A stretch of DNA of 58,253 nucleotides from a virus (lineage: Duplodnaviria; Caudoviricetes), in IMG/VR virus record IMGVR_UViG_3300044723_012229, positions 1-58,253 of that record; one strand, written 5' to 3'. This document shows, one piece after another, positions 1-58,253 of the stretch. A program made the position numbers and the translations under genes. Each line of letters starts with the position of its first letter. Position 1 is the first letter of the stretch. Below the pieces are notes generated by a model. The model worked only from the letters and a program-made list of their open reading frames with translations, was not told the origin of the DNA and did not search any database.

Positions 1-1
1 A

Positions 2-283
2 TTAAAATTTTTTGACTGGCATATTAAAGAAGTAAAACACAAAACAAAAAAAGATGTTGACAATATTGATTTATTATGCGATAATAGCTTTTACAAATGT
101 TCAATGAAGGTATTATCAAACGGAAAACTTTATAACTCTAGAGCCGCATGGAAGCATGATCGACCACGAAACGATCATAGAGTTATCGACTGTGCAGAGT
201 TTTGGCAAGACCTCAATGTAATGAACATTTACAATGATAACTCTTTCCCAATAAACAATGAACAGTCAATCAACAGCAGATAG
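2..283 (+). CDS. Hypothetical protein, 5'-truncated (C-terminal ~93 aa)
   Basis: Open frame from the window edge (LKFFDWHIKEVKHK...EFWQDLNVMNIYNDNSFPINNEQSINSR) to TAG at 281-283, overlapping the next start. Absent from the ORF track. Confidence 0.65.
   Translation, partial: LKFFDWHIKEVKHKTKKDVDNIDLLCDNSFYKCSMKVLSNGKLYNSRAAWKHDRPRNDHRVIDCAEFWQDLNVMNIYNDNSFPINNEQSINSR
57..85 (+). promoter_or_regulatory. Putative sigma70-type promoter internal to the upstream ORF
   Basis: TTGACA (57-62), 17-nt spacer, TG-n-GATAAT (80-85); about 170 nt upstream of the 258 start. Confidence 0.45.
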
Positions 284-1079
284 ATCAATTACCCTAGAAT
301 CAGATATAGAAATTAAAAACCCAAAAACCTCTTATCCAAAAAACTACAAAGAAGGTCCGGGCAAATTTAAGAGAAACCAATTTGGTTTACTAGATCACGT
401 AGATTACATCTTTGCCGAAGATGGGTCGGTTAATTGGAGAAGTATGATTAAAGACGAACACCTCTTTCCCAATAAGTCGTGGTTTGACTTAAGAAAGAAA
501 GACGTACCCCGCTCAATCAGTGGTCTCGGAGATCATCAACTACTGATCAAGTTAAGTGGAATAAAAGAGCTAGCAAAGCTTAGAGGTTTTTCGGATGTCT
601 CCTACGAGATAGTAAAATGCGAAGCAGACCATGTTGCCGTGATATGCAAGGTATCCTTTTTACCTAACTACGAAACAGGAGGCAGGCCAGTAGTTTTTCA
701 AGATATGGCTAATGCAACCCTGAATAACACAAGCAGCTTTGCAACAAAATTCCTCGAAACAATAGCTTGCAACAGAGCTTTTGTTAGAGCTGTAAGAAAC
801 TTTTTAAATGTACATATTGTCGGAGATGACGAAATAGATAAATCTAGTTCTCCCGCACCCAGTTCTTCGGCTTCTGCGCCAGGATTAACTCCCTCGTCAA
901 TGATCGAAAACCTAGCGAAAGAAAAATTAAACTGTTCAAACTTTGAAGAGTTTAAAGTTATCCTTAGAGAGTGGTGGGCTAGTGATAAATATAAAAACAA
1001 CGAAGTTAAAAACTGGAACGACTACGAAGATATTCCTGCGTCTCAGGCTAGAATTTTAATGAAACTGATTAACGGTTAA
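258..1079 (+). CDS. Phage protein, putative Rad52/Sak-like single-strand annealing protein
   Basis: 273 aa. The core IKLSGIKELAKLRG...VAVICKV...DMANAT...FLETIACNRAFVRAVRNFLNVHIVGDDE resembles the Rad52-fold 'A.t.A.kRA.r' helix. It is followed by an S/P/A linker and a small C-terminal domain. The function is inferred. Confidence 0.45.
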   Translation: MNSQSTADRSITLESDIEIKNPKTSYPKNYKEGPGKFKRNQFGLLDHVDYIFAEDGSVNWRSMIKDEHLFPNKSWFDLRKKDVPRSISGLGDHQLLIKLSGIKELAKLRGFSDVSYEIVKCEADHVAVICKVSFLPNYETGGRPVVFQDMANATLNNTSSFATKFLETIACNRAFVRAVRNFLNVHIVGDDEIDKSSSPAPSSSASAPGLTPSSMIENLAKEKLNCSNFEEFKVILREWWASDKYKNNEVKNWNDYEDIPASQARILMKLING

Positions 1080-4000
1080 TTACCCTCCAGTTTATTCAAT
1101 CTTTTAGACAAGGATTCAATAGTTTTCTGTTGCTCTTGTACGGCCCCTATAAGCAAAGGCACTAGTTTTTCATATCTCAATCCAAAGTACCCATCTTCTC
1201 TGAGTTTTACAACTTCGGGTAAAACTTTTTTGACTTGCTGAGCGATCAAGCCAACCTCTTCACCGCGAAGGTTTGATTTTTTTTCATTCCATGAAAAACG
1301 CACAGCTTCTATTTTCATTATAGAATCTAGGCAGTTATTTAATAATTCAATATTTTCTTTTAGCCTTTTATCGGAAGAATGAAAAGCAACAACATCTCCC
1401 TCAACATTTAAGTCTCCACTGACAGTAGCATTGTAAAGAGTTGCGTTTCTAATGTCTACCGTATCACCATCGGTAGAACCTTCTCCAATAGAAAAATAAT
1501 TTTTACCATCCACTATTCCAGCCTTAAAAAACGTCTCGTTATTGGCGGGTCTAGTCTCAATATATGCATTAGTGTCACCACTCTCCCCCAAGGTAATTGA
1601 ATCTTTAACTATAGACGCATCTGTCAGCAATAAAGACGTGGCCACATTCTCAAAATCGGCGCCAAAAGATTCCCACTTTGTTTCGTCAAAGGTCGCGGCA
1701 TTAGAGGCCTCAGTGGCAAACCAATACTGATTCTCATGTCTTACAATATCAGAAAAGTCGCGCCCCCCGTCCATACTGGCAGCATAGTATTGGGTGCTAG
1801 CCTTCCAGTCTCCTCTGTAAGCTGTGAAAGACCCCTTATCTCCTTTTTCATTAAGGCTTAGTGTTTGCGTAACAGAAACGGAACTTATGGGATCCCCAGC
1901 TATAAAATTATAAGGTTTGTATTCTATATTAAAAGTAATAGAGGCGCCTTTTGCTTCCAACCCGCTATGATTTCCATAGCTATAATGATCAGCGTGCCCA
2001 TTGCCGGGCACGACAGTTATATCACTACCGCATGTAATTTTATTTGGTGTCTTATCGACAACCCTAAACTCTCCTTCCCCCATGGCTACAGAAGTAGCTG
2101 CTTTTGTTCGGTTTAATTTTACATCCCCTTGAAACACAAAAAGATCTGTTCCTGAACTTTCGTAGTTAATCTGAGTCAGATCATCCCTGCCCGGCAATCC
2201 GTGATACTGATTAGATAATATAGCAGTAATTGCATCAGAACCAGCCACAAGAGCAAATATAGCAACTTGGTCGCTTGCTAAAACAGTACCACTGCTACCC
2301 TCTTTTATTTCACATTTTATGGTAGCAAGTATATTGTTATTTCCGTATCTAGGTGGTGGAGAATAAGTTACTGTATTACCAGTCTCCCAAGTATCCTCTT
2401 TATCAATTGACCCTTGTCCATCATGAGAGAATCTATAATAAACAGTTTCATTATTGTTTGTGAAAAAAGGGTTTGCAGCAATCGTCACCGTATCATTTTC
2501 ATTCAGTAAATAATAATCCGAACTATCATACGCAACGCCTAATTTAGAAGCTTCCAACTCAAGAACTCTCTTTGGCGGAGCATCAGATTGCAGAGAAAAA
2601 CTTTGCTTCTTGGAAATGTCAACCACAGACCCGTTCTCTTTTCTAAGTTTTATGGAGAGAGTCCTGTATCCAGATTCAATACTACTCGCGAAAGACTTTA
2701 AGTCTTTTATAACCATTGCCGAGTCAGACCCAGCGGTTACGTTACCAGAATCTTCCTCTACAATATGTGCTGAAGATGTAGATGTTTCTATAAAATAGCT
2801 ACCATTAGCAGAAGGATAGTCTGAATCTGAATCTCCTTTCGTTTCAGGGTTCATTACAGTATTTCCATGGTAAACAAAAACCCTTGTGCTAGATCCTGCA
2901 ACTACAGGAGCGTCTCCATCATAAGAAGTCCAATAAATCCCCTGAAATTCGTTCTCCAATATAACAGTAATAGAATCGGCACCTCCCCTTAAACCAAAAA
3001 ATGAAAGTTGATCAGAAGCCTCCACAAAGCTACCGTCAGAGTCTTCAGATACTTCGATTTTTATTGTGGCTATATTTTTGCTGCTAAATGTCGAAGGGGG
3101 AACATATTTTAGATTTGTTATGTTACTATACCAACTGCTTACTTTTGAAGACGAGTTAGTTATTACCGTATCCCCTATTTTTATCTGACCAAGTCCGGAT
3201 TCGTTAGTAAACCTGTAATACGGAGTTGCCGCATTATGAGAGTTTATATACTCTAAAGATATGGATGCAGAGTCAGTGCTATTTTCCAGGCCTAAAGTTT
3301 GAGGGTCATAATTAAAGGCTAAATAATCCGCAGAAGCAGAAAGTGATCTAATAGGTCTTGAAGCAGCCTGAAGAGAAAAACTTTGCCTACGGGAAGACGT
3401 AGAGGTAGTGTCATCTTTTCTCTTTAAATATATATTTATATCCCTATGCGCACTAACTGAAGATTGCCCGTAAGAAGCAAGATCACTTATTGTGGCAATT
3501 TTATTAGTAGAATTGTAACTTATATTATTAGACGACTGCTCTGTTATACCAGCGCTTGCAGTCGTAGATATAAAATAGTGTCCGCGCTCACTAGGATAAG
3601 TTCCATTACCATAATCTCCCCCCTTGGCAACAGGCGTCATCAATTCACTACCCTGATAAACATACATTTTTGACCCAGATCCAGTAACCTCAGGAGCATC
3701 CTCCGAGTACGAAGACCAATAGACGCCGTGATGTTCATTTTCCAAAACCAAAGTTATTGCATTTGATCCAGCCTTTAATCCAAAAAACGAAACCTGATCG
3801 GACGCCTCAATATTCCTATCATCACCAGAAGCGTCTTCAGTTATTTCACAAACAACATGGCCTATGTTTTGATCAGAGTATTCGACCGGCGGAACAAATC
3901 TAACTTCATCAATCTCACTACTCCATTCAGAGGAGTAGTCTACCCACTCCCCACTGCTATTTTTATATTCTAAAGCGCCAGAGCCGCTTTGGGTAAACCT

Positions 4001-7000
4001 ATAAAAAACAGTTCCATATGTATTATTTATATTTGTAAATATTATAGAACTTTGATTATTCGGAGACAACTGCAAGTCTTGAGACTCATAATTAAAAGCC
4101 ATACGCTCTGTGCTTAAAATAAGCTGACGGACGGGCGGAGCGCTTTGCGCCAAAGAAAATGTTTGTGATGCGCTCTGTGCAATGGTTTGAACGTCTACAC
4201 CATCTGCTTTTTTAATTGTTACAGCAAAATCCCTACTACCCTGCATAGAGTTTGTATTAAAACTGGTTATGTCTGGATAAGTAAGGCTATCAGATATTTC
4301 TACGCTGTCTTCCGCCTTAAATTCATCTGGAGTAGTTCCTCCGGACACAGGAGAACCAACGGTAGATACCACAAAATACTCTCCCGCGTTTAAATCATTT
4401 ACATCCGCAGTTTTTCTGGCAGTCAATTTAGTGGCGCCAGAGTAAACCTCTAAAGTGGTTGCAGATCCTGCTACATCTGCAACATTATCAGTATCCCATG
4501 CTATAGAATGAGCTGGATTACTTAAAGCGATTGTTGTTGCATCGCTCCCAGATTTTAAGGCGAATACAGACAATTGATCCCCAGAAAGAACATTTTTATC
4601 CGCAGCACCACTATCTTCAGAATATTCACAAAAAACATTGGTAAGAACATTATTCCCACTATGGCTCGAAGGGGGAGTATAGGCTACTCGCGGTATATTT
4701 TTATTACTTAGAGGAGGGGTCCAATCCCCAAATTTATCATCGATAGTATATTCTTCAAAACCTCCATTGTTGTTTTCTATCTTTAAAGAACCTCCCGACG
4801 ACTTGAATCTAAAATACTTAATACTTCCAACGCTATTTCTTAGGGTTGTGGAGAAATACACATCTCCCTCTGTATTTCTATTTAGGCTTAAACTACTATA
4901 ACCTACAGCTAAATGAGAAGAATCTAAAGAAACTGTCCGTGTCGAAACAGCGGGCAAACCTAAAACTATATTCTGAACTAACTGATAAGTATTTAACTGA
5001 CCATCACTATCTTTAGTGGTAATCTTATAATTAATTTTGTCAGAAGTAGTAAACGAAGAAGAGTTCAAGTCTACCCAATTCTCAACCTTCCAAGAAGGAT
5101 CGCTGCCGATCCTCTTTATCTCTAAATTACCTTTTTTATAAACACTGCCGTCTAAAGTAAATCCTTCTAGTTCTACAAAAAACTGTTTATTCTCTAATTC
5201 ATTAAAAGCTATTGCAGTGGAATTATAATCGAAAGAATCTATACCCTCATAAACACTAATAGTATTTTGAGTGTTACTATAATCAGGGATTCTTAAATCG
5301 TTAGAATCATAAGTTATAGGAATAATAGAAGCCTCCTGAGATTGATAGGCAAGCTTCGCATTAGACCCTCTACTAACAGAAACTAATGTCGCCTGATCTG
5401 CGGCTACCTTAACCCATTCTTCTTGGTCGCTTAGACCTGTTTGATCCTGAGAATCGTATGCCTCAACATAAAAAGTTACAGGGTAATGATCAGAATCTAC
5501 ATCGTGCAATTTACCTGCCTCATTTATAGGCAAAGTATAGCTAGAGTTGATACTTTGATCTTGAACCTTTACATAATTCCCTGCCTGGCCAGTAAAAAAT
5601 TCAAACCTAGGTTCTGGATGATGAAAGTTTTCGTGCTGTATGGTTGCAGTAACGCTTGAAACATAAGGATTCAAGCCAACAGTATCATACCTAACAACGG
5701 GAGTATCTAAAACTAAATCAATTTTTCTGCCCTTTTTTCCCTGTGGAGCCTTGCCGAATGTATAGTTTTTTTCAAAAACTGCAGGCGGAAACTGAGGATC
5801 ATCTGCAGCGTTTCTTATATACTTGCAGTCTGATATAGGTATTTTTAAAAAGCTTTCCTCAAAAAATGGAACATTTTTTTCGTTTACTTCGTGAACATCG
5901 GATATATAAGTTATATAGATAACCGCATCACCAACTTCCTCTTTGATCGCCTCGGTTACAGCTTCGTTTTCAGTATATTGAGTAGACTCAATAATACCAT
6001 TACCATTAAACTCAGCGCTCTTCCAAATAGCCTTGCCGAAATTAGGACTGCTTTCGTCTCGGCTTATTTTTTCTATTCTAAAATAAACTTTACCCGGATG
6101 CTTTAGTTTTATATCCTTAAGAAAATTATAATTGCCCTCAAACAATCCGCCCCCAATCGAACCCAGAGTTGGATCTTTAATTGTATAGGTAACATTATCA
6201 ATAACTTCTGCACCATTTTCGTCGTTGTGAGTTGTATAATATTTCCAATTTGAATCTGCATGGTTATCTGGATCCCATGGAACAAAATTAAATAAAGTGT
6301 GACCCCTTTTAAAGATTATATCAGTAGCACCCTTAGGATACTCATCAGAATTTATTCTTCCATATTCATCGCAAGGATATGTATGATTCTCATTTCCCAA
6401 AACGACTGTATAAGAATCCTTCCCTGGTTGTTGTCCATAAACAGTAATAAAATCAGTAGCTAAAAGAAGGTCCTTTCCCCCAAGGCCATCAAGATTTACG
6501 TTTTCATGAACAACAGACACCTTGGCAACAAAAGGCGTCATAGAAACCATCGGAACTTGCTCGCTTAGAGGATCAACGATAGCCTTGCCCCCATTATCAA
6601 ACAAATCAACATTCCAGGCTTCGTTCATATGAACAAGAACATTAACATCCTCACCCTCAGCAGGAATTACAGCTCCGTTGTAAACAAACTTTGTTCCTTG
6701 GTTATTATTTTCTGCACCTATAGAAGTATAATCAAAGTTCGTACTGTTTGTGTTTATAGAGACCTCAGCAGCATTTGCATTGCTATTTTCTTTTACAACT
6801 CTCGTTTCAGCTATTTCGTAAGTCTGACCTTCTACTATCGAGGCTAAGTTTACAACATCAACATCAAAAACACCAGAGCCCAACTTAACAAGATTTTCTG
6901 GCCTTAGATTTACCCCTGTATAAAAGTCAGACCGCACCGCCCCAAAAGTATTATAAGCCTGTGCATTCAATTCAAGCCGGTCAGCATTATTACCCTCAAC

Positions 7001-10000
7001 ATCCCAGTCCCCATCAAAGTCATAATTAAAAATTTGATTTTCTGTATTTAAGTCTACATATACAGCAGAAGAACCATCTGCCACAAAATCAATAGCAATA
7101 CTTCTTTGCATAGAACTGTTGACTCCAGAAACAAAAATAACAACAGAATTATCTTGAGGCAATATACTTACGGAATTATCATTGTCATACCTAATCATAT
7201 CCTCAAACCCATTAACAGACAATTTAGCGGGAGCTACCTTGGCGGTTCCAGGCCCTTTTGGATCTATAACCCCAATATCAAAATCTGCGGGGTTATACTC
7301 GAAACCAGATATTCTATATATTCCATCTTCGGGATCCTTACTATTCTTAAACTCATCGTATGTAAAAAACGCCCTACCTTGAGGATTCCTAATCTCAAAC
7401 AATACCTCGTCAGCATCAATATAACTATTCTGAAATGAAGCAACCAGCGAGCAGTATTGATTTCTGTTTGCAGGTATATAGGTTCCATCAGATTGCTCAA
7501 TGTAAAAGAAAGAGGAAGGTTCTGCAGTCAAGTCTACAAACGTAAACTCACTACCATTATATTGTTTCAACTTTCCAAATAAAGTTAAGGCCTCACCGTC
7601 AAAAAACAGCTTTCCGTCTTTATTCTGAAAAACAAAACTTCCGTCGCCACTAACAGCAAAACCTTGCTGCTGGTGAAGAGGATTACCCTCCTCATCAAGC
7701 ACCATAGAATCCAAACCCCCGAACTCAAAGCTTCTTATTTGACCTTCGCCCCCGACCTGAATATCTTGACCTCTAATCTCGGCGCTTCTTATTTTATCTG
7801 CAGTAAGATTGTGTATTTTAGCATTAGTTATCGCTGCATCTTGAATATGGGCGGTTCCTATTAATGCGTTTGCAAAGGTGTGCCAATAGGGCGTTGCCAC
7901 TCCGTTTACATTTCTAGCAATAATCGAGTGACCGTCTTTAACAAGCTTTGGTTTTTTTAAGTCTACACCTGTAGAAGAAACAATCTCATTATCACTTCCA
8001 TCTACATCAGAGTCAACACCTTCTCCGGCAGGATGATGGTTCGAGCTTTTATATTTTATAATATAAGCCACATCCCTAAGAGGATTATCAACCCCATCAG
8101 TTAATTCTCCGGTTCCAGGTATTCCACTCAGGCCTCTAGCAATCAATTCTTCGCTAGAAATAGGTTTTATTCCATAATCATCAAAAGCGGCATCCTCTTC
8201 TATCTTCAACCAAAAAACACTACCCTGAGTTGAGTCTAAAGGAGATACCCCCCGGTCTTCTTCTGTCATATCTTGCACGCAAATATATAACCCTCCCAAT
8301 TGCTCCTGATTTTCAATTCTATCAAAAATAACAATATCGTCTTTTTCGTACAACTTAGTCTCAGAGTAAAAGTCTGGAGCGTTCCAATAAACAAAAATGT
8401 CTTCAGTGGAATTAGCGTCCACATAGAACCCTACATTATTCTTGTACAATATATGATTCTTCCAGGCTATAGAACTACCCTTGGGCTTGAGAGATCCGTA
8501 CCCCCACTCAGCTCCCCATGATTGATTAACGTCCTTCTCAACTTCTGAGTTATCCTCAAAAGGGTCATTAGGAACAAGAGATATTGCTTCCGGAAAAGTC
8601 TTACTTAATTCAGCTTCAAAATCCGCGACCTCTGTAGCTTTTACTCTTCCAAGTATTAACTCAACTCCTGAAACTTCATTATGCTCATGCTCACTTGGCA
8701 TAGCAACACCGGTAAATGGACTCTTATTTCCTGCATAATCCACAGATCTTACCCAAAAATATCTTTGATCATTTGTCTGACCTTTATAAACAGCCTCCAA
8801 CGAAGCAGAGTTTGCATCAACTTCTAAAATCTTAGATGCATTAACAACACTGTCACCTATATCTTTATTTTTCCCTTTTAGCGCTCCAAAGCTATTAAGT
8901 TCTCCGTCCACAATCCTGTAACCATTTACATTTTGTATTGGACTCAGAGCAAAAACGCTAGAATCTTCACCTTCTACCTTAAGGTACGAATCTTGGGTAG
9001 AATCAGACATCCACACCTCGTAATGATTTATGTCATTAATATGGTCTTTAAATAAATTATTACCTTTATTATAAACACCATACATATCCCAGTTCAAAAA
9101 GTAATTCTCAAACGCTGTATCTCCAGTGAGATTCGAAACGGGCCCAGGCACACTAGACCATTCATTATCTGGACCAACTTGCTCCCTCGATGGATCAGGA
9201 GCCCCTGGGTTTGGTCGCACAATCGGACCCGGAGGTAGTGAAGGATTTTCATTAAAATATCTTTTAGGATATGCTATAACCTGATCTTCTATTTCACTCT
9301 GCTGTTGATAGTTTTTAATCGCATTATATGCATAACCAGAACCAAAATCATCATAAGGCAGCAATTTATAGTAATAAGTTGTAGGCAATTGCATGCCAAA
9401 ACTATCAGAGCCCTCATCCTGGTCTACATCCAAAGGAGGGATGTCTATAACCTGCTCTATGTTATCACCAAAACTCGCATCAGAAGATCCCGCCACAGAC
9501 TTAATAAAAGTATAATCATTGCCCAGCTCTTGCAAAGCCTCAGGGGTAAAACCCATTTCTCCAAATGGAAGACCTGCGGCCCCAGTAATTTCAAAATTAG
9601 GGTCTTTAGATCTGTAAACATCTACTTTTGTCGTTTTTTCCCTAGCGGAGTCTTTGTACTTAAAGTCAAACTTAACGATCGAAGCGGAAGAAACAGTATC
9701 TACAGAAAAAGATCCTGGAAGTATTTGGGGTGCAGGATTATAAGCTTCAATTCTTTCTTTTTGTAAAATTTTTCCAAAACTTGATAAAATACCAACCTCC
9801 AATCCAACACCTCGTTTGCCTTGCTGAGGAATACCTATATGACCAAAAACGCTTGTTTTAGATATATGATCAGTGTCGTGCTCCCAAAAAGGAATCCATG
9901 AAGATTCTTCATAAGAAGATTCTGTGTTTTTTCCTGGATTAGTTATTGCCAATATCGGTGCCGACGTTGGGTTATTTTTTGTGCATTTATATACCTGCCC

Positions 10001-12652
10001 ATCATTATAAACTAAATCCCCAACAGTATAAGGAGTTCCGTCACCCTTAACAGGAACAATATCTTGACCATTTAACTCGTTAACCCAATGATAAGAAGAG
10101 TCGCCTGGAGCGCATATTCCATTTGCTGTACCCGCCCCATTTAACGTTCTAGATATCCATATATCGTTTTGAAAAATTGAATACTCTCCTTCATAAAAAA
10201 CTTCGCCAGGAGACCATTCTTTAATATCCAAGGAGTGAGGAGATACTATTTTTTCAAAAAAATCGCTTAAAGAACCTGGAGAGCTTTTAACCCAATTTGA
10301 TCCATTTTGAGCGGGCAAGGATAAAGTTGGCTCAGAATCATGCTCGCACTCAAAAAGTTCGTATGAGATATTGTCGGCGAAAGATATATTCTTCCAGTGG
10401 TTAGGGTATAAATCAGGCCTCAATGCAGAGTTAGGAACTTGATTAATGATACAAAAATATAATTGCCCCATATGCAGAACAACATCGCCAGAAACATATC
10501 TATTTATACTCTTAAACAAACTTATACCCACAGGACACAAAACCATATCCCCAACGGAATAACTATTAGCAGAATTAAATAAACCTTTTACAGAAGAAGT
10601 GTGTCTTAAATTAAAATCATTCTTTACTTTATATACATAACCCTCATACTCTATGCATTCACCCTGCTTATACTCTACGTCAGCACCCCAGTTTGTAAAG
10701 TAAGGAGGAATACTAACTCCGTTATAACTATTATCACTAATACATTTATACAGTTTCTTTTTTGAAAAGTTCGCCACATAGTCCCCTGCATTATAAAATT
10801 CCTCAAAATTAAAAGAAGTTGTACCACTGGGAAACCTCCCGACTCCATATATTCTGTTATTAAGATCCCTAGTATATAAAAAACTATCAAATATTTTAGC
10901 GGCAGGAAGGTCTCCTAATGTCTGAATCTCTCCATTCTTATCCCTTACCGAAGATTTAGTATTATTACCCTCGACTATATTCCACACGGTTTCACCGGTA
11001 TCTATATCAAACAAAGACCCGCTCAAACCTATAGTTTCTGGTGGCCCAGATTTAGGGTTAGAAAATTTAGTTAAATCCACAGTCTGAGACAGGTCGTCGA
11101 CAATATCCCAGCTGAACAAAAAATCATCTCCATTTATTTCTGAAAATTCTAAATTGGATACCTTGATTTCTGTCTTTATAGCTACCAACTCTTTACCCTC
11201 CCCGAGCAAAGAAATGCCTTTTCCACTAAAAATATATTCATCCCCCTTACCGTATCCATCAAACGGAGTAAAAGAATAAAAATAGTTATAGTTCCAGACT
11301 TGCTGAATCCGCTCTTCCGAAACAGCGGTCATATTATCATAAAAATGATCCACAGGAGGACCTAAATTTTGCCAATACTCTTCGTTCGCAGGAGAATTAT
11401 CAAAATCATTTCCAGCAGAATCAACGCCCAGAGTTAAATCGTACAGGCAAAGATATACATTACCATCCCCATATTTTATATATGTCCCATTTTTATATTC
11501 AGTATATTTTATATACTTAAAATTATTAGCATTTTTAAGACTCGAAAAATGCTTTGCATTAGCCTCAACACTATAGTTATTTACAAGCCCAACACCATCA
11601 GGTATAGCAAGAACTCTAATAAGAGTATTCCTGTAATCTCTATCCAAACACTCCCAATTAAAATCATAATAAAAACCATCCCTAAAAACATTAAAGTTTA
11701 TAAGCGCAGGAAAATCGTTAATCAACTGCATTTCCCCCGACGACTTTCTGCCGAACTTATCCACAGAAACAACTTTAACTTTAATCCTTCTGGGCAATCT
11801 CAGAGAAGTAAAATCAATACTACTTAAATTTAAAGAAAAACTTCTGTAGTTATTTAGAAGTTGACTTGGAGATTCTGTTCCAAGAGATCTCGACAAAGAA
11901 GAAGCGTCCAGAACCTCATTAGATATTTTTAAATCTCCGCTATATATAGATATCTCAAAATGGCTAAAAAAATCATCAGCCAACAGCTCTTCAGAAAGAA
12001 CCTCTCCTTCCCTGGCGTGCCCTGGAGGAGGAGCCAACATCCACCTCAACTCAACTTCTCTATTATAAAAGTCTGAACTAGCAGAAAAGAATCTGGATGA
12101 TTGACTTGGCTCACTAACTATTTCTCTTTCAAGACTCTTTCCTTCGTATAAAACAAACATATCTGCAACCAAAAAAGTCTTATCGTACATAGGTGGATTT
12201 ATATCTATAGTTTCTTGGATAAACTCAGATCTAATACCTATATTATTTTCGGCATAAATTCTAACCTTAAACCTTCCGTAATTTCCATCTAAATCAACCG
12301 AAGTCGTAAAACGATTATCCGCAGAGACCAAGACTCCAGAGCCAGAAATTGGAACAGAGTTGCCATTTTCTGAAGCTGTAAAAATACCTTCGTTTACATT
12401 CTGTTCAGTAGTAGCACCCAAAAGGGTAAAATCGGTTGTGCCGACTTCTACAATTCTATATTTAGCTCCAGCAATAACCTCATTAAAATTAACCGATCGA
12501 CTAACAGATTCATACAATTCTCTACCAGTCCCCAATTTCCTATGAAAAGAATAGTTGTCAGAAGTACCCATGGCAACATATTGTATAGCATCACTTAATG
12601 CCCCATCACCATTTGGCAATTCAAAAGAAATTCCTAATATTGTACTTTGCAT
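1076..12652 (-). CDS. Giant central tail fibre / receptor-binding protein (gpJ C-terminal part: FN3 domains, CBM5/12-like modules, repeats, C-terminal S74 intramolecular chaperone)
   Basis: 3858 aa. FN3-like PGPVSNL...YFWVRSVDYAGNKS; gpJ-type IGTAHIQDAAITNAKIHNLTADKI (~7785-7862); C-terminal SDKRLKENI...GLIAQQVKKVLPEVV...LRYEKLVPLLIGAVQE coiled coil. Confidence 0.88.
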   Translation of the reverse strand: MQSTILGISFELPNGDGALSDAIQYVAMGTSDNYSFHRKLGTGRELYESVSRSVNFNEVIAGAKYRIVEVGTTDFTLLGATTEQNVNEGIFTASENGNSVPISGSGVLVSADNRFTTSVDLDGNYGRFKVRIYAENNIGIRSEFIQETIDINPPMYDKTFLVADMFVLYEGKSLEREIVSEPSQSSRFFSASSDFYNREVELRWMLAPPPGHAREGEVLSEELLADDFFSHFEISIYSGDLKISNEVLDASSLSRSLGTESPSQLLNNYRSFSLNLSSIDFTSLRLPRRIKVKVVSVDKFGRKSSGEMQLINDFPALINFNVFRDGFYYDFNWECLDRDYRNTLIRVLAIPDGVGLVNNYSVEANAKHFSSLKNANNFKYIKYTEYKNGTYIKYGDGNVYLCLYDLTLGVDSAGNDFDNSPANEEYWQNLGPPVDHFYDNMTAVSEERIQQVWNYNYFYSFTPFDGYGKGDEYIFSGKGISLLGEGKELVAIKTEIKVSNLEFSEINGDDFLFSWDIVDDLSQTVDLTKFSNPKSGPPETIGLSGSLFDIDTGETVWNIVEGNNTKSSVRDKNGEIQTLGDLPAAKIFDSFLYTRDLNNRIYGVGRFPSGTTSFNFEEFYNAGDYVANFSKKKLYKCISDNSYNGVSIPPYFTNWGADVEYKQGECIEYEGYVYKVKNDFNLRHTSSVKGLFNSANSYSVGDMVLCPVGISLFKSINRYVSGDVVLHMGQLYFCIINQVPNSALRPDLYPNHWKNISFADNISYELFECEHDSEPTLSLPAQNGSNWVKSSPGSLSDFFEKIVSPHSLDIKEWSPGEVFYEGEYSIFQNDIWISRTLNGAGTANGICAPGDSSYHWVNELNGQDIVPVKGDGTPYTVGDLVYNDGQVYKCTKNNPTSAPILAITNPGKNTESSYEESSWIPFWEHDTDHISKTSVFGHIGIPQQGKRGVGLEVGILSSFGKILQKERIEAYNPAPQILPGSFSVDTVSSASIVKFDFKYKDSAREKTTKVDVYRSKDPNFEITGAAGLPFGEMGFTPEALQELGNDYTFIKSVAGSSDASFGDNIEQVIDIPPLDVDQDEGSDSFGMQLPTTYYYKLLPYDDFGSGYAYNAIKNYQQQSEIEDQVIAYPKRYFNENPSLPPGPIVRPNPGAPDPSREQVGPDNEWSSVPGPVSNLTGDTAFENYFLNWDMYGVYNKGNNLFKDHINDINHYEVWMSDSTQDSYLKVEGEDSSVFALSPIQNVNGYRIVDGELNSFGALKGKNKDIGDSVVNASKILEVDANSASLEAVYKGQTNDQRYFWVRSVDYAGNKSPFTGVAMPSEHEHNEVSGVELILGRVKATEVADFEAELSKTFPEAISLVPNDPFEDNSEVEKDVNQSWGAEWGYGSLKPKGSSIAWKNHILYKNNVGFYVDANSTEDIFVYWNAPDFYSETKLYEKDDIVIFDRIENQEQLGGLYICVQDMTEEDRGVSPLDSTQGSVFWLKIEEDAAFDDYGIKPISSEELIARGLSGIPGTGELTDGVDNPLRDVAYIIKYKSSNHHPAGEGVDSDVDGSDNEIVSSTGVDLKKPKLVKDGHSIIARNVNGVATPYWHTFANALIGTAHIQDAAITNAKIHNLTADKIRSAEIRGQDIQVGGEGQIRSFEFGGLDSMVLDEEGNPLHQQQGFAVSGDGSFVFQNKDGKLFFDGEALTLFGKLKQYNGSEFTFVDLTAEPSSFFYIEQSDGTYIPANRNQYCSLVASFQNSYIDADEVLFEIRNPQGRAFFTYDEFKNSKDPEDGIYRISGFEYNPADFDIGVIDPKGPGTAKVAPAKLSVNGFEDMIRYDNDNSVSILPQDNSVVIFVSGVNSSMQRSIAIDFVADGSSAVYVDLNTENQIFNYDFDGDWDVEGNNADRLELNAQAYNTFGAVRSDFYTGVNLRPENLVKLGSGVFDVDVVNLASIVEGQTYEIAETRVVKENSNANAAEVSINTNSTNFDYTSIGAENNNQGTKFVYNGAVIPAEGEDVNVLVHMNEAWNVDLFDNGGKAIVDPLSEQVPMVSMTPFVAKVSVVHENVNLDGLGGKDLLLATDFITVYGQQPGKDSYTVVLGNENHTYPCDEYGRINSDEYPKGATDIIFKRGHTLFNFVPWDPDNHADSNWKYYTTHNDENGAEVIDNVTYTIKDPTLGSIGGGLFEGNYNFLKDIKLKHPGKVYFRIEKISRDESSPNFGKAIWKSAEFNGNGIIESTQYTENEAVTEAIKEEVGDAVIYITYISDVHEVNEKNVPFFEESFLKIPISDCKYIRNAADDPQFPPAVFEKNYTFGKAPQGKKGRKIDLVLDTPVVRYDTVGLNPYVSSVTATIQHENFHHPEPRFEFFTGQAGNYVKVQDQSINSSYTLPINEAGKLHDVDSDHYPVTFYVEAYDSQDQTGLSDQEEWVKVAADQATLVSVSRGSNAKLAYQSQEASIIPITYDSNDLRIPDYSNTQNTISVYEGIDSFDYNSTAIAFNELENKQFFVELEGFTLDGSVYKKGNLEIKRIGSDPSWKVENWVDLNSSSFTTSDKINYKITTKDSDGQLNTYQLVQNIVLGLPAVSTRTVSLDSSHLAVGYSSLSLNRNTEGDVYFSTTLRNSVGSIKYFRFKSSGGSLKIENNNGGFEEYTIDDKFGDWTPPLSNKNIPRVAYTPPSSHSGNNVLTNVFCEYSEDSGAADKNVLSGDQLSVFALKSGSDATTIALSNPAHSIAWDTDNVADVAGSATTLEVYSGATKLTARKTADVNDLNAGEYFVVSTVGSPVSGGTTPDEFKAEDSVEISDSLTYPDITSFNTNSMQGSRDFAVTIKKADGVDVQTIAQSASQTFSLAQSAPPVRQLILSTERMAFNYESQDLQLSPNNQSSIIFTNINNTYGTVFYRFTQSGSGALEYKNSSGEWVDYSSEWSSEIDEVRFVPPVEYSDQNIGHVVCEITEDASGDDRNIEASDQVSFFGLKAGSNAITLVLENEHHGVYWSSYSEDAPEVTGSGSKMYVYQGSELMTPVAKGGDYGNGTYPSERGHYFISTTASAGITEQSSNNISYNSTNKIATISDLASYGQSSVSAHRDINIYLKRKDDTTSTSSRRQSFSLQAASRPIRSLSASADYLAFNYDPQTLGLENSTDSASISLEYINSHNAATPYYRFTNESGLGQIKIGDTVITNSSSKVSSWYSNITNLKYVPPSTFSSKNIATIKIEVSEDSDGSFVEASDQLSFFGLRGGADSITVILENEFQGIYWTSYDGDAPVVAGSSTRVFVYHGNTVMNPETKGDSDSDYPSANGSYFIETSTSSAHIVEEDSGNVTAGSDSAMVIKDLKSFASSIESGYRTLSIKLRKENGSVVDISKKQSFSLQSDAPPKRVLELEASKLGVAYDSSDYYLLNENDTVTIAANPFFTNNNETVYYRFSHDGQGSIDKEDTWETGNTVTYSPPPRYGNNNILATIKCEIKEGSSGTVLASDQVAIFALVAGSDAITAILSNQYHGLPGRDDLTQINYESSGTDLFVFQGDVKLNRTKAATSVAMGEGEFRVVDKTPNKITCGSDITVVPGNGHADHYSYGNHSGLEAKGASITFNIEYKPYNFIAGDPISSVSVTQTLSLNEKGDKGSFTAYRGDWKASTQYYAASMDGGRDFSDIVRHENQYWFATEASNAATFDETKWESFGADFENVATSLLLTDASIVKDSITLGESGDTNAYIETRPANNETFFKAGIVDGKNYFSIGEGSTDGDTVDIRNATLYNATVSGDLNVEGDVVAFHSSDKRLKENIELLNNCLDSIMKIEAVRFSWNEKKSNLRGEEVGLIAQQVKKVLPEVVKLREDGYFGLRYEKLVPLLIGAVQEQQKTIESLSKRLNKLEGN
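1079..1375 (-). other. Peptidase S74 / intramolecular chaperone auto-processing domain
   Basis: S-D-x-R-L-K cleavage motif (SSDKRLKENI) plus GLIAQ and terminal coiled coil, typical of trimeric phage fibre chaperones. Confidence 0.92.
1850..6460 (-). repeat. About 5-6 tandem degenerate ~250-350 aa protein repeats in the fibre
   Basis: Recurring anchors TDFITVYGQQPGKDS (~6457), ADQATLVSVSRGSNA (~5400), GDQLSVFALKSGSDA (~4580), SDQVSFFGLKAGSNA (~3803), SDQLSFFGLRGGADS (~3017), SDQVAIFALVAGSDA (~2275), most followed by L.N..H. Confidence 0.85.
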
Positions 12653-15600
12653 TACCTATAAGTTAAGTCTTGAAGAATTATAGATTCCGGAGACTCGGGA
12701 ATGTCCATGTTAGCTTGAGGCGGTATAGGCATAAATGGACGACGAACCGCGTGCTCTCTATCGATAGCATCAAATTTGTTAAAATTATATTCCGTACCAA
12801 TGATTTCAAATGTTTGATCATCTTTTTCTTTTACACTAACAGCCTTATAATATCTATAACCCTGCAAGCTATTTTCATAATTAATATTATTTTCTAAATA
12901 TTCAGCAAATCCTGCTACCTCAAAATCAATAAAGCCCGCCTCATCGACAGATAATTCTAGCAGCCCGGTTGTTCTTGCAGCCTGAATCTCATGATACAAA
13001 GAACTGGAATTCAGAAGCTCAACAATTGTTCCATCTAAAAGGATAGTGTTCCAAGTGGAGTTCATAGAATTATTAATTTTTTTTGCGGCAGAAGAAGAGC
13101 TTATCTTGAAATTTTTACATTTTATTTTGATATTTTTATTTAAATCTACAAGATTTAGGCTTTTAATAGAAAACTTAAGAGCAACAGAAGGCTTTCTTTG
13201 CTTAGATTCGTCTGACTTCAAAAGCAATACCTCTTCTATTTCTAAAATCTTATTGACGCTTTGCGTCGCCCCTTCTCTCCCGCTATTCTCACTTTGATCT
13301 ATACTTGTTTGCCTAGATGGAGTTAATGTATTAACTTTTTGGCTGGTGACTATAGGATTACCAGAGGAATCATTTTCTTGCGGAACAACCCTAAACTTTA
13401 ATTCGTCAATCTCCTGAGGCGCTTGATCAATACTTAAAAAGTTATCTTCGTCATAATACATAGCAAAACCATAGCTATTTCTCAAACATTTTTCATTAAA
13501 AGAACCCAGGGATTTGTCTTCATCTGTCACGGTGAAACCCTCGGCACCACCTACTCCTTTAATAGTATAAAAACAATCGCCATCTTTTAACTGTACCGGC
13601 TTAGAAAGTATAACGCTCACATTTCCCCCAATAGAATCATAATCTCTTATATTTACATATTCTTGATTTACGGCATTAACGTCCCCAGGAGTAGAAAATA
13701 TAAATTTATCTCCCGGCCTCCCGGTTTGCGCTCCCCACCTTGTTAAATCTAAACTCTCCCTATATACAAGTAATAAATAACTATCCACCTGATTATTTAG
13801 AGTTTCATCGCCAGGGTCTAAATTCCACACAAATTCTTCGCCAACAGCATTTTCACTCGCCCCAAGAAGAGTATAATCAATTTCCTTACCTTCTTCAAAA
13901 GAAGCATCGATAAGCTTAACCCTAGATCCATTTTCAATTTGATGTATGTATTGAAGATCAGAAATTGGGTTCGATACAATTTCATACCTTGAGCCAACTT
14001 GTAGAGTTAAATCGTCTGAGCCATCTAGCAAATTTATTACCTCGTGCATATAATAAGATTCCTTTAAAAAAGACGGTATAGTTTCTGCGCCAGATCGAGA
14101 AAGAAATTCTTCCTCAGAAACATTAAAAGCTAAACACATTCTCCTGATCAGGTCTGCGCTAGATAGAACATTGCTCCAGCTAGTGATAGGGTCAAAATTA
14201 ATTAAGTCATCACCCCCTTGATTATCAACTATATAAGCTTCATTTATCGCCACATCAGATGGACTTATTTTTGCAAACACATACTTATATTTAAACTTCC
14301 CAAACTCTTCAGTCACTTCAGAATCTAAATTAAAAGGAATATTTTCATAAAAAACCTCGCCTATTGACCTGCCCCTAATAATTTCCAGCATTTTTTTGTT
14401 TTGAATCAACCATGACCCGGTTTCAACAAACACTTTGCTCCCATCATTCGCCTCAACCTCAGTATCTATTTTCTGAACCCAAACTTTAGGGTGAATATCG
14501 CCACTAACACCAACCAAATGAAGAGGAATCGAAAATCTACGATTATTAACGTCAACCGAGTCTTCAGGGATGGCGTTTATATTAGCACCTTTAAGTTCTA
14601 GATAAGAAAATTCAGATGATCCATCAGATGAAAATCTCAAGACAGCAGTACCGAGAGCATCAGACTTTATAAAATCTTCACCATTTAATGTACCCGGATC
14701 ATATACAGTAATATCTCCATAAAAACTAGAAGTAACCACCGACCCATATTTAAGATAAGTGTATGCATCAAGATGCAAAGCCTGTATAATCTTTTCGTCT
14801 TCAATTATACTCTCTCCGTATTTGTTGGTAGAAACTATTGTATTTACTCCATCTAAAACGTATGATGCCCCAATCTGTAATTGATTAAGGGCTTCTTGAG
14901 TTAAATTATTCTGACTACTCTCTGGACAAAAATAATGAAACCCTCCAGGGTTACCAAGAGAGTCAAGGCCCTCGTCGATAATTTCTACAGGAGCATCGCC
15001 TCCATTAGGAATTAAAGAAATCTGAAAGGTATTAAATGTAGAATTAACCACAAAATAAGCAAGCGTTCGAACTCGATCCTTTTGTATATTAGCAGGAAGA
15101 ACACCCTCAGAAACAAAACTTACTCTGTCGCCATCAGCAAGACCATGATTATTACACTCTAGCAAATTGTCATTCAAGTTGACGGTAAACTCTTTTTTTA
15201 GCAAAAAATTTACCAAGCAGCAACTTGAACCGTCAAATAATCTTGCCCCATCCTTAGCGCTACAATTAAACTTCAAAACCTGAGGAGAATAAATATTATC
15301 TATATCTAAATCTTGATCAACATCTAAACTTTCCAACCCAGCTTTTTTCTCAACAAGATCATAACTATCCTGAGAAACCCCAGCAGAAACAGTAATTTCT
15401 AATCTACCAAAAACTAATATGTCTGAAAAGTTTCTGTCAAGCTGTATAGCGGTTGCCCCTCCGCTACTTGTCGATTTAATGCCCAATACTCTACCAGAAA
15501 TTTGCCTTGAAGATCTCATATTATCAACAACTTGAAAAACCAATCCAGGCGCTATAGAGTTACCCTCTATACCACAAGAAAAACTTACTCCCTCACTTTC

Positions 15601-18600
15601 TAGCCTTGAAGTCAAAAGAGTCCATTTTGCAAGTCGCCTTGCTTGAGATTCAGAAGTTACTCCAAACCCTATAATCTCTTTCTCTCGGAAGCCAAGTCTC
15701 TGTATACCCTGAACATCTTCTTCATAAATAACATCTGGAGCAAATTTTTTCTCTTTATTGTTAAACCTCACCATGCAACTAGTGTATTTCATTTTCTTCT
15801 CCTCCCCTGAATAAGAGAAGCCGCCTTCTAAAACATTTGTATTATTAAATATCTTAACAGGTAACCTAGGATGGTCTTGACTTAAAGATATCTTCCCGTT
15901 ATTGTATGCAATCACAGACCTAAAGCAAGAAGCAATAGAGTTAAGCATATTAATTGCCTCTATTTGCTCTGTTATATAAATATTACATGTAAACCTAGGC
16001 TCTACAATAGGGTAGCTTTTTTGCAAAGAGCATCCACCAACAACCATGTCATAAGCAACCCCCTCATTTGGAATAAATGAAATAGAAGAAGAGCTGTCAA
16101 AATTTCCACCCTGAACAACGATTTGTCTAGACTCAGGTATAGATCTAACCAAAACCCTTTCTTCAACCAAGCAGTCCCTCCCCTGAGCGCAAGCGATAGT
16201 TTGAATTTGTCTAATAAAATCATCGCCTCTAGCTTTATAAGTTGATTTCTTGATATAGAAGGCAACCTTCTTTCCCTTATATTGATCGCCAGACCCAAAC
16301 TCATTTATAAAAGAATTCAAATCATACCTGTAAGCAACACCACTACCACTATTAAAAGAATTCAAAGAATCAATGAGTGAACCTACCGTCCAATTATATT
16401 CAGACTCAGTTGAGCCGTATTTAAATTTTTTATCACCAAGATAAATTTCATACTCTCTCAGCGTATTATCTCTTCCATATATATGATAAAAAACATCACT
16501 TATATTTGAACTAGATAAATCATCTTCAAACCTCACAGTATTACCACTTCTTCCCTCAAACTGCTTGGAGTTAATTGCGTTGTCATGAGCAGAATTTACC
16601 TTTACTGTATTAGAGTTCGTGTCTGTATATATGATGTAATTATCAAGAGAAACAGTAAGCTCTTCAGTATTCTCATTATACTGCTCTGATATATTTGTCC
16701 TAAAAGGACGAAGTAGATTTGTTGATGTTTCGGGGGCATAATTAGTAGCAACCAACTCGTCACAATATTTTGCTATTTTATATAATTGCCACTTGTCAAT
16801 ATCCTCAGGCGCTAGACCATATTTAGACACACCAAATCTAGGATTTGATATTACATCATAAAAAATCCACGCAGGATTATCGGTCCACCTAAGATTTGAT
16901 TCGTGAACATCATTTATATCAATTTCCTGAGAGTCTTGCCCCAAAAAAAGACCACTCCATGCTCCGTCATATTTCCTTGTATTTGGGTCATAATTTTCAG
17001 GGATTAACACCTTTTTAAGCTTGATATTATAAGACCTCTGCGGAGATTGAGAGAAATTTCTTGAATCAACTTTTAATCGAGTGAAACAACTGTGAGGATA
17101 TCCGACTTTTTGAAAAATAGTTTCTTGAATCTGTTGAATTCCAAGGTTTGCTCTTGTGAATATTTGAGAAAGATGCATGTTTCCAGTGCCATTGTTTAGA
17201 GGTTTATCACTAGCACGCATCCCGGTATTTCCAGTTGGATCAATTTCGTGAGTTATTTTCATGAACTTAAAAACAACGCCTCGAGTTGACTCACCCCCAA
17301 AAAACCTATCTCGATCAATATTTATGGTCAAAGGGATCTCTACTCCTCCCGACGCAAGACCATACAAAGTTAAAAAATCTTTAGAGCCTTCAGATATATA
17401 ATTTTGATAAACTACTGGATTATTATCAACAAAAGCCTCATAAGATTTTACAATAGCTTCGAGAGTTTCATAATTATAATCGTTTTTCTCGTCTTCGCTT
17501 ATTTGAGTCACAGAATTTGTAGAAATATTATTGCCGACAAGGGCTTCATATAATGACCTTTGTATTTCAACTGGCTTGTAATCATATTCTACGCTTGGAT
17601 TAGAAAAGTAGTAATTCAAACCATATACAGCCTTACTCACAGATGAACCAACATAAGAATGATTCCCAGCAACACCAGACAAACCCTGTTCGCTGTACCG
17701 AGAAAATCCTCTTCTAGGAATCTTTCTTCCATAAGTTTGCTGCGCGGTTATTTTATGCCACCACTGATCGTTATCTGACTTTACTATCGTACATCCAGAC
17801 TCAGGACTAAATATATTATACTCAACACCCCCTCTTTCAACAAAAACAGAAAAATCCACAAAACAGTCAGATGTCCACGAATGACTATTTGAGCCGTCCA
17901 CCCTTTGCTGCTGATACTGCAATTCAGCAGACATAAAAAATGTTACCTGACCTACGTTTTTATTTGACACAAGATAACTAAAAACTTGAGACCCAGCCTC
18001 TCGAGCAAAATGTATTTTATCTAAATACTCACTGGCTGAACTTTGATATATTGATTTATAGGCGGCTCCATTAACTTCGTCTTGAGGAGACGGACCAAAT
18101 AAAGTCTTATTACCAAGGTCAATTAAATACGAACTTTTCTCTGGAACAAAATTACCCTGAGCCCCTAAAGAACCATCATTAAACTTGCATTCATCTTCAT
18201 CAACACCCTCACTAAGAACAAAATTAGTTCTTCCGTCTTTAGTAATAACAGGCACGTTATTTAAGTGGACTGATTTTAAATTTTTATTATAACTCTCTCC
18301 TTCGTTTTTGTATACCTTAGCCCCGGTCTCATCAACCAACCCCTCGACAGGACCCTCGCAAAGCAAGTCAAGATAATCGTATTCAGCAACAGACTCTAAA
18401 GAATTTATGTCGCCCCTCGTAGTTGTTTGATTAGTTTGATGCCTAACAACTTTTTCCTCCCCTATATTTGACGACCCTATCAATAATTGACCGTAACCCA
18501 TAGGCACTGGATCTCCTTGGCTTTTTCTATTCTGGGCCCCGCTCATAATATAAGACCTAGTAGAAACTTGTTCGCTTGTATGCTTGGGGGGCGCAGGAGG

Positions 18601-19005
18601 CTTAAACAATGCCTGTATACCAAAACTAATAGCAGCAAAAAGTATTGCCTTAAAAAGAAAGCCTTGAGCCGCAATCCACTTACCTATTTTTATTATCGCC
18701 GGAATAAAAAAGCCGGAACCAACTAACTGAGGAATAACATGAACCTCGTCGGTGGACAATTTTGCATTATAAGTTTTCTCGCAAAACATTTTTCTTTTAA
18801 AAGATTCTTCAGTTTCGTCTTTCGAGATTTTCTTATTTAAAAATATATAATTATTACCCGAGTCATATTCTTTTAATAAATAATTTAAAAAACCCTCCTT
18901 ATTGCAATCTATAGCATGCAAGGCCTCAGGTACAGAGTCTACATCCAAACTCCATACTTTTCCGAACCTCTTGCCGAGGCTTCCATGCAGAAAAATCTTT
19001 TTCAT
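12652..19005 (-). CDS. Tail tip protein: lambda gpI-like (beta-grasp) domain fused to gpJ N-terminal hub domains
   Basis: 2117 aa. MKKIFLHGSLGKRFGKVWSLDVDSVPEALHAI and QGDPVPMGYGQLLIGS are gpI-like. LDLLCEGPVEGL, PENYDPNTRKYDGAWSGLF, WTDNPAWIFYD, DKWQLYKIAKYCDELV, EPRFTCN and GVTSESQARRLAKW are gpJ-like. Confidence 0.92.
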   Translation of the reverse strand: MKKIFLHGSLGKRFGKVWSLDVDSVPEALHAIDCNKEGFLNYLLKEYDSGNNYIFLNKKISKDETEESFKRKMFCEKTYNAKLSTDEVHVIPQLVGSGFFIPAIIKIGKWIAAQGFLFKAILFAAISFGIQALFKPPAPPKHTSEQVSTRSYIMSGAQNRKSQGDPVPMGYGQLLIGSSNIGEEKVVRHQTNQTTTRGDINSLESVAEYDYLDLLCEGPVEGLVDETGAKVYKNEGESYNKNLKSVHLNNVPVITKDGRTNFVLSEGVDEDECKFNDGSLGAQGNFVPEKSSYLIDLGNKTLFGPSPQDEVNGAAYKSIYQSSASEYLDKIHFAREAGSQVFSYLVSNKNVGQVTFFMSAELQYQQQRVDGSNSHSWTSDCFVDFSVFVERGGVEYNIFSPESGCTIVKSDNDQWWHKITAQQTYGRKIPRRGFSRYSEQGLSGVAGNHSYVGSSVSKAVYGLNYYFSNPSVEYDYKPVEIQRSLYEALVGNNISTNSVTQISEDEKNDYNYETLEAIVKSYEAFVDNNPVVYQNYISEGSKDFLTLYGLASGGVEIPLTINIDRDRFFGGESTRGVVFKFMKITHEIDPTGNTGMRASDKPLNNGTGNMHLSQIFTRANLGIQQIQETIFQKVGYPHSCFTRLKVDSRNFSQSPQRSYNIKLKKVLIPENYDPNTRKYDGAWSGLFLGQDSQEIDINDVHESNLRWTDNPAWIFYDVISNPRFGVSKYGLAPEDIDKWQLYKIAKYCDELVATNYAPETSTNLLRPFRTNISEQYNENTEELTVSLDNYIIYTDTNSNTVKVNSAHDNAINSKQFEGRSGNTVRFEDDLSSSNISDVFYHIYGRDNTLREYEIYLGDKKFKYGSTESEYNWTVGSLIDSLNSFNSGSGVAYRYDLNSFINEFGSGDQYKGKKVAFYIKKSTYKARGDDFIRQIQTIACAQGRDCLVEERVLVRSIPESRQIVVQGGNFDSSSSISFIPNEGVAYDMVVGGCSLQKSYPIVEPRFTCNIYITEQIEAINMLNSIASCFRSVIAYNNGKISLSQDHPRLPVKIFNNTNVLEGGFSYSGEEKKMKYTSCMVRFNNKEKKFAPDVIYEEDVQGIQRLGFREKEIIGFGVTSESQARRLAKWTLLTSRLESEGVSFSCGIEGNSIAPGLVFQVVDNMRSSRQISGRVLGIKSTSSGGATAIQLDRNFSDILVFGRLEITVSAGVSQDSYDLVEKKAGLESLDVDQDLDIDNIYSPQVLKFNCSAKDGARLFDGSSCCLVNFLLKKEFTVNLNDNLLECNNHGLADGDRVSFVSEGVLPANIQKDRVRTLAYFVVNSTFNTFQISLIPNGGDAPVEIIDEGLDSLGNPGGFHYFCPESSQNNLTQEALNQLQIGASYVLDGVNTIVSTNKYGESIIEDEKIIQALHLDAYTYLKYGSVVTSSFYGDITVYDPGTLNGEDFIKSDALGTAVLRFSSDGSSEFSYLELKGANINAIPEDSVDVNNRRFSIPLHLVGVSGDIHPKVWVQKIDTEVEANDGSKVFVETGSWLIQNKKMLEIIRGRSIGEVFYENIPFNLDSEVTEEFGKFKYKYVFAKISPSDVAINEAYIVDNQGGDDLINFDPITSWSNVLSSADLIRRMCLAFNVSEEEFLSRSGAETIPSFLKESYYMHEVINLLDGSDDLTLQVGSRYEIVSNPISDLQYIHQIENGSRVKLIDASFEEGKEIDYTLLGASENAVGEEFVWNLDPGDETLNNQVDSYLLLVYRESLDLTRWGAQTGRPGDKFIFSTPGDVNAVNQEYVNIRDYDSIGGNVSVILSKPVQLKDGDCFYTIKGVGGAEGFTVTDEDKSLGSFNEKCLRNSYGFAMYYDEDNFLSIDQAPQEIDELKFRVVPQENDSSGNPIVTSQKVNTLTPSRQTSIDQSENSGREGATQSVNKILEIEEVLLLKSDESKQRKPSVALKFSIKSLNLVDLNKNIKIKCKNFKISSSSAAKKINNSMNSTWNTILLDGTIVELLNSSSLYHEIQAARTTGLLELSVDEAGFIDFEVAGFAEYLENNINYENSLQGYRYYKAVSVKEKDDQTFEIIGTEYNFNKFDAIDREHAVRRPFMPIPPQANMDIPESPESIILQDLTYR

Positions 19006-19023
19006 CCTTATTCCTAATATATC

Positions 19024-19347
19024 TTATACACAATTATAAAAGCAAAACTCATCATATCTAATACTATATATTAAAAACGGCAAGCCTAATGATTTAAACA
19101 ACTTTTTATCCGCGACAGACATTTTAGGTTTATCTTTTATATGAGAATGAAAAACACACTCAACTTCATTCTCAATGAATAAATTATAATCAATCTCAAA
19201 AGTATATACAGGATACATACTTAAGTTTCTAGAAGGAATAAATTTTAAATCATTTTGTATTTTTACAATTAGGCCACAAGACTCTTCGTGACTATTTTTT
19301 ATTGCATAATTTTTAATCTCTTGTTTTAATTCCCCCGATATAATCAT
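19024..19347 (-). CDS. Tail assembly protein K-like, stand-alone JAB/MPN (JAMM) metalloprotease
   Basis: 107 aa with EESCG...HSHIKDKPKMSVAD (E...HxH-x7-S-x2-D). It sits between gpL and gpI and has no NlpC/P60 domain. Confidence 0.9.
   Translation of the reverse strand: MIISGELKQEIKNYAIKNSHEESCGLIVKIQNDLKFIPSRNLSMYPVYTFEIDYNLFIENEVECVFHSHIKDKPKMSVADKKLFKSLGLPFLIYSIRYDEFCFYNCV
19027..19031 (-). promoter_or_regulatory. GTGTA putative phage late-promoter motif upstream of the gpI-J gene
   Basis: Minus strand reads aattGTGTAtaagatatattaggaataaggATG. Confidence 0.55.
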
Positions 19348-20498
19348 GATTGATTGTATCTAGCGACACCTGGAAACCCTCCAAACGGAAGAGGGCCATA
19401 ACCGCCTGAAACTAAATCTTCGGGATTTATTACGTCTCCCTCATCTTGCCCAACTCCACCTAAATTAAAAGCAATTAGATCTGGATCTTCTCCAGTGAAT
19501 CTTTTTTTGCATGCATCAAATGTTTTTTGACATTCGTCTTTAGCCCAGTGAGATCTACTTAAAAATGGATGGTAATCGCTTGGGTTCGCATGGCTTTTTA
19601 AGCAAACAAACAATTGAGGGGTCTTAAGGTAAGGGTTATTATTTGGGTTGATAACCTGAATTTTAGCTAAGTCCCCAGCCTTGTATCCATAATTATTAAC
19701 TTCTGTTCCAGCAACCCACCCACCTTGACTATATACATGCCCATAACGATTCCATATCGGAACACTATCAGCAAGATTTGGATATTTTGCGGGGTCAATA
19801 AAATTAAACTCACTGTCCTTAGATAAGTTGTTTATTTGAGTTAAATCTCTACCAATAGAATCCTCTATAGGCAAACCTTCGTAACCGCACCCCACAGAAC
19901 ATCTATAAGTCCAATTACAATAGTTAGCCATTATTTTTCTAGCAGGAACAAAAGCATCTTCTAGCTCCATTGCAGAAGCGAGCTCAAAAGTTATTCCATC
20001 TTTATCTTCAGAAACTTTTTTATTTATATAAAAAATATCCTCAGGAAATCCAGCGTTTTGATCTCCATACCCAAAAGGATTCACATTCTCTTCATTTAAA
20101 TTTCTGTTCTGAAAGTTTTCTGGGTCTAGAAACCTTGCAAACACTCTGTGCCTAGTGACTTTGCAATTCAGAAAATCTTCATTGTAATATACTATTTTTG
20201 AAAAAATTCCCTCAGGATTTGCCATGCTCAACTTAGGTCTAGGTAGAGAGCCTTGGCTCTTTTGCTCGACATCCTCAAAAGATATGGGCATAGGTTGATA
20301 CGAATTACCCTTCCAGACAATAGGATTTGTGCCATTTTCCATAGAAGTAAACCTGTATACAGTAAGGTTAACTGCATCTTGACCTGGAATATTTATAAAG
20401 TTCCCCTGAAAAGGAGAAAGGTCAATTTCAAATAGAGAAATTAATGCATCAGGAGATACAGAAAGTAATTGCTTATTTCTATCTGCAGAAGACTTCAT
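19344..20498 (-). CDS. Minor tail protein L-like (lambda gpL family, Cys-ligated Fe-S domain)
   Basis: 384 aa. IVWKGNSYQPMPI, LPRPKLSMAN, ITFELAS, RKIMANYCNWTYRCSVGCGY, DECQKTFDACKKRF, LPFGGFPG. Confidence 0.93.
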   Translation of the reverse strand: MKSSADRNKQLLSVSPDALISLFEIDLSPFQGNFINIPGQDAVNLTVYRFTSMENGTNPIVWKGNSYQPMPISFEDVEQKSQGSLPRPKLSMANPEGIFSKIVYYNEDFLNCKVTRHRVFARFLDPENFQNRNLNEENVNPFGYGDQNAGFPEDIFYINKKVSEDKDGITFELASAMELEDAFVPARKIMANYCNWTYRCSVGCGYEGLPIEDSIGRDLTQINNLSKDSEFNFIDPAKYPNLADSVPIWNRYGHVYSQGGWVAGTEVNNYGYKAGDLAKIQVINPNNNPYLKTPQLFVCLKSHANPSDYHPFLSRSHWAKDECQKTFDACKKRFTGEDPDLIAFNLGGVGQDEGDVINPEDLVSGGYGPLPFGGFPGVARYNQS

Positions 20499-23400
20499 TA
20501 TATCAAAAGATCAATATTTCGCTCCATCCACTGACTACCCCACTCCGACGAAGTTATGCCAGGTTCAACATTAGGCTCCATATATTTACTATCATAATCC
20601 TCAACATTATTATAAACATTCTCAGAAATATTCCAACCCATATCTTCCAGAATACCCAGTGTTAATTTTGAGGATTTGTCAGATATTCTATACCTATTCG
20701 CAAGAGTTATCGGGCTCATTATCGCAAAAGGAAAAGAAGGCTGTATAAACCCGGTATCAGCGATAGACCTACAGGTCTCCAAAAAGTGCGCACCATTTCC
20801 ATACAAAGCAACAGAACCAAGCCAGCACTTAATATATTTACCGTTTCTGTCTATCGCATGATATATATCATCACCCAGTTCAATTTTCATCCAATAATCA
20901 CTTAAATATTGGTTAAATAAAGAGGGGTAATTATCGTCTTGACTCGATATGCTCTCGTCAAAAACCTGAGGAGTTGAAGTCGCTATATAATAATCTCCAT
21001 TATAAACCCCAATCTGCCCAGAGCTATGAGCGACATGTGGATCTATAGATGCGCCTGTAGTGTCTGCCCCCGAATCAGGAGACAGTTGCTCTCTGACATA
21101 TTTACCATATTCTTCTAGGGTTTTTTTGCCGTAAAATTGCCACCCCCATTTTTCTCTTTGGGAGGATCCAATATTAGATGTTCTTAACGCAAACCTATCT
21201 CCTTTAAAAGAGCTCGATAATGTAGATGCGACAAGAGCCACGTCATCTATAATTTCTCCTACATTTTGAGCCTTAATACCCAAGACATGCAAGAATTCAT
21301 GCAAGGTCGTGGAATAAAATCCGGAAACAGGCACGCCATCTTCTTTACTGAAATTTGGATAACTATGATATGCAATATCAAAAAAGTTTATAGCGTTATT
21401 TTCATCCAAAAAGTCCACAGGATTATACATAATTTGACCATAAGCAGGAGAAGGCCTATAAGAGCCATTAACATCCTTCATTCCAAGAAACTTTTGTTTG
21501 ACCCATGCCGCAGCAAAAATATCTGCACTATCTCCAAATCTTCCAGCAGAAGCCTCATAAAGACTTACATTCAATATAAAATTATCCTTAACAAAAGCAT
21601 TCAGCTTTTGCTCTACATAGTATAACTCTTTTTTCTGTTTTTCGCTCAAGTCAAGAAATATTCTTGTGTTTATCTTTAATCCTTCCGAGTTTAACTTTTC
21701 CGGCAAAGCATCCCCCCTACCTGCATAAGTTGTGACTCTAGGAAGCTTAAAAAATGAATCTATAGACTTAAAGGAATTATCTCCCGAGTAATATTTACCA
21801 ATATCTATAGGAATATTGTGAGTCATACTCGCAGAAGCTTTCTCGTTATATACTTTTGATAAACAATTTAAATATTCATTACCATAGAATGAATCTTGCA
21901 GATTTGATATCCAGTTATAATTATTAGCAACAACATGGTCGGCATTAATTGAAGGATTCCAGCTTCCAGCCTCTGGATCCCCGGGAATTGCAAAGATGTT
22001 ATTATTTAAACCAAAAGCCTGGCGAGTAAAACTTACTACATCTTTAAAGTTATTTATTTCCACAAAGTTATCAGCATTATCTAAACCGCCTTCTTCAAAA
22101 ACATTATGATTAATACAACCATAAAACTCATCTTCTCCGGACGCAGATTCCTCACAAGAAATAAAAACAGGAGTGCCCTTTCCTATCATATCTCCAATAG
22201 AAGGCGAAGAGCCATTAGTATACCTCAGTAGGTAGTAACTATTTTGTTTGCTTCCAAAAGGAGTAACAACAGTATTAAATGGAATAGTATTTAATACGCT
22301 TGAATCTTTTACGGTTACGTAGTCTTTTTTATTATTAGCCTCAAAAATAGCTCCATATAACAAAACTTCAAATCCATAAATAACACCATACCGAAAATTT
22401 CCATGAGTAGAAAAATCGATTCTATCAACTTGCCTAAAAGATTTTTTATGCAAAAACTCTTCAGAATCTTCATACATTGCAGAAAACTTATAGTGATACA
22501 TATCTCCCTGAGTATAGTTACTTAAAGAATATTTTGCCCCCTCGGCAATATTTAATGTGTGTGTATTAAATATTTTCTTATAAAATCTTAAAACAGAATC
22601 TTCCCCATAACACATCTCTGCTTTTTTGCATGCAAAATTAAATCTTTTTTTGGAAAAATTCCTAGAATACCTTACTGATGAAAATAAAATATCCCTCACC
22701 CTGTTTGCCGCTTCCGTGCCCGTATACAGACTGATATTTCTATTAGTAAACACTCCAGGATTTATAAAACCATGATCCTTTGAGTAGACATTGGATAAAG
22801 CATAAAGCCAAGATGGAGATGGCTCGTATTCCGGATTTAGTCCTTTTTTATTCAACCAATTAAATTGTAGATTTGTTGGATTCGCATCCACCCCAAGCAA
22901 ATCTCCCACTAAAGTAAATTCATTTTCAATCTTAACTTTAATAATTCCTGTCATAGAAAAATCACCAACATATTTAAATATTCTACCAACTTGATTATCA
23001 ACTATACCCAATGAAGGAAAGTTTCCTTGTATAAACCTATCAGTTTCATCCATTTCGTTCCATTCTAAATCTACGCCCGGAACAGAAGAAGTCTGAACAG
23101 AGGATTGATAAAACTTCCTGTCAAATTTAACTACAGAACCAGCTTCATATTCTCCCTCAGCCCAATCTGCGGGAACCATGGTGCATTCAAAAGCATCCCC
23201 GACAGACTCATTTCCAGTTCCCCCAAAAATAGAGTAATCAAAACTTTTTCCATCTAACGAAGAAACTGTATAATTTTCCCCCACTTCAGCGTAGAAAGGG
23301 TTAAGAGATATAGGCTCCAATATTTTATAAGAATTATTTTTAACAAGAGTACTCATTGGCGCATTAATAGTCGACACCTCTGACTGAGCAACCCTCATAC

Positions 23401-26400
23401 TGTTTAAATCTTGTGTTGATAACATTTTTCCTATATTATTCCCAGAGTGAACCAAAGCGGGAACATCAAAAGTTATAGTTTTGCTATATTCTTCGCCGTC
23501 GGGATAAAAACTTGCCGCCTGACTCCATTCGATTAAGTCTCGAGCGTTATCTATAGTTGAATCTCTACTAGCAGTAATATTCCTATTTCGATCGTCATCA
23601 AAGGTAATCGCATATGCTTCATACGGACCGTCCCACTCTTCCTCAATAAACTGTCCAGTGGTTGGAATCTGATTGGACTGATACATATAACCCTCATATA
23701 CAACAATAGCATATATACTATAAGAAGTGCTCGAGCTCCAATCAACCGCATTATATTTATCTTTGAGATAAATAAGGGTTCCAACTTCACCGCTTGACCT
23801 AAAACCAGAAGAATCAGATGGCCTAAAAGTAAATATAGTTGGATCATGCCAAGGATTATACAGCCAATTTTCTCCGACCATGTTCACAAACCAACCCAAA
23901 TCATAAAATCGATCAAGAGTTGAAGTACCAAAACTTTTAAACTCTAAAAACTGAGATATAATAGAAGGAAAATCTAGAGACATAAAAGTTTCATCATTAG
24001 AAACATTTGTTTCTATAAACATAGTATTCGACTGAAAGCTTCCATCATTAACAAAATCAGAATCAAGAGAATAATAAAAAGTTCCGGTAATTAAACGCTC
24101 TGAATTCAACATGACATGAGCGCTGCCATGATCCATAAAAAACCTAGAATCTTCCGCGTTCCATTCAAAACCAATAGGTACATACTGCTTACCCCCTTGT
24201 AATTGATCAGAAGAAAATATTCTATCACTAAGATTTTCAGGAATGTGTGCTATTGTAATTGGCTGCTTAAACCCAGAGGCATCTCCCTGGTCTTCAAATT
24301 TTTTAGTTTCTTTTAAGTTTCTCAATTGAACAGGATGGTCTAAAATCCAGACAGAAGAAAATATATCTTCATCATCAATATATTTCATAAAAACTTCCGC
24401 AATTTCTTTATTCATTATTCTATTGTTGCTAGTCTGATTAGAGTCGAAAGAAATCTGCTCTATTCTATCTTGATCTTCCTGACTCATATCCGAGGAGTAT
24501 ACAATCTTACTGGTTTTCCTAAAATTACCACGATCAACAAAAGTTCCAAAAGAAACGGACTGCTGCTCCTGCATTAGAGATGTCAAGCTTAAAAAATCTG
24601 CACCATTAGGAAGGTTCAAAACTTTAATTTTTATATTATCAATGCTATACTCACTAACAAACTCACTTATAGTAGTACGACCATCAACAACCCTAAAAAT
24701 TAATTCGCTATCAACAACTTCCCATCTATTTATTTTCCCGTCATCCTCAAAGAAAGAAACTTTTTCGATAAACTTGTATGGACCATCAAGAGTTATATGC
24801 ATAACAGCAATACCCCCATTAACAGAAGGAACCAACACTTCAGCAAATACAGATTTTACATCTTCATAATTCGCTAGATTATAATTGTAATCATCAGGAA
24901 TCTCACAAGGCAAAGCATGAGCAAAGTCAGAAGAGCAGGGCACTATCGGATTATTTTCTGAAGATAAATATTTTTTTTGATTTATTTTCTTTGTAGCAAT
25001 TATTTCCCACTCAGATATTACTTCTGATTTATTTTCAAAAGGTAAGTAAATGAGCCTCCCATCTTTTGATATAATTTGATAAAATCCCGATTCGCTTTTA
25101 ATTATTCCATAAGTATAAGCCCGGGGCATTAATTCTATTTCAATATTAGCGATATCTTGATTAGAGCTAAATTTACTTTTTATAACCCCATAAGCTTTCA
25201 CCCTTTCATTTACTCCCCCAGCTTCATATCTTCCAACAATAATTTTACATATTCCTCGCTGAACATATACTTGATCATAACCCTTATCAGGGTCTACTTT
25301 TTCTACTGACAACACAAAATGATTTTCGTTATTAATGTCATCAGCGTCGATTAGTTCTGCCATCTTAGAGCCTACAGGCCAATTTTCTATAGAATGTGAA
25401 GTATAAGGAGCGGAAATGTCATCATGCATCTCTACAGGAAACATTATATTTCCACCATTTAATCCATATGCATATATTTTATACTCCACCCACATCCCTT
25501 CGTGAGCGCTTATAAATTCATCCACACTTGCCTGCCCAACAGAACTGATATCTCCGCTATGAGTAAACTCCACTAAAGCAGTTTGGCAATTATCAGGAAA
25601 TTTTTGGAAATCTTCAGGATACACAGAGCAATCATCCTCTAGTCGTATTACTTTTGAGTTCCCAGACCAATTAAGACCCCAACCATCTCTTAATGCTCTA
25701 AATTTCGTGCCAGCGTTATTACCAGTAGATCCCACGAGAGAAAAATTATCATTATCAGGATTTTCTAAAATCTCAAAGCGATCCCCTTCGGTAATATAGA
25801 AAGCATCTACAGACCAAACATCACCTTCTTCTTCTTTGATTGTTATATCAAGATTAGAACTGTTGGATGTAGAGATATCAATAGAAAACTTACTCTCGAA
25901 AACCTCGGACTCCTTATTCAATCGCACAGAGTTTGAGTCCATATTATACAAATTAAAAGTATTCCAGGGTAATATATATCCATCAAGCTTAGCTTCATAC
26001 GCCCCGCCCTCTATTGGAATATTTGCGTTTTCTATACTTAAAGGATTTATTTCCACAAAAGATAATCCACTTAAGTCCGAAAGCACCAAAGATATCTCAG
26101 AAGTGCCAGTAATATCTGGAGCATCTATAGTAGAAGTAAATACTTGACCAACGTACTGACTAGACTCATTTGGGCCATTACAACTTGAAAAATCCGTATC
26201 TCCAGTTTTGGTTATAATATATTTTTGATCTTTTTGAATCCAAAAAAGAGGCACAGACATTGCAGGCCCCACTCTAAACCTAAACATATCCCCAATCTCA
26301 GGATCTTTAACTTCAGCAAAAAACAGTCCGTTAATTAAAGAAGCGTTTTCTTGAATAAGCTTAACTCCAGACTTGTTAAAAACAACAATCTCACCAACCT

Positions 26401-29400
26401 TAACAGTAGACTGATCACTAACCGAAGAAAAATTAACACTTTCCGCTCCGTCCGCAAACAGCAACTGATATTTATTTCCAGCAATAATTTGAGATGCATT
26501 TATAACCCTAAATGCTGCAGCCTTATATAGCTCTACTTGATCGGGATTAGTCACAGAAGTAATCTTGTACGTTTGGCCGGCAACACCCTCATACCACAAA
26601 ACATCCTCACCCTCTTCGACCTCACCCACTAACTCAAGCCAAGAGTCAGAGGGCCTGTTTTTTTTCACCGTTGCATCTCCTGCAAAAAATTTACCCAAAA
26701 TTAATTCTTCCGGAGATTGATCTTCGTCTTGCTGCCCTTCCTCTTCGGCTAAAAGATTATTTTCAATATCTTTCAATAATAAAGACTTAAGCTGCCCTCC
26801 GTCACTATTTGCTTGATGAACAAACTCTGCAGTCTTAGAGGCAGCAAAATATTGTATTGCAGAATTTTGGCCGTAGATATATTTTACCGCAGCATTACCA
26901 TAATTTAAGTTTTTTGAACCAACGAAAAAACTATTATTGCATACATTCAAATGATTCCAATCGCCGCCCGAAGAAGGGCTAAAGCTTACTATGCTTGTAT
27001 TTGGCGCAGAATTCCATATTCTGTCTATTGCTTCAGATATAGTCCAGTTCTCTATTCTCATTGTATCACACTCAGAAACAAGAGAGCCTCTATTCCCCCC
27101 CAGCATGGTAGTATACAAGTTTATCGCATGGTTGGACGTATCGTTTTTAACGATATTCAATTTCCATAAATCCTCTTCGTAATACTCCTGCATCAACCAC
27201 GACCAATATGTAGGAAACTTAAGTAAAGGAAAACCATTGACGTAGGGAGTTTCGCTAAAGCACGACAAGATCTCATCTTTCGTCGGAGCATCTGCATCAT
27301 TATACCAAGAAATCCAGTCTAGATTATGAACGAAGGCGTGGCTTCGCCACAAACCGCGCTGGCCTTGAAGGTTATAAGAGCCATTAGAAAACAACATAGC
27401 AGAAAACCTAAGTTTCTCCCCGGAATTAAAATTTCGCCACAAAGCATCTCCGCTATTTCCTGCAGTTCCATAAGCTACCGCAACAGTGGCGCATTTGTCA
27501 AACATAGATGTTATATTGCTTTGGGATATTTTTTCCCACTGATCATGCCATTTATGCTGCTGATACTCAAATTCTAAATTATCAGCAGAAGCAATCCAGT
27601 CTTCAATAAGGTTTTTGCCCCAATTACGCGATGTAGTCTGTGCGCCTCTGCCGCTCCACCCTATAGCAACAGTTTTAACCCCGGCAAGCGAGGTTAAAAA
27701 AGTCATAAACAGATAAAAACAAGAAATAGTTCTTGAATAATGTGCGCTTAGAGCATTGGTGGCACCCCTTTTGTCTTTGCTCCATGCGTTTGCGCCTCCC
27801 GTAATGCTTATAGAAATTTTATCAACAGATGCCTCCCAGAGTTTTGAGGTTTTGTTAAATTTGTATACATTTACTGCGCCTCGTTTACTTTTATGACCTA
27901 TCAGTTTATGTATGTAATCATTTAACCCTTGACCAAGCTTGATACTAGGCACAATATTACCATTTTGCTCCCTAGATTGCTGAAGAAGGTATGCGAAATA
28001 CGAGTATATTGCCCCTACTATCGCAGGATGACACCAACTGAAAAGAGGGTGCGGCCCAGGTACACCTTTAAGATTTAGTATTCCAGATACATAATTATTT
28101 TCAATAAAGTACTCCCCTCCGTCGCCCTGCACGGTAAAGGAGCCAACCTTATCCCAGTCTTCCTTAACGATTCCTTTGGCCCCGCTCCCCAAATAAGTTT
28201 GCTCTTGAAAAGATCCAAAATTTTCTTTAACAAACTCAAAAAACTCAGGGTTTTCAAATAAATATTTATTGCCAAAAATAGGAGAGAATAAAGTTTGATC
28301 TTCCCAGCCGTGGTGATGCCATTTGCCTTCATTAGGGGCCGTTTTGTAAAAAGGAATTCTGACATTATTACTAAGATCTATATATTTATTTGAACCACTA
28401 TATTTTTCTCTCTCCAGGGCACTTGTTAAAGGGTTTGATGTGCATATAAATTCAGTACCAGTCGGCATATACATTTTTATATATGTATTATGAACAAATC
28501 TTAAACCAACATCAACAGTATCAGGGTTTCTGTATTCTGGGGCGGCAACCAAGCCATGCTCTATAGCAGTAAAAGAAAACCCAATCTCGGTTTTAACGCA
28601 ACCAATTTTAGCAAGTAAATCAACAGAGTTATTCTCAGATGGGTTTTCTAATATACTATAACTTTCTCCCTTTCTAATTTGTGCGTAATCTACAATAGTA
28701 GAACCCTTACCTTCTATCGAAACGAGCGGTAATTGACGTTGAACTTGAATATTTTTATACGCCTCCGGAACCACATAATCTTCAGGAGAAAATATCACCA
28801 AGGATCCGACATCATAAGTTCCTGAAATACCTATATTCGAATAATCAAAACCTTCTACCTGTTGAGTAATTTTAAAAACATCGCCGTTACTTAATTCTGA
28901 AATAGCAACAACAAAGTGATCGAGGCTGCCCCAAGGCTTCTCTCCATTGTAAATAAATTCAAGACCAACCAGGCCCTCTTTTTCTCCGACAATATTTTTA
29001 TCAAGGCCAATCGTCAAATATAAATCGTAATCAGAGTCGTCAATAATTGTACAAGAATCCCCTTGAACAAGATCATTTAGCGGAACATTTCTGCTGTAAA
29101 CTCGAAGCTCTTCGGAGACATCTTCAATAACGCTTTCCATGCTATCTGCACCCCTCAAAGAGTCGATAAAGTCTTGATTAAAATCATTCAGATTAACGGT
29201 GTTATTAATATGAGCCTTATAAGAAGAGAGTCCAGACCATTGAGAGATTTGTTGTTCGGGATGAGCTCTGAAACTATGAATTACATGCTTTATAAGTAAA
29301 TCATTAGGCTTAATACTTGACCATGTAGTCAAAACATCAAACCTAGTATCATCAACAAGGAGGTCTTCTTCTTTGATCAGATAAGTTTCGCCGACAACCA

Positions 29401-32400
29401 TACCCTGCGTTGCAGTTTCTAAGTCAATAGATTTTATAGTAAAAGTATCCCCTTTTGATAAAGCTTGTGGAGCAACCCTTCTTGAATTTTGAGATAACCT
29501 TCTGTATGTTGCCCCAGAAAAAGATAGTTCTCCGCTTTCTTGATTTGTCTGAGAAAGTAACAAGTCATAAACTCCATCATCACAAAGACTTCCAGCGCTT
29601 TTACTCATTACTGTGTTTATTTTTTTCTCCTTCGGATACGCTGAAAAATCTTCATCAAACGACTGTTTGGCAAAAGATTTCTCCAAAGAGGTTCCGTAAT
29701 AATTCAGACTTTCACTACCCTTGTATATATCAATAGGAAAACCCGCAAAAAATTTAGGATTTTTTATTCTTGAGGCAGATGCTACAGATACCTTATTTAA
29801 CACATCGTCTCCAGACCATTGAATGCCCAGCTTAGATCCCAGTCTTGGATTTTTTTGTAGTTGGTAAAAATGCTCGATATTAAAACTTTTATTTTTTATG
29901 TTTACTCCATCGATAATGCCATCTAAAACAAAAGAATAATCCCTACTATTATTATATAAAGGATTGGACCCCCTTTGCATAAAGCTATCTTTATTAAATC
30001 CCTTGTGCTCAGAAGCAACAAAGTAAGCCCCGCCAGCTTTTTCATGTTTTGTAGACTCTAAAGATCTAACCTCTAAAACCATATCTCCATCCCCCCACTC
30101 AACAGACCTACCCGCCCTTGTGGCAATAAATGCGTCAGAACTAAGCGCTCCAGATTCTTCTGAAGAGCACCCAATTAGATTAAAACTGTCCTTAGAAGAA
30201 TCTTCATTCTCAAACACGCAATAAATTCTACCCTTAACTACATTGGAAGCATGAACAGGATTATTTTGATGTTTTAAAAAATATATAGAAGGAGCACACA
30301 AAGATGCCTCCGAAAGAGGTTTGGCAGAGTCAATCAAAGCTTCTTCTTCGGCGTCTCCAGCCACCCAATTATTTACAGATACTTCAGTTGTATTTGCTTC
30401 TCCTGTCTGATAATAAACCCCAGCGCCACCTTCTGCAGTCCTCCAATCTATTTCCATCTTTGACGTTAAACCAGCATTTATTATAGACACTTTTATTCTA
30501 CCAGCCTTTTCTCCCTCAAGGTTTTCCCAGGCTATAGCTTCACTATCTTCGTCGCCGATATATTTATAAAAATCTGAATCATTTGCTTCGTTTATAATTA
30601 GATCAATATAACCCCTCTCAAAAGGTCCCAGTTTATTACTCCCGTATTTAAGGAACAGGTCTCTATTTAAAAAATAACTAGACTCAATTCGAGTTTTATA
30701 AGGAGTCAGAATGTCCCCATTATTTTTTTGATGATATGTCCCCTTTATTTCTTTATCAAGAGACTGAAATCCTTGTTCGGCGCTATCAGCGGTATATCTA
30801 TCTAATTTTATTTGCTCTCTCTGCAAAGGTATAAAGTTTCTAGAAGCCTGATCAAACCTTAACCGATCAGAAGAATAATCCACTAAAGAATTTACCTTCA
30901 CAACTGACTGATCTGCGGTTAAGTTTTGTGAAATAATTTTTACATCTGAGGCGACAATATTTTTATATTCCTCTGAAGACTGTATAGCAATAATTATATT
31001 TTCCGTATTTTCATAAACATCAGGGTGATTATACTTTTCAGCTTGGAATTGCAAATCTACACTGCCATCATCCGCAAAAAGATCTTTTACAATAATTGAA
31101 ACAGAATCATAGGTTACCATATTTTTATTTAATCCTGCGGCATCCCCAATTAGAGTGTTAATTTTTTCAGGCATATACAAATAGATCAACCTCAACATTT
31201 CTTTAGTGAAGTCCGCAACAGTCCAATAATCCGGACGAGTTAGCTCTAAACTATCTACCAAAAGTATCGACAAAGAAGACGAATTATCTCCAGGATTAAG
31301 CCAATCACTCCAACTTTTCTCTTCTCCGGAATCATTTTTATTATCCATCGGAAGAATATCATTAAGTATAGTGCTTTTTCTTAAGTCAGTTAGAGTGTCT
31401 GTGCTTATAAGAGTTGGTGTTATGTAATTTTCACCAAACTGCCTAGAATACGTTGCCTTTACCATTCCATCAAATCCTAGCGAAGTAATTTCAATTTCTC
31501 CGGATCCTATATTCTCAAATTCGATTCTTTTGACGAAAGGTTTTGAAGCAGAAATAGGCTGAGATTGACTGGACATATTCACAGGAGACCGAAGCATCAA
31601 CCTTCCTGGAGCTACAGGGCTCGGAGATATTAAATTTGCTATTTCGCTAGACCCTACATCGAAAGGAAACTCAATAAAAGTTACTTTTATAGAGTGATTG
31701 TTTTTGTAGTTATAAACATGAGACCAATCCCTACAAATAAAAGACCTAGGATTATCATATGGAGCTGGAGCAGTAAACCTAAATGGTATACATCCATATC
31801 TTTGCTCCAAAAAGTGAAGTATAGCATATGTTTCTGCATCATCTCTATTTTCAAAAGACAAATCCATGGTTAGCATATTTACATTTATTCCGTCGCTATA
31901 TATTTGAGAGTAAGATCCTTTTGTCCTTTTCTCCTTTACTCTTGGTTTATGATTTACGGAAAGCTTTGCGGTAGGCCTCCACTGAAAATCCTGAGTCCAA
32001 ACATCTGTATGAAGATTCTCAAAGTATCCAGTATCCCTACTCCATTCTTCAGAGGCTTGAACCGGAGGGGCTCCAACAAATATCGAATCATCTTTATATA
32101 CAGTTGTTGTTTCAGACTCTCCAGTTTCAGAGTCGATTGATATCTCTATTACAGGAGCAGGCTTGCAGTAATAATACTGATGATTAATTAGGGAAAAAAC
32201 TACATCATTCGAGCCATATCCAACCCCATCAAACCACTCATCTGCACTCTTAACAAATAAAGACTCAGATTTATTAAGCAAAGATGTACTTAAAGTTTTT
32301 AAAGTGACAGTTAAATCATGGCTATTTTCAAAATTTATTGTATGAGAAAAGTCGGTACAGTAAAACTTTTTTGATTGATTATCTAGCGAATCATAAGGGT

Positions 32401-34765
32401 GAAAAGTAGAATTTCCGTCCCACCTGAAACCCTCTATCCCCGCTTTATATTCTAAAAAATCTGAGGAATGCTTGTCTTCAAACTGGCCTTGATGAGAATC
32501 TAAAAAGTGAAGAATTGCATTAGCCTCTCTGCTTGTTCTATTTTTGAAAGTTAGATTAAACTTACAGGTCATAGAATTTATATCTTTCGGGCGCGCAACA
32601 TAATAACCGTCTCCAAATTCTTCCATATAAGTATCAGCGCTAAAGTCTACGTTTGTTCCATAATCTGCATCAAAGAAAAAGTCGTCAGTAGTCCATGCGT
32701 CAGATTGAGCGATATCCTCTACAATTGAAGAAATAGTTATGGAGTGATCTCCCTTTTGCTCTCTTGTAGATATTTCAGAAATATTAGAGTCGAACATGTC
32801 TTTACCTATCGCAAGATAAATAGTTTGATCCTCAAAAGAATTATTTAAATACATCTCCCCATCGACACCAAAAGAAAAACTTTGGCTCTGAACAAGCATT
32901 GACTCTTCGGCCAAGTCGTTGTACTCTTGAGAGCTAGAAAGCTCTATGCCTTCGCCAAGCAAGCCGTTCCTTAGATCAATATTCTCATCTATTTTAAATA
33001 CCTTAGTGTCTCCCGTTAGCCCAGAAGCGTCAGAATGAGCGGTAAACAAATCTCCATTCTGCCACCTTCGATTTACATTACTTCTTACATAGTCTGTTAC
33101 AGAAGAAAGGTCTGCAGGCTGTGACCCTAATTCATATATAACATATTTACCGCCAGCCTGTATAGAGTTTATGTCAATTATTTTTGCATATACAGCTTTT
33201 ACTTTTATATTGGAGAAAGCATTCTGTCCAGCCCACCCAATAAAACGCTTTCCGTAGTAAATACGATCAGGGTCGTAATGCAATTTTGAGCCAGCACTTA
33301 AGCCTTGATAATGTTCTTTGCTTATAACAAAATGACCCCGGTTTTCCGAATCATAAGAGTGTGACTGCGCCTCAAGCGAGTTAAGAATCCAGGAATCAAC
33401 CGAAGATGAATCCGCCAGATACCATGTTTTTAAAGATGATTGAGTGCGCCATCTAGTGCGAGAATATTTATGATCCCAAAAAGTTTGAGCTCCATTTAAA
33501 CTATATTGCCCCCAGTTAAATAAATAAGCCTCTCCTTGATCAATTAACCGAGAGGCAATATCTTCAGTTAACCAAGGTTGAGATCTTTTATTAAAATCAA
33601 AATTATCAAAATTACTTTTCCAGAGGGTATCGCTTGAATCCAAACCCAATCCACGAACTTGAATTCTTGAGCGAATACCATCCCTAAACCTCCCGTCTGT
33701 ATTAACAACGGGAAGGTTTACATTTGTCACATCCTCTACCCCAAAAGAGTCAACAAAAGATATTGAATTTATCACAGAAGAACTTGAAGCTTCGACAGTG
33801 GGAAGCCCAAGGCTATTTCCATTACCTTTATTAAAAAAGAAATGCCTTTGCTGAGAATAGCTATAACAATACATGGAATGCAAGGCTCGACTCTCCTCTG
33901 TCGTTGGATCTCCAATAATCAGCCAACCAGCGCTTCCAAGAACTCCATTTTCAGATGGATAAATATAGAGAAAGGTTTCTGGCCTAATGACCTCCCCGTC
34001 AGCCTCCCTTAAATATCTAGATACAGACTCAGAAGTCCACAACCACTGAACAGCGAAGTCATTTTGAACAAATGCAAAAGCAATTTCATGAGGGCTTTCG
34101 TATTGTTCAGATTCATTTTCTAAAGAAAGATGTATCCATCCAACCTTCGGGGAATATACAAAAGAATTCCCAGCGTTGGGGTTGTAAAAAAACGGCTCGT
34201 CACCTTGAGAGCCTGCTGTTTTCAAAAACCAAGAAGAAGTAAACCAGAAACTCCCTGATTCATGTTGAGAAATAATTGTCCCAGCCAGCCTTGCGAGTAT
34301 AGCCTCCTTGTTGGTTGTAGAGTCAGCGGAAGATACGTTTGTTTTGTAATCCAATATCTCGTAAAAACCATCAGCCCCCTCAAGGGAGCCTTCTAGTTTG
34401 ATTTTCTGTCCGGCTCTAATTGGTTGATTGTCTGTGCTAATTAAATTAGCTTCATCAAATATATAATGAGTTTGTCCAAATTCATTATCAAAAGGCCCAT
34501 TTGGGTCTAGAAAAAATCTGTTTGCCCCACTAAAATTAAATCCAGGCCCATTATCAATATCTCTCTTAGCATAAAAAAACTTTCCCTCCTCCTGGCTATA
34601 TACATAATCAAATTTTTTGTAAGATCCCGTAGGATTGTAAATCCCAGAGTAACTAGATATAGCGGTATCTAGAGTAGAGTCTAATCGTTTAGATTGATTT
34701 GCAGCAAGCTGCTCCGCACTTTGTTTAAAGAGCAGCTCAAAGTAGTCCTCAATTGAAATATCCAT
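20498..34765 (-). CDS. Giant distal-tail (gpM-like x2) protein with multiple accessory modules and a C-terminal leishmanolysin/M8-like Zn metalloprotease
   Basis: 4755 aa in the gpM position directly before gpL. Two gpM-like domains (FGDGYYVARPKDIN...FNLTFKNR...AILHFLDSHQG; SDGINVN...LSFENR...AILHFLEQRYGCIPFRFTAP) at ~31665-32700. C-terminal HEFLHVLG...GAHFLE...IMSP...TLGILEDMGW. Confidence 0.85.
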   Translation of the reverse strand: MDISIEDYFELLFKQSAEQLAANQSKRLDSTLDTAISSYSGIYNPTGSYKKFDYVYSQEEGKFFYAKRDIDNGPGFNFSGANRFFLDPNGPFDNEFGQTHYIFDEANLISTDNQPIRAGQKIKLEGSLEGADGFYEILDYKTNVSSADSTTNKEAILARLAGTIISQHESGSFWFTSSWFLKTAGSQGDEPFFYNPNAGNSFVYSPKVGWIHLSLENESEQYESPHEIAFAFVQNDFAVQWLWTSESVSRYLREADGEVIRPETFLYIYPSENGVLGSAGWLIIGDPTTEESRALHSMYCYSYSQQRHFFFNKGNGNSLGLPTVEASSSSVINSISFVDSFGVEDVTNVNLPVVNTDGRFRDGIRSRIQVRGLGLDSSDTLWKSNFDNFDFNKRSQPWLTEDIASRLIDQGEAYLFNWGQYSLNGAQTFWDHKYSRTRWRTQSSLKTWYLADSSSVDSWILNSLEAQSHSYDSENRGHFVISKEHYQGLSAGSKLHYDPDRIYYGKRFIGWAGQNAFSNIKVKAVYAKIIDINSIQAGGKYVIYELGSQPADLSSVTDYVRSNVNRRWQNGDLFTAHSDASGLTGDTKVFKIDENIDLRNGLLGEGIELSSSQEYNDLAEESMLVQSQSFSFGVDGEMYLNNSFEDQTIYLAIGKDMFDSNISEISTREQKGDHSITISSIVEDIAQSDAWTTDDFFFDADYGTNVDFSADTYMEEFGDGYYVARPKDINSMTCKFNLTFKNRTSREANAILHFLDSHQGQFEDKHSSDFLEYKAGIEGFRWDGNSTFHPYDSLDNQSKKFYCTDFSHTINFENSHDLTVTLKTLSTSLLNKSESLFVKSADEWFDGVGYGSNDVVFSLINHQYYYCKPAPVIEISIDSETGESETTTVYKDDSIFVGAPPVQASEEWSRDTGYFENLHTDVWTQDFQWRPTAKLSVNHKPRVKEKRTKGSYSQIYSDGINVNMLTMDLSFENRDDAETYAILHFLEQRYGCIPFRFTAPAPYDNPRSFICRDWSHVYNYKNNHSIKVTFIEFPFDVGSSEIANLISPSPVAPGRLMLRSPVNMSSQSQPISASKPFVKRIEFENIGSGEIEITSLGFDGMVKATYSRQFGENYITPTLISTDTLTDLRKSTILNDILPMDNKNDSGEEKSWSDWLNPGDNSSSLSILLVDSLELTRPDYWTVADFTKEMLRLIYLYMPEKINTLIGDAAGLNKNMVTYDSVSIIVKDLFADDGSVDLQFQAEKYNHPDVYENTENIIIAIQSSEEYKNIVASDVKIISQNLTADQSVVKVNSLVDYSSDRLRFDQASRNFIPLQREQIKLDRYTADSAEQGFQSLDKEIKGTYHQKNNGDILTPYKTRIESSYFLNRDLFLKYGSNKLGPFERGYIDLIINEANDSDFYKYIGDEDSEAIAWENLEGEKAGRIKVSIINAGLTSKMEIDWRTAEGGAGVYYQTGEANTTEVSVNNWVAGDAEEEALIDSAKPLSEASLCAPSIYFLKHQNNPVHASNVVKGRIYCVFENEDSSKDSFNLIGCSSEESGALSSDAFIATRAGRSVEWGDGDMVLEVRSLESTKHEKAGGAYFVASEHKGFNKDSFMQRGSNPLYNNSRDYSFVLDGIIDGVNIKNKSFNIEHFYQLQKNPRLGSKLGIQWSGDDVLNKVSVASASRIKNPKFFAGFPIDIYKGSESLNYYGTSLEKSFAKQSFDEDFSAYPKEKKINTVMSKSAGSLCDDGVYDLLLSQTNQESGELSFSGATYRRLSQNSRRVAPQALSKGDTFTIKSIDLETATQGMVVGETYLIKEEDLLVDDTRFDVLTTWSSIKPNDLLIKHVIHSFRAHPEQQISQWSGLSSYKAHINNTVNLNDFNQDFIDSLRGADSMESVIEDVSEELRVYSRNVPLNDLVQGDSCTIIDDSDYDLYLTIGLDKNIVGEKEGLVGLEFIYNGEKPWGSLDHFVVAISELSNGDVFKITQQVEGFDYSNIGISGTYDVGSLVIFSPEDYVVPEAYKNIQVQRQLPLVSIEGKGSTIVDYAQIRKGESYSILENPSENNSVDLLAKIGCVKTEIGFSFTAIEHGLVAAPEYRNPDTVDVGLRFVHNTYIKMYMPTGTEFICTSNPLTSALEREKYSGSNKYIDLSNNVRIPFYKTAPNEGKWHHHGWEDQTLFSPIFGNKYLFENPEFFEFVKENFGSFQEQTYLGSGAKGIVKEDWDKVGSFTVQGDGGEYFIENNYVSGILNLKGVPGPHPLFSWCHPAIVGAIYSYFAYLLQQSREQNGNIVPSIKLGQGLNDYIHKLIGHKSKRGAVNVYKFNKTSKLWEASVDKISISITGGANAWSKDKRGATNALSAHYSRTISCFYLFMTFLTSLAGVKTVAIGWSGRGAQTTSRNWGKNLIEDWIASADNLEFEYQQHKWHDQWEKISQSNITSMFDKCATVAVAYGTAGNSGDALWRNFNSGEKLRFSAMLFSNGSYNLQGQRGLWRSHAFVHNLDWISWYNDADAPTKDEILSCFSETPYVNGFPLLKFPTYWSWLMQEYYEEDLWKLNIVKNDTSNHAINLYTTMLGGNRGSLVSECDTMRIENWTISEAIDRIWNSAPNTSIVSFSPSSGGDWNHLNVCNNSFFVGSKNLNYGNAAVKYIYGQNSAIQYFAASKTAEFVHQANSDGGQLKSLLLKDIENNLLAEEEGQQDEDQSPEELILGKFFAGDATVKKNRPSDSWLELVGEVEEGEDVLWYEGVAGQTYKITSVTNPDQVELYKAAAFRVINASQIIAGNKYQLLFADGAESVNFSSVSDQSTVKVGEIVVFNKSGVKLIQENASLINGLFFAEVKDPEIGDMFRFRVGPAMSVPLFWIQKDQKYIITKTGDTDFSSCNGPNESSQYVGQVFTSTIDAPDITGTSEISLVLSDLSGLSFVEINPLSIENANIPIEGGAYEAKLDGYILPWNTFNLYNMDSNSVRLNKESEVFESKFSIDISTSNSSNLDITIKEEEGDVWSVDAFYITEGDRFEILENPDNDNFSLVGSTGNNAGTKFRALRDGWGLNWSGNSKVIRLEDDCSVYPEDFQKFPDNCQTALVEFTHSGDISSVGQASVDEFISAHEGMWVEYKIYAYGLNGGNIMFPVEMHDDISAPYTSHSIENWPVGSKMAELIDADDINNENHFVLSVEKVDPDKGYDQVYVQRGICKIIVGRYEAGGVNERVKAYGVIKSKFSSNQDIANIEIELMPRAYTYGIIKSESGFYQIISKDGRLIYLPFENKSEVISEWEIIATKKINQKKYLSSENNPIVPCSSDFAHALPCEIPDDYNYNLANYEDVKSVFAEVLVPSVNGGIAVMHITLDGPYKFIEKVSFFEDDGKINRWEVVDSELIFRVVDGRTTISEFVSEYSIDNIKIKVLNLPNGADFLSLTSLMQEQQSVSFGTFVDRGNFRKTSKIVYSSDMSQEDQDRIEQISFDSNQTSNNRIMNKEIAEVFMKYIDDEDIFSSVWILDHPVQLRNLKETKKFEDQGDASGFKQPITIAHIPENLSDRIFSSDQLQGGKQYVPIGFEWNAEDSRFFMDHGSAHVMLNSERLITGTFYYSLDSDFVNDGSFQSNTMFIETNVSNDETFMSLDFPSIISQFLEFKSFGTSTLDRFYDLGWFVNMVGENWLYNPWHDPTIFTFRPSDSSGFRSSGEVGTLIYLKDKYNAVDWSSSTSYSIYAIVVYEGYMYQSNQIPTTGQFIEEEWDGPYEAYAITFDDDRNRNITASRDSTIDNARDLIEWSQAASFYPDGEEYSKTITFDVPALVHSGNNIGKMLSTQDLNSMRVAQSEVSTINAPMSTLVKNNSYKILEPISLNPFYAEVGENYTVSSLDGKSFDYSIFGGTGNESVGDAFECTMVPADWAEGEYEAGSVVKFDRKFYQSSVQTSSVPGVDLEWNEMDETDRFIQGNFPSLGIVDNQVGRIFKYVGDFSMTGIIKVKIENEFTLVGDLLGVDANPTNLQFNWLNKKGLNPEYEPSPSWLYALSNVYSKDHGFINPGVFTNRNISLYTGTEAANRVRDILFSSVRYSRNFSKKRFNFACKKAEMCYGEDSVLRFYKKIFNTHTLNIAEGAKYSLSNYTQGDMYHYKFSAMYEDSEEFLHKKSFRQVDRIDFSTHGNFRYGVIYGFEVLLYGAIFEANNKKDYVTVKDSSVLNTIPFNTVVTPFGSKQNSYYLLRYTNGSSPSIGDMIGKGTPVFISCEESASGEDEFYGCINHNVFEEGGLDNADNFVEINNFKDVVSFTRQAFGLNNNIFAIPGDPEAGSWNPSINADHVVANNYNWISNLQDSFYGNEYLNCLSKVYNEKASASMTHNIPIDIGKYYSGDNSFKSIDSFFKLPRVTTYAGRGDALPEKLNSEGLKINTRIFLDLSEKQKKELYYVEQKLNAFVKDNFILNVSLYEASAGRFGDSADIFAAAWVKQKFLGMKDVNGSYRPSPAYGQIMYNPVDFLDENNAINFFDIAYHSYPNFSKEDGVPVSGFYSTTLHEFLHVLGIKAQNVGEIIDDVALVASTLSSSFKGDRFALRTSNIGSSQREKWGWQFYGKKTLEEYGKYVREQLSPDSGADTTGASIDPHVAHSSGQIGVYNGDYYIATSTPQVFDESISSQDDNYPSLFNQYLSDYWMKIELGDDIYHAIDRNGKYIKCWLGSVALYGNGAHFLETCRSIADTGFIQPSFPFAIMSPITLANRYRISDKSSKLTLGILEDMGWNISENVYNNVEDYDSKYMEPNVEPGITSSEWGSQWMERNIDLLI

Positions 34766-34773
34766 TTCTGTTA

Positions 34774-35694
34774 TTACCTTATAACCCCAATCAAAGATAT
34801 TACACTTTTAGCAAGAGATCCTTCAGATATTTCTGATTCTTGTGAAGAAATTTTCCCAGAACAAGTAAATGATGCAATTCTTTCCCCCTCCAAAGAATTT
34901 AAAAAAACACCCAGAGTAGTGTCGGCGTTTTTCCTCAAAAAATGAGCATCTTGCTGATCGCCAAAGCTATTTAAATTAGGAATCATTTCATTGGCGACTA
35001 TCTTTGACCTGCAAATTATTTCCTGCACACTCATACGGGTTGGGGTTGCTCCGCCAGCATTAGTATTAATAGAAGTATGCTCGTTTCTTCGTATGGAATG
35101 ATGGCTTTGCCTATTAACCTCCAAAGAATAATCTAATGAAGATATTTCAAAAGAATCGGAGCCGACTGCAGAGTCAGCATTTTGCCCGCTTATAAAAATA
35201 TTACCAAAAGACTTCAATCCATGAGCAAATGTTTTTTTATTGTAAGACATTCTCTTTGCTACAGTTCTAGTAATTGTACCATATATATCATAAGACGCAG
35301 AAGCAGAAATTATAGAAAAAGGTTTAAGAGAAAAAGAAAAAGATTTTAAATACATATTGTCAAAAGCATATCTTCCAACAACGTTTGTATTTATAGGCTG
35401 ATCGCTCATTCCTTCTGCAATTTCAAACATTCTAGATATACTATTTAAAGAACCCCCTTCATTAAAGTGCTCAGGTGTTACCATAAATTCAATCTGCAGT
35501 TGACCCACCAACCCATCACTCGGAGCAAAATTAACAAAATCAACAGTAGCACCCCCTGTTTCAATATCGAACTCACCAAACTGGCGCTCCATATTTAAGG
35601 TTGTAGACAAAGACAATGAAGCTTTACTCGCAAGAAGCTCTTGCCCGCTGATTACAATACCAGCATCTTCGAATCTTAAAAACGGCTTACTCAT
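34774..35694 (-). CDS. Tail-tube-fold minor tail protein (putative)
   Basis: 306 aa, beta-strand pattern matching the tube paralogues (NMYLKSFSFSL...ISASASYDIY; EISSLDYSLEVNRQ); located between TMP and the distal tail protein. Confidence 0.6.
   Translation of the reverse strand: MSKPFLRFEDAGIVISGQELLASKASLSLSTTLNMERQFGEFDIETGGATVDFVNFAPSDGLVGQLQIEFMVTPEHFNEGGSLNSISRMFEIAEGMSDQPINTNVVGRYAFDNMYLKSFSFSLKPFSIISASASYDIYGTITRTVAKRMSYNKKTFAHGLKSFGNIFISGQNADSAVGSDSFEISSLDYSLEVNRQSHHSIRRNEHTSINTNAGGATPTRMSVQEIICRSKIVANEMIPNLNSFGDQQDAHFLRKNADTTLGVFLNSLEGERIASFTCSGKISSQESEISEGSLAKSVISLIGVIR
34801..34805 (-). promoter_or_regulatory. GTGTA motif ~36 nt upstream of the 4755-aa gene
   Basis: Minus strand reads taaaaGTGTAatatc...aaggtaataacagaaATG. 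It lies within the preceding CDS, so support is weaker. Confidence 0.4.
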
Positions 35695-36860
35695 AATATT
35701 TGATTGTGTAAAGTTTCATACCCCTTATAGGTCATGGTTATAGACATCTCTCCCTCTACCGATAAAGACATTGACTCGGATATTAGTCTTACACTTTTTC
35801 CCACGAATTTATTTATCATTGATCCATCGAGAGAATCTTTTATTTCTATTCTAACATCGCCCACTTTTTGGGCGGCAGTCAACCTGTCTTGAATTTGCTT
35901 TATCTTGTACTCTTCTGCAGTTATAGTTACCTCTATATCTGTTTCTATAGGGTATTGAGTATCAATTTGAACAGGTTCAAGATTTGGTTTGGTGGCAGGT
36001 ATATTTTGAGACCATTCAGTAAAATCTCCATAAGGAATAGCATAAACAGGCTCAAGAACCAACTGCCTAGTATAACTAAAACTCGTTACAGCATCTACAT
36101 AAAAATCACTTATATATAGACTCATAGAAGATTGATCGGGATATTTTATTGGTGGTGAGACTCTTGTTTCTAAAGATTGAAAATTCAATTCCCTACTGAA
36201 AGCGTCCTTGCCTAATGCAAGATAATTTCCGCCAAGGCTTTGATTGGTTCCAACCTTTGAAAAATCATTGAGCTCATTGTAGACTTCGTCGGACATTGAC
36301 AGGGTTCCCTGTTCCCAAAAAACTTTATTTAAAAATTGAGTCCATATTGGGCTATTTATATAAGGGCCAGCGTATACGCTACCATCATTTTTATGAAACC
36401 ATATTGCGTCTACATCCACATCAGCATAAGGATGATTTAGGTTTTGAGTTATAACGTCATCCGCAAGAAGATCCCTACCAAGGTTTCCGTATATAGTAAA
36501 GTCGGTACTTATTGTTGGAATCTCTCCTATATTACAAGATACAGAATATCTAACAAGCCTGGCTTTTTGAAACCCAAAACCCTGACTATTGTCTTGCGCA
36601 ACCACTGCTCCATCAAATTCTTTTTCGTCGTATATATAATTTTCAAAATCATCTAATTCTATAAGAGGATCTGCACCAACCATTGTTCTCTCTATGGACA
36701 AATTTCCCTGAAGAGGAGCGTCAATCAATGCATCTATAAAGCCGACACCTGCTGCTCTTACTGGTTTCTCAGAAATGCCATAGCTGGCGGAAACATTTTG
36801 AATTCCCGATAAATTGTATCCATCAAGAATTACTTTTTGCTCATAGTTTGAGAAGCTCAT
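35691..36860 (-). CDS. Tail-tube-fold minor tail protein (putative)
   Basis: 389 aa. LSGIQNVSASY, ARLVRYSVSCNIGEIPT, YPIETDIEVTI and VRLISESMSLSV parallel motifs in the 504-aa tube protein. Confidence 0.68.
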   Translation of the reverse strand: MSFSNYEQKVILDGYNLSGIQNVSASYGISEKPVRAAGVGFIDALIDAPLQGNLSIERTMVGADPLIELDDFENYIYDEKEFDGAVVAQDNSQGFGFQKARLVRYSVSCNIGEIPTISTDFTIYGNLGRDLLADDVITQNLNHPYADVDVDAIWFHKNDGSVYAGPYINSPIWTQFLNKVFWEQGTLSMSDEVYNELNDFSKVGTNQSLGGNYLALGKDAFSRELNFQSLETRVSPPIKYPDQSSMSLYISDFYVDAVTSFSYTRQLVLEPVYAIPYGDFTEWSQNIPATKPNLEPVQIDTQYPIETDIEVTITAEEYKIKQIQDRLTAAQKVGDVRIEIKDSLDGSMINKFVGKSVRLISESMSLSVEGEMSITMTYKGYETLHNQIL

Positions 36861-39800
36861 CTAGATTCACTAAGTACCCCTCCAGGCCTTTTTTCTTCAA
36901 CAATAACAGATACCACCTGCTGCTTTATTCGTTCACTCATTTCTTTGTACTTTGCAACATCTTCATTACCAGAACTTGCGGATTTAGATTCTTTTTCCGA
37001 AGAAGATTTTCCTGAGGAATCGACGTTTACAGTGATATTTATATTATTTGTATTTGCAGATGACGATTTAGAGTCGGAGAAAGCTCCAGAATCATCAGAG
37101 GATCCTACCGCTCCTCCTTGATAATACTTTCCTGCGTTGACCATGTCTAGATTTGCCTTACCTATTTTTCTTGCAGAGCTAGCTTTAATTACATACTCTC
37201 CATCCGAAAGCATGGCTGGAATCTGGTCAATGCCTTTTTTACCAGAAACATGGCCTCCCTTATTATAATTGTGAATCATTCCTCCGAGAGACTGCGAGTA
37301 AACACTGCCCCAATCCATTGCATATTTGAAATTGGTTTTTGGTTGATTAAGTTGCTGTTGAAAATAGTCGCTCCCAGAATAATTCCACTGACTTTTGTTT
37401 CCGCCGAATACACCCCTAAATGGATTCGCTTGTTGCAAGAAGCTTTTGTTATTTGCTATGGGAGAACTTTGAATAAAACCCTGACTGATTGCATCATCAG
37501 TTATTCCATTCTTAAATATTTTATAAGATCCATCTATGTTTTGTGCGACCACAGCGTCTTTACCTAAGTTTTCTAAACTTTTATTTGTCAAGCCTGCTTC
37601 TTTAGCGGCCCCAGTTAATTTACCTGTTCCAGTATCCGAAATAGAATCGAAAGCATTATTCAATCCCGCCATAACCACGGTGCTCACAAGAGAACCGATT
37701 AAAGCTCTTTTCTTGGCTTTCTTTTCGTATCGTTTTTGCTGATCTTCCCTCCATTTTTGCATGGATTCATTGTATTCATCTTGCGTATCGCGCGCATCAT
37801 CCGCGAGAGCCACATTTCCAGCTGCCCCACTTAAAAAGAAGCCGCTAACATTTCTTTTGCGATACTTCTTTCCTGTATCCTTCATGCCTGCACTTACATG
37901 AGAACCAACGTCCCCGCCTTCTGCAAATTGCTGAATGCCTATTCCAGAATTCAAATTGTGCATAAACGCGGTTCCGTATTTGGACACGGCCCCTCGATTC
38001 ATTACATACTCTCCATCACTAACCATCGCAGGAACCATTCCTCCAGAGCTATATTTTCTGACTCCTCCCCCATCGTTGTAACGAGCAATTGTTTGATCGG
38101 TTTGAAAAGCCTTGCCTCCTCTGGTATACGTACGAATAACGCCTCCGTTATGGCGCTCTTTAACCCTTCCTCCAGTATTGAATCCCATTGAACCAACAAT
38201 TCTATTTGCAAAAGATTGAAGCATGGCTCGCTGAATTGCCATCAAGAAATTCAAACCAATTTGCCGCAGTTGATCATCAAGATCCTCTGCTCCATTGATC
38301 GCAACCTGCATGGCGTCGGCCATACCAGAGGCGAAGTTTTGTGCAATATCTCCACCAAGCTTAAAGTCCATATAATCAGCTTGATCGCGAAGTTCTTTTG
38401 CTGCGTTCCTAAAACCGTCAACCATGTATCCAGCACCAGAACCTCTTTGGAAAGCATCGATTTGTCTAAGAGTTGCAAGTCTTTCTTTGTCGCTTTGTAG
38501 GGTTTCTTTTGTTCTTTCGGATATATTATCAAGATCACTTTTAGCTGCACTCAAAGCTTGCTGCTCTTCGTCCGAAAGATTACCTCCTTTAGATTTTAAC
38601 TCTTTTATCTCTTCCAATTTTTCAATTTGTTCAGCGAGTAATGCGTTTGCTGACTCGAGAGCTTGATTTGACTTTTTGTCATCTTCGCTAAGATCCTGGT
38701 CTGGTTTTGTTAGTTTTATACTTTCAGTATTATCATCCACTATTGTTTTGAGTCTTGATATAGCACCACCCTCGTTGCCATCCTCTATAGTATAGCCTGC
38801 CACACCCAGTCCGGTATTTAATTCATTTAATCTTTTTTGAGTTCTTTCTTCTTTAGCGGTTTTAGCAAGCTCCTCAAAACTTGAAGATGTACCTTCTTTA
38901 CCTAGCTCACTAAAAGAATTCACATCTTCAGTTTGTAAAGACTCTAAGTCCTTCTCATTATAATATCCCGCTAAACCCATATCATTAAGAGCTTTCTGTG
39001 CGGTAGTTGAGGTTGATTGATTGAAGCTTGTTATTCTATCTGCTTGTTGTTTTGGCAAAGTATTTTTTTCATAAAAATCAAGCTCTTCTTGTTTTGTTCG
39101 ATAAAGACCTCTTTTCTTTCCATCAGCAATAGGCCTTTGAAAGTTATCTTGATCTCTCTGATAGCCTATATCCCTAATGGAAGCGGCGTGCTGAAGGTTA
39201 TCCATTGCGGTTTTAAATTTTATCGCAGTAGCCGACGCATCATCAGCAATCTTGCCTAGCTCTACATTTATTTTACTCTGAATAGTCAACCTGTTTTGAT
39301 CTAATTTACTGCCCTCAATTAGCTGTTTATTTCGCAAGGCCGAATTTTTTTCATAATTACTTAAAGCTTTACCTTCGTTTGAGCTTGCATCGGTCAATGT
39401 CCGCAGAAATTTTAAAAATTCATCAGCACCTTTTTCAAACTCTGCATTTAATGCATCATTAACCTCTATATCAGTTACATCCTTTTCGGGCTTTCCCCCA
39501 TCTTGAGCCAAGTTTATTTTGATTGCGCTCTTCAAGTTATTACTTCCTTGCGCAATTTTTAATAATTCATCAACACTGGTTTGCTCGTTTTTCTTGAGTT
39601 GCTCTTCGTATTTTTGTGAAAGTTTTACTTGAGCTTTTGCGGCGGCTATTTTGGCTTTTGTTTCTTTGTTCATCGAACCAGCCATAACCCTTTCGTAGTT
39701 TGAAAGAGAATCGGTAATACTTCCATATACTCGCTTGATTTTCATTTGTTCATCAAACATAAGCTGAGCATTTCGTATCATTGCTTGTTCTAAATTTAGT

Positions 39801-42800
39801 CTAATGATTACAGCATTATTTTGTTTCGTGTAATTTTCTAGCAGTTTTCCAACCTCTATCCCTGCGCTTTTTAATATTGCTATAATTTCTGCCTCATTCC
39901 CTGCTGCATTTAAAGCTTTCAATTCTGTTTTTAGATCCCCTACATTTTTAGTTTCCTTGCTTCCGTCTTGCTTTTTGTATGAGACCTCTTTTGTATCTGG
40001 TAGCAGATCCAAGTAGTCCTCATATAACTCTTGAGCCATACTAACTTTTTTACCATCATCCTGGTTATCAAAAAAACCACTTCCACCAAATTGAGCAATA
40101 ATCTCATTCATTGAATAATTTTTATTGAGATCAGTTAAGCCCATAGTTTTAAGCTGATCATTTCTTTCGGCGGTCATTTCTTGCACCCTAACCATATCTT
40201 CTTTAGCCGCACTTGTTAGTTCCTCATTAAGTATTTTCCCTCCTTTTATCAAACTATCCAAAACATACTGAGCGCCTTTTTCGCTGTGACGAGCTATTCG
40301 ATCGACCAGCTCTTCCAGCTCAGGGTCTTTATGTGGATCTTTTCTAAATTCGTCTATGTTTCCGTAATCTTTCAAGCCTTTTAGTTTATGCGCAAACTCA
40401 ATTGCACCATCAATAGTCTCATCTCCAGCATACTTGTCTAACTGCACAGTGGTTGGGCGTATTGCGCTTCCCATGCCAAGCATACCTCTGTGTGTTTGAA
40501 TATCTAAATCTAGATCCGAAATAATACTCTGCATCTCTTCAGTATTAAAAACAAGTTCTACTTCTTCTTGAGCCTTCATGCCGTTAACTACTCGGGGGCC
40601 AGTTGCTACAAATTTTCCGCTGGCATTTAGTCTAGTTGGAGTATTGACATTAAATGTCTTAGCGGAAGTCATCCGGTAGTCTATATCATTCCCCTCAAAA
40701 TCTTTTTGACCTTTTTTAAAAATATCGTTCTTAACGGCATTGAACCCAGATACAGCGCTTTGAATAGTGGTCTTAGACCTTTGTTTATCAAATTCTAGAG
40801 AGCTTTTTCGCATCGCTTCTGCATTTTCATCGGTTGCGCCGAGAAGTCCAATCAAACCTCCTGTAGCAGCGCCAAGCGCGGTAACCAAAGGAGCAAATGG
40901 TCCAGCTAAAGGCGCAACCATACTCGCCATCATTGCACCACTAGAAGCTCCGGTTAAAGCTCCCCCTGCAGCATAAGCTGCTCCGCCAGCTCCACCACCT
41001 GGACCCCCTTCTTGAAGAAATCCTGCGGCCATCGGCGCGCCCATCATCATCATCATGCCTTTATCACCACTAAACATGCCTCCAAGTTTTTTCGAAAATT
41101 TTCCAGCGGCCGAGTTGCCTGCTCTATTTATCGCTCCCCCAATAGAATTTTCTAGCTTTAGCTGCTGCTCTTTTTTAGCTCTAATTTTTGTTTTTGTATC
41201 AACAATATTTCGCTCTGCATTAGCAGACTGCTTAGTTAAGTCGCTAACTTTTTGACTTTGAGTCGCAAGATCTGCTTCAATCCTTTGAAGTTTTTTTCTG
41301 TTTTTATTTGATGTTTTGAGTTTCTCAACTCTCTCTTTTTCTTCTTTTAACTGCTTCTCTTTAGCTTTAGCTATTTCTAAGGGTTCTTTATTGCTCTTAA
41401 CTATTTTGTAATGTTCTTTTATTGCTGTACCCAGTTGCAACAAAGAATCTTTAACTTCCCCCATTTCAGATGCATAACTACTAGCAGTTAAAGGGCCAAT
41501 CTTATCGCTTATTGCATAATTAGGAACATACGAGTCTGCGCCAAAAACATCTCTTAATCCATTTGGTTCGTCTCGAGTATTCGTAACCCCAAGGCCCAGG
41601 GGATTCTCTTTTTTTACGAGAGCAGAATGAGCGTCAACACGAATTTGATTAACAGGAACCCCCGCAGCCTTTTCGCGATTGATTGCATCGCTCAACGGGT
41701 TCGCAAAATTAGGAACGTGACCTTCAGCAGAAAATCCAACCCTAGAGTCGTTCAAATAATTTTTATCTTTTCGCGTCAACATTGTTGTGCGCAAACCGCC
41801 AATAGAAAATAGTTCACCAGAAGATGTGCCGCTAAGAATACCATTCTTTTCATTGTAACCAAGATTTGCTTGTGAATAATCCAAAAAAGCTTTCAACCCA
41901 TTTCGGTTTACCCATTTACTCACCTGCATTTTTAACGAACGCAAAGAATTAAATGGAAAGCTATTATATCCAATATTCATCTCGCCAGATGTAACCATGC
42001 CAGGCTTGATCCTTTGTTTTAATTGAGGAAATGAACTCAACAACATAGACCACGGAGTTTTTCCAGAAGCTACATTAATTTGATCAAAGTCACTATAAAT
42101 AGAAGGATCTTTTCCTCCCTGTTTTTTTGTAAAATCACCAATAACCCCAAAATTTTTGAACGCTCCTCCCTTTTTGCTTGAGTCTCCTACACTGACACCA
42201 TCTTTTCTTGATGAATAAATGATTGAGGCGCTATTAGTGGTGGACCCAGATTCTTTTCCGTATGTAAAATCAGTATATGTACCAGTTTCTTTGTCGGTTA
42301 TTCTAGCAACAGGCAAATACCCGCTATATTTTCCGGTCGTTTTTATATTTGAATTTCCAAACTTATTTATTCTTTTGTTTAGTTCTTCTAGGTTTTTCTT
42401 CTTTTGAAAATCTATATAGTCTGAATTCATTGACCACTTCCACTTAGGCTCAGACTCCCAAGAATTTGCGGCGAAATTAGGAATGTACCCTCTAGCAGCT
42501 TTTTGAAATGCAGGGCTAATTTCCTTGAGGTCGTCGGAGAGCTTGTACTTTTTTCTAGTATATGGAATTGCCCCTGACCGTGTTACCTTTACTTTTTTTC
42601 CGTCTTTGTTCTTTATAGGATTTCCATCTTCATCAACTGCGTCCTCCTCCCATGTTTCTCTTACCCCAAATTCGTTGATTAGTTTTTTATAGAAAGATTT
42701 TTTATTTGAGTTAGACAATGAATTTTTGTAATCCGCCAAATTTATCTTTGGTAAATCTGTAAAAATTCTCCTTAACTGACCAATAGCTCCACTTCTAACA

Positions 42801-45800
42801 TCAAAATCTCCATAAACATCGGATCGGTCATCTGGTTCAGGCTTATATTGCACAGCGGCGTTAACAGCTGTTTCAAATATTCCTCCGACCGCAGCATTCA
42901 TACCGCCTTTTGCTCCTTTTGCTTGTGTAAATTCGTCCTCAAACACCCCCATTTGCACAGCCTCTTCGCCGATAAGTGCTCGTATTTGATTTGTATAACC
43001 TAGCCCAATGTTCTTCGAAGAGCTTGATATTGCCTCAGAGAGGTTGGTTTTCACCGTCTTGCCGCCTGCAGTCTTCAGAGAGTATACAGGCCAAGAAAGC
43101 CTTTTGTCGCCTGTACCATAACTAGCTATTCCGCTACCAGCTTCAGGAGGAACAAGCATAGCGGCTTTAGCGTTTTCGACAGCTTTATTGGTTGCTTTAA
43201 TATCTACTCGATGCTCTTGCAATTGCTTGAAATTCTTTGCGCCAATATCGTCTGCATAATCTTCAAATAATATTGCCTGAGTTGGTACAGGACTCTTACC
43301 CCAAGCATTACTAAGTATCTCTCGAGCTTCACCGGAGGTCCACCCATATCCTTTGTCGGCAACCTCGATTATAGCATTTCTTTGCTTGTTGGAGAGGCCA
43401 GCTGGAAGCGCAAAGTTGGGTATATATCCATCAGAATTATACGGGTCAAAACCATGAACCTTTCCAAACTCTTTTTGGTAAGCCTGCCCAGCGCGACTCT
43501 TGGCAGGAGGCATGATTGCTGGTTGAGACATGCCAGGAAAAGTTTTCACCTGCTCTGCCGAGTTGTAAACAACCGGACCTTCTCCCGGAATATCCATTGA
43601 TTTTATTGCTCCAGGTGCGTACCCAGATTTGACCGCTTCCTTTCTTTCTATTTTTTCTGGGCTAGGCACAAATCCTTCTGCAAATATATAATCAAAAAGA
43701 TCCGGCTCTTGCCTATCTTTAGGGACAAGCCTTTGATTTCTTGAGTTGGCAAAATTAGGAACATATCCCAATGCATAAGGCTTTGGTTTCTTTTTTAAGC
43801 TGTCGGTTTCCTCTTCGTCTTTTTTTAATCTATTTATCTCAAACCTTTTATTGAATGCGTCAGATCCATTAATTTTTTCGAAACCAGAGCGATAATTTTG
43901 TTGATCTATTTTGGATAGAATCGGAGTTTCTTTTTCGGTTTGATATATTTTAATATCTTTTTGATAGTATGGTTTAAGCCTTTGGTTTTTTGATCCTCGC
44001 TCGACAACCTCAAATTTTCTTTCCTGAGGTTCGGTGATTTGGTTTTTAGAACCCTTTTGATCTTCAGGCTGAATCTGTCTTTCTTGAGGAGGAGAGCTTT
44101 GATTTTTCGAGCCCCCTTTGATATCAGGGAGATCCAATTGATCTACATCTTCTCTGCGATCTGAAGTTTCTGTTGTTTGATTCTTCGATCCAATCTTTTG
44201 CTCTTCGGGTATCTGCCTTTCTTGCGGCGCAGACTTTTGATTTTTAGAACCCACCTGCTGATCGACTTGAGCCTCTCTATCGGTTTGATTCTTAGAACCC
44301 TTTTGCTCTTGAGGTTCTAATTGTCGCTCTTCGGGAGCAGCGGTTTGATTCTTGGAACCCTTTTGCTCATCAGGTTCAGTAAATTCTTTGGGAGTAGTCT
44401 TTTGGTTTTTAGAGCCAACTTGTTGATCGACTTGTACCTCTTTATCAACTTGATTTTTGGAACCCTTCTTCTCGTCGGGCTCAAGTTGCCTTTCCTGAGG
44501 GGCAGCGGTTTGGTTTTTAGAGCCTTTCTGTTCTCCAGGCTCAGTAAACTCCTTGGGAGTAGTCTTTTGGTTTTTGGATCCTTCCTGTTGATCGGTTTGT
44601 GTTTTTCTAACAGTCTGATTCTTGGATCCCTGCTGTTCATCAGGAAAAAGTTGGCGCTCTTGCGGAGGCGAGGTTTGATTTTTAGATGCTTTATTTAAAT
44701 CGACTCCTTGAATTATTTTATTTGGATCAATACCTTTCGTTCTCGTTTTGTTATCAGAGAACATGGTTTTTGATTCGGATGAATCTTTGCCATTTAACTT
44801 TTCAAAACCCTTCTTAAATAGATCTCTGTTTTCTCTGTCGCTCGATTTAGATAGTTCAGAAGCAAGAGATACCTCTGTTTCAGTAATTTTGATTTTACTT
44901 GTTTGATTCTTCGAGCCTTTTTGTTCTTGTTCTTGTTGACGCTCTTGAGGTGGAGCAACTTGATTCTTGGATCCTTTTTGATCTTCTGGTAACGTTTGGC
45001 GTTCTTGAGGAGGGGTTGTTTGATTTTTCGAGCCAGATTCTACTTCTGGCAAATCCAGTTTATCTACATCATCCCTGCGATCAACGGCCACTTGATTTTT
45101 GGAGCCGGGCTGGTCTTCGGGAGTTATTTGTCGATCCTTAGGGGGAGTTTTTTGATTCTTTGAACCTGTTTGTTCTTGAGGCTCTAGTTGTCGCTCTTCA
45201 GGAGTAGCGGTTTGATTTTTGGAACCCTTTTGCTCATCGGGTTCAGCAAATTCTTTGGGAGTAGTCTTTTGGTTTTTGGACCCTTCTTGTTGATCAGATT
45301 GAGTTCGACGCTCTTGAGGTGGAGCAGTTTGATTTTTTGAGCCAGAATCTTCTGCAGAGCCTTGTCTTTCCTTAGGGGGAGTTCTTTGATTCTGAGAGCC
45401 AATAATTGTCTCCGGATCTTGAGATATATCCAAATCCTCCCGAGACCTTAATCTTTGAACTTTTTTAAAATAAGAATTTGGAACATATTTTTGATTGCGA
45501 GATTTATCTGCAGAATCAACACCAGAGGCTTCATATGGATTAAATCCATGAATATCTTGAAAAGCTTGCTTATAGCTTGAGCCTGCTTTCGTCTGAGAAG
45601 GAGGCATGATTGCAGGCTGTTTTATTCCCGGAAAATATTTTATTGTTTCTGCTGTGTTGTATAAAATATCTCCTTCTCCAGGAACCCTCATTGATCTCAC
45701 TTGACCAGGTTTATATCCTGCTTCTTTTGCAGCCTCCTCTTCTTCAAATTTATCTTTCGTTGAAGTTTTAGCAAAATTAGGAACAAAACCCTCTGCAGAT

Positions 45801-47422
45801 CTACCTTTTTTTGTTCTCCTTGTGAGGTTGGGCCCAAATCCCTGTTGGTATAGAGTTGAGGAAGCCTGTTGAGCGACAGCGTTCAATGTTTTAGCTTCTG
45901 CTATTTGAGACTTTATCAAACCAAGAATAATCTTCTCTTTTTCAACCTTGGAAATATCTGTTCTCAACATCTCTTTATTAAGAGCCGCATTTTGAGAAAA
46001 TAAATTTACTAAAGATGTTTGTATTGACTGTTGTTTTTTTGCTTCGCTCGTAATACCAATCAAAGAACCAAGGCTTTCTCTAGTAAATTTAACAGCTTGA
46101 CCAAACAACTTAAAGAATACCGCAGTAAGAACAACCAAGCCTGGGCCAGATAGTATATTCCCAATACCGGCAAGAAAGCCGTTGGCAAATTTACTTCCAG
46201 CACTTTCTCCATCTCCAATCAAATCATTTGCCCCCTCCGCAAAGCTTTTAAAAGTATTTAAAATTTTCTCCATTCCGGGAGCAAGAACAACTTCGCCCAC
46301 TGCGGCGCTCATTTCTTTTAGAGCCAAACCAGTTTCTGTGGCTAGAGCAGAAACAGTATCTCTCAATTGATCATTTTTTTCAATTGCTTCATTGGTGGCA
46401 GAAGAAGAAATTTCAGTGGCTCTCGCAAGTATACCATTTTGCTTTGCAGCGTCACTCAAAACAGCCTTCAAGATATTGATCTGAAAAACGCCACCGACTG
46501 TTTGAGCTATTTGAGCTTTCTGAGATTCAGATAAACTATCGAAAGTGTTTGCGAGATCGGTGAGTATTCTTGTGGCATTGATTGTGTTGCCCTCAATATC
46601 TCTAACAGCAATACCTAGCTCTTCCAACTGATCAAGAGTACCCGTTCTGCCAACTCTTGTAAAAATAGTTTTTAGCGAGTTTCCGATTACCTTTCCGCCT
46701 CGAGCGGTTTGCTGTTGAGCGGCGGTCACCATGCCAACAAGTTCATCAATATCAACTCCAGCACTTTTTGCAGATTGACCCGTTCTAGCGATGGCGTCAG
46801 CAAAGTCTTCAGCGCTAACAGCAAACTGGACGTCAACCGCTGCAAACTTACTCACAAGTTCAGTTGTGTCTTTAATTTCTGAACCATAAGTATTCATTGC
46901 GGCAGTTAAAGCTTTTACCGCATTTGCAGAGTCCATGCCCGTCAGACGAGTAAGAATTAAAGCGTCTCGAGTTCTTTTTAAAGTTTCTTCTACAGATAAA
47001 CCTTGGCGAGCATATTCTACCGCTGCATCAGAAGCAACCTTAAATGCTTGTCCAGTTTCTTTAGCTGCATCAAATAATCCAGAAGAAAAAGCCTGGAGAT
47101 TATCTGTCGACAAACCCATAACTACATTTATATCTGCAAGAGCCTTTTCGACTTCAACTAAGTTAACGACCATAGACTTGAATGCATTAGAAATGCCGTT
47201 TATAATAGCCATACTGGCGCCAAACGCAAGAATACGAGCGTTGGCAGCCTCCATTGACTTGGTAAACTCATCTGCAGACCTGCGCATATTACCCAAAGGC
47301 TGAGTGGCACCTTTGTCATCTACGCTAACCTTTATTGGCTGTCGGCGTATTCTATTTACAGCCGCTTGTACCGCCGCTTCAAGCGGCTTGGTATTACCAT
47401 GTACGTCAAGATCTATACTCAT
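36857..47422 (-). CDS. Tail tape measure protein (TP901-type core) with large internal cassette region
   Basis: 3521 aa. N-terminal TMP core (VEKALADINVV...AAVEYARQG...GNSLKTIFTR), Gly/Ala hydrophobic segments, long coiled coils, C-terminal F/YxxGGxV and PAM(V/L)SDGEYV motifs. Confidence 0.95.
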   Translation of the reverse strand: MSIDLDVHGNTKPLEAAVQAAVNRIRRQPIKVSVDDKGATQPLGNMRRSADEFTKSMEAANARILAFGASMAIINGISNAFKSMVVNLVEVEKALADINVVMGLSTDNLQAFSSGLFDAAKETGQAFKVASDAAVEYARQGLSVEETLKRTRDALILTRLTGMDSANAVKALTAAMNTYGSEIKDTTELVSKFAAVDVQFAVSAEDFADAIARTGQSAKSAGVDIDELVGMVTAAQQQTARGGKVIGNSLKTIFTRVGRTGTLDQLEELGIAVRDIEGNTINATRILTDLANTFDSLSESQKAQIAQTVGGVFQINILKAVLSDAAKQNGILARATEISSSATNEAIEKNDQLRDTVSALATETGLALKEMSAAVGEVVLAPGMEKILNTFKSFAEGANDLIGDGESAGSKFANGFLAGIGNILSGPGLVVLTAVFFKLFGQAVKFTRESLGSLIGITSEAKKQQSIQTSLVNLFSQNAALNKEMLRTDISKVEKEKIILGLIKSQIAEAKTLNAVAQQASSTLYQQGFGPNLTRRTKKGRSAEGFVPNFAKTSTKDKFEEEEAAKEAGYKPGQVRSMRVPGEGDILYNTAETIKYFPGIKQPAIMPPSQTKAGSSYKQAFQDIHGFNPYEASGVDSADKSRNQKYVPNSYFKKVQRLRSREDLDISQDPETIIGSQNQRTPPKERQGSAEDSGSKNQTAPPQERRTQSDQQEGSKNQKTTPKEFAEPDEQKGSKNQTATPEERQLEPQEQTGSKNQKTPPKDRQITPEDQPGSKNQVAVDRRDDVDKLDLPEVESGSKNQTTPPQERQTLPEDQKGSKNQVAPPQERQQEQEQKGSKNQTSKIKITETEVSLASELSKSSDRENRDLFKKGFEKLNGKDSSESKTMFSDNKTRTKGIDPNKIIQGVDLNKASKNQTSPPQERQLFPDEQQGSKNQTVRKTQTDQQEGSKNQKTTPKEFTEPGEQKGSKNQTAAPQERQLEPDEKKGSKNQVDKEVQVDQQVGSKNQKTTPKEFTEPDEQKGSKNQTAAPEERQLEPQEQKGSKNQTDREAQVDQQVGSKNQKSAPQERQIPEEQKIGSKNQTTETSDRREDVDQLDLPDIKGGSKNQSSPPQERQIQPEDQKGSKNQITEPQERKFEVVERGSKNQRLKPYYQKDIKIYQTEKETPILSKIDQQNYRSGFEKINGSDAFNKRFEINRLKKDEEETDSLKKKPKPYALGYVPNFANSRNQRLVPKDRQEPDLFDYIFAEGFVPSPEKIERKEAVKSGYAPGAIKSMDIPGEGPVVYNSAEQVKTFPGMSQPAIMPPAKSRAGQAYQKEFGKVHGFDPYNSDGYIPNFALPAGLSNKQRNAIIEVADKGYGWTSGEAREILSNAWGKSPVPTQAILFEDYADDIGAKNFKQLQEHRVDIKATNKAVENAKAAMLVPPEAGSGIASYGTGDKRLSWPVYSLKTAGGKTVKTNLSEAISSSSKNIGLGYTNQIRALIGEEAVQMGVFEDEFTQAKGAKGGMNAAVGGIFETAVNAAVQYKPEPDDRSDVYGDFDVRSGAIGQLRRIFTDLPKINLADYKNSLSNSNKKSFYKKLINEFGVRETWEEDAVDEDGNPIKNKDGKKVKVTRSGAIPYTRKKYKLSDDLKEISPAFQKAARGYIPNFAANSWESEPKWKWSMNSDYIDFQKKKNLEELNKRINKFGNSNIKTTGKYSGYLPVARITDKETGTYTDFTYGKESGSTTNSASIIYSSRKDGVSVGDSSKKGGAFKNFGVIGDFTKKQGGKDPSIYSDFDQINVASGKTPWSMLLSSFPQLKQRIKPGMVTSGEMNIGYNSFPFNSLRSLKMQVSKWVNRNGLKAFLDYSQANLGYNEKNGILSGTSSGELFSIGGLRTTMLTRKDKNYLNDSRVGFSAEGHVPNFANPLSDAINREKAAGVPVNQIRVDAHSALVKKENPLGLGVTNTRDEPNGLRDVFGADSYVPNYAISDKIGPLTASSYASEMGEVKDSLLQLGTAIKEHYKIVKSNKEPLEIAKAKEKQLKEEKERVEKLKTSNKNRKKLQRIEADLATQSQKVSDLTKQSANAERNIVDTKTKIRAKKEQQLKLENSIGGAINRAGNSAAGKFSKKLGGMFSGDKGMMMMMGAPMAAGFLQEGGPGGGAGGAAYAAGGALTGASSGAMMASMVAPLAGPFAPLVTALGAATGGLIGLLGATDENAEAMRKSSLEFDKQRSKTTIQSAVSGFNAVKNDIFKKGQKDFEGNDIDYRMTSAKTFNVNTPTRLNASGKFVATGPRVVNGMKAQEEVELVFNTEEMQSIISDLDLDIQTHRGMLGMGSAIRPTTVQLDKYAGDETIDGAIEFAHKLKGLKDYGNIDEFRKDPHKDPELEELVDRIARHSEKGAQYVLDSLIKGGKILNEELTSAAKEDMVRVQEMTAERNDQLKTMGLTDLNKNYSMNEIIAQFGGSGFFDNQDDGKKVSMAQELYEDYLDLLPDTKEVSYKKQDGSKETKNVGDLKTELKALNAAGNEAEIIAILKSAGIEVGKLLENYTKQNNAVIIRLNLEQAMIRNAQLMFDEQMKIKRVYGSITDSLSNYERVMAGSMNKETKAKIAAAKAQVKLSQKYEEQLKKNEQTSVDELLKIAQGSNNLKSAIKINLAQDGGKPEKDVTDIEVNDALNAEFEKGADEFLKFLRTLTDASSNEGKALSNYEKNSALRNKQLIEGSKLDQNRLTIQSKINVELGKIADDASATAIKFKTAMDNLQHAASIRDIGYQRDQDNFQRPIADGKKRGLYRTKQEELDFYEKNTLPKQQADRITSFNQSTSTTAQKALNDMGLAGYYNEKDLESLQTEDVNSFSELGKEGTSSSFEELAKTAKEERTQKRLNELNTGLGVAGYTIEDGNEGGAISRLKTIVDDNTESIKLTKPDQDLSEDDKKSNQALESANALLAEQIEKLEEIKELKSKGGNLSDEEQQALSAAKSDLDNISERTKETLQSDKERLATLRQIDAFQRGSGAGYMVDGFRNAAKELRDQADYMDFKLGGDIAQNFASGMADAMQVAINGAEDLDDQLRQIGLNFLMAIQRAMLQSFANRIVGSMGFNTGGRVKERHNGGVIRTYTRGGKAFQTDQTIARYNDGGGVRKYSSGGMVPAMVSDGEYVMNRGAVSKYGTAFMHNLNSGIGIQQFAEGGDVGSHVSAGMKDTGKKYRKRNVSGFFLSGAAGNVALADDARDTQDEYNESMQKWREDQQKRYEKKAKKRALIGSLVSTVVMAGLNNAFDSISDTGTGKLTGAAKEAGLTNKSLENLGKDAVVAQNIDGSYKIFKNGITDDAISQGFIQSSPIANNKSFLQQANPFRGVFGGNKSQWNYSGSDYFQQQLNQPKTNFKYAMDWGSVYSQSLGGMIHNYNKGGHVSGKKGIDQIPAMLSDGEYVIKASSARKIGKANLDMVNAGKYYQGGAVGSSDDSGAFSDSKSSSANTNNINITVNVDSSGKSSSEKESKSASSGNEDVAKYKEMSERIKQQVVSVIVEEKRPGGVLSESR
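43980..45400 (-). repeat. Coding tandem repeat array (GSKNQ-anchored, mostly 15-25 aa units) in the TMP
   Basis: I count 20 exact GSKNQ plus GSQNQ and ASKNQ, with flanking KSRNQ/NSRNQ variants. They form two blocks, each ending in GFEK(L/I)NG. Codons vary synonymously. Confidence 0.95.
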
Positions 47423-47450
47423 TTTTCCTTATTCCTAGATAAGGCATATA

Positions 47451-47455
47451 TACAC
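47451..47455 (-). promoter_or_regulatory. GTGTA putative late-promoter motif upstream of TMP
   Basis: Minus strand reads aaatttgGTGTAtatatgccttatctaggaataaggaaaaATG. Confidence 0.6.
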
Positions 47456-47460
47456 CAAAT

Positions 47461-48447
47461 TTATCCTACGCCATGTAATTTCATTAAATCTTCCATATTT
47501 AAACTTCCACCCTTCTTCTTTACTTCCTCATGCAAATCAACACCTTTAGTTTTTTCTTTCACCCCAAGATACTCATAATCTTCCTTTTTGGCACCCACAA
47601 GGGTGGCTGCATCACCAGTTTGTAACTTCTGAAAAGCTTTATCTTTTTCTTCTTTTGATGAACCCCCGAATTCTAATAATTTTTTTGGATCAGATTTAAT
47701 ATGATCTGGTATATTATCATTAAAATCGAATATATTTTTAAACACCCTGGTGTATACTATCAATCTTATTTGATTGTATGTCAATTCACAAAATGGCTTT
47801 CCATAAAACTGCATACTATCTTCAGCAAAACTCAAATAAGGACTATAAAAATCCTCTAATACTGTATACTGTATACTTTCTTCGCTAAAATTTTCAAATA
47901 TAGAATTATACAACAACACAACATCTGAAATCTCATAGTCTTGCATATCATCAAATTTGTCTCCATCAAAATAAGGCTTATTCAATTCACGATCATAAAA
48001 AAAACTTTTAATCATATAAAAATCATTCATTCTATCTTTTGCATATTTTTCGCAAGTATTACCAATGAGGCTTTTCTTTTGTAATTCTTTATCGCGCAAT
48101 AATTTCTTTTCTTTATCTATTAAATCTTGCTGTTGATCTATTTCGCTCTTGAGTACCAGTTTGTTTTTGGCAGTATTTAAGCTTTTTATAAATTCTTTTT
48201 TATCTTCAATAAATTTTTCATCTTTTTCTGTCCATTGACTTTCTTCTGCAAGCATAGCAAGCATATCTTCTTCAGTAGGAACGCCTTTATTTTTAGCAAT
48301 ATTAAAATACTTCTCCTCTATCTCTTCAAGCTCTACTTGGTCGTGAGGAGTTAAATGTTTTACAAAAACTTTCTCAGAGTTCAGGGTTGACTCAGAGAAA
48401 CCTCGAACAACATCTCTAAATATTCTTCGACGCTTGGTCGTTTCCAC
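47461..48447 (-). CDS. Putative tail assembly chaperone (pre-TMP)
   Basis: 328 aa, charged and helical, GTG start, immediately upstream of TMP. Assignment is positional. Confidence 0.55.
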   Translation of the reverse strand: METTKRRRIFRDVVRGFSESTLNSEKVFVKHLTPHDQVELEEIEEKYFNIAKNKGVPTEEDMLAMLAEESQWTEKDEKFIEDKKEFIKSLNTAKNKLVLKSEIDQQQDLIDKEKKLLRDKELQKKSLIGNTCEKYAKDRMNDFYMIKSFFYDRELNKPYFDGDKFDDMQDYEISDVVLLYNSIFENFSEESIQYTVLEDFYSPYLSFAEDSMQFYGKPFCELTYNQIRLIVYTRVFKNIFDFNDNIPDHIKSDPKKLLEFGGSSKEEKDKAFQKLQTGDAATLVGAKKEDYEYLGVKEKTKGVDLHEEVKKKGGSLNMEDLMKLHGVG

Positions 48448-48451
48448 GACA

Positions 48452-49249
48452 CTAGATGTTACCTTGATCTATATCTTCGCTCAAGCTTTCTAGCTCATCT
48501 GAAGATGCAGAGCCAGAACTATAATACCAAAAACTAAATAAAGCAGCGACCTTGCCACCGATTATATCATAAATCTCATCGCCCTCTTCCTCCATGTCAT
48601 AAAAAACTTGAAGCTTGTGATCAAAAGTTTTGCCAGGAAATAAAGGCTCAATTGCATCCTCGTCACCCCTTTGGATATATGTTAAGTTTAATATATACCA
48701 CTGTATAACCTTATTTTCGGCACGCATATCAGCGGTATGATTGAAAAGATTTGCGTATGATGTTTCAATGTTGATTATATCCTTTCGCGTAAGAGCTATA
48801 TCTCCAGCGAGCGCGCCAATTTTATTTTTAAATTTTTCTGACTCAGGGCTAATTTGAAGCTTCTCTATTTCGTTCGACATTTCGCCGTACTTAATATACA
48901 TATTAGTTAACGACTTAGCGTCTTCCTCTGCAAGAAGCCCCCCCGTGTCGCTATACTTTTTTGCTAACATGGCTTTTGTGAGTATACCGTTTTTGATACA
49001 TTTACTCATCTCGACGCTAAATTCGAGCTCGGCTTCTTCTATTTGCCTTCGGCTAGGTTTTTTCATGATAACCCTGTAAGGCGTTAAGACTTCGCTTTCT
49101 TTCGTGACAGAAATCTCTTCTTGCTCTCCAGTTTCTGGATTGGTGACATTTTTAGTTTCTGTGTTTTTTACTTTTTCAGTCTTGTCAAAAGTGAAGCTGT
49201 AAATTTCTTTGAGTTTTTTTCTTGTTTGTTCTATAGTTTCCTGTGTCAT
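48452..49249 (-). CDS. Putative tail assembly chaperone
   Basis: 265 aa, acidic with a coiled coil; second gene upstream of TMP. Assignment is positional. Confidence 0.5.
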   Translation of the reverse strand: MTQETIEQTRKKLKEIYSFTFDKTEKVKNTETKNVTNPETGEQEEISVTKESEVLTPYRVIMKKPSRRQIEEAELEFSVEMSKCIKNGILTKAMLAKKYSDTGGLLAEEDAKSLTNMYIKYGEMSNEIEKLQISPESEKFKNKIGALAGDIALTRKDIINIETSYANLFNHTADMRAENKVIQWYILNLTYIQRGDEDAIEPLFPGKTFDHKLQVFYDMEEEGDEIYDIIGGKVAALFSFWYYSSGSASSDELESLSEDIDQGNI

Positions 49250-49254
49250 GATTT

Positions 49255-49542
49255 TTATTTAAAGATAAAGTGTGCTGTATAATTATCTAAATCTCCTTGA
49301 ATATTTCTAATTGTTTCATTACCAATATCAAGAATTCTTTTTCTTAAATGTTGAAGCTTTTCTTCACTAAAGTAGTCGGCTTGATCCACAACAGGCAAGC
49401 AGCCTTCTGGCAAATTATTTCTTAGCTTATCGAAATTAATTTCATGCTCTTTATGTAAGTCCTCAATCATAACGAGGAAACCCTTGAATAGGGAAACCGT
49501 ATTCCTTTGGCAACACCTTTTAAAAATGTCTTCTGGATCCAT
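49255..49542 (-). CDS. Hypothetical phage protein
   Basis: 95 aa, AAGG upstream of ATG, first gene of the minus-strand operon. Confidence 0.75.
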   Translation of the reverse strand: MDPEDIFKRCCQRNTVSLFKGFLVMIEDLHKEHEINFDKLRNNLPEGCLPVVDQADYFSEEKLQHLRKRILDIGNETIRNIQGDLDNYTAHFIFK

Positions 49543-49566
49543 ATAAACCTTGTACCTGCATTACAG

Positions 49567-49589
49567 TACACAAATTTTTTATTAGTGTA
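49567..49589. promoter_or_regulatory. Back-to-back divergent GTGTA motifs (TACAC-13nt-GTGTA)
   Basis: tacacaaattttttattagtgta in the 56-nt gap between divergent operons, one motif pointing at each start. Confidence 0.65.
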
Positions 49590-49598
49590 TCAATATAT

Positions 49599-50072
49599 AT
49601 GCAGCCATTTTTTAAAGATTACGAAAAACGCAATATTGCAGAGCAGCTTTTAGGTCTTCACGAAACATTCGGAAGAGATATTGTTGTATACAAAGAAGCC
49701 CGAAAAGTTATAATGAGCTCAGACCCTTCCTATAATTATTTATACGGAAACTCTGGAGATCAAAACGCTAGCGTGCAGTATCAACCAGTCAGAAAAGTTT
49801 TTAAGGTTAGGATAAAATACGAAAATAATCGAGATCTTGAATACATGGCAGAAGCAAACGCGCAACTCAAGCTTTCAAGAACAGGTGATAGTCTAGTAAG
49901 AATTAAATTCAAGATAGAGGATTATAACTACATAAAGGAAGCAAAAAGAATCGAGCTCGACGGAAGACTTTTTCATATAAACTCGGACCCAAAATTTCAC
50001 GGCCTTTTTGATGAAATACAATTTTGTACTCTATACTTAAAACCAATCGAAGCAGTAGCAAAAGGCTCGTAA
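49599..50072 (+). CDS. Putative head-closure / head-tail joining protein
   Basis: 157 aa with a beta-rich C-terminus (LVRIKFK...RIELDGRLFHINSDP); first of three genes before the tube gene. Function is positional inference. Confidence 0.5.
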   Translation: MQPFFKDYEKRNIAEQLLGLHETFGRDIVVYKEARKVIMSSDPSYNYLYGNSGDQNASVQYQPVRKVFKVRIKYENNRDLEYMAEANAQLKLSRTGDSLVRIKFKIEDYNYIKEAKRIELDGRLFHINSDPKFHGLFDEIQFCTLYLKPIEAVAKGS

Positions 50073-50680
50073 TGAAAAGATCTGCATTAAATTTAAAAAA
50101 AGAAATAAACAAAAAACTTTCAAAAGACAAGCGCCTGGAATCTGGAGTATATATACTTGCGCGTGACGCTTTTAATAAAGCCAAACAAAAACTATTAAAT
50201 ACATTTCTAGAGCATCCTGTAACCAAAGAGCTTAAAGGAGGAGCTTCGGCCTCTAGCTCGAACGGCTTGATCTCAGGAAACCTGTTTGGATTTATAGGAT
50301 TCGAAAGCAACTCAGATCCAGTTGGTCAACTTGAAAAATCATTAAGAATCCTTGATATAAACATATTCAGAAAGCGATCCGCACAAAGCCAAATCTCTTG
50401 GTCATTTAAAATAAACCTACCAACAATGGAAGAATTTTACTCGATGACGCCAATGCCCTGGGCTCAAGGAATGAGCTGGCTTAGAGAAATGGAAGGCAAG
50501 GGTATACCAAATTTAGCTCAATATATGAATGTAGAATCTGAACACAGTCGTTCTACCGCAGGTATAGAAACCTCGAGAGAAGGATCTTCATACCTCAAAA
50601 TAGCTTACATAAAACCCATGGTGCAACAATTCAAAAAAGATGTGGACAAAATTCAAACACGAATAATATCTATCAAATGA
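50072..50680 (+). CDS. Putative neck / tail-completion protein
   Basis: Basic ~202-aa protein. The likely start is ATG 50072 (MKRSALNLKK), overlapping the previous TAA (TAATG), rather than TTG 50024. Confidence 0.5.
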   Translation: MKRSALNLKKEINKKLSKDKRLESGVYILARDAFNKAKQKLLNTFLEHPVTKELKGGASASSSNGLISGNLFGFIGFESNSDPVGQLEKSLRILDINIFRKRSAQSQISWSFKINLPTMEEFYSMTPMPWAQGMSWLREMEGKGIPNLAQYMNVESEHSRSTAGIETSREGSSYLKIAYIKPMVQQFKKDVDKIQTRIISIK

Positions 50681-51528
50681 GACCTCAATTTCAACACGAG
50701 CTAACAACAAGCTTTATGCTGTGGGCAGATAACTACATATGCCAAAGAGCAGATGCGTTTTCTAATTTCACCACATCGTTTTTTGCAGACCACGGAGATT
50801 CCCGGCTTGACGAAAACTTAATAGGGTACAGCAGTCCCCACAAACAGTGGGTTTTTGATGAAAGTGTTGATGGCGCGATTGTTCCATCTGGAGTTTGGAA
50901 TGATGGAGAATTCTTGGGGCGGGGTGAATTTGGTTTAATGTTTGATTTTGACAACGGACGAGCTCTTTTCGACAAAAGCTTTGGTTACGAGAAAACCAGA
51001 GTTAGCGGAGCCTATTCCGTAAAAGATTTTAATTTTTATATCACAAACCAAACAGAAGAACAGTTGATCATTGAAAGTAAATTTGACGTAAACTCTAGAT
51101 TCCGTCAAGACTTTTCGGGCATTGCGCCTTATAGCCAGGTTGCTCCAGCAATTTTCGTGAACCCTGAAATGTCCCAAAATACTCCTTATGCGTTTGGAGG
51201 TCAAGATAAAACAAAAACAGAAATAAGGGCTGTGGTCATGTCTCAAAACAGTTACCAACTTGATGGAGCTCTTTCTGTGTTCGCAGACTCAAAGCATGAA
51301 GTCTTCAGCAAGCTTGGATTCGACGACTACCCTTTAAACGAAGTTGGGGACGCGATCGGCTTTAACTACCGAGAGCTTTCAGAGCTATCTAAATCACACG
51401 AACCATTTTTCCTAGAAGATGTAAGAGTTTCAAAGTTGAGCGACAGAATTACAAAGAAAGTAGACCCCTCTTTGTTTGTTGGTTTTATTGATTTTGAAAT
51501 ATCTAATGTCAGGTATCCGAGATCTTGA
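50677..51528 (+). CDS. Putative tail terminator protein
   Basis: 283 aa, ATGA overlap, directly precedes the tube gene; PAIFV...EIRAVV...GFIDFEI pattern. Confidence 0.5.
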   Translation: MRPQFQHELTTSFMLWADNYICQRADAFSNFTTSFFADHGDSRLDENLIGYSSPHKQWVFDESVDGAIVPSGVWNDGEFLGRGEFGLMFDFDNGRALFDKSFGYEKTRVSGAYSVKDFNFYITNQTEEQLIIESKFDVNSRFRQDFSGIAPYSQVAPAIFVNPEMSQNTPYAFGGQDKTKTEIRAVVMSQNSYQLDGALSVFADSKHEVFSKLGFDDYPLNEVGDAIGFNYRELSELSKSHEPFFLEDVRVSKLSDRITKKVDPSLFVGFIDFEISNVRYPRS

Positions 51529-51589
51529 AGTTCCCTTTGATAAATAATAAATGTAATCTTAAATTAGCATAACCTAAACACATTTCAAT

Positions 51590-53104
51590 ATGAGTAATAA
51601 TATTAAATCCCTTCAGGGCAGAGCACGAGTAATTTATCAAAGCGAGGCGTTATACGCAGCGGTAGTTGATGCGACAGGGTATCATTTTATGATGTCTTCT
51701 GACGGTTTTACCAATAAAACCGGAGTAGGATGTAAAATAACTGATACAGAATATCTAGAGAGAAAAGAAGAGTCTGGCTTTGAGCTCAGAACTGGACTTC
51801 AACAGCTTCAGCGCGTACAAAGCGCAAACTACAGTTTTTCAATCAACAGGCAGGATGTTAATCAATTTGGTCAACTCGCAAGAATTGACGCGGTTGCGAT
51901 AGACCCACCTACAGTCAACTTAGATTTTTCTTATTACCTTACTAACGGTTTTAATGAAAAAATTCTTGGCTTTGACGTGAGCGGAGAAAAATCTGCAATC
52001 ACTGATGAATTTATCGATGGTTCAGCATCAGAAATGGGCGGACCTGACGGAAAAAACTTTTTTATACTAACAACCCCTCAAGGTAGCGATGCAGTAAACA
52101 ACGAAAAAGATGAAGACGAAAAAAGTGTTATTGCTGTAGGCAACGGTTATGTAACAAACTACTCAGTTGAAGCTGCAGTTGGAGGCATGCCGACAGCAAA
52201 TGTTACCGTTGAAGGATTAAACATTCGTTCTTATATTGGCACAGAAAACCTACCATTACCTTCGGTCAACACCAATTTTGGCACACCTATCGACGAAATT
52301 GAATTCAGTGTTCCTGCGGCAGCAAGTGGAGTATTGAACGACTCGGATGATAATTCTTTAGAAGATCCAAAATCTGACGGTTGGTCTTGTTTACGCCCTG
52401 GAGATATTTCATTGTCTCTCGGTCAAGACGGAAGGGCTTCTCTATTTGAAAACCTTCCCTCTGATTATGTTGATAGCGACAAAGGTGGAGACACTCCTCC
52501 GCACGATTATATGCAAGGATCTGCTCACATTCAAAGTTTCTCGATAGACATTCCTGTAGGCAGAACTCCGCTACAAAGACTCGGAAGTCCTTATGGATAC
52601 ACCCGAGTTGTAGATTACCCAATCAATGTAACTGTTAGCGTTAGCGCAATACTTGCAGATCTCAAAGAAGGCAATGTCGCAGACCTTATATGGGATACCG
52701 AAGAACACGACTTAGTCTTTACTCTCCGAGAGCCAAATCCTTATGGCACAGGAGATGTAGCAATGCAGTATGTTGTTAAGGGTGCGTTACTTGAGTCCGA
52801 GTCCTTTAGTTCCAGCATTGGAGACAACAAAACAGTTGACCTTACATTCAATGCTCAAATTGGCGGGCCAGAAGATGATGCTCGAGGAGTGAGAATTCTT
52901 GGTTCCAGAAAAGCTACGAATGCAACATGGGAAGCAGACAACCTTCTTTCTGTTAGACCCGCCCCTCCTACAGCCGTAAGCTATGATTTTCCAAGTCATG
53001 AACATACCGCTGGAGCAGATGGAACTTTAGGTACTGACGATGACCACAACCCTCACATTGACGGAGGAATTTATCCAGAAGGAGAAGCGCCTTATAGCTC
53101 ATAA
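51590..53104 (+). CDS. Major tail tube protein (tandem tube domains)
   Basis: 504 aa, acidic and beta-rich. LQRVQSANYSFSINRQDVNQFGQ is echoed by HIQSFSIDIPVGRTPLQRLGS in the second half. It follows the neck genes and ends at a strong terminator. Confidence 0.75.
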   Translation: MSNNIKSLQGRARVIYQSEALYAAVVDATGYHFMMSSDGFTNKTGVGCKITDTEYLERKEESGFELRTGLQQLQRVQSANYSFSINRQDVNQFGQLARIDAVAIDPPTVNLDFSYYLTNGFNEKILGFDVSGEKSAITDEFIDGSASEMGGPDGKNFFILTTPQGSDAVNNEKDEDEKSVIAVGNGYVTNYSVEAAVGGMPTANVTVEGLNIRSYIGTENLPLPSVNTNFGTPIDEIEFSVPAAASGVLNDSDDNSLEDPKSDGWSCLRPGDISLSLGQDGRASLFENLPSDYVDSDKGGDTPPHDYMQGSAHIQSFSIDIPVGRTPLQRLGSPYGYTRVVDYPINVTVSVSAILADLKEGNVADLIWDTEEHDLVFTLREPNPYGTGDVAMQYVVKGALLESESFSSSIGDNKTVDLTFNAQIGGPEDDARGVRILGSRKATNATWEADNLLSVRPAPPTAVSYDFPSHEHTAGADGTLGTDDDHNPHIDGGIYPEGEAPYSS

Positions 53105-53138
53105 ATAGCTCGCAATAGGATTATAATTACTTATTAAT

Positions 53139-53168
53139 AAAAAACCCGCCCAAGTGGCGGGTTTTTTT
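53139..53168. terminator. Bidirectional intrinsic terminator
   Basis: aaaaaa-cccgcc-caagt-ggcggg-ttttttt between convergent genes. Confidence 0.92.
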
Positions 53169-54471
53169 ATGTTATGTATTCGTCGTTGTTATATAACGTC
53201 CATCCGCCATCATGATAAACATATAGGGCTCCAGTATCTTCCGCGAAACCCAGTGTCGCTTCATCTAGACTTTCTGGCTCAACCAATTCTTTTTCTGTAG
53301 ACAAAACTTGTATAGCTTCTCCTTGAAAATAAATATGGTAAGGAGTATATATTTTCAGTCCATTTTCCCTACCTATACCAAAAGTAAAGGTTGCATCAAC
53401 TATTAAATGATTATCGATAGATACAGAAAAGTTCTTGGTCTTTAATTGGGCATTTTGAACTTGTATTACATTAACAATATTACTATGTTCTTTTATTCCT
53501 CTGTGAAAATACGTATCCCAGTGCTTGATATCTATATCATAAACCGAGCCTTGGATAAAAAAGCTTTCAACGTCCCCCTGCTCAAACTCCCTTACTATCA
53601 TGGAGATGCTCGCTGTAGCTATAATTGGTAGCTTTAGTTTTTTGTTGAACGCGTAATTAGAGCCAAGTGTGTAAATTCTTTGTCGATCTATAGGAACATC
53701 GATCGATATGCTTTGAATTGCGGCATCCAGCGACTCAAAAGGAACCCCCCCTGAGTTACCAGCTTGCTTTATTACAGTAATGTCCATATCTCCAGGCATT
53801 AAAGCGTTAACATCTCCCTCGAACCCAGGAGACAAAGTATTTGTTGTCAACTTAAGTTTTTCTTGGGATGCGACATTATCTCTACCTAATTTAAGAGAAG
53901 CTAGAGTGGGTTCATTTCCATGAATGTATGGATCAAACTTCATGTTGCTTGCCTCGAAAGATACTCTTGCGGTAGGAACTTGACCAACTTGCGCATTGTA
54001 AGAGTATTGAGTGAGAAATGCATTACCAACACCCATTATATAATAATCCTCAAATTCACTTTCGTCAGTTACATTATTAACATCCAAGTAAGCATCTTGA
54101 TTTGCAGTTATTATACTAATATTAACATCATCCATGACCTCCTTATCTATAAATCTTCTTAATAGACTATAATTAGGATTCATATGAAGACCTATAGATT
54201 TTTCGTTTTCTCCGCTAGAATATACATATTCTATATCCACCTTTACGTCGGGATGACGAATGACAGGAGACTCTCCGTTTCTTTTTACTAGATCGTCAGA
54301 GCCTATAGATTTGACGTCTGTAGAAACATGCTCAAATCCATAGTTTAAAGACTGCACTCTAACTAAATTTTTATGCACACTACTTAATTCTATTTCATCT
54401 TTATATCCTGGAGAATTAGACACTAAAACACCAACCCTCTCATAGGTTATTCTTTTTGCTACATTATGCAT
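53167..54471 (-). CDS. Tail tube protein paralogue
   Basis: 434 aa. LVRVQSLNYGF, GVGNAFLTQYSYNAQVGQVPTARVSFEASN, LMPGDM and AIQSISIDVPIDRQ align by eye with the 504-aa protein. Short C-terminal appendage GFAEDTGALYVYHDGGW. Confidence 0.75.
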   Translation of the reverse strand: MHNVAKRITYERVGVLVSNSPGYKDEIELSSVHKNLVRVQSLNYGFEHVSTDVKSIGSDDLVKRNGESPVIRHPDVKVDIEYVYSSGENEKSIGLHMNPNYSLLRRFIDKEVMDDVNISIITANQDAYLDVNNVTDESEFEDYYIMGVGNAFLTQYSYNAQVGQVPTARVSFEASNMKFDPYIHGNEPTLASLKLGRDNVASQEKLKLTTNTLSPGFEGDVNALMPGDMDITVIKQAGNSGGVPFESLDAAIQSISIDVPIDRQRIYTLGSNYAFNKKLKLPIIATASISMIVREFEQGDVESFFIQGSVYDIDIKHWDTYFHRGIKEHSNIVNVIQVQNAQLKTKNFSVSIDNHLIVDATFTFGIGRENGLKIYTPYHIYFQGEAIQVLSTEKELVEPESLDEATLGFAEDTGALYVYHDGGWTLYNNDEYIT

Positions 54472-54481
54472 ATAGTATCTT

Positions 54482-54506
54482 TACACGTTTTACTGTATTA
54501 AGTGTA
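54482..54506. promoter_or_regulatory. Back-to-back divergent GTGTA motifs (TACAC-15nt-GTGTA)
   Basis: tacacgttttactgtattaagtgta in the 50-nt gap between divergent starts 54471 and 54522. Confidence 0.65.
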
Positions 54507-54521
54507 CAACTATAAGTAGTT

Positions 54522-55337
54522 ATGTCCAACAAAAAGATATCTGAACTCGAAGAGCGCGTGGGATTAAAATCCAACTGCACAGAATCAGCCCTGAATGAAT
54601 ATGAGGGCGATCAAGACTTAGATCTAGATTCGACTTATTTTATGATTGCCAGAGAGAACATTAAAAACGAAAAAATTAATTTCAATCGATTCAAATCATC
54701 AACACTAGATTCTTCGCTTCTAGACCACGGAGCACAATCCTTAAAAGGCGTAAAAACATTTAATGCAAATACCTTAATAGAGGGAAATGCATATATTGAG
54801 CACATAACAAGCGGCTCATACCAAGACAACGTAGATGAAACAATATGTTTTAAATATAAAGCAAATATAAATCAAAATATATTTCATATAAATTTCCCCA
54901 AAACCTTTAAGCGCAAGCCAGTTCTCTCAGTCTCCACCCAGTGTTCATCAGGATCAATTCTTCCATTTATAATATTCAATGTAACAGAGTATAAATTTTC
55001 CATAAAATTTGCAACAAATATAACACAAGAAGACTTTTATATTCACACTACAGCCTACAGCCCATCTTTTGCTTTGGGCGAAGGATTAACCAATATAGCC
55101 AATCAAGGGTCAGCTCAGTCTTTTATTCAAGAGGTAACCTCCGGAACCGACAGGGCCATTATTTCATTTCCAACTCAACACCAATCAAGTCCAATCGTTT
55201 CTGCATGCCTAGAGGGGTCAGGCCCGGTTATACCGAGTGCATTATCAAACATAAACAACTCTTCTTGCGAAATAATTTTTTCCTCGAATCTTCCTGAAAA
55301 CTACTATGTACATATAATTTCACATGAACAAGGATAA
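54522..55337 (+). CDS. Small fibre-like virion protein
   Basis: 271 aa. N-terminal KKISEL, GAQSLKGVKTF fibre motif, two I.FP..f...P.vS beta-sandwich repeats. Confidence 0.6.
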   Translation: MSNKKISELEERVGLKSNCTESALNEYEGDQDLDLDSTYFMIARENIKNEKINFNRFKSSTLDSSLLDHGAQSLKGVKTFNANTLIEGNAYIEHITSGSYQDNVDETICFKYKANINQNIFHINFPKTFKRKPVLSVSTQCSSGSILPFIIFNVTEYKFSIKFATNITQEDFYIHTTAYSPSFALGEGLTNIANQGSAQSFIQEVTSGTDRAIISFPTQHQSSPIVSACLEGSGPVIPSALSNINNSSCEIIFSSNLPENYYVHIISHEQG

Positions 55338-56151
55338 CAGAATATCAACTCTCCCAGAAGCCTTGAAATTAAACGCTTCTCAACTCGCCGACTTTCCAAC
55401 TCAATTCGTAGACACAGGTTCGGATGACGACGACGCACTATTTCTTGTCGCAAAAGCAGGAATTAAAAATGAAAAAATTAATTTCAAAAATTTAAAATCA
55501 TCTATTCTAGATTCATCAGTGCTCCTAACGGGGGATCAATCAATTGCAGGAGAAAAAACTTTTCAAAATACAGTCAATTTTAATGCAGGAATTTTCGCAA
55601 ATAATCTTTTCGTTAAAAACGTAGACGGAGAATGGCAGCAAGTATCTCAATCAGTTGAAGCCATAGCTTTACCAGAAGAAACGGTGGGTTTCAATTCGGA
55701 GCTGACAACAGGTTCTCGACAATTCACAATTGATTTCCCCAAAACATTTGCAGAAAACCCTATTGTATCCGCAACTCTTCAAACAAACGGCCCGCATGTT
55801 CCTTATAGTATATCGAGCGTCTCGACAGCACAATATATTATTTCTTTTTCTTCGGAATTGCCTACAGGATTCGAATACTCCATCTATACTTTGGCGCGCC
55901 CAACGGGAACCAGTCTTTTAAGGCAAACAAAAACATTATCTTTTTCTCAAGATCTTGAAGCAGGGCTCGACACGTTTAATATTTCTTTTAGTGAATCTTT
56001 TGAAGTTCCTCCGATTATATCTTTGGGGCTAGAAACCTCTGGAGAAATTATACCTTTTTCCATTACTTCGGTAAACGAACAAGGCTTTTCTGTTAAGTTT
56101 GCTGCGCAGATTCAAACATCTACAAAATTACATATTCAAGCAACAAGATAG
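55324..56151 (+). CDS. Small fibre-like virion protein, paralogue of the preceding gene
   Basis: 275 aa. RISTL, IKNEKINF, GDQSIAGEKTF and IDFPKTFAENPIVS parallel the 271-aa protein. Confidence 0.6.
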   Translation: MNKDNRISTLPEALKLNASQLADFPTQFVDTGSDDDDALFLVAKAGIKNEKINFKNLKSSILDSSVLLTGDQSIAGEKTFQNTVNFNAGIFANNLFVKNVDGEWQQVSQSVEAIALPEETVGFNSELTTGSRQFTIDFPKTFAENPIVSATLQTNGPHVPYSISSVSTAQYIISFSSELPTGFEYSIYTLARPTGTSLLRQTKTLSFSQDLEAGLDTFNISFSESFEVPPIISLGLETSGEIIPFSITSVNEQGFSVKFAAQIQTSTKLHIQATR

Positions 56152-56153
56152 TT

Positions 56154-56158
56154 GTGTA
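56154..56158 (+). promoter_or_regulatory. GTGTA putative late-promoter motif
   Basis: agttGTGTAtatatcattATG, 9 nt before ATG 56168. Confidence 0.55.
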
Positions 56159-56167
56159 TATATCATT

Positions 56168-57742
56168 ATGAGCGAAGACAATTTTTTATTAAGTGACACA
56201 ATAAAGTCAAAAAAAATCATTTTAAATGAAAAAGATTTAAGTGAAGATATTTCTAGCCTGCACGTCGTCGCGTCAACAAATACAGGCGGAGGAGTTTCGG
56301 ATGAAGATATCTCTAGCCTGGCTGTTGTTGACAGCACTCTTTCTTACAGCCTAGACCAGGACATCTCAAGTTTAACTTTCTCGGAGGCGACGCTCAATCA
56401 GCAATTCGGATTAGATGTTTCTAGCTTACATTCAGACAAGCTGCAAATCCAAGACGACATTAATTCAGTAAGTCAAGATTTACTAACCTCCAACCAGTTG
56501 ATAAACAGCAACACAAATTCTATTTCTAACCTGGAAGAAAACATCTCTAGCTTATCTCTCAACCAAGTCGGTGGCAACCTAGATTCAATCAACGAAAGTA
56601 TATCGAGTTTATCCGTCAAAGAGATAGGGTCGATAGAACAAGTTTCAACTGACTATTCATTAAATCAAGATTCCGATATTTTCGCAGAATATAGAATCAA
56701 TGAATCAACTCAGGGCCTTACGAATATTTCAGATTCTTTATCTATCTCTGCAGATGCTACGTTAAGTAATAATTACGTTGGTCGTGACAATCACACATTA
56801 AACGGCATTGATATATCTCTATCACAAGACAATCTTATAACAATTCCTTCTGTACCTGGTGAACTCAGCTCAGAACTATTTATTTCTTACGCTCTTTTAG
56901 TTCCACAAACAATTACGACGGGAAGTAGCACCTCAACGTTTTTTCGAAGCGGTGGCTTTGGATTAGATTACGTAAATAATATTTACTTCGGAATGGAAAT
57001 GAATGTAACAGCAGGAGCGACAACCTTAAAAGTTAGAGCCAACCATGGCAACGCTATATACATGAATACGAATGGTGCTTTTACGTTACTTATAGAAAAT
57101 TACAGCTCAGGGGCTTTTTATGAGTATGGTGAAAATGGGTCAGCAATGCAAACAACCATTAAAATAGCCCCAGGGATCACCACGGTAGGACAGTTTATAC
57201 AAGATACGAGCGAGAGGGGCATTTCTGTTGAAATTTCTATAGTTACGGGCAGTGAAGATGAGTTAATTTCTGATTTTGTCGGAACACATTCTGAGAGTTA
57301 TTCTAATGCATTTAGGGATGACTTTATAGAGAGAAAAATACAAGGTCTTGGCGGCTCGGTCTCGTTAAAAGCAGAATTGTCACTTATTACAATCAGACAA
57401 ACAGGACAAATTTCAATTTTAAACAACGGAAAATATCATTCCTTTCCTATTCAAGGCTTAGATTTCTCTAATTCAAATAGATTTTACTATGTTGCCAATG
57501 AATCCATCGGCTTTCCATATATAATTATGGGCAGAGATTATTCTTTGATCGATAAAGTTGAGTGGTATTTAGCAAATCAATTAAATACACTTAGCTCTTT
57601 ACACTCAAGCCATAGCTACAAAGATACAGCGCCAGAAGGCGCGATTCAAGAGCAGTTTATAAGTCATGATGCATTTTTCTCTAGCTTCTATCAAGATTAT
57701 TTACAATTAAAACAAACTGTTTCAAGCCTAACAGCTACTTAA
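56168..57742 (+). CDS. Putative fibre / coiled-coil structural protein with DISSL repeats
   Basis: About 524 aa from ATG 56168 (MSEDNFLL). The N-terminal third has repeated (D/N/S)(I/V)SSL units, followed by a beta-rich domain. Confidence 0.6.
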   Translation: MSEDNFLLSDTIKSKKIILNEKDLSEDISSLHVVASTNTGGGVSDEDISSLAVVDSTLSYSLDQDISSLTFSEATLNQQFGLDVSSLHSDKLQIQDDINSVSQDLLTSNQLINSNTNSISNLEENISSLSLNQVGGNLDSINESISSLSVKEIGSIEQVSTDYSLNQDSDIFAEYRINESTQGLTNISDSLSISADATLSNNYVGRDNHTLNGIDISLSQDNLITIPSVPGELSSELFISYALLVPQTITTGSSTSTFFRSGGFGLDYVNNIYFGMEMNVTAGATTLKVRANHGNAIYMNTNGAFTLLIENYSSGAFYEYGENGSAMQTTIKIAPGITTVGQFIQDTSERGISVEISIVTGSEDELISDFVGTHSESYSNAFRDDFIERKIQGLGGSVSLKAELSLITIRQTGQISILNNGKYHSFPIQGLDFSNSNRFYYVANESIGFPYIIMGRDYSLIDKVEWYLANQLNTLSSLHSSHSYKDTAPEGAIQEQFISHDAFFSSFYQDYLQLKQTVSSLTAT

Positions 57743-57752
57743 AAATTAATTC

Positions 57753-57781
57753 TTGACATATTTTATTCATTGTGCTATACT
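57753..57781 (+). promoter_or_regulatory. Near-consensus sigma70 promoter with extended -10
   Basis: TTGACA (57753-57758), 17 nt, TG-n-TATACT (57776-57781); 9 nt before ATG 57791. Confidence 0.85.
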
Positions 57782-57790
57782 TTATGCACA

Positions 57791-58253
57791 ATGAATTTAT
57801 TATACAAGACAAAATGCTACTTGGTTGGCCACATGCAATATGTAAGTGGTAGAAATTGGAGAGAAGATGTAACAGAACGCTTGGATCCTTTGAGCATTAC
57901 TTGCTTCGATCCATACAAAAAACCATTTATGAAAGACGTTGAAGAAGACGAGGCTTCTCGTCAAGAAATGGAAACATGGATGCGCACAAAACAATACGAT
58001 CGAGTAACCGAACGCATGAAAACCGTTCGAGCATACGATCTCAATTTAGTTGATCGCAGTGATTTTATTATTGCGCACCTTGTGCCTGAAGTAGCAAGCT
58101 GGGGCAGTGCCGAAGAAATCACTCTGGCCGTACGCGAGAAGAAACCTGTATTTATCAGCATGGAAGGAGGCAAAGCAAAAACTCCATTATGGATGCTAGG
58201 CATGCTTCCCCATAAATATATTTATAATAGTATTGACGAAATCATTGAAATGC
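57791..58253 (+). CDS. Nucleoside 2-deoxyribosyltransferase / nucleotide N-glycosidase-like protein, 3'-truncated
   Basis: My translation: MNLLYKTKCYLVGHMQYVSGRNWRE...CFDPY...YDLNLVDRSDFIIAHLVPEVASWGSAEEITLAVREKKPVF..., matching the NDT-fold pattern YLaG..WR..fdP..D...sD..S.Gt..E...A....KPV. Not in the ORF track because it runs off the window. Confidence 0.75.
   Translation, partial: MNLLYKTKCYLVGHMQYVSGRNWREDVTERLDPLSITCFDPYKKPFMKDVEEDEASRQEMETWMRTKQYDRVTERMKTVRAYDLNLVDRSDFIIAHLVPEVASWGSAEEITLAVREKKPVFISMEGGKAKTPLWMLGMLPHKYIYNSIDEIIEM

Follow-up and report, generated by a model that had tools for sequence, protein, structure and literature searches.

The window analyzed here, a 58,253-nucleotide stretch of viral (Caudoviricetes) DNA, encodes a 4755-aa tail-tip protein that ends in what is very probably a catalytic domain of the zincin/metzincin type, judging by its motifs and their conservation. 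It probably belongs to a metzincin-like family not described before, here added to an 'evolved Dit', and its function is inferred. Our preferred explanation, held with some reserve, is that it is an arm-borne metzincin-type zinc endopeptidase with a leishmanolysin-like split site that would cleave a host surface protein.

A giant ring protein in a lambda-like tail module

The domain belongs to an open reading frame that matches the PF05939 (Phage_min_tail) profile in two stretches, with a score of 79.9 bits (cut-off 39); the strongest stretch is aa 926-1032 (31670-31990), and there is a further match to the minor tail protein phrog_14. The reading frame and its neighbors are as follows:

20498..34765, minus strand: giant gpM/Dit-type tail-tip protein, 4755 aa plus stop (list of open reading frames)
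31436..32710, minus strand: tandem gpM (Dit ring) region, aa 686-1110 (PF05939 profile)
19344..20498, minus strand: gpL homologue, 384 aa, directly downstream of the giant reading frame (PF05100 at 141.4 bits; phrog_18)
19024..19347, minus strand: gpK-like short protein, 107 aa, JAB/MPN part only (phrog_30, E 1.2e-19)
12652..19005, minus strand: gpJ-like central tail-tip protein, 2117 aa (PF13550, Phage-tail_3, at 54.9 bits)
36857..47422, minus strand: tape measure protein, 3521 aa, upstream of the module (PF10145 at 95.9 bits)

An above-cut-off PF05939 profile and a slot between the tape measure gene and gpL characterize gpM/distal tail proteins, and the 4755-aa protein has both; its description in an earlier note on this DNA as a giant distal-tail protein is borne out by the 79.9-bit score and by the synteny of the tail module. 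The order from giant reading frame to gpL is repeated in three related loci (L002, L003 and L005). The available text of PMC7291167 states the equivalence of gpM with the Dit ring, and the tandem gpM domains of the 4755-aa protein can be expected to build such a ring at the tip of a lambda-like siphovirus tail. In the 107-aa gpK homologue PF14464 scores 18 bits, under its cut-off of 25, and profile searches gave no match to NlpC/P60. An adjacent fiber of 3858 aa bears a Peptidase_S74 at its C-terminal position.

Around the tandem gpM region the giant protein has an N-terminal extension of ∼690 aa and a C-terminal extension of ∼3600 aa, the latter ending in the peptidase-type domain. A homologue search with the whole protein, including its C-terminal region, recovered only a twin of 4753 aa, 97% identical, from a separate contig, and a second relative (P0003, 4569 aa) is collinear with it. 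Self-BLAST detected no internal repeats in the giant protein at E 1e-3.

Motifs of the C-terminal domain

The domain and its motifs lie at the 3′-end of the reading frame:

20546..21706, minus strand: putative metzincin-like metallopeptidase domain, aa ∼4354-4740 (alignments A2, A6 and A7)
21278..21301, minus strand: HEFLHVLG, putative zinc-binding helix (H4489, catalytic E4490, H4493, G4496)
20777..20800, minus strand: GNGAHFLE, with the candidate third zinc ligand H4660 and E4663 (motif placement and conservation)
20711..20725, minus strand: AIMSP, candidate Met-turn with M4683 (Met in 13/13 sequences)
20630..20671, minus strand: SKLTLGILEDMGWN, motif of the closing C-terminal helix (T4702, D4708, G4710; conservation)

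Translation of the minus strand between 20498 and 22300 gives, in this order, STTLHEFLHVLGI, GNGAHFLE, AIMSP and SKLTLGILEDMGWN, followed by the stop codon; the closing helix reads TLGILEDMGW, and a script run on the translation places HEFLH at 21287-21301, or aa 4489-4493. These motifs, HEFLH, GNGAHFLE, AIMSP and the closing motif, had all been picked out in the earlier note, and each is where it was said to be, within one reading frame. The span then proposed for the domain (20520-21620) was right as to location, and alignments place its limits slightly wider, at 20546-21706. The zincin/metzincin-type set as a whole is also conserved among homologues, in the order first described. Only one HExxH occurs in the 4755 residues, against 0.094 expected from the composition of the protein; because of this, and because the motifs are conserved across homologues, the set goes beyond chance.

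The distal H4660 lies 164 aa past the Gly in the window's domain, and the corresponding distance is 57-175 aa across the family. From the distal His to the Met the family has 21-45 aa. The window's sequence around the helix, HEFLHVLGIKA, has no His six residues after the second His; P0003 alone has one there. The C-terminal stretch of 430 aa contains only two Cys.

Conservation of the putative zinc site

An alignment of 11 phage homologues, which are 18-45% identical to the window's domain, was used to examine conservation (residues in P0002 numbering). Only 12 columns are invariant across these sequences, and half of them (6/12) are motif residues, namely H164, E165, G171, M358, D383 and G385. 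A further four, H168, H335, E338 and T377, are each retained in 10/11 sequences. Once viral stand-alone forms are added, giving a set of 13 sequences, the distal His and Glu stand at 12/13 and the D and G of the closing motif at 13/13.

The exception is a single phage homologue, L012, in which Ser replaces the second His and the distal His and Glu are absent, while the Met and the closing helix are retained. The joint loss of H168, H335 and E338 is what would be expected if the three belonged to one functional site. That the domain persists in L012 with two His missing also indicates that a non-catalytic (binding) role would be viable at least in that lineage.

Stand-alone relatives in other viruses

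A motif scan of viral contigs returned 29 stretches, among them five reading frames with the whole motif set. With the phage profile these five reach 41-80 bits, values that are inflated because the reading frames were chosen by the C-terminal motif itself. Aligned profile to profile with hhalign, the phage family and the viral stand-alone reading frames match at 99.7% (E 4.2e-26) over 243 columns, and by this measure the stand-alone proteins and the phage domain are homologous and form one family. One of the five is the 'putative metallopeptidase' of Aureococcus anophagefferens virus (YP_009052303.1, 279 aa), which is also the second BFVD match, at E 0.021, when the (poor) structure model of the P0004 domain is searched with Foldseek.

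Among the viral homologues are free-standing proteins of 279 aa from algal giant viruses, and others that are fused to arrays of Ig domains. Every stand-alone form in which the region is present retains the full set of putative ligands together with the catalytic Glu and the Met. The Aureococcus anophagefferens virus protein is homologous to the phage domain throughout and has the same motif set, but its insert is 57 aa long against 164 aa in the window. Unlike the phage domain, proteins of this type are small, free-standing, carried by algal giant viruses and uncharacterized, so they provide no functional information for the phage domain.

Relation to leishmanolysin and other metallopeptidases

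The earlier note had called the domain M8 (leishmanolysin)-like. As regards motifs and predicted topology the likeness to M8 holds. HEFLHVLG (aa 4489-4496) provides the HExxHxxG of M8, and a conserved Met follows the candidate third His (M4683, 13/13; the turn is seen in the sequence only). A large insert between the Gly and the third His is a hallmark of M8, being 62 aa in Leishmania and 150-270 aa in Trypanosoma cruzi group G3 according to the accessible part of a preprint (bioRxiv 10.1101/2024.02.17.580826); the phage domain likewise has a conserved distal His after a long insert, its H4660 being a candidate for the corresponding zinc ligand. Peptides of GP63 printed in PMC7075555 (AQDELMAPA, LTMAIFQDL and FQDLGFYQA) match the ELM[AS]P and T-x-[AG]-I-[FL]-[QE]-D-[LM]-G-[FW] patterns of the family position for position and with equal spacing. 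Language-model neighbors in the ESM Atlas point the same way: those of the window's domain are bacterial Peptidase_M8 clusters at 0.83, which is a lead only, and those of the P0004 domain are bacterial M8 clusters at 0.92-0.94, with 17/30 hits in the PF01457 set.

Profile searches gave a different picture. PF01457 has no match in any of the six frames of the window at E≤10 and none among the phage members (0/10); its highest score, 12.4 bits (E 0.062) against a cut-off of 21, is to an algal-virus homologue (L098). Leishmanolysin is absent at E≤10 from four profile or sequence searches of the PDB. There are also differences of detail. In GP63 the His-to-Met spacing is 11 aa, against 21-45 aa in the phage family. 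Leishmanolysin and invadolysin are GPI-anchored or secreted, whereas the phage domain is fused to a tail protein. Leishmania GP63 has 19 conserved Cys and the trypanosomatid pro-peptide a Cys switch (bioRxiv 10.1101/2024.02.17.580826, accessible part), in contrast to the two Cys of the phage domain; the many-Cys feature may, though, belong to the trypanosomatid branch and not to M8 as a whole. The likeness to M8 is thus supported in part, by the long insert before a conserved distal His, the Met, the post-Met helix and the language-model neighbors, with no match to PF01457 or to leishmanolysin in the PDB; that the domain is a true evolutionary member of M8 we consider doubtful.

At E≤1 no Pfam peptidase matches the window's domain, and single-sequence searches of Pfam and the PDB with the last 600 aa returned no peptidase. 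PDB profile matches were nearly all to MMPs, snapalysin and archaemetzincin; they fall on the HExxHxxG helix and have sub-threshold E-values of 0.08-2.4. One family member matches PF00413 at E 0.0088. NCBIfam NF038122, a 'family metalloprotease' (metallo_LGF), is matched weakly by 6/7 members (best E 1.4e-6); homologues reach 16-24 bits, under the cut-off of 80, over the N-terminal strand-helix plus the HExxH region. The model has no match in the six frames of the window at E≤10. No search revealed any similarity of the domain to M23, M15 or NlpC/P60.

The domain has in common with matrixins and other metzincins (M10, PF00413; snapalysin; archaemetzincin) the active-site helix with its Gly and, further along, a Met. 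The Gly and the invariant downstream Met typical of metzincin clan MA(M) are both present (G171 and M358), but the third-ligand position of HExxHxxGxxH/D is not occupied as in that clan, the conserved candidate ligand being distal. AlphaFold gave poor models both for the window's domain (4 sequences; pLDDT 36.1) and for the P0004 domain (7 sequences; pLDDT 46.0, pTM 0.56), and at E≤0.001 Foldseek found no match to the latter in the PDB or in BFVD.

Distribution among related phages

We recovered 72 related viral loci with the tandem gpM region (aa 686-1110). The domain is present in only 6/72 of these tandem-gpM reading frames; the other 66 have no profile hit, one of them (L020) being truncated by the end of its locus. 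Different modules occur elsewhere: L072 (and L073, of the same length) carries a bona fide matrixin (PF00413, 50 bits) on a related gpM protein, and the gpM relative of L071 carries a CBM_5_12. The matrixin and the CBM mean that peptidase or binding modules have been joined to the ring protein more than once, and the presence of the domain in 6/72, with a matrixin or CBM in others, marks it as an accessory and, probably, host-facing module.

When 1.84 billion representatives were searched exhaustively with phmmer, no more than three relatives came up, each a gpM-type protein that ends in the domain. By tblastn the domain is absent from 50,697 GenBank phages, and no cultured phage carrier was found; the same method detected neither the L099 domain in phages and plasmids nor the tandem gpM region in phages. 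There were no homologues among longer proteins, and the A2 profile gave nothing at near lengths at E≤10. A metagenome scan yielded no new contigs, only one already found. Scans of genome contigs with the domain and gpL profiles revealed no prophage relatives, and hence no clue to the host.

A proposed mechanism and its alternatives

In the mechanism we infer (fold, zinc binding by H4660, activity, display on the virion and substrate alike), the zinc site would be split, the HExxHxxG helix being followed by a long variable insert, the distal His, the Met and, last, the closing helix. Long arms formed by the ∼3600 residues that separate ring from enzyme would hold the latter around the tip, from where a zinc-dependent endopeptidase could reach the host surface ahead of the central gpJ tip. 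There it would cut a surface protein (an S-layer, glycoprotein coat, appendage or matrix protein), so clearing or exposing the receptor: a proteolytic counterpart to the glycan depolymerases and carbohydrate-binding modules on other tail tips. The domain is likely, on present evidence, to be catalytically active in this phage; that it acts on a host-surface protein during adsorption is plausible but tentative. A more far-reaching formulation, which strikes us as questionable, is that algal giant viruses and an uncultured clade of long-tailed siphophages share an undescribed virus-borne family of metzincin-like peptidases, distantly a sister to M8, and that the phages have joined it to the Dit ring as a 'proteolytic evolved Dit', in which 3-6 very long arms bring an active endopeptidase to the host surface and digest a protein layer to give the tail tip access to its receptor, a protein-directed analogue of tailspike glycan depolymerases.

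Among the alternatives, the one with most to recommend it, though in our estimate unlikely, is a binding module derived from a protease, that is, a pseudo-enzyme or adhesin whose old cleft grips a host surface protein, the arm being a receptor-binding fiber. L012 has the whole domain in the absence of the second His, distal His and Glu, the CBM_5_12 of L071 sits on an equivalent ring protein, and the evolved Dits described in the available text of PMC7291167 bear binding modules rather than enzymes. Against this, the putative ligands, catalytic Glu and Met are intact in the window and in 10/11 phage members despite identities of 18-29% among distant members, and they are intact also in the viral stand-alone forms, a retention typical of active enzymes. 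Far less probable is that the region is a zincin-like relic, or a coincidence, with no metal site, and serves as the distal knob of the fiber. Both structure models are indeed poor, and the window's own sequence has no significant match to a curated peptidase model; yet the exact motif residues are conserved across phage and giant-virus proteins, hhalign relates them at 99.7% to a viral metallopeptidase family, and the weak matches are consistently to metallopeptidase models only.

Two further explanations accept an enzyme or its fold and place it in another role. Virion-associated tail peptidases are usually peptidoglycan hydrolases, and a hydrolase of cell-wall (peptidoglycan) peptides that aids penetration, as do the M23 or NlpC/P60 peptidases of tail tips, would conform to this; moreover, with a gpK homologue of just 107 aa that comprises the JAB part and shows no NlpC/P60 match, the wall-cutting function might reside elsewhere. 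The lack of similarity to M23, M15 or NlpC/P60 in any search, weak matches that are to metzincins of the endopeptidase type, and a location on an arm peripheral to the tip, ∼3600 aa removed from the ring, rather than in the central tip or lumen, make such a role improbable, as does the restriction to 6/72 relatives, which speaks against a core penetration function. Marginally less credible again is a role in cis or in assembly, whether as a self-processing or chaperone module removed after the arm has folded or as a maturation protease (of the tape measure, for example). Processing of tail proteins had already been put forward in the earlier note, and the neighboring 3858-aa fiber has its Peptidase_S74 chaperone likewise at the C-terminus. 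But most relatives have an equivalent tail module and no domain (66/72 tandem-gpM reading frames give no profile hit, L020 being truncated by the locus end), which makes a core assembly role unlikely, and the homologues that are free 279-aa proteins of algal giant viruses or fused to Ig arrays have no fiber to chaperone. Nor are metzincins known to serve as intramolecular chaperones.

Comparison with evolved Dits

Evolved Dits, known from lactococcal, streptococcal and Lactobacillus siphophages, are distal-tail ring proteins with extra host-facing modules, and their known decorations are carbohydrate-binding modules inserted in the galectin domain (PMC7291167, available text). The 4755-aa protein likewise combines a ring domain with added modules, the host-facing role of its extension being putative and read from sequence; it differs in having a tandem lambda-gpM ring, an extension of ∼3600 aa and a terminal peptidase-type domain. 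At the level of abstracts, we found no paper in which a phage Dit is described as carrying a metzincin or M8 domain.

The enzymes so far known from phage tails are, with few exceptions, glycan depolymerases or peptidoglycan hydrolases. Should the endopeptidase explanation be true, some phages would cut protein barriers such as S-layers, glycoprotein coats and appendages, and 'evolved Dit' proteins would gain a new class of module. It would also mean that a peptidase family outside the coverage of Pfam links phages to giant algal viruses. Such domains, given their putative activity, could supply proteases specific for surface proteins.

In the most far-reaching formulation, the separate insertion of a matrixin into the ring protein of another lineage (L072) would represent convergent recruitment of proteases to this position. 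The phage domain as a diverged copy of this matrixin was considered and rejected: hhalign aligns the two over 25 columns only, at 27.5% probability, and what aligns is the HExxHxxG helix alone. With peptidase domain, matrixin and CBM each borne on the ring protein, the clade amounts to a natural experiment in the swapping of host-facing tools.

A predicted metalloprotease domain ends a giant distal-tail protein

The minus strand of the window, whose record is estimated to be about half complete, encodes a lambda-like tail module in the order tape measure, two ORFs, gpM, gpL, gpK, gpJ and fibre.

Tail module (gp names follow lambda)
36857-47422, minus: tape measure protein, 3521 aa (PF10145, 95.9 bits)
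34774-36860, minus: ORFs of 306 and 389 aa that separate the tape measure and gpM genes; no match in Pfam or PHROG
20498-34765, minus: giant gpM-type ORF, 4755 aa (PF05939, 79.9 bits, cut-off 39, in two stretches, best at aa 926-1032)
after the gpM ORF, minus: gpL homologue (PF05100, 141.4 bits)
19024-19347, minus: gpK-like protein, 107 aa, JAB/MPN part only (phrog_30; PF14464 under cut-off); no NlpC/P60 peptidase match
after the gpK-like gene, minus: gpJ-like protein, 2117 aa (PF13550)
1076-12652, minus: fibre, 3858 aa, ending in an intramolecular chaperone of the Peptidase_S74 type (56.5 bits) and also matching CBM_5_12

Tail length follows the tape measure at ∼1.5 Å per residue, so that 3521 residues predict a tail about half a micrometre long. 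The earlier note's description of the 4755-aa product as a giant distal-tail protein is correct: the ORF carries PF05939, lies in a tail module, and gpM is equated with the hexameric distal-tail (Dit) ring in an excerpt of a review of siphophage adhesion devices (PMC7291167).

The same note had read a set of metalloprotease motifs at the C-terminus of this protein. All are present just before the stop, in the order STTLHEFLHVLGI, GNGAHFLE, AIMSP, SKLTLGILEDMGWN, and translation of the ORF places them exactly.

Motifs of the C-terminal domain
21287-21301, minus: HEFLH
20777-20800, minus: GNGAHFLE
20711-20725, minus: AIMSP
20630-20671, minus: SKLTLGILEDMGWN

The 4755 aa contain one HExxH, against a composition-based expectation of 0.094. 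The fibre has a single HENFH of its own, at aa 2340.

Phage relatives and conservation

Searched exhaustively by phmmer (E≤0.001), 1.84 billion representatives yielded only three proteins that match the last 430 aa: P0003 (4569 aa, 47% identical), P0004 (1522 aa) and P0005 (2063 aa). Each is gpM-type and is matched at its extreme C-terminus. Another contig encodes a 97%-identical twin of the giant protein. Scans of viral contigs gave further carriers of the domain (L002, L003, L005 and, in part, L004), and a survey of related loci added L012, L023, L070 and L076.

Just 12 columns, H164, E165, G171, M358, D383 and G385 among them (P0002 numbering), are invariant in an alignment of 11 sequences that share 18–45% identity with the window's domain; H168, H335, E338 and T377 are present in 10. 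The sole exception, locus L012 (8415-9614, plus), reads HEMLS where the others have HExxH; its distal His and Glu are gone, and its Met and closing helix are retained. The joint loss of H168 and H335 suggests that they are parts of one site, and L012 shows that the scaffold can persist without them.

AlphaFold models of the window's domain (4 sequences, pLDDT 36.1) and of that of P0004 (7 sequences, pLDDT 46.0, pTM 0.56) are of unusable confidence. Their higher-scoring parts are the strand-helix-strand at the N-terminus, the helix bearing HExxH and the closing helix, and the predicted order, strand-helix-strand(s)-active-site helix, is compatible with a zincin.

Relationship to leishmanolysin

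Family M8 (leishmanolysin/GP63) is defined by HEXXHXXG, a Met-turn and a large insertion ahead of the third His, of 62 aa in Leishmania and 150–270 aa in T. cruzi group G3 (bioRxiv 10.1101/2024.02.17.580826; PMC6899020). In the window 164 aa separate the Gly from the distal His, and across the family 57–175 aa; the Met follows the distal His by 21–45 aa. GP63 peptides in an epitope table excerpted from PMC7075555 (VTHEMAHAL, MAHALGFSV, AQDELMAPA, LTMAIFQDL, FQDLGFYQA) correspond, with identical spacing, to HEFLHVLG, A-I-M-S-P (ELMSP in P0004) and L-T-L-G-I-L-E-D-M-G-W. The nearest ESM Atlas entries to the window's domain are bacterial Peptidase_M8 clusters (0.83, a lead only); for the P0004 domain the best scores are 0.94, 0.93 and 0.92, and 17 of 30 matches belong to the PF01457 set.

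Direct profile comparison did not reach M8. PF01457 matched neither the window in six frames (E≤10) nor 10 phage members, its best score being a sub-threshold 12.4 bits (E 0.062, cut-off 21) in L098, a giant-virus contig. Leishmanolysin was never among the matches of PDB profile searches with 4, 11 or 13 sequences (E≤10); with at least 11 sequences almost all were MMPs, snapalysin and archaemetzincin on the HExxHxxG helix (E 0.08–2.4). NCBIfam NF038122 ("family metalloprotease") scored six of seven members at 16–24 bits against a cut-off of 80, and did not match the window's own sequence. The window's domain has 2 Cys, in contrast to the 19 conserved Cys that part of the bioRxiv source reports for Leishmania GP63 (10.1101/2024.02.17.580826).

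The domain is thus probably of the metzincin type, with an M8-like topology. The earlier interpretation as an M8-like protease is partly supported: it was right on context and motif logic, and spacing and the GP63 peptides agree with it, but evolutionary membership of M8 is plausible and unproven, as is function.

A wider viral family

In the viral contigs scanned, 29 stretches match the motif of the closing helix, T-[LI]-[GA]-x-[LI]-E-D-x-G-W. ORFs in L090, L092, L096, L098 and L099 have HExxHxLGxG (cut off in L092), G-x-H-x-x-E-G and E-[LI]-M-T in the correct order. They score 41.0–79.6 bits against the phage profile, and profile–profile comparison aligns the two sets over the whole domain (99.7% probability, E 4.2e-26, 243 columns); selection by motif inflates these scores somewhat, but the alignment reaches far beyond the motif. 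The L098 ORF (6759-7595, minus) is identical to a 279-aa "putative metallopeptidase" of Aureococcus anophagefferens virus (YP_009052303.1), which was also the second BFVD Foldseek match (E 0.021) to the low-confidence model of the P0004 domain.

On giant-virus contigs the homologues can stand alone (278–289 aa; L098:6759-7595, minus, and L090:5197-6030, minus). In the 1006-aa ORF L099:6642-9659 (plus) the domain is fused to Ig domains (PF13927, PF13895, PF07679), with a weak N-terminal Mtd_N match, and in L096:307-1827 (minus) to Pro/Thr-rich linkers; both products look like surface-displayed viral proteins.

Distribution among tandem-gpM proteins

Within 72 viral loci with a tandem-gpM region, the domain profile matches the gpM ORF in six (L008, L012, L023, L030, L070, L076). 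Three ORFs run off their locus (L008, L020, L030); where the stop falls inside the locus the domain is found in 4 of 69. Most of the ORFs measure 730–1550 aa. The 1495-aa protein of L071:1401-5885 (plus) has carbohydrate-binding CBM_5_12 repeats (aa 1146–1178) instead of a peptidase. The 1721-aa protein of L072:5284-10446 (plus) contains a genuine matrixin (aa 794–895, PF00413, 50 bits, cut-off 24, HELGHVFGLTH) directly ahead of the second gpM domain. Here the Dit ring has gained a metzincin independently; L073 agrees with L072 in length and motif. Four gpM ORFs of 1545–1553 aa (L027, L043, L057, L068) have HEYNHYKN at aa 490 in an N-terminal extension, a zincin-like site or chance.

Proposed role and alternatives

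Common to the protease-bearing proteins are an N-terminal domain, the gpM tandem and one middle block; what sets them apart is their huge inserts. Sparse distribution and variable inserts mark the domain as an accessory module at the end of a variable arm rather than a core assembly part, which argues for a host-specific, probably outward-facing role and against tail-maturation roles, including the rival reading as a cis-acting maturation or chaperone module. Alternatively, the domain could be a pseudo-enzyme that binds, a reading backed by the degenerate site of L012, itself possibly a pseudo-enzyme. It could also be a wall hydrolase, or a relic without a metal site.

Under the preferred reading as an active peptidase, the Dit ring would be made of the tandem gpM domains; the lambda ring is a hexamer of single-domain gpM, according to PMC7291167, and three two-domain chains could form a pseudo-hexamer. 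The ∼3600 aa after the ring would project as arms with the peptidase at the end. By analogy with metzincins, zinc would be held by H4489, H4493 and probably H4660, E4490 would polarise water and M4683 would pack beneath the site. The likeliest task would be cleavage of a host surface protein during adsorption. Literature searches turned up no description of a metzincin or M8 domain fused to phage Dit; the domain appears to define a new, unclassified metzincin-like family, which decorates the end of an extreme "evolved Dit".

No cultured phage at BLAST level has the tandem gpM region or the domain, and reference bacterial genomes gave no related prophage. Relatives of gpL occur in 1355 GenBank phage records, all at <60% identity; most of these phages infect Gram-negative bacteria and cyanobacteria, which hints weakly at a diderm host. 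A 275-aa ORF (55324-56151, plus) weakly matches H-type lectin (23.8 bits, cut-off 24) and the BppL_N baseplate domain (22.8 bits, cut-off 25.8), both near threshold, and may encode another receptor-binding protein.

Follow-up and report, generated by a model that had tools for sequence, protein, structure and literature searches.

The window, a 58,253-nucleotide stretch of DNA from a virus of the Caudoviricetes, carries a 3521-aa ORF that encodes a TP901-type tail tape measure protein (Table 1). This assignment is based on the profile of its core and on its position in the tail gene cluster. The ORF was matched by PF10145 (E 3.7e-27, 95.9 bits versus a cut-off of 33.2; Pfam) and, over aa 30-470, by PHROG tape-measure families with E-values down to 1.3e-52, and a related protein (P0124) matched TIGR01760 at 7.5e-32. 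The N-terminal core is 97% identical to that of the relative L004. Lambda-like gpM, gpL and gpJ domains lie downstream of the ORF, the tail-tip genes there including a gpM domain (PF05939, 2.2e-22), a gpJ-type domain (PF13550, 1.3e-14) and a match to the minor tail protein family phrog_18 (1e-57). Upstream of the tape measure is a conserved pair of genes of about 270 and 328 aa.

Between the N-terminal tape-measure core and the hydrophobic/coiled-coil half of the protein sits an array of globular domains, after which the Gly/Ala/Met-rich hydrophobic stretch follows. The carrier of this array is the tape measure of a family of uncultured marine lambda-like siphoviruses, whose ground plan is core - M - A - M - B - M - (optional cassettes, each then M) - D - M - rest, where M is a short boundary motif and the letters denote modules. 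In the window this array is enlarged to A1, a repeat-rich insert, A2, B, C and D. The family gave at least 872 matches among proteins of 1936-6162 aa and matched 69 viral contigs, with only two MAG fragments found among 185,579 species genomes. Phages of the isolate collection matched the core with at most 27% identity, and nothing there matched the array.

Table 1. Features of the tape measure gene, in order along the protein (nucleotide positions are those of the window)
Feature	Residues (aa)	Position (nt)	Strand	Basis or remark
Tape measure protein ORF (P0001)	3521 in total	36857..47422	minus	stop-free translation and profile matches
PhageMin_Tail (PF10145) core	118-311	46490..47071	minus	Pfam; within conserved N-terminal part, aa 1-541
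Motif copy 1, GFVPNFA	545-551	45770..45790	minus	regex scan
Module A copy 1 (A1)	552-645	45488..45769	minus	internal repeat with A2
Degenerate motif KYVPNSY	645-651	45470..45490 (YVPN 45476-45487)	minus	regex scan
Low-complexity GSKNQ / PPQERQ repeat region	652-1218	43769..45469	minus	tandem period; lineage-specific
Motif copy 2, GYVPNFA	1219-1225	43748..43768	minus	regex scan
Degenerate motif GFVPSP, before A2	1250-1255	43658..43675 (FVPS 43661-43672)	minus	regex scan
Module A copy 2 (A2)	1255-1331	43430..43660	minus	model pLDDT 72-86
Motif copy 3, GYIPNFA	1332-1338	43409..43429	minus	regex scan; pLDDT <50
Module B, alpha/beta domain	1339-1644	42491..43408	minus	model blocks mostly 80-96 pLDDT
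Motif copy 4, GYIPNFA	1645-1651	42470..42490	minus	regex scan; pLDDT <50
Module C, optional cassette	1652-1900	41723..42469	minus	model resembles GNAT acetyltransferase fold (weakly)
Motif copy 5, GHVPNFA	1901-1907	41702..41722	minus	regex scan; pLDDT <50
Module D	1908-1963	41534..41701	minus	most conserved small module
Motif copy 6, SYVPNYA	1964-1970	41513..41533	minus	regex scan
Gly/Ala/Met-rich hydrophobic stretch	about 2121-2210	40793..41062	minus	read from translation; kept in relatives' consensus
C-terminal repeat copy 1, GG..VPAMVSDGEYV type	3112-3179	37886..38089	minus	internal repeat
C-terminal repeat copy 2	3383-3446	37085..37276	minus	internal repeat; columns near-invariant in relatives

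The boundary motif

A first-pass annotation of the sequence had listed six copies of a seven-residue motif and two degenerate ones, and the regex scan recovered all six within the tape measure ORF at exactly the listed coordinates, as well as KYVPNSY and GFVPSP at ORF positions 645 and 1250. The seven-residue pattern was confined to those six places when all six frames of the 58-kb window were scanned; from the composition of the protein itself, about 1e-5 to 4e-5 occurrences would be expected by chance per protein. Comparison with relatives revealed a fuller, nine-residue motif, A-x-G-[YHF]-[IV]-P-N-[FY]-A, which is the form referred to here as M. Among 436 instances of M in 121 proteins, the G, P and N were 99-100% conserved and the A at -2 was 93% conserved. 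A full-text literature search did not find the motif strings in relevant papers.

Most unique metagenome relatives (154/163) have 4-6 core copies, and the number of copies follows the number of modules exactly across relatives. Where both A and D cores were recognisable (158 relatives), M precedes A in 154 and follows it in 157, and it precedes D in all 158 and follows it in 152. Both AlphaFold models have low confidence at the M stretches (pLDDT <50), in contrast to values of 80-96 reached in the modules between them. M marks the boundaries of the modules and lies in flexible linkers that are modelled as disordered, and its status as a conserved linker motif between the modules of an array is close to certain.

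Fixed and optional modules

The segments between the motifs had been described in the first-pass annotation as unrelated to one another and as exchangeable cargo, and comparison across related tape measures bears out only part of this. The motifs are conserved and the optional cassettes do vary, but the order of the A-B-D core is invariant: A (about 75 aa), B (about 250-300 aa) and D (56 aa) were present and collinear in 120/120 relatives examined, so most of the proposed cargo is a fixed part of the family and is not exchangeable. Nor are the segments all unrelated. A1 and A2 are copies of one domain, with 46-54% identity (aa 543-649 versus 1248-1336, 46%, E 9e-29), modules A and D have an N-terminal sub-motif in common, and aa 650-1218 consist of repeats with a 165-nt tandem period (2.2-2.7 copies, 102 internal matches) that were also observed in two relatives (P0002 and P0003). 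The A2 model is a small arrangement of a helix, four strands and a helix, and 28 of its residues are invariant across relatives. Module D is 69-96% identical to its counterparts.

What does come and go are the cassettes C, E, F and G, which lie between B and D and bring one extra copy of M each. Among the 163 unique proteins, cassette E was present in 23, C in 9 and F in 5, each bounded by the motif. Cassette E has a patchy distribution on the N-terminal core tree, requiring 12 changes versus a shuffled mean of 20.6 (151 rows). One relative (L062) has two tandem C-like modules, and a distant one (L065) has at least seven different modules with a variant motif, one of these modules having a Walker-A sequence.

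All of the cassette gains and losses seen had motif copies at both ends. This would be expected if M were mainly a recombination joint at the DNA level, with short shared stretches that shuffle cassettes in frame and a peptide of no function; a recombination joint was also among the proposals of the first-pass annotation. A 14-nt run, GTTCCTAATTTTGC, is indeed common to three of the copies in the window. However, when all six copies are compared, no more than 12-18 of their 21 nt are identical and most of the differences are synonymous, and this variation of the codons indicates that selection acts on the M peptide. In addition, the peptide is kept in relatives whose cores are only 45-57% identical, which requires selection on the protein. 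The synonymous differences largely rule out a recombination joint as the sole explanation, and we regard it as very improbable.

In the signature of the PD-(D/E)xK nuclease superfamily, an acidic residue on a helix is followed by a hydrophobic-D-hydrophobic element and then by (D/E)-x-K. The module B sequences carry this catalytic signature: G1513, E1517, D1541, [DE]1564, K1566 and K1580 are invariant in 54/54 aligned sequences, and the resulting order, E...D...(D/E)xK...K, is recognisable at compact spacing even in the distant relative L065. From these invariant residues we infer that module B is nuclease-like. Its sequence had no match in Pfam, PHROG, NCBIfam or PDB sequences, and no stand-alone relatives of 168-536 aa were found. 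Fold searches with a 410-residue model that spans two domains gave no Foldseek match against the PDB at E 0.001 or better (best E 0.39), no BFVD match and, in a wide VIA search, a best Z of 4.9, with helices only aligned.

Module B evolves fast, by substitution and not by swapping. In comparison with its nearest relative, dN was 0.171 and dS 0.37, versus a dN of 0.008 at the same dS of 0.37 for A2, and dN/dS was about 0.46 for module B versus about 0.02 for the core and A2. The substitutions have accumulated at an ordinary synonymous distance, and cassette exchange is not behind the divergence of module B from this relative.

Module C is rare, occurring in 10 representative clusters, and its model weakly resembles the GNAT acyltransferase fold. 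By title, 39 of the best 50 rows of the VIA search were acetyl- or acyltransferases (Z 4.9-5.9), with alignments of 105-138 residues over model residues 51-245, although at Z <8 these may reflect just a common arrangement. The Foldseek list was also led by acetyl- and acyltransferases, at weak E-values of 0.1-0.9. GNAT enzymes have a pyrophosphate-binding loop, Q/R-x-x-G-x-G/A, between strand 4 and helix 3. The loop between the model strand at 92-100 and the helix at 114-128 in module C reads KKGGAF, which does not match that motif exactly, and KGGA(F/N)RNF is conserved among module C relatives.

Searches with the array modules returned no Pfam, PHROG or NCBIfam family and no peptidase family. 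A Pfam search of the full-length protein (E up to 0.1) gave PF10145 only, and the separate segments matched no family at E up to 1.

Possible roles of the motif and the array

To our knowledge, tape measures are usually viewed as proteins that set length and form a channel, and that have no more than one small enzymatic motif. The explanation that we tentatively place first for the array described here is that M serves as a recognition peptide for cutting of the tape measure after assembly. A putative protease would cut at the M copies, and the freed modules would sit unattached in the lumen of the tail, to exit together with the tape measure before the DNA. In favour of this are the conservation of M, its placement in low-confidence linkers, the modularity of the array, the enzyme-like features of modules B and C, and the precedent of T5. 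Module B would then be a nuclease-like enzyme under fast protein evolution, module C an acyltransferase-like optional effector, and modules A and D small conserved adaptors. The neighbouring ORFs had no Pfam or PHROG protease match. The fixed A-B-...-D order counts against cleavage, as freely released cargo would not obviously need an order.

A parallel to cuts at M would be T5 pb2, in which one maturation cut releases the enzymatic domain. As described in passages of the T5 work (PMC10038345), pb2 is cleaved after R1127 while the tail is being formed, and the enzymatic domain that is thereby separated remains in the tail until its expulsion at infection; the lambda TMP is also cut. The protein of the window is like T5 pb2 and lambda gpH, as portrayed there, in being a tape measure with a hydrophobic stretch and enzymatic domains, which here are putative. 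The likeness has limits, since T5 pb2 has one cut and one C-terminal peptidase domain, whereas here the putative cuts would fall at 4-6 motif copies that surround several modules in an array N-terminal to the hydrophobic stretch. The T5 and lambda tape measures have no sequence relation to the array family beyond the general tape-measure core.

Such strictly kept G, P and N residues within a nine-residue stretch are just as typical of a motif that binds a partner, and it is nearly as likely that M is an uncut docking or organising peptide, which would hold three sets of bulky modules in register within the narrow tube while the chain stays intact as a length ruler. The partners proposed for it are the tail-tube lumen, modules A and D, or the product of the 328-aa gene immediately upstream, which is a candidate chaperone of assembly. 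Docking is consistent with the very strict conservation of the G, P, N and aromatic positions, with the exact match between motif and module numbers, with a fixed module order that has the small, conserved A and D at its two ends, and with the conservation of the upstream gene pair. The T5 tape measure is a trimer in the account given in parts of the same study (PMC10038345), and flexible linkers would let the three chains of a trimeric tape measure stagger their domains. Ordinary spacers, however, do not need a conserved sequence, and the candidate partners are hypothetical. Furthermore, KYVPNSY and GFVPSP have decayed in the lineage of the window while the flanking A modules were kept, and M is therefore not needed at every boundary.

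Self-cleavage of M is improbable in our estimation. In that case the Asn would cyclise and the Asn-Phe/Tyr bond would break without a separate protease, by the kind of Asn-cyclisation cleavage that occurs in some virus capsid maturation cuts. The Asn, at 99-100% conservation, is always followed by Phe or Tyr, and no protease gene was found nearby, both of which fit. Against this, M is modelled as disordered, without fixed structural surroundings, and the residues preceding M differ between its four canonical copies, so that no common catalytic environment is evident.

If M is indeed a cleavage site, this reading could be extended to one of the tape measure as a tail-lumen polyprotein. Cuts at each M would free the nuclease-like, acyltransferase-like and other enzyme modules and the two adaptor modules, to be stored in the tube and injected before the genome, and the shared peptide would provide a plug-and-play effector slot. 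We consider this extension doubtful. If true, it would represent a route of effector delivery that is distinct from that of capsid internal proteins and widespread in marine siphoviruses. Mycobacteriophage tape measures with embedded peptidoglycan-hydrolase motifs, reportedly described by Piuri and Hatfull in 2006, likewise have small functional domains inside a ruler, but as single motifs without repeated boundary peptides.

Polyvalent proteins of phages and conjugative elements are a further point of comparison. In passages of Iyer et al. 2017 (PMC5512222) they are large polypeptides with several enzymatic domains that are thought to be delivered with the DNA, some being proteolytically processed. 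The array has several folded modules in one phage polypeptide, with effector-type activities that are predicted. Polyvalent proteins, as presented in those passages, carry known domains and embedded peptidases, whereas here no peptidase was seen and a boundary motif organises the array; domains that define the polyvalent class, such as the embedded peptidase, were absent from the segments in Pfam at E up to 1. Tape measure proteins go unmentioned in that article (0 occurrences). Among the tape-measure-related effectors of contractile injection systems (CIS), the Sle1 type is described in the abstract of PMC13277306 as a carrier resembling a tape measure, whose functional domain is exchangeable and which is packaged in a tail-like particle. 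It belongs to an actinobacterial intracellular CIS and has one variable domain, and that abstract describes no boundary motif.

In this very large uncultured family, the tape measure holds a conserved array of several modules, enzyme-like ones among them, with a strict peptide at the boundaries. Many uncultured marine phages have this arrangement, which may serve to bring enzymes into the host. Should release and injection of the modules take place, the lumen of the tail would be a second compartment, besides the capsid, for anti-host or anti-defence effectors, and M would be a handle both for detecting cargo of this kind in metagenomic data and for placing foreign proteins inside phage tails. 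If M is instead a docking peptide, it would bear on how bulky globular domains are fitted in a narrow tail tube and on how length is measured.

The tape measure also contains a repeat outside the array. Its two C-terminal copies are 38% identical (E 9e-11), and copy 1 is matched by phrog_3547 and phrog_13338.

The tape measure gene and its repeated motif

In the largest minus-strand operon of the window, two genes without annotation (265 and 328 aa) precede an ORF of 3521 aa. The PF10145 tape-measure core was detected on its product (aa 118-311, E 3.7e-27), and PHROG tape-measure families matched aa 30-470. Two unannotated genes (389 and 306 aa) lie on the 3' side of the ORF, and beyond them come giant lambda-type tail-tip genes, in which gpM (PF05939), gpL-type (PHROG) and gpJ (PF13550) domains were found. 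The 3521-aa protein is the tape measure of a lambda-like siphovirus tail. The IMG/VR record was judged to be 51% complete. Outside the gpM and gpJ-type domains listed in the table, the three giant tail-tip proteins are unannotated. In relatives, the gene pair 5' of the tape measure is found at the same place with genes of like length (about 265-272 and 328 aa, window included). The pair is located where tube and chaperone genes would be expected; neither gene matched a Pfam or PHROG family.

Within the tape measure, all six copies of the motif and both degenerate copies (KYVPNSY and GFVPSP) were confirmed at exactly the positions reported in the first-pass annotation. Neither chance nor low complexity accounts for the motif, as about 1e-5 copies would be expected from the protein's composition and the 7-residue pattern occurs at only these six places in a six-frame translation of the whole window. 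With M denoting the motif, m a degenerate copy and A to D the modules between them, the order along the protein is M - A1 - m - repeats - M - linker - m - A2 - M - B - M - C - M - D - M. The repeats (aa 650-1218) are a low-complexity GSKNQ/PPQERQ insert with 102 internal hits; the insert is flanked by two decayed motif copies and is confined to the lineage of the window (P0001-P0003 and locus L004, the nearest relative). A duplicated unit near the C-terminus is almost invariant throughout the family.

Conserved modules and optional cassettes in relatives

The region aa 1219-1970 matched at least 872 metagenomic proteins of 1936-6162 aa (2510 candidates scored), and relatives were found at 69 loci on viral contigs of up to 211 kb. 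Among isolated phages, none matched the tape-measure gene at the nucleotide level or aa 475-2141 at the protein level, and identity to the N-terminal core was at most 27%. A host or prophage search of 185,579 species genomes returned two MAG fragments only. A longer consensus, A-x-G-[YHF]-[IV]-P-N-[FY]-A, emerges from 436 pooled instances of the motif, 93% of which have Ala at -2. The motif lies at canonical positions (~542, 624, 880-910 and 945-975) in nearly all of the 120 matches listed. Of 163 unique tape measures, 120 contain the six-residue motif core four times, 28 five times, 6 six times, 7 three times and 2 once. Where A and D cores were recognizable, the motif precedes A in 154/158 proteins, follows A in 157/158, precedes D in 158/158 and follows D in 152/158; these counts leave out P0015, L026, L045, L062 and L065, whose A or D core could not be recognized by regular expression. 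The locus tables omit L003, which shares a contig with L004, as well as L013 and L046, where the longest ORF was not the tape measure; the distant locus L065 is absent from one of them and has no D assigned in another.

Most of the shorter proteins either begin or terminate within a module and have frameshift-like tails, or come from short contigs. On ENA contigs of 30-200 kb, the tape measures of several relatives (P0132 with P0150; P0208, P0218 and P0144) are broken within module B or A and have tails of this kind; either assembly indels or true pseudogenes could account for these breaks. P0142, encoded on a 152-kb contig, begins 6 aa ahead of the first motif.

BLAST annotation revealed a collinear plan of core - M - A - M - X - M - D - M in 120 relatives, X being the segment at the place of B. 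Outside the closest lineage, identity is 54-71% for A (to the window's A2) and 61-83% for D. The window's own B, used in BLAST or as an iterated HMM, reached the X segment in only 56/121 proteins. All 120 X segments nevertheless link as one family (at least 30% identity over at least 100 aa), and B is thus a universal, fast-diverging module rather than a set of unrelated cassettes. The first-pass annotation had considered the segments between motifs to be unrelated. That all of them are unrelated cargo is ruled out by the single B family, by a sub-motif shared by A and D, and by the duplication of A within the window (aa 543-649 versus 1248-1336; 46% identity, E 9e-29 in an internal comparison).

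Between B and D, relatives carry optional modules, each of which brings one further copy of the motif (see table). On a FastTree tree of the N-terminal core (151 rows with a complete N-terminus), cassette E requires 12 changes, compared to a mean of 20.6 and a minimum of 18 when shuffled, C requires 3 (shuffled 5.9) and F requires 2 (shuffled 4.9). The cassettes are inherited, yet have been gained or lost repeatedly. The earlier proposal of exchangeable segments is supported for E, C and F, which come and go, but not for A, B and D, which are collinear in the 120 relatives. Module C is rare. In a search of 1.84 billion proteins it matched 10 representative clusters, for the most part of large proteins with the motif. 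In L065, whose core is 45% identical, a variant motif, G-L-[VI]-P-N-F, stands between modules of ~300-370 aa, one of which resembles B and another of which contains a Walker-A sequence (GPSGAGKT). Two of the L065 modules share a module that is also the extra cassette of locus L057.

In the comparison with L004, the dS of module B is ordinary, so its difference represents fast amino-acid change and not replacement; a cassette swap as the cause of its low identity is ruled out by equal dS with 20-fold higher dN.

Features of the tape measure region and its relatives (window coordinates unless a locus is named)
Feature	Position	Strand	Size	Remark
Tape measure ORF	36857-47422	-	3521 aa
Gene pair 5' of tape measure	47461-49249	-
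Same gene pair in locus L010	L010:8153-9961
Giant tail-tip ORF	20498-34765	-	4755 aa	lambda gpM domain PF05939 at aa 926-1032
Giant tail-tip ORF	1076-12652	-	3858 aa
Giant tail-tip ORF	12652-19005	-	2117 aa	gpJ-type domain PF13550 at aa 1012-1168
GSKNQ...PPQERQ low-complexity insert	43769-45469	-	567 aa	165-nt tandem period
Duplicated C-terminal unit	37085-37276 and 37886-38089	-		type GG.V..Y..GG.VPAM(V/L)S(D/N)GEYV....A....G
Tape measure part in L065	L065:11609-17230			at least 7 motif-delimited modules before contig end
Cassette E			85-93 aa	23/163 unique tape measures
Cassette C				9/163 unique tape measures, including two tandem divergent copies in L062
Cassette F			120 aa	5/163 unique tape measures
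Extra module in L057			246 aa
Core, window versus L004				dN 0.015, dS 0.58
A2, window versus L004				dN 0.008, dS 0.37
B, window versus L004				dN 0.171, dS 0.37
C, window versus L004				dN 0.126, dS 0.91
D, window versus L004				dN 0.016, dS 0.08

Structure and possible identity of the modules

AlphaFold models were built from alignments for aa 1246-1655 (54 rows; mean pLDDT 77.1) and aa 1640-1980 (33 rows; mean pLDDT 71.7). In both, the intervening modules were well modelled while the motif stretches had pLDDT <50. This indicates that the motif is a linker element and not a domain core, at least in the monomer, and for the monomer models a motif inside folded domains is ruled out.

None of modules A to F, the further optional cassette G or the L065 array matched a Pfam, PHROG or NCBIfam family, and the modules had no match among PDB sequences and scores of only 0.76-0.77, under the useful range, in the ESM Atlas. 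A and D are small and very conserved, with a common helix and hairpin start. Fold searches with the A2-B model gave no usable match, and stand-alone relatives of B (168-536 aa) were limited to one fragment. Six positions of B are invariant in 54/54 sequences (G1513, E1517, D1541, [DE]1564, K1566 and K1580): E1517 is on a helix, D1541 is amid hydrophobic residues, [DE]1564-x-K1566 follows, and K1580 is on the next helix. The PD-(D/E)xK nuclease signature has the same residue order, and the B-like module of L065 keeps that order at compact spacing. Judged from these residues, the odds that B is a PD-(D/E)xK-type nuclease are roughly even, fold searches having given no confirmation.

For the model of C, the best Foldseek neighbors were acetyltransferases, with weak E values of 0.1-0.9. 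In VIA, 39 of the top 50 rows were acetyltransferases by title (Z 4.9-5.9, under the advised trust level), including an anti-CRISPR acetyltransferase and a TacT toxin, with 105-138 residues aligned over model residues 51-245. A KGGA(F/N)RNF sequence is conserved in relatives of C and lies in what we take to be the loop where acetyltransferases bind their cofactor. An acetyltransferase-like fold for C is, on this modelling, a lead.

Possible processing, docking or recombination at the motif

The available text on phage T5 (PMC10038345) describes its tape measure protein, pb2, as being cut after R1127 during tail morphogenesis, between a hydrophobic stretch and a peptidase domain, the freed piece being kept in the tail and then expelled into the periplasm. 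The same source describes the tape measure as a trimer and that of lambda as also being cut. By analogy, we tentatively favor a reading in which each motif copy would be a processing site and the modules would be released as cargo in the tail lumen. Nearly as likely is that the motif is an uncut docking peptide that keeps three sets of bulky modules ordered within the tube; docking is favored by the constant order of the modules and by a conservation resembling that of a binding motif. Asn-driven self-cleavage at the motif is improbable in comparison to either processing or docking, and the remaining probability, beyond that of recombination (see below), falls to explanations outside these four.

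Among known kinds, the closest are tape measures processed in the manner of T5 pb2, polyvalent proteins (PMC5512222) and tape-measure-related CIS effectors with exchangeable domains (PMC13277306). Unlike the window's array, these have no repeated boundary peptide as far as the available text of the first two sources and the abstract of the third go, and the available text on polyvalent proteins never mentions tape measures. A full-text literature search with four motif strings returned no relevant paper. If cleavage and injection hold, the array would be more than a variant of these kinds.

The first-pass annotation had also suggested that the motif is a recombination joint. The six copies are identical at 12-18/21 nt and differ mainly at synonymous sites, which argues that selection acts on the peptide and against that suggestion; a pure DNA joint is the least likely of the four explanations, far behind processing and docking. 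Along the gene, dS versus L004 is very uneven, from 0.08 in D to 0.23 in the hydrophobic stretch and 1.7 just after the array, a hint in the sequence of some mosaicism or recombination within the tape-measure gene.
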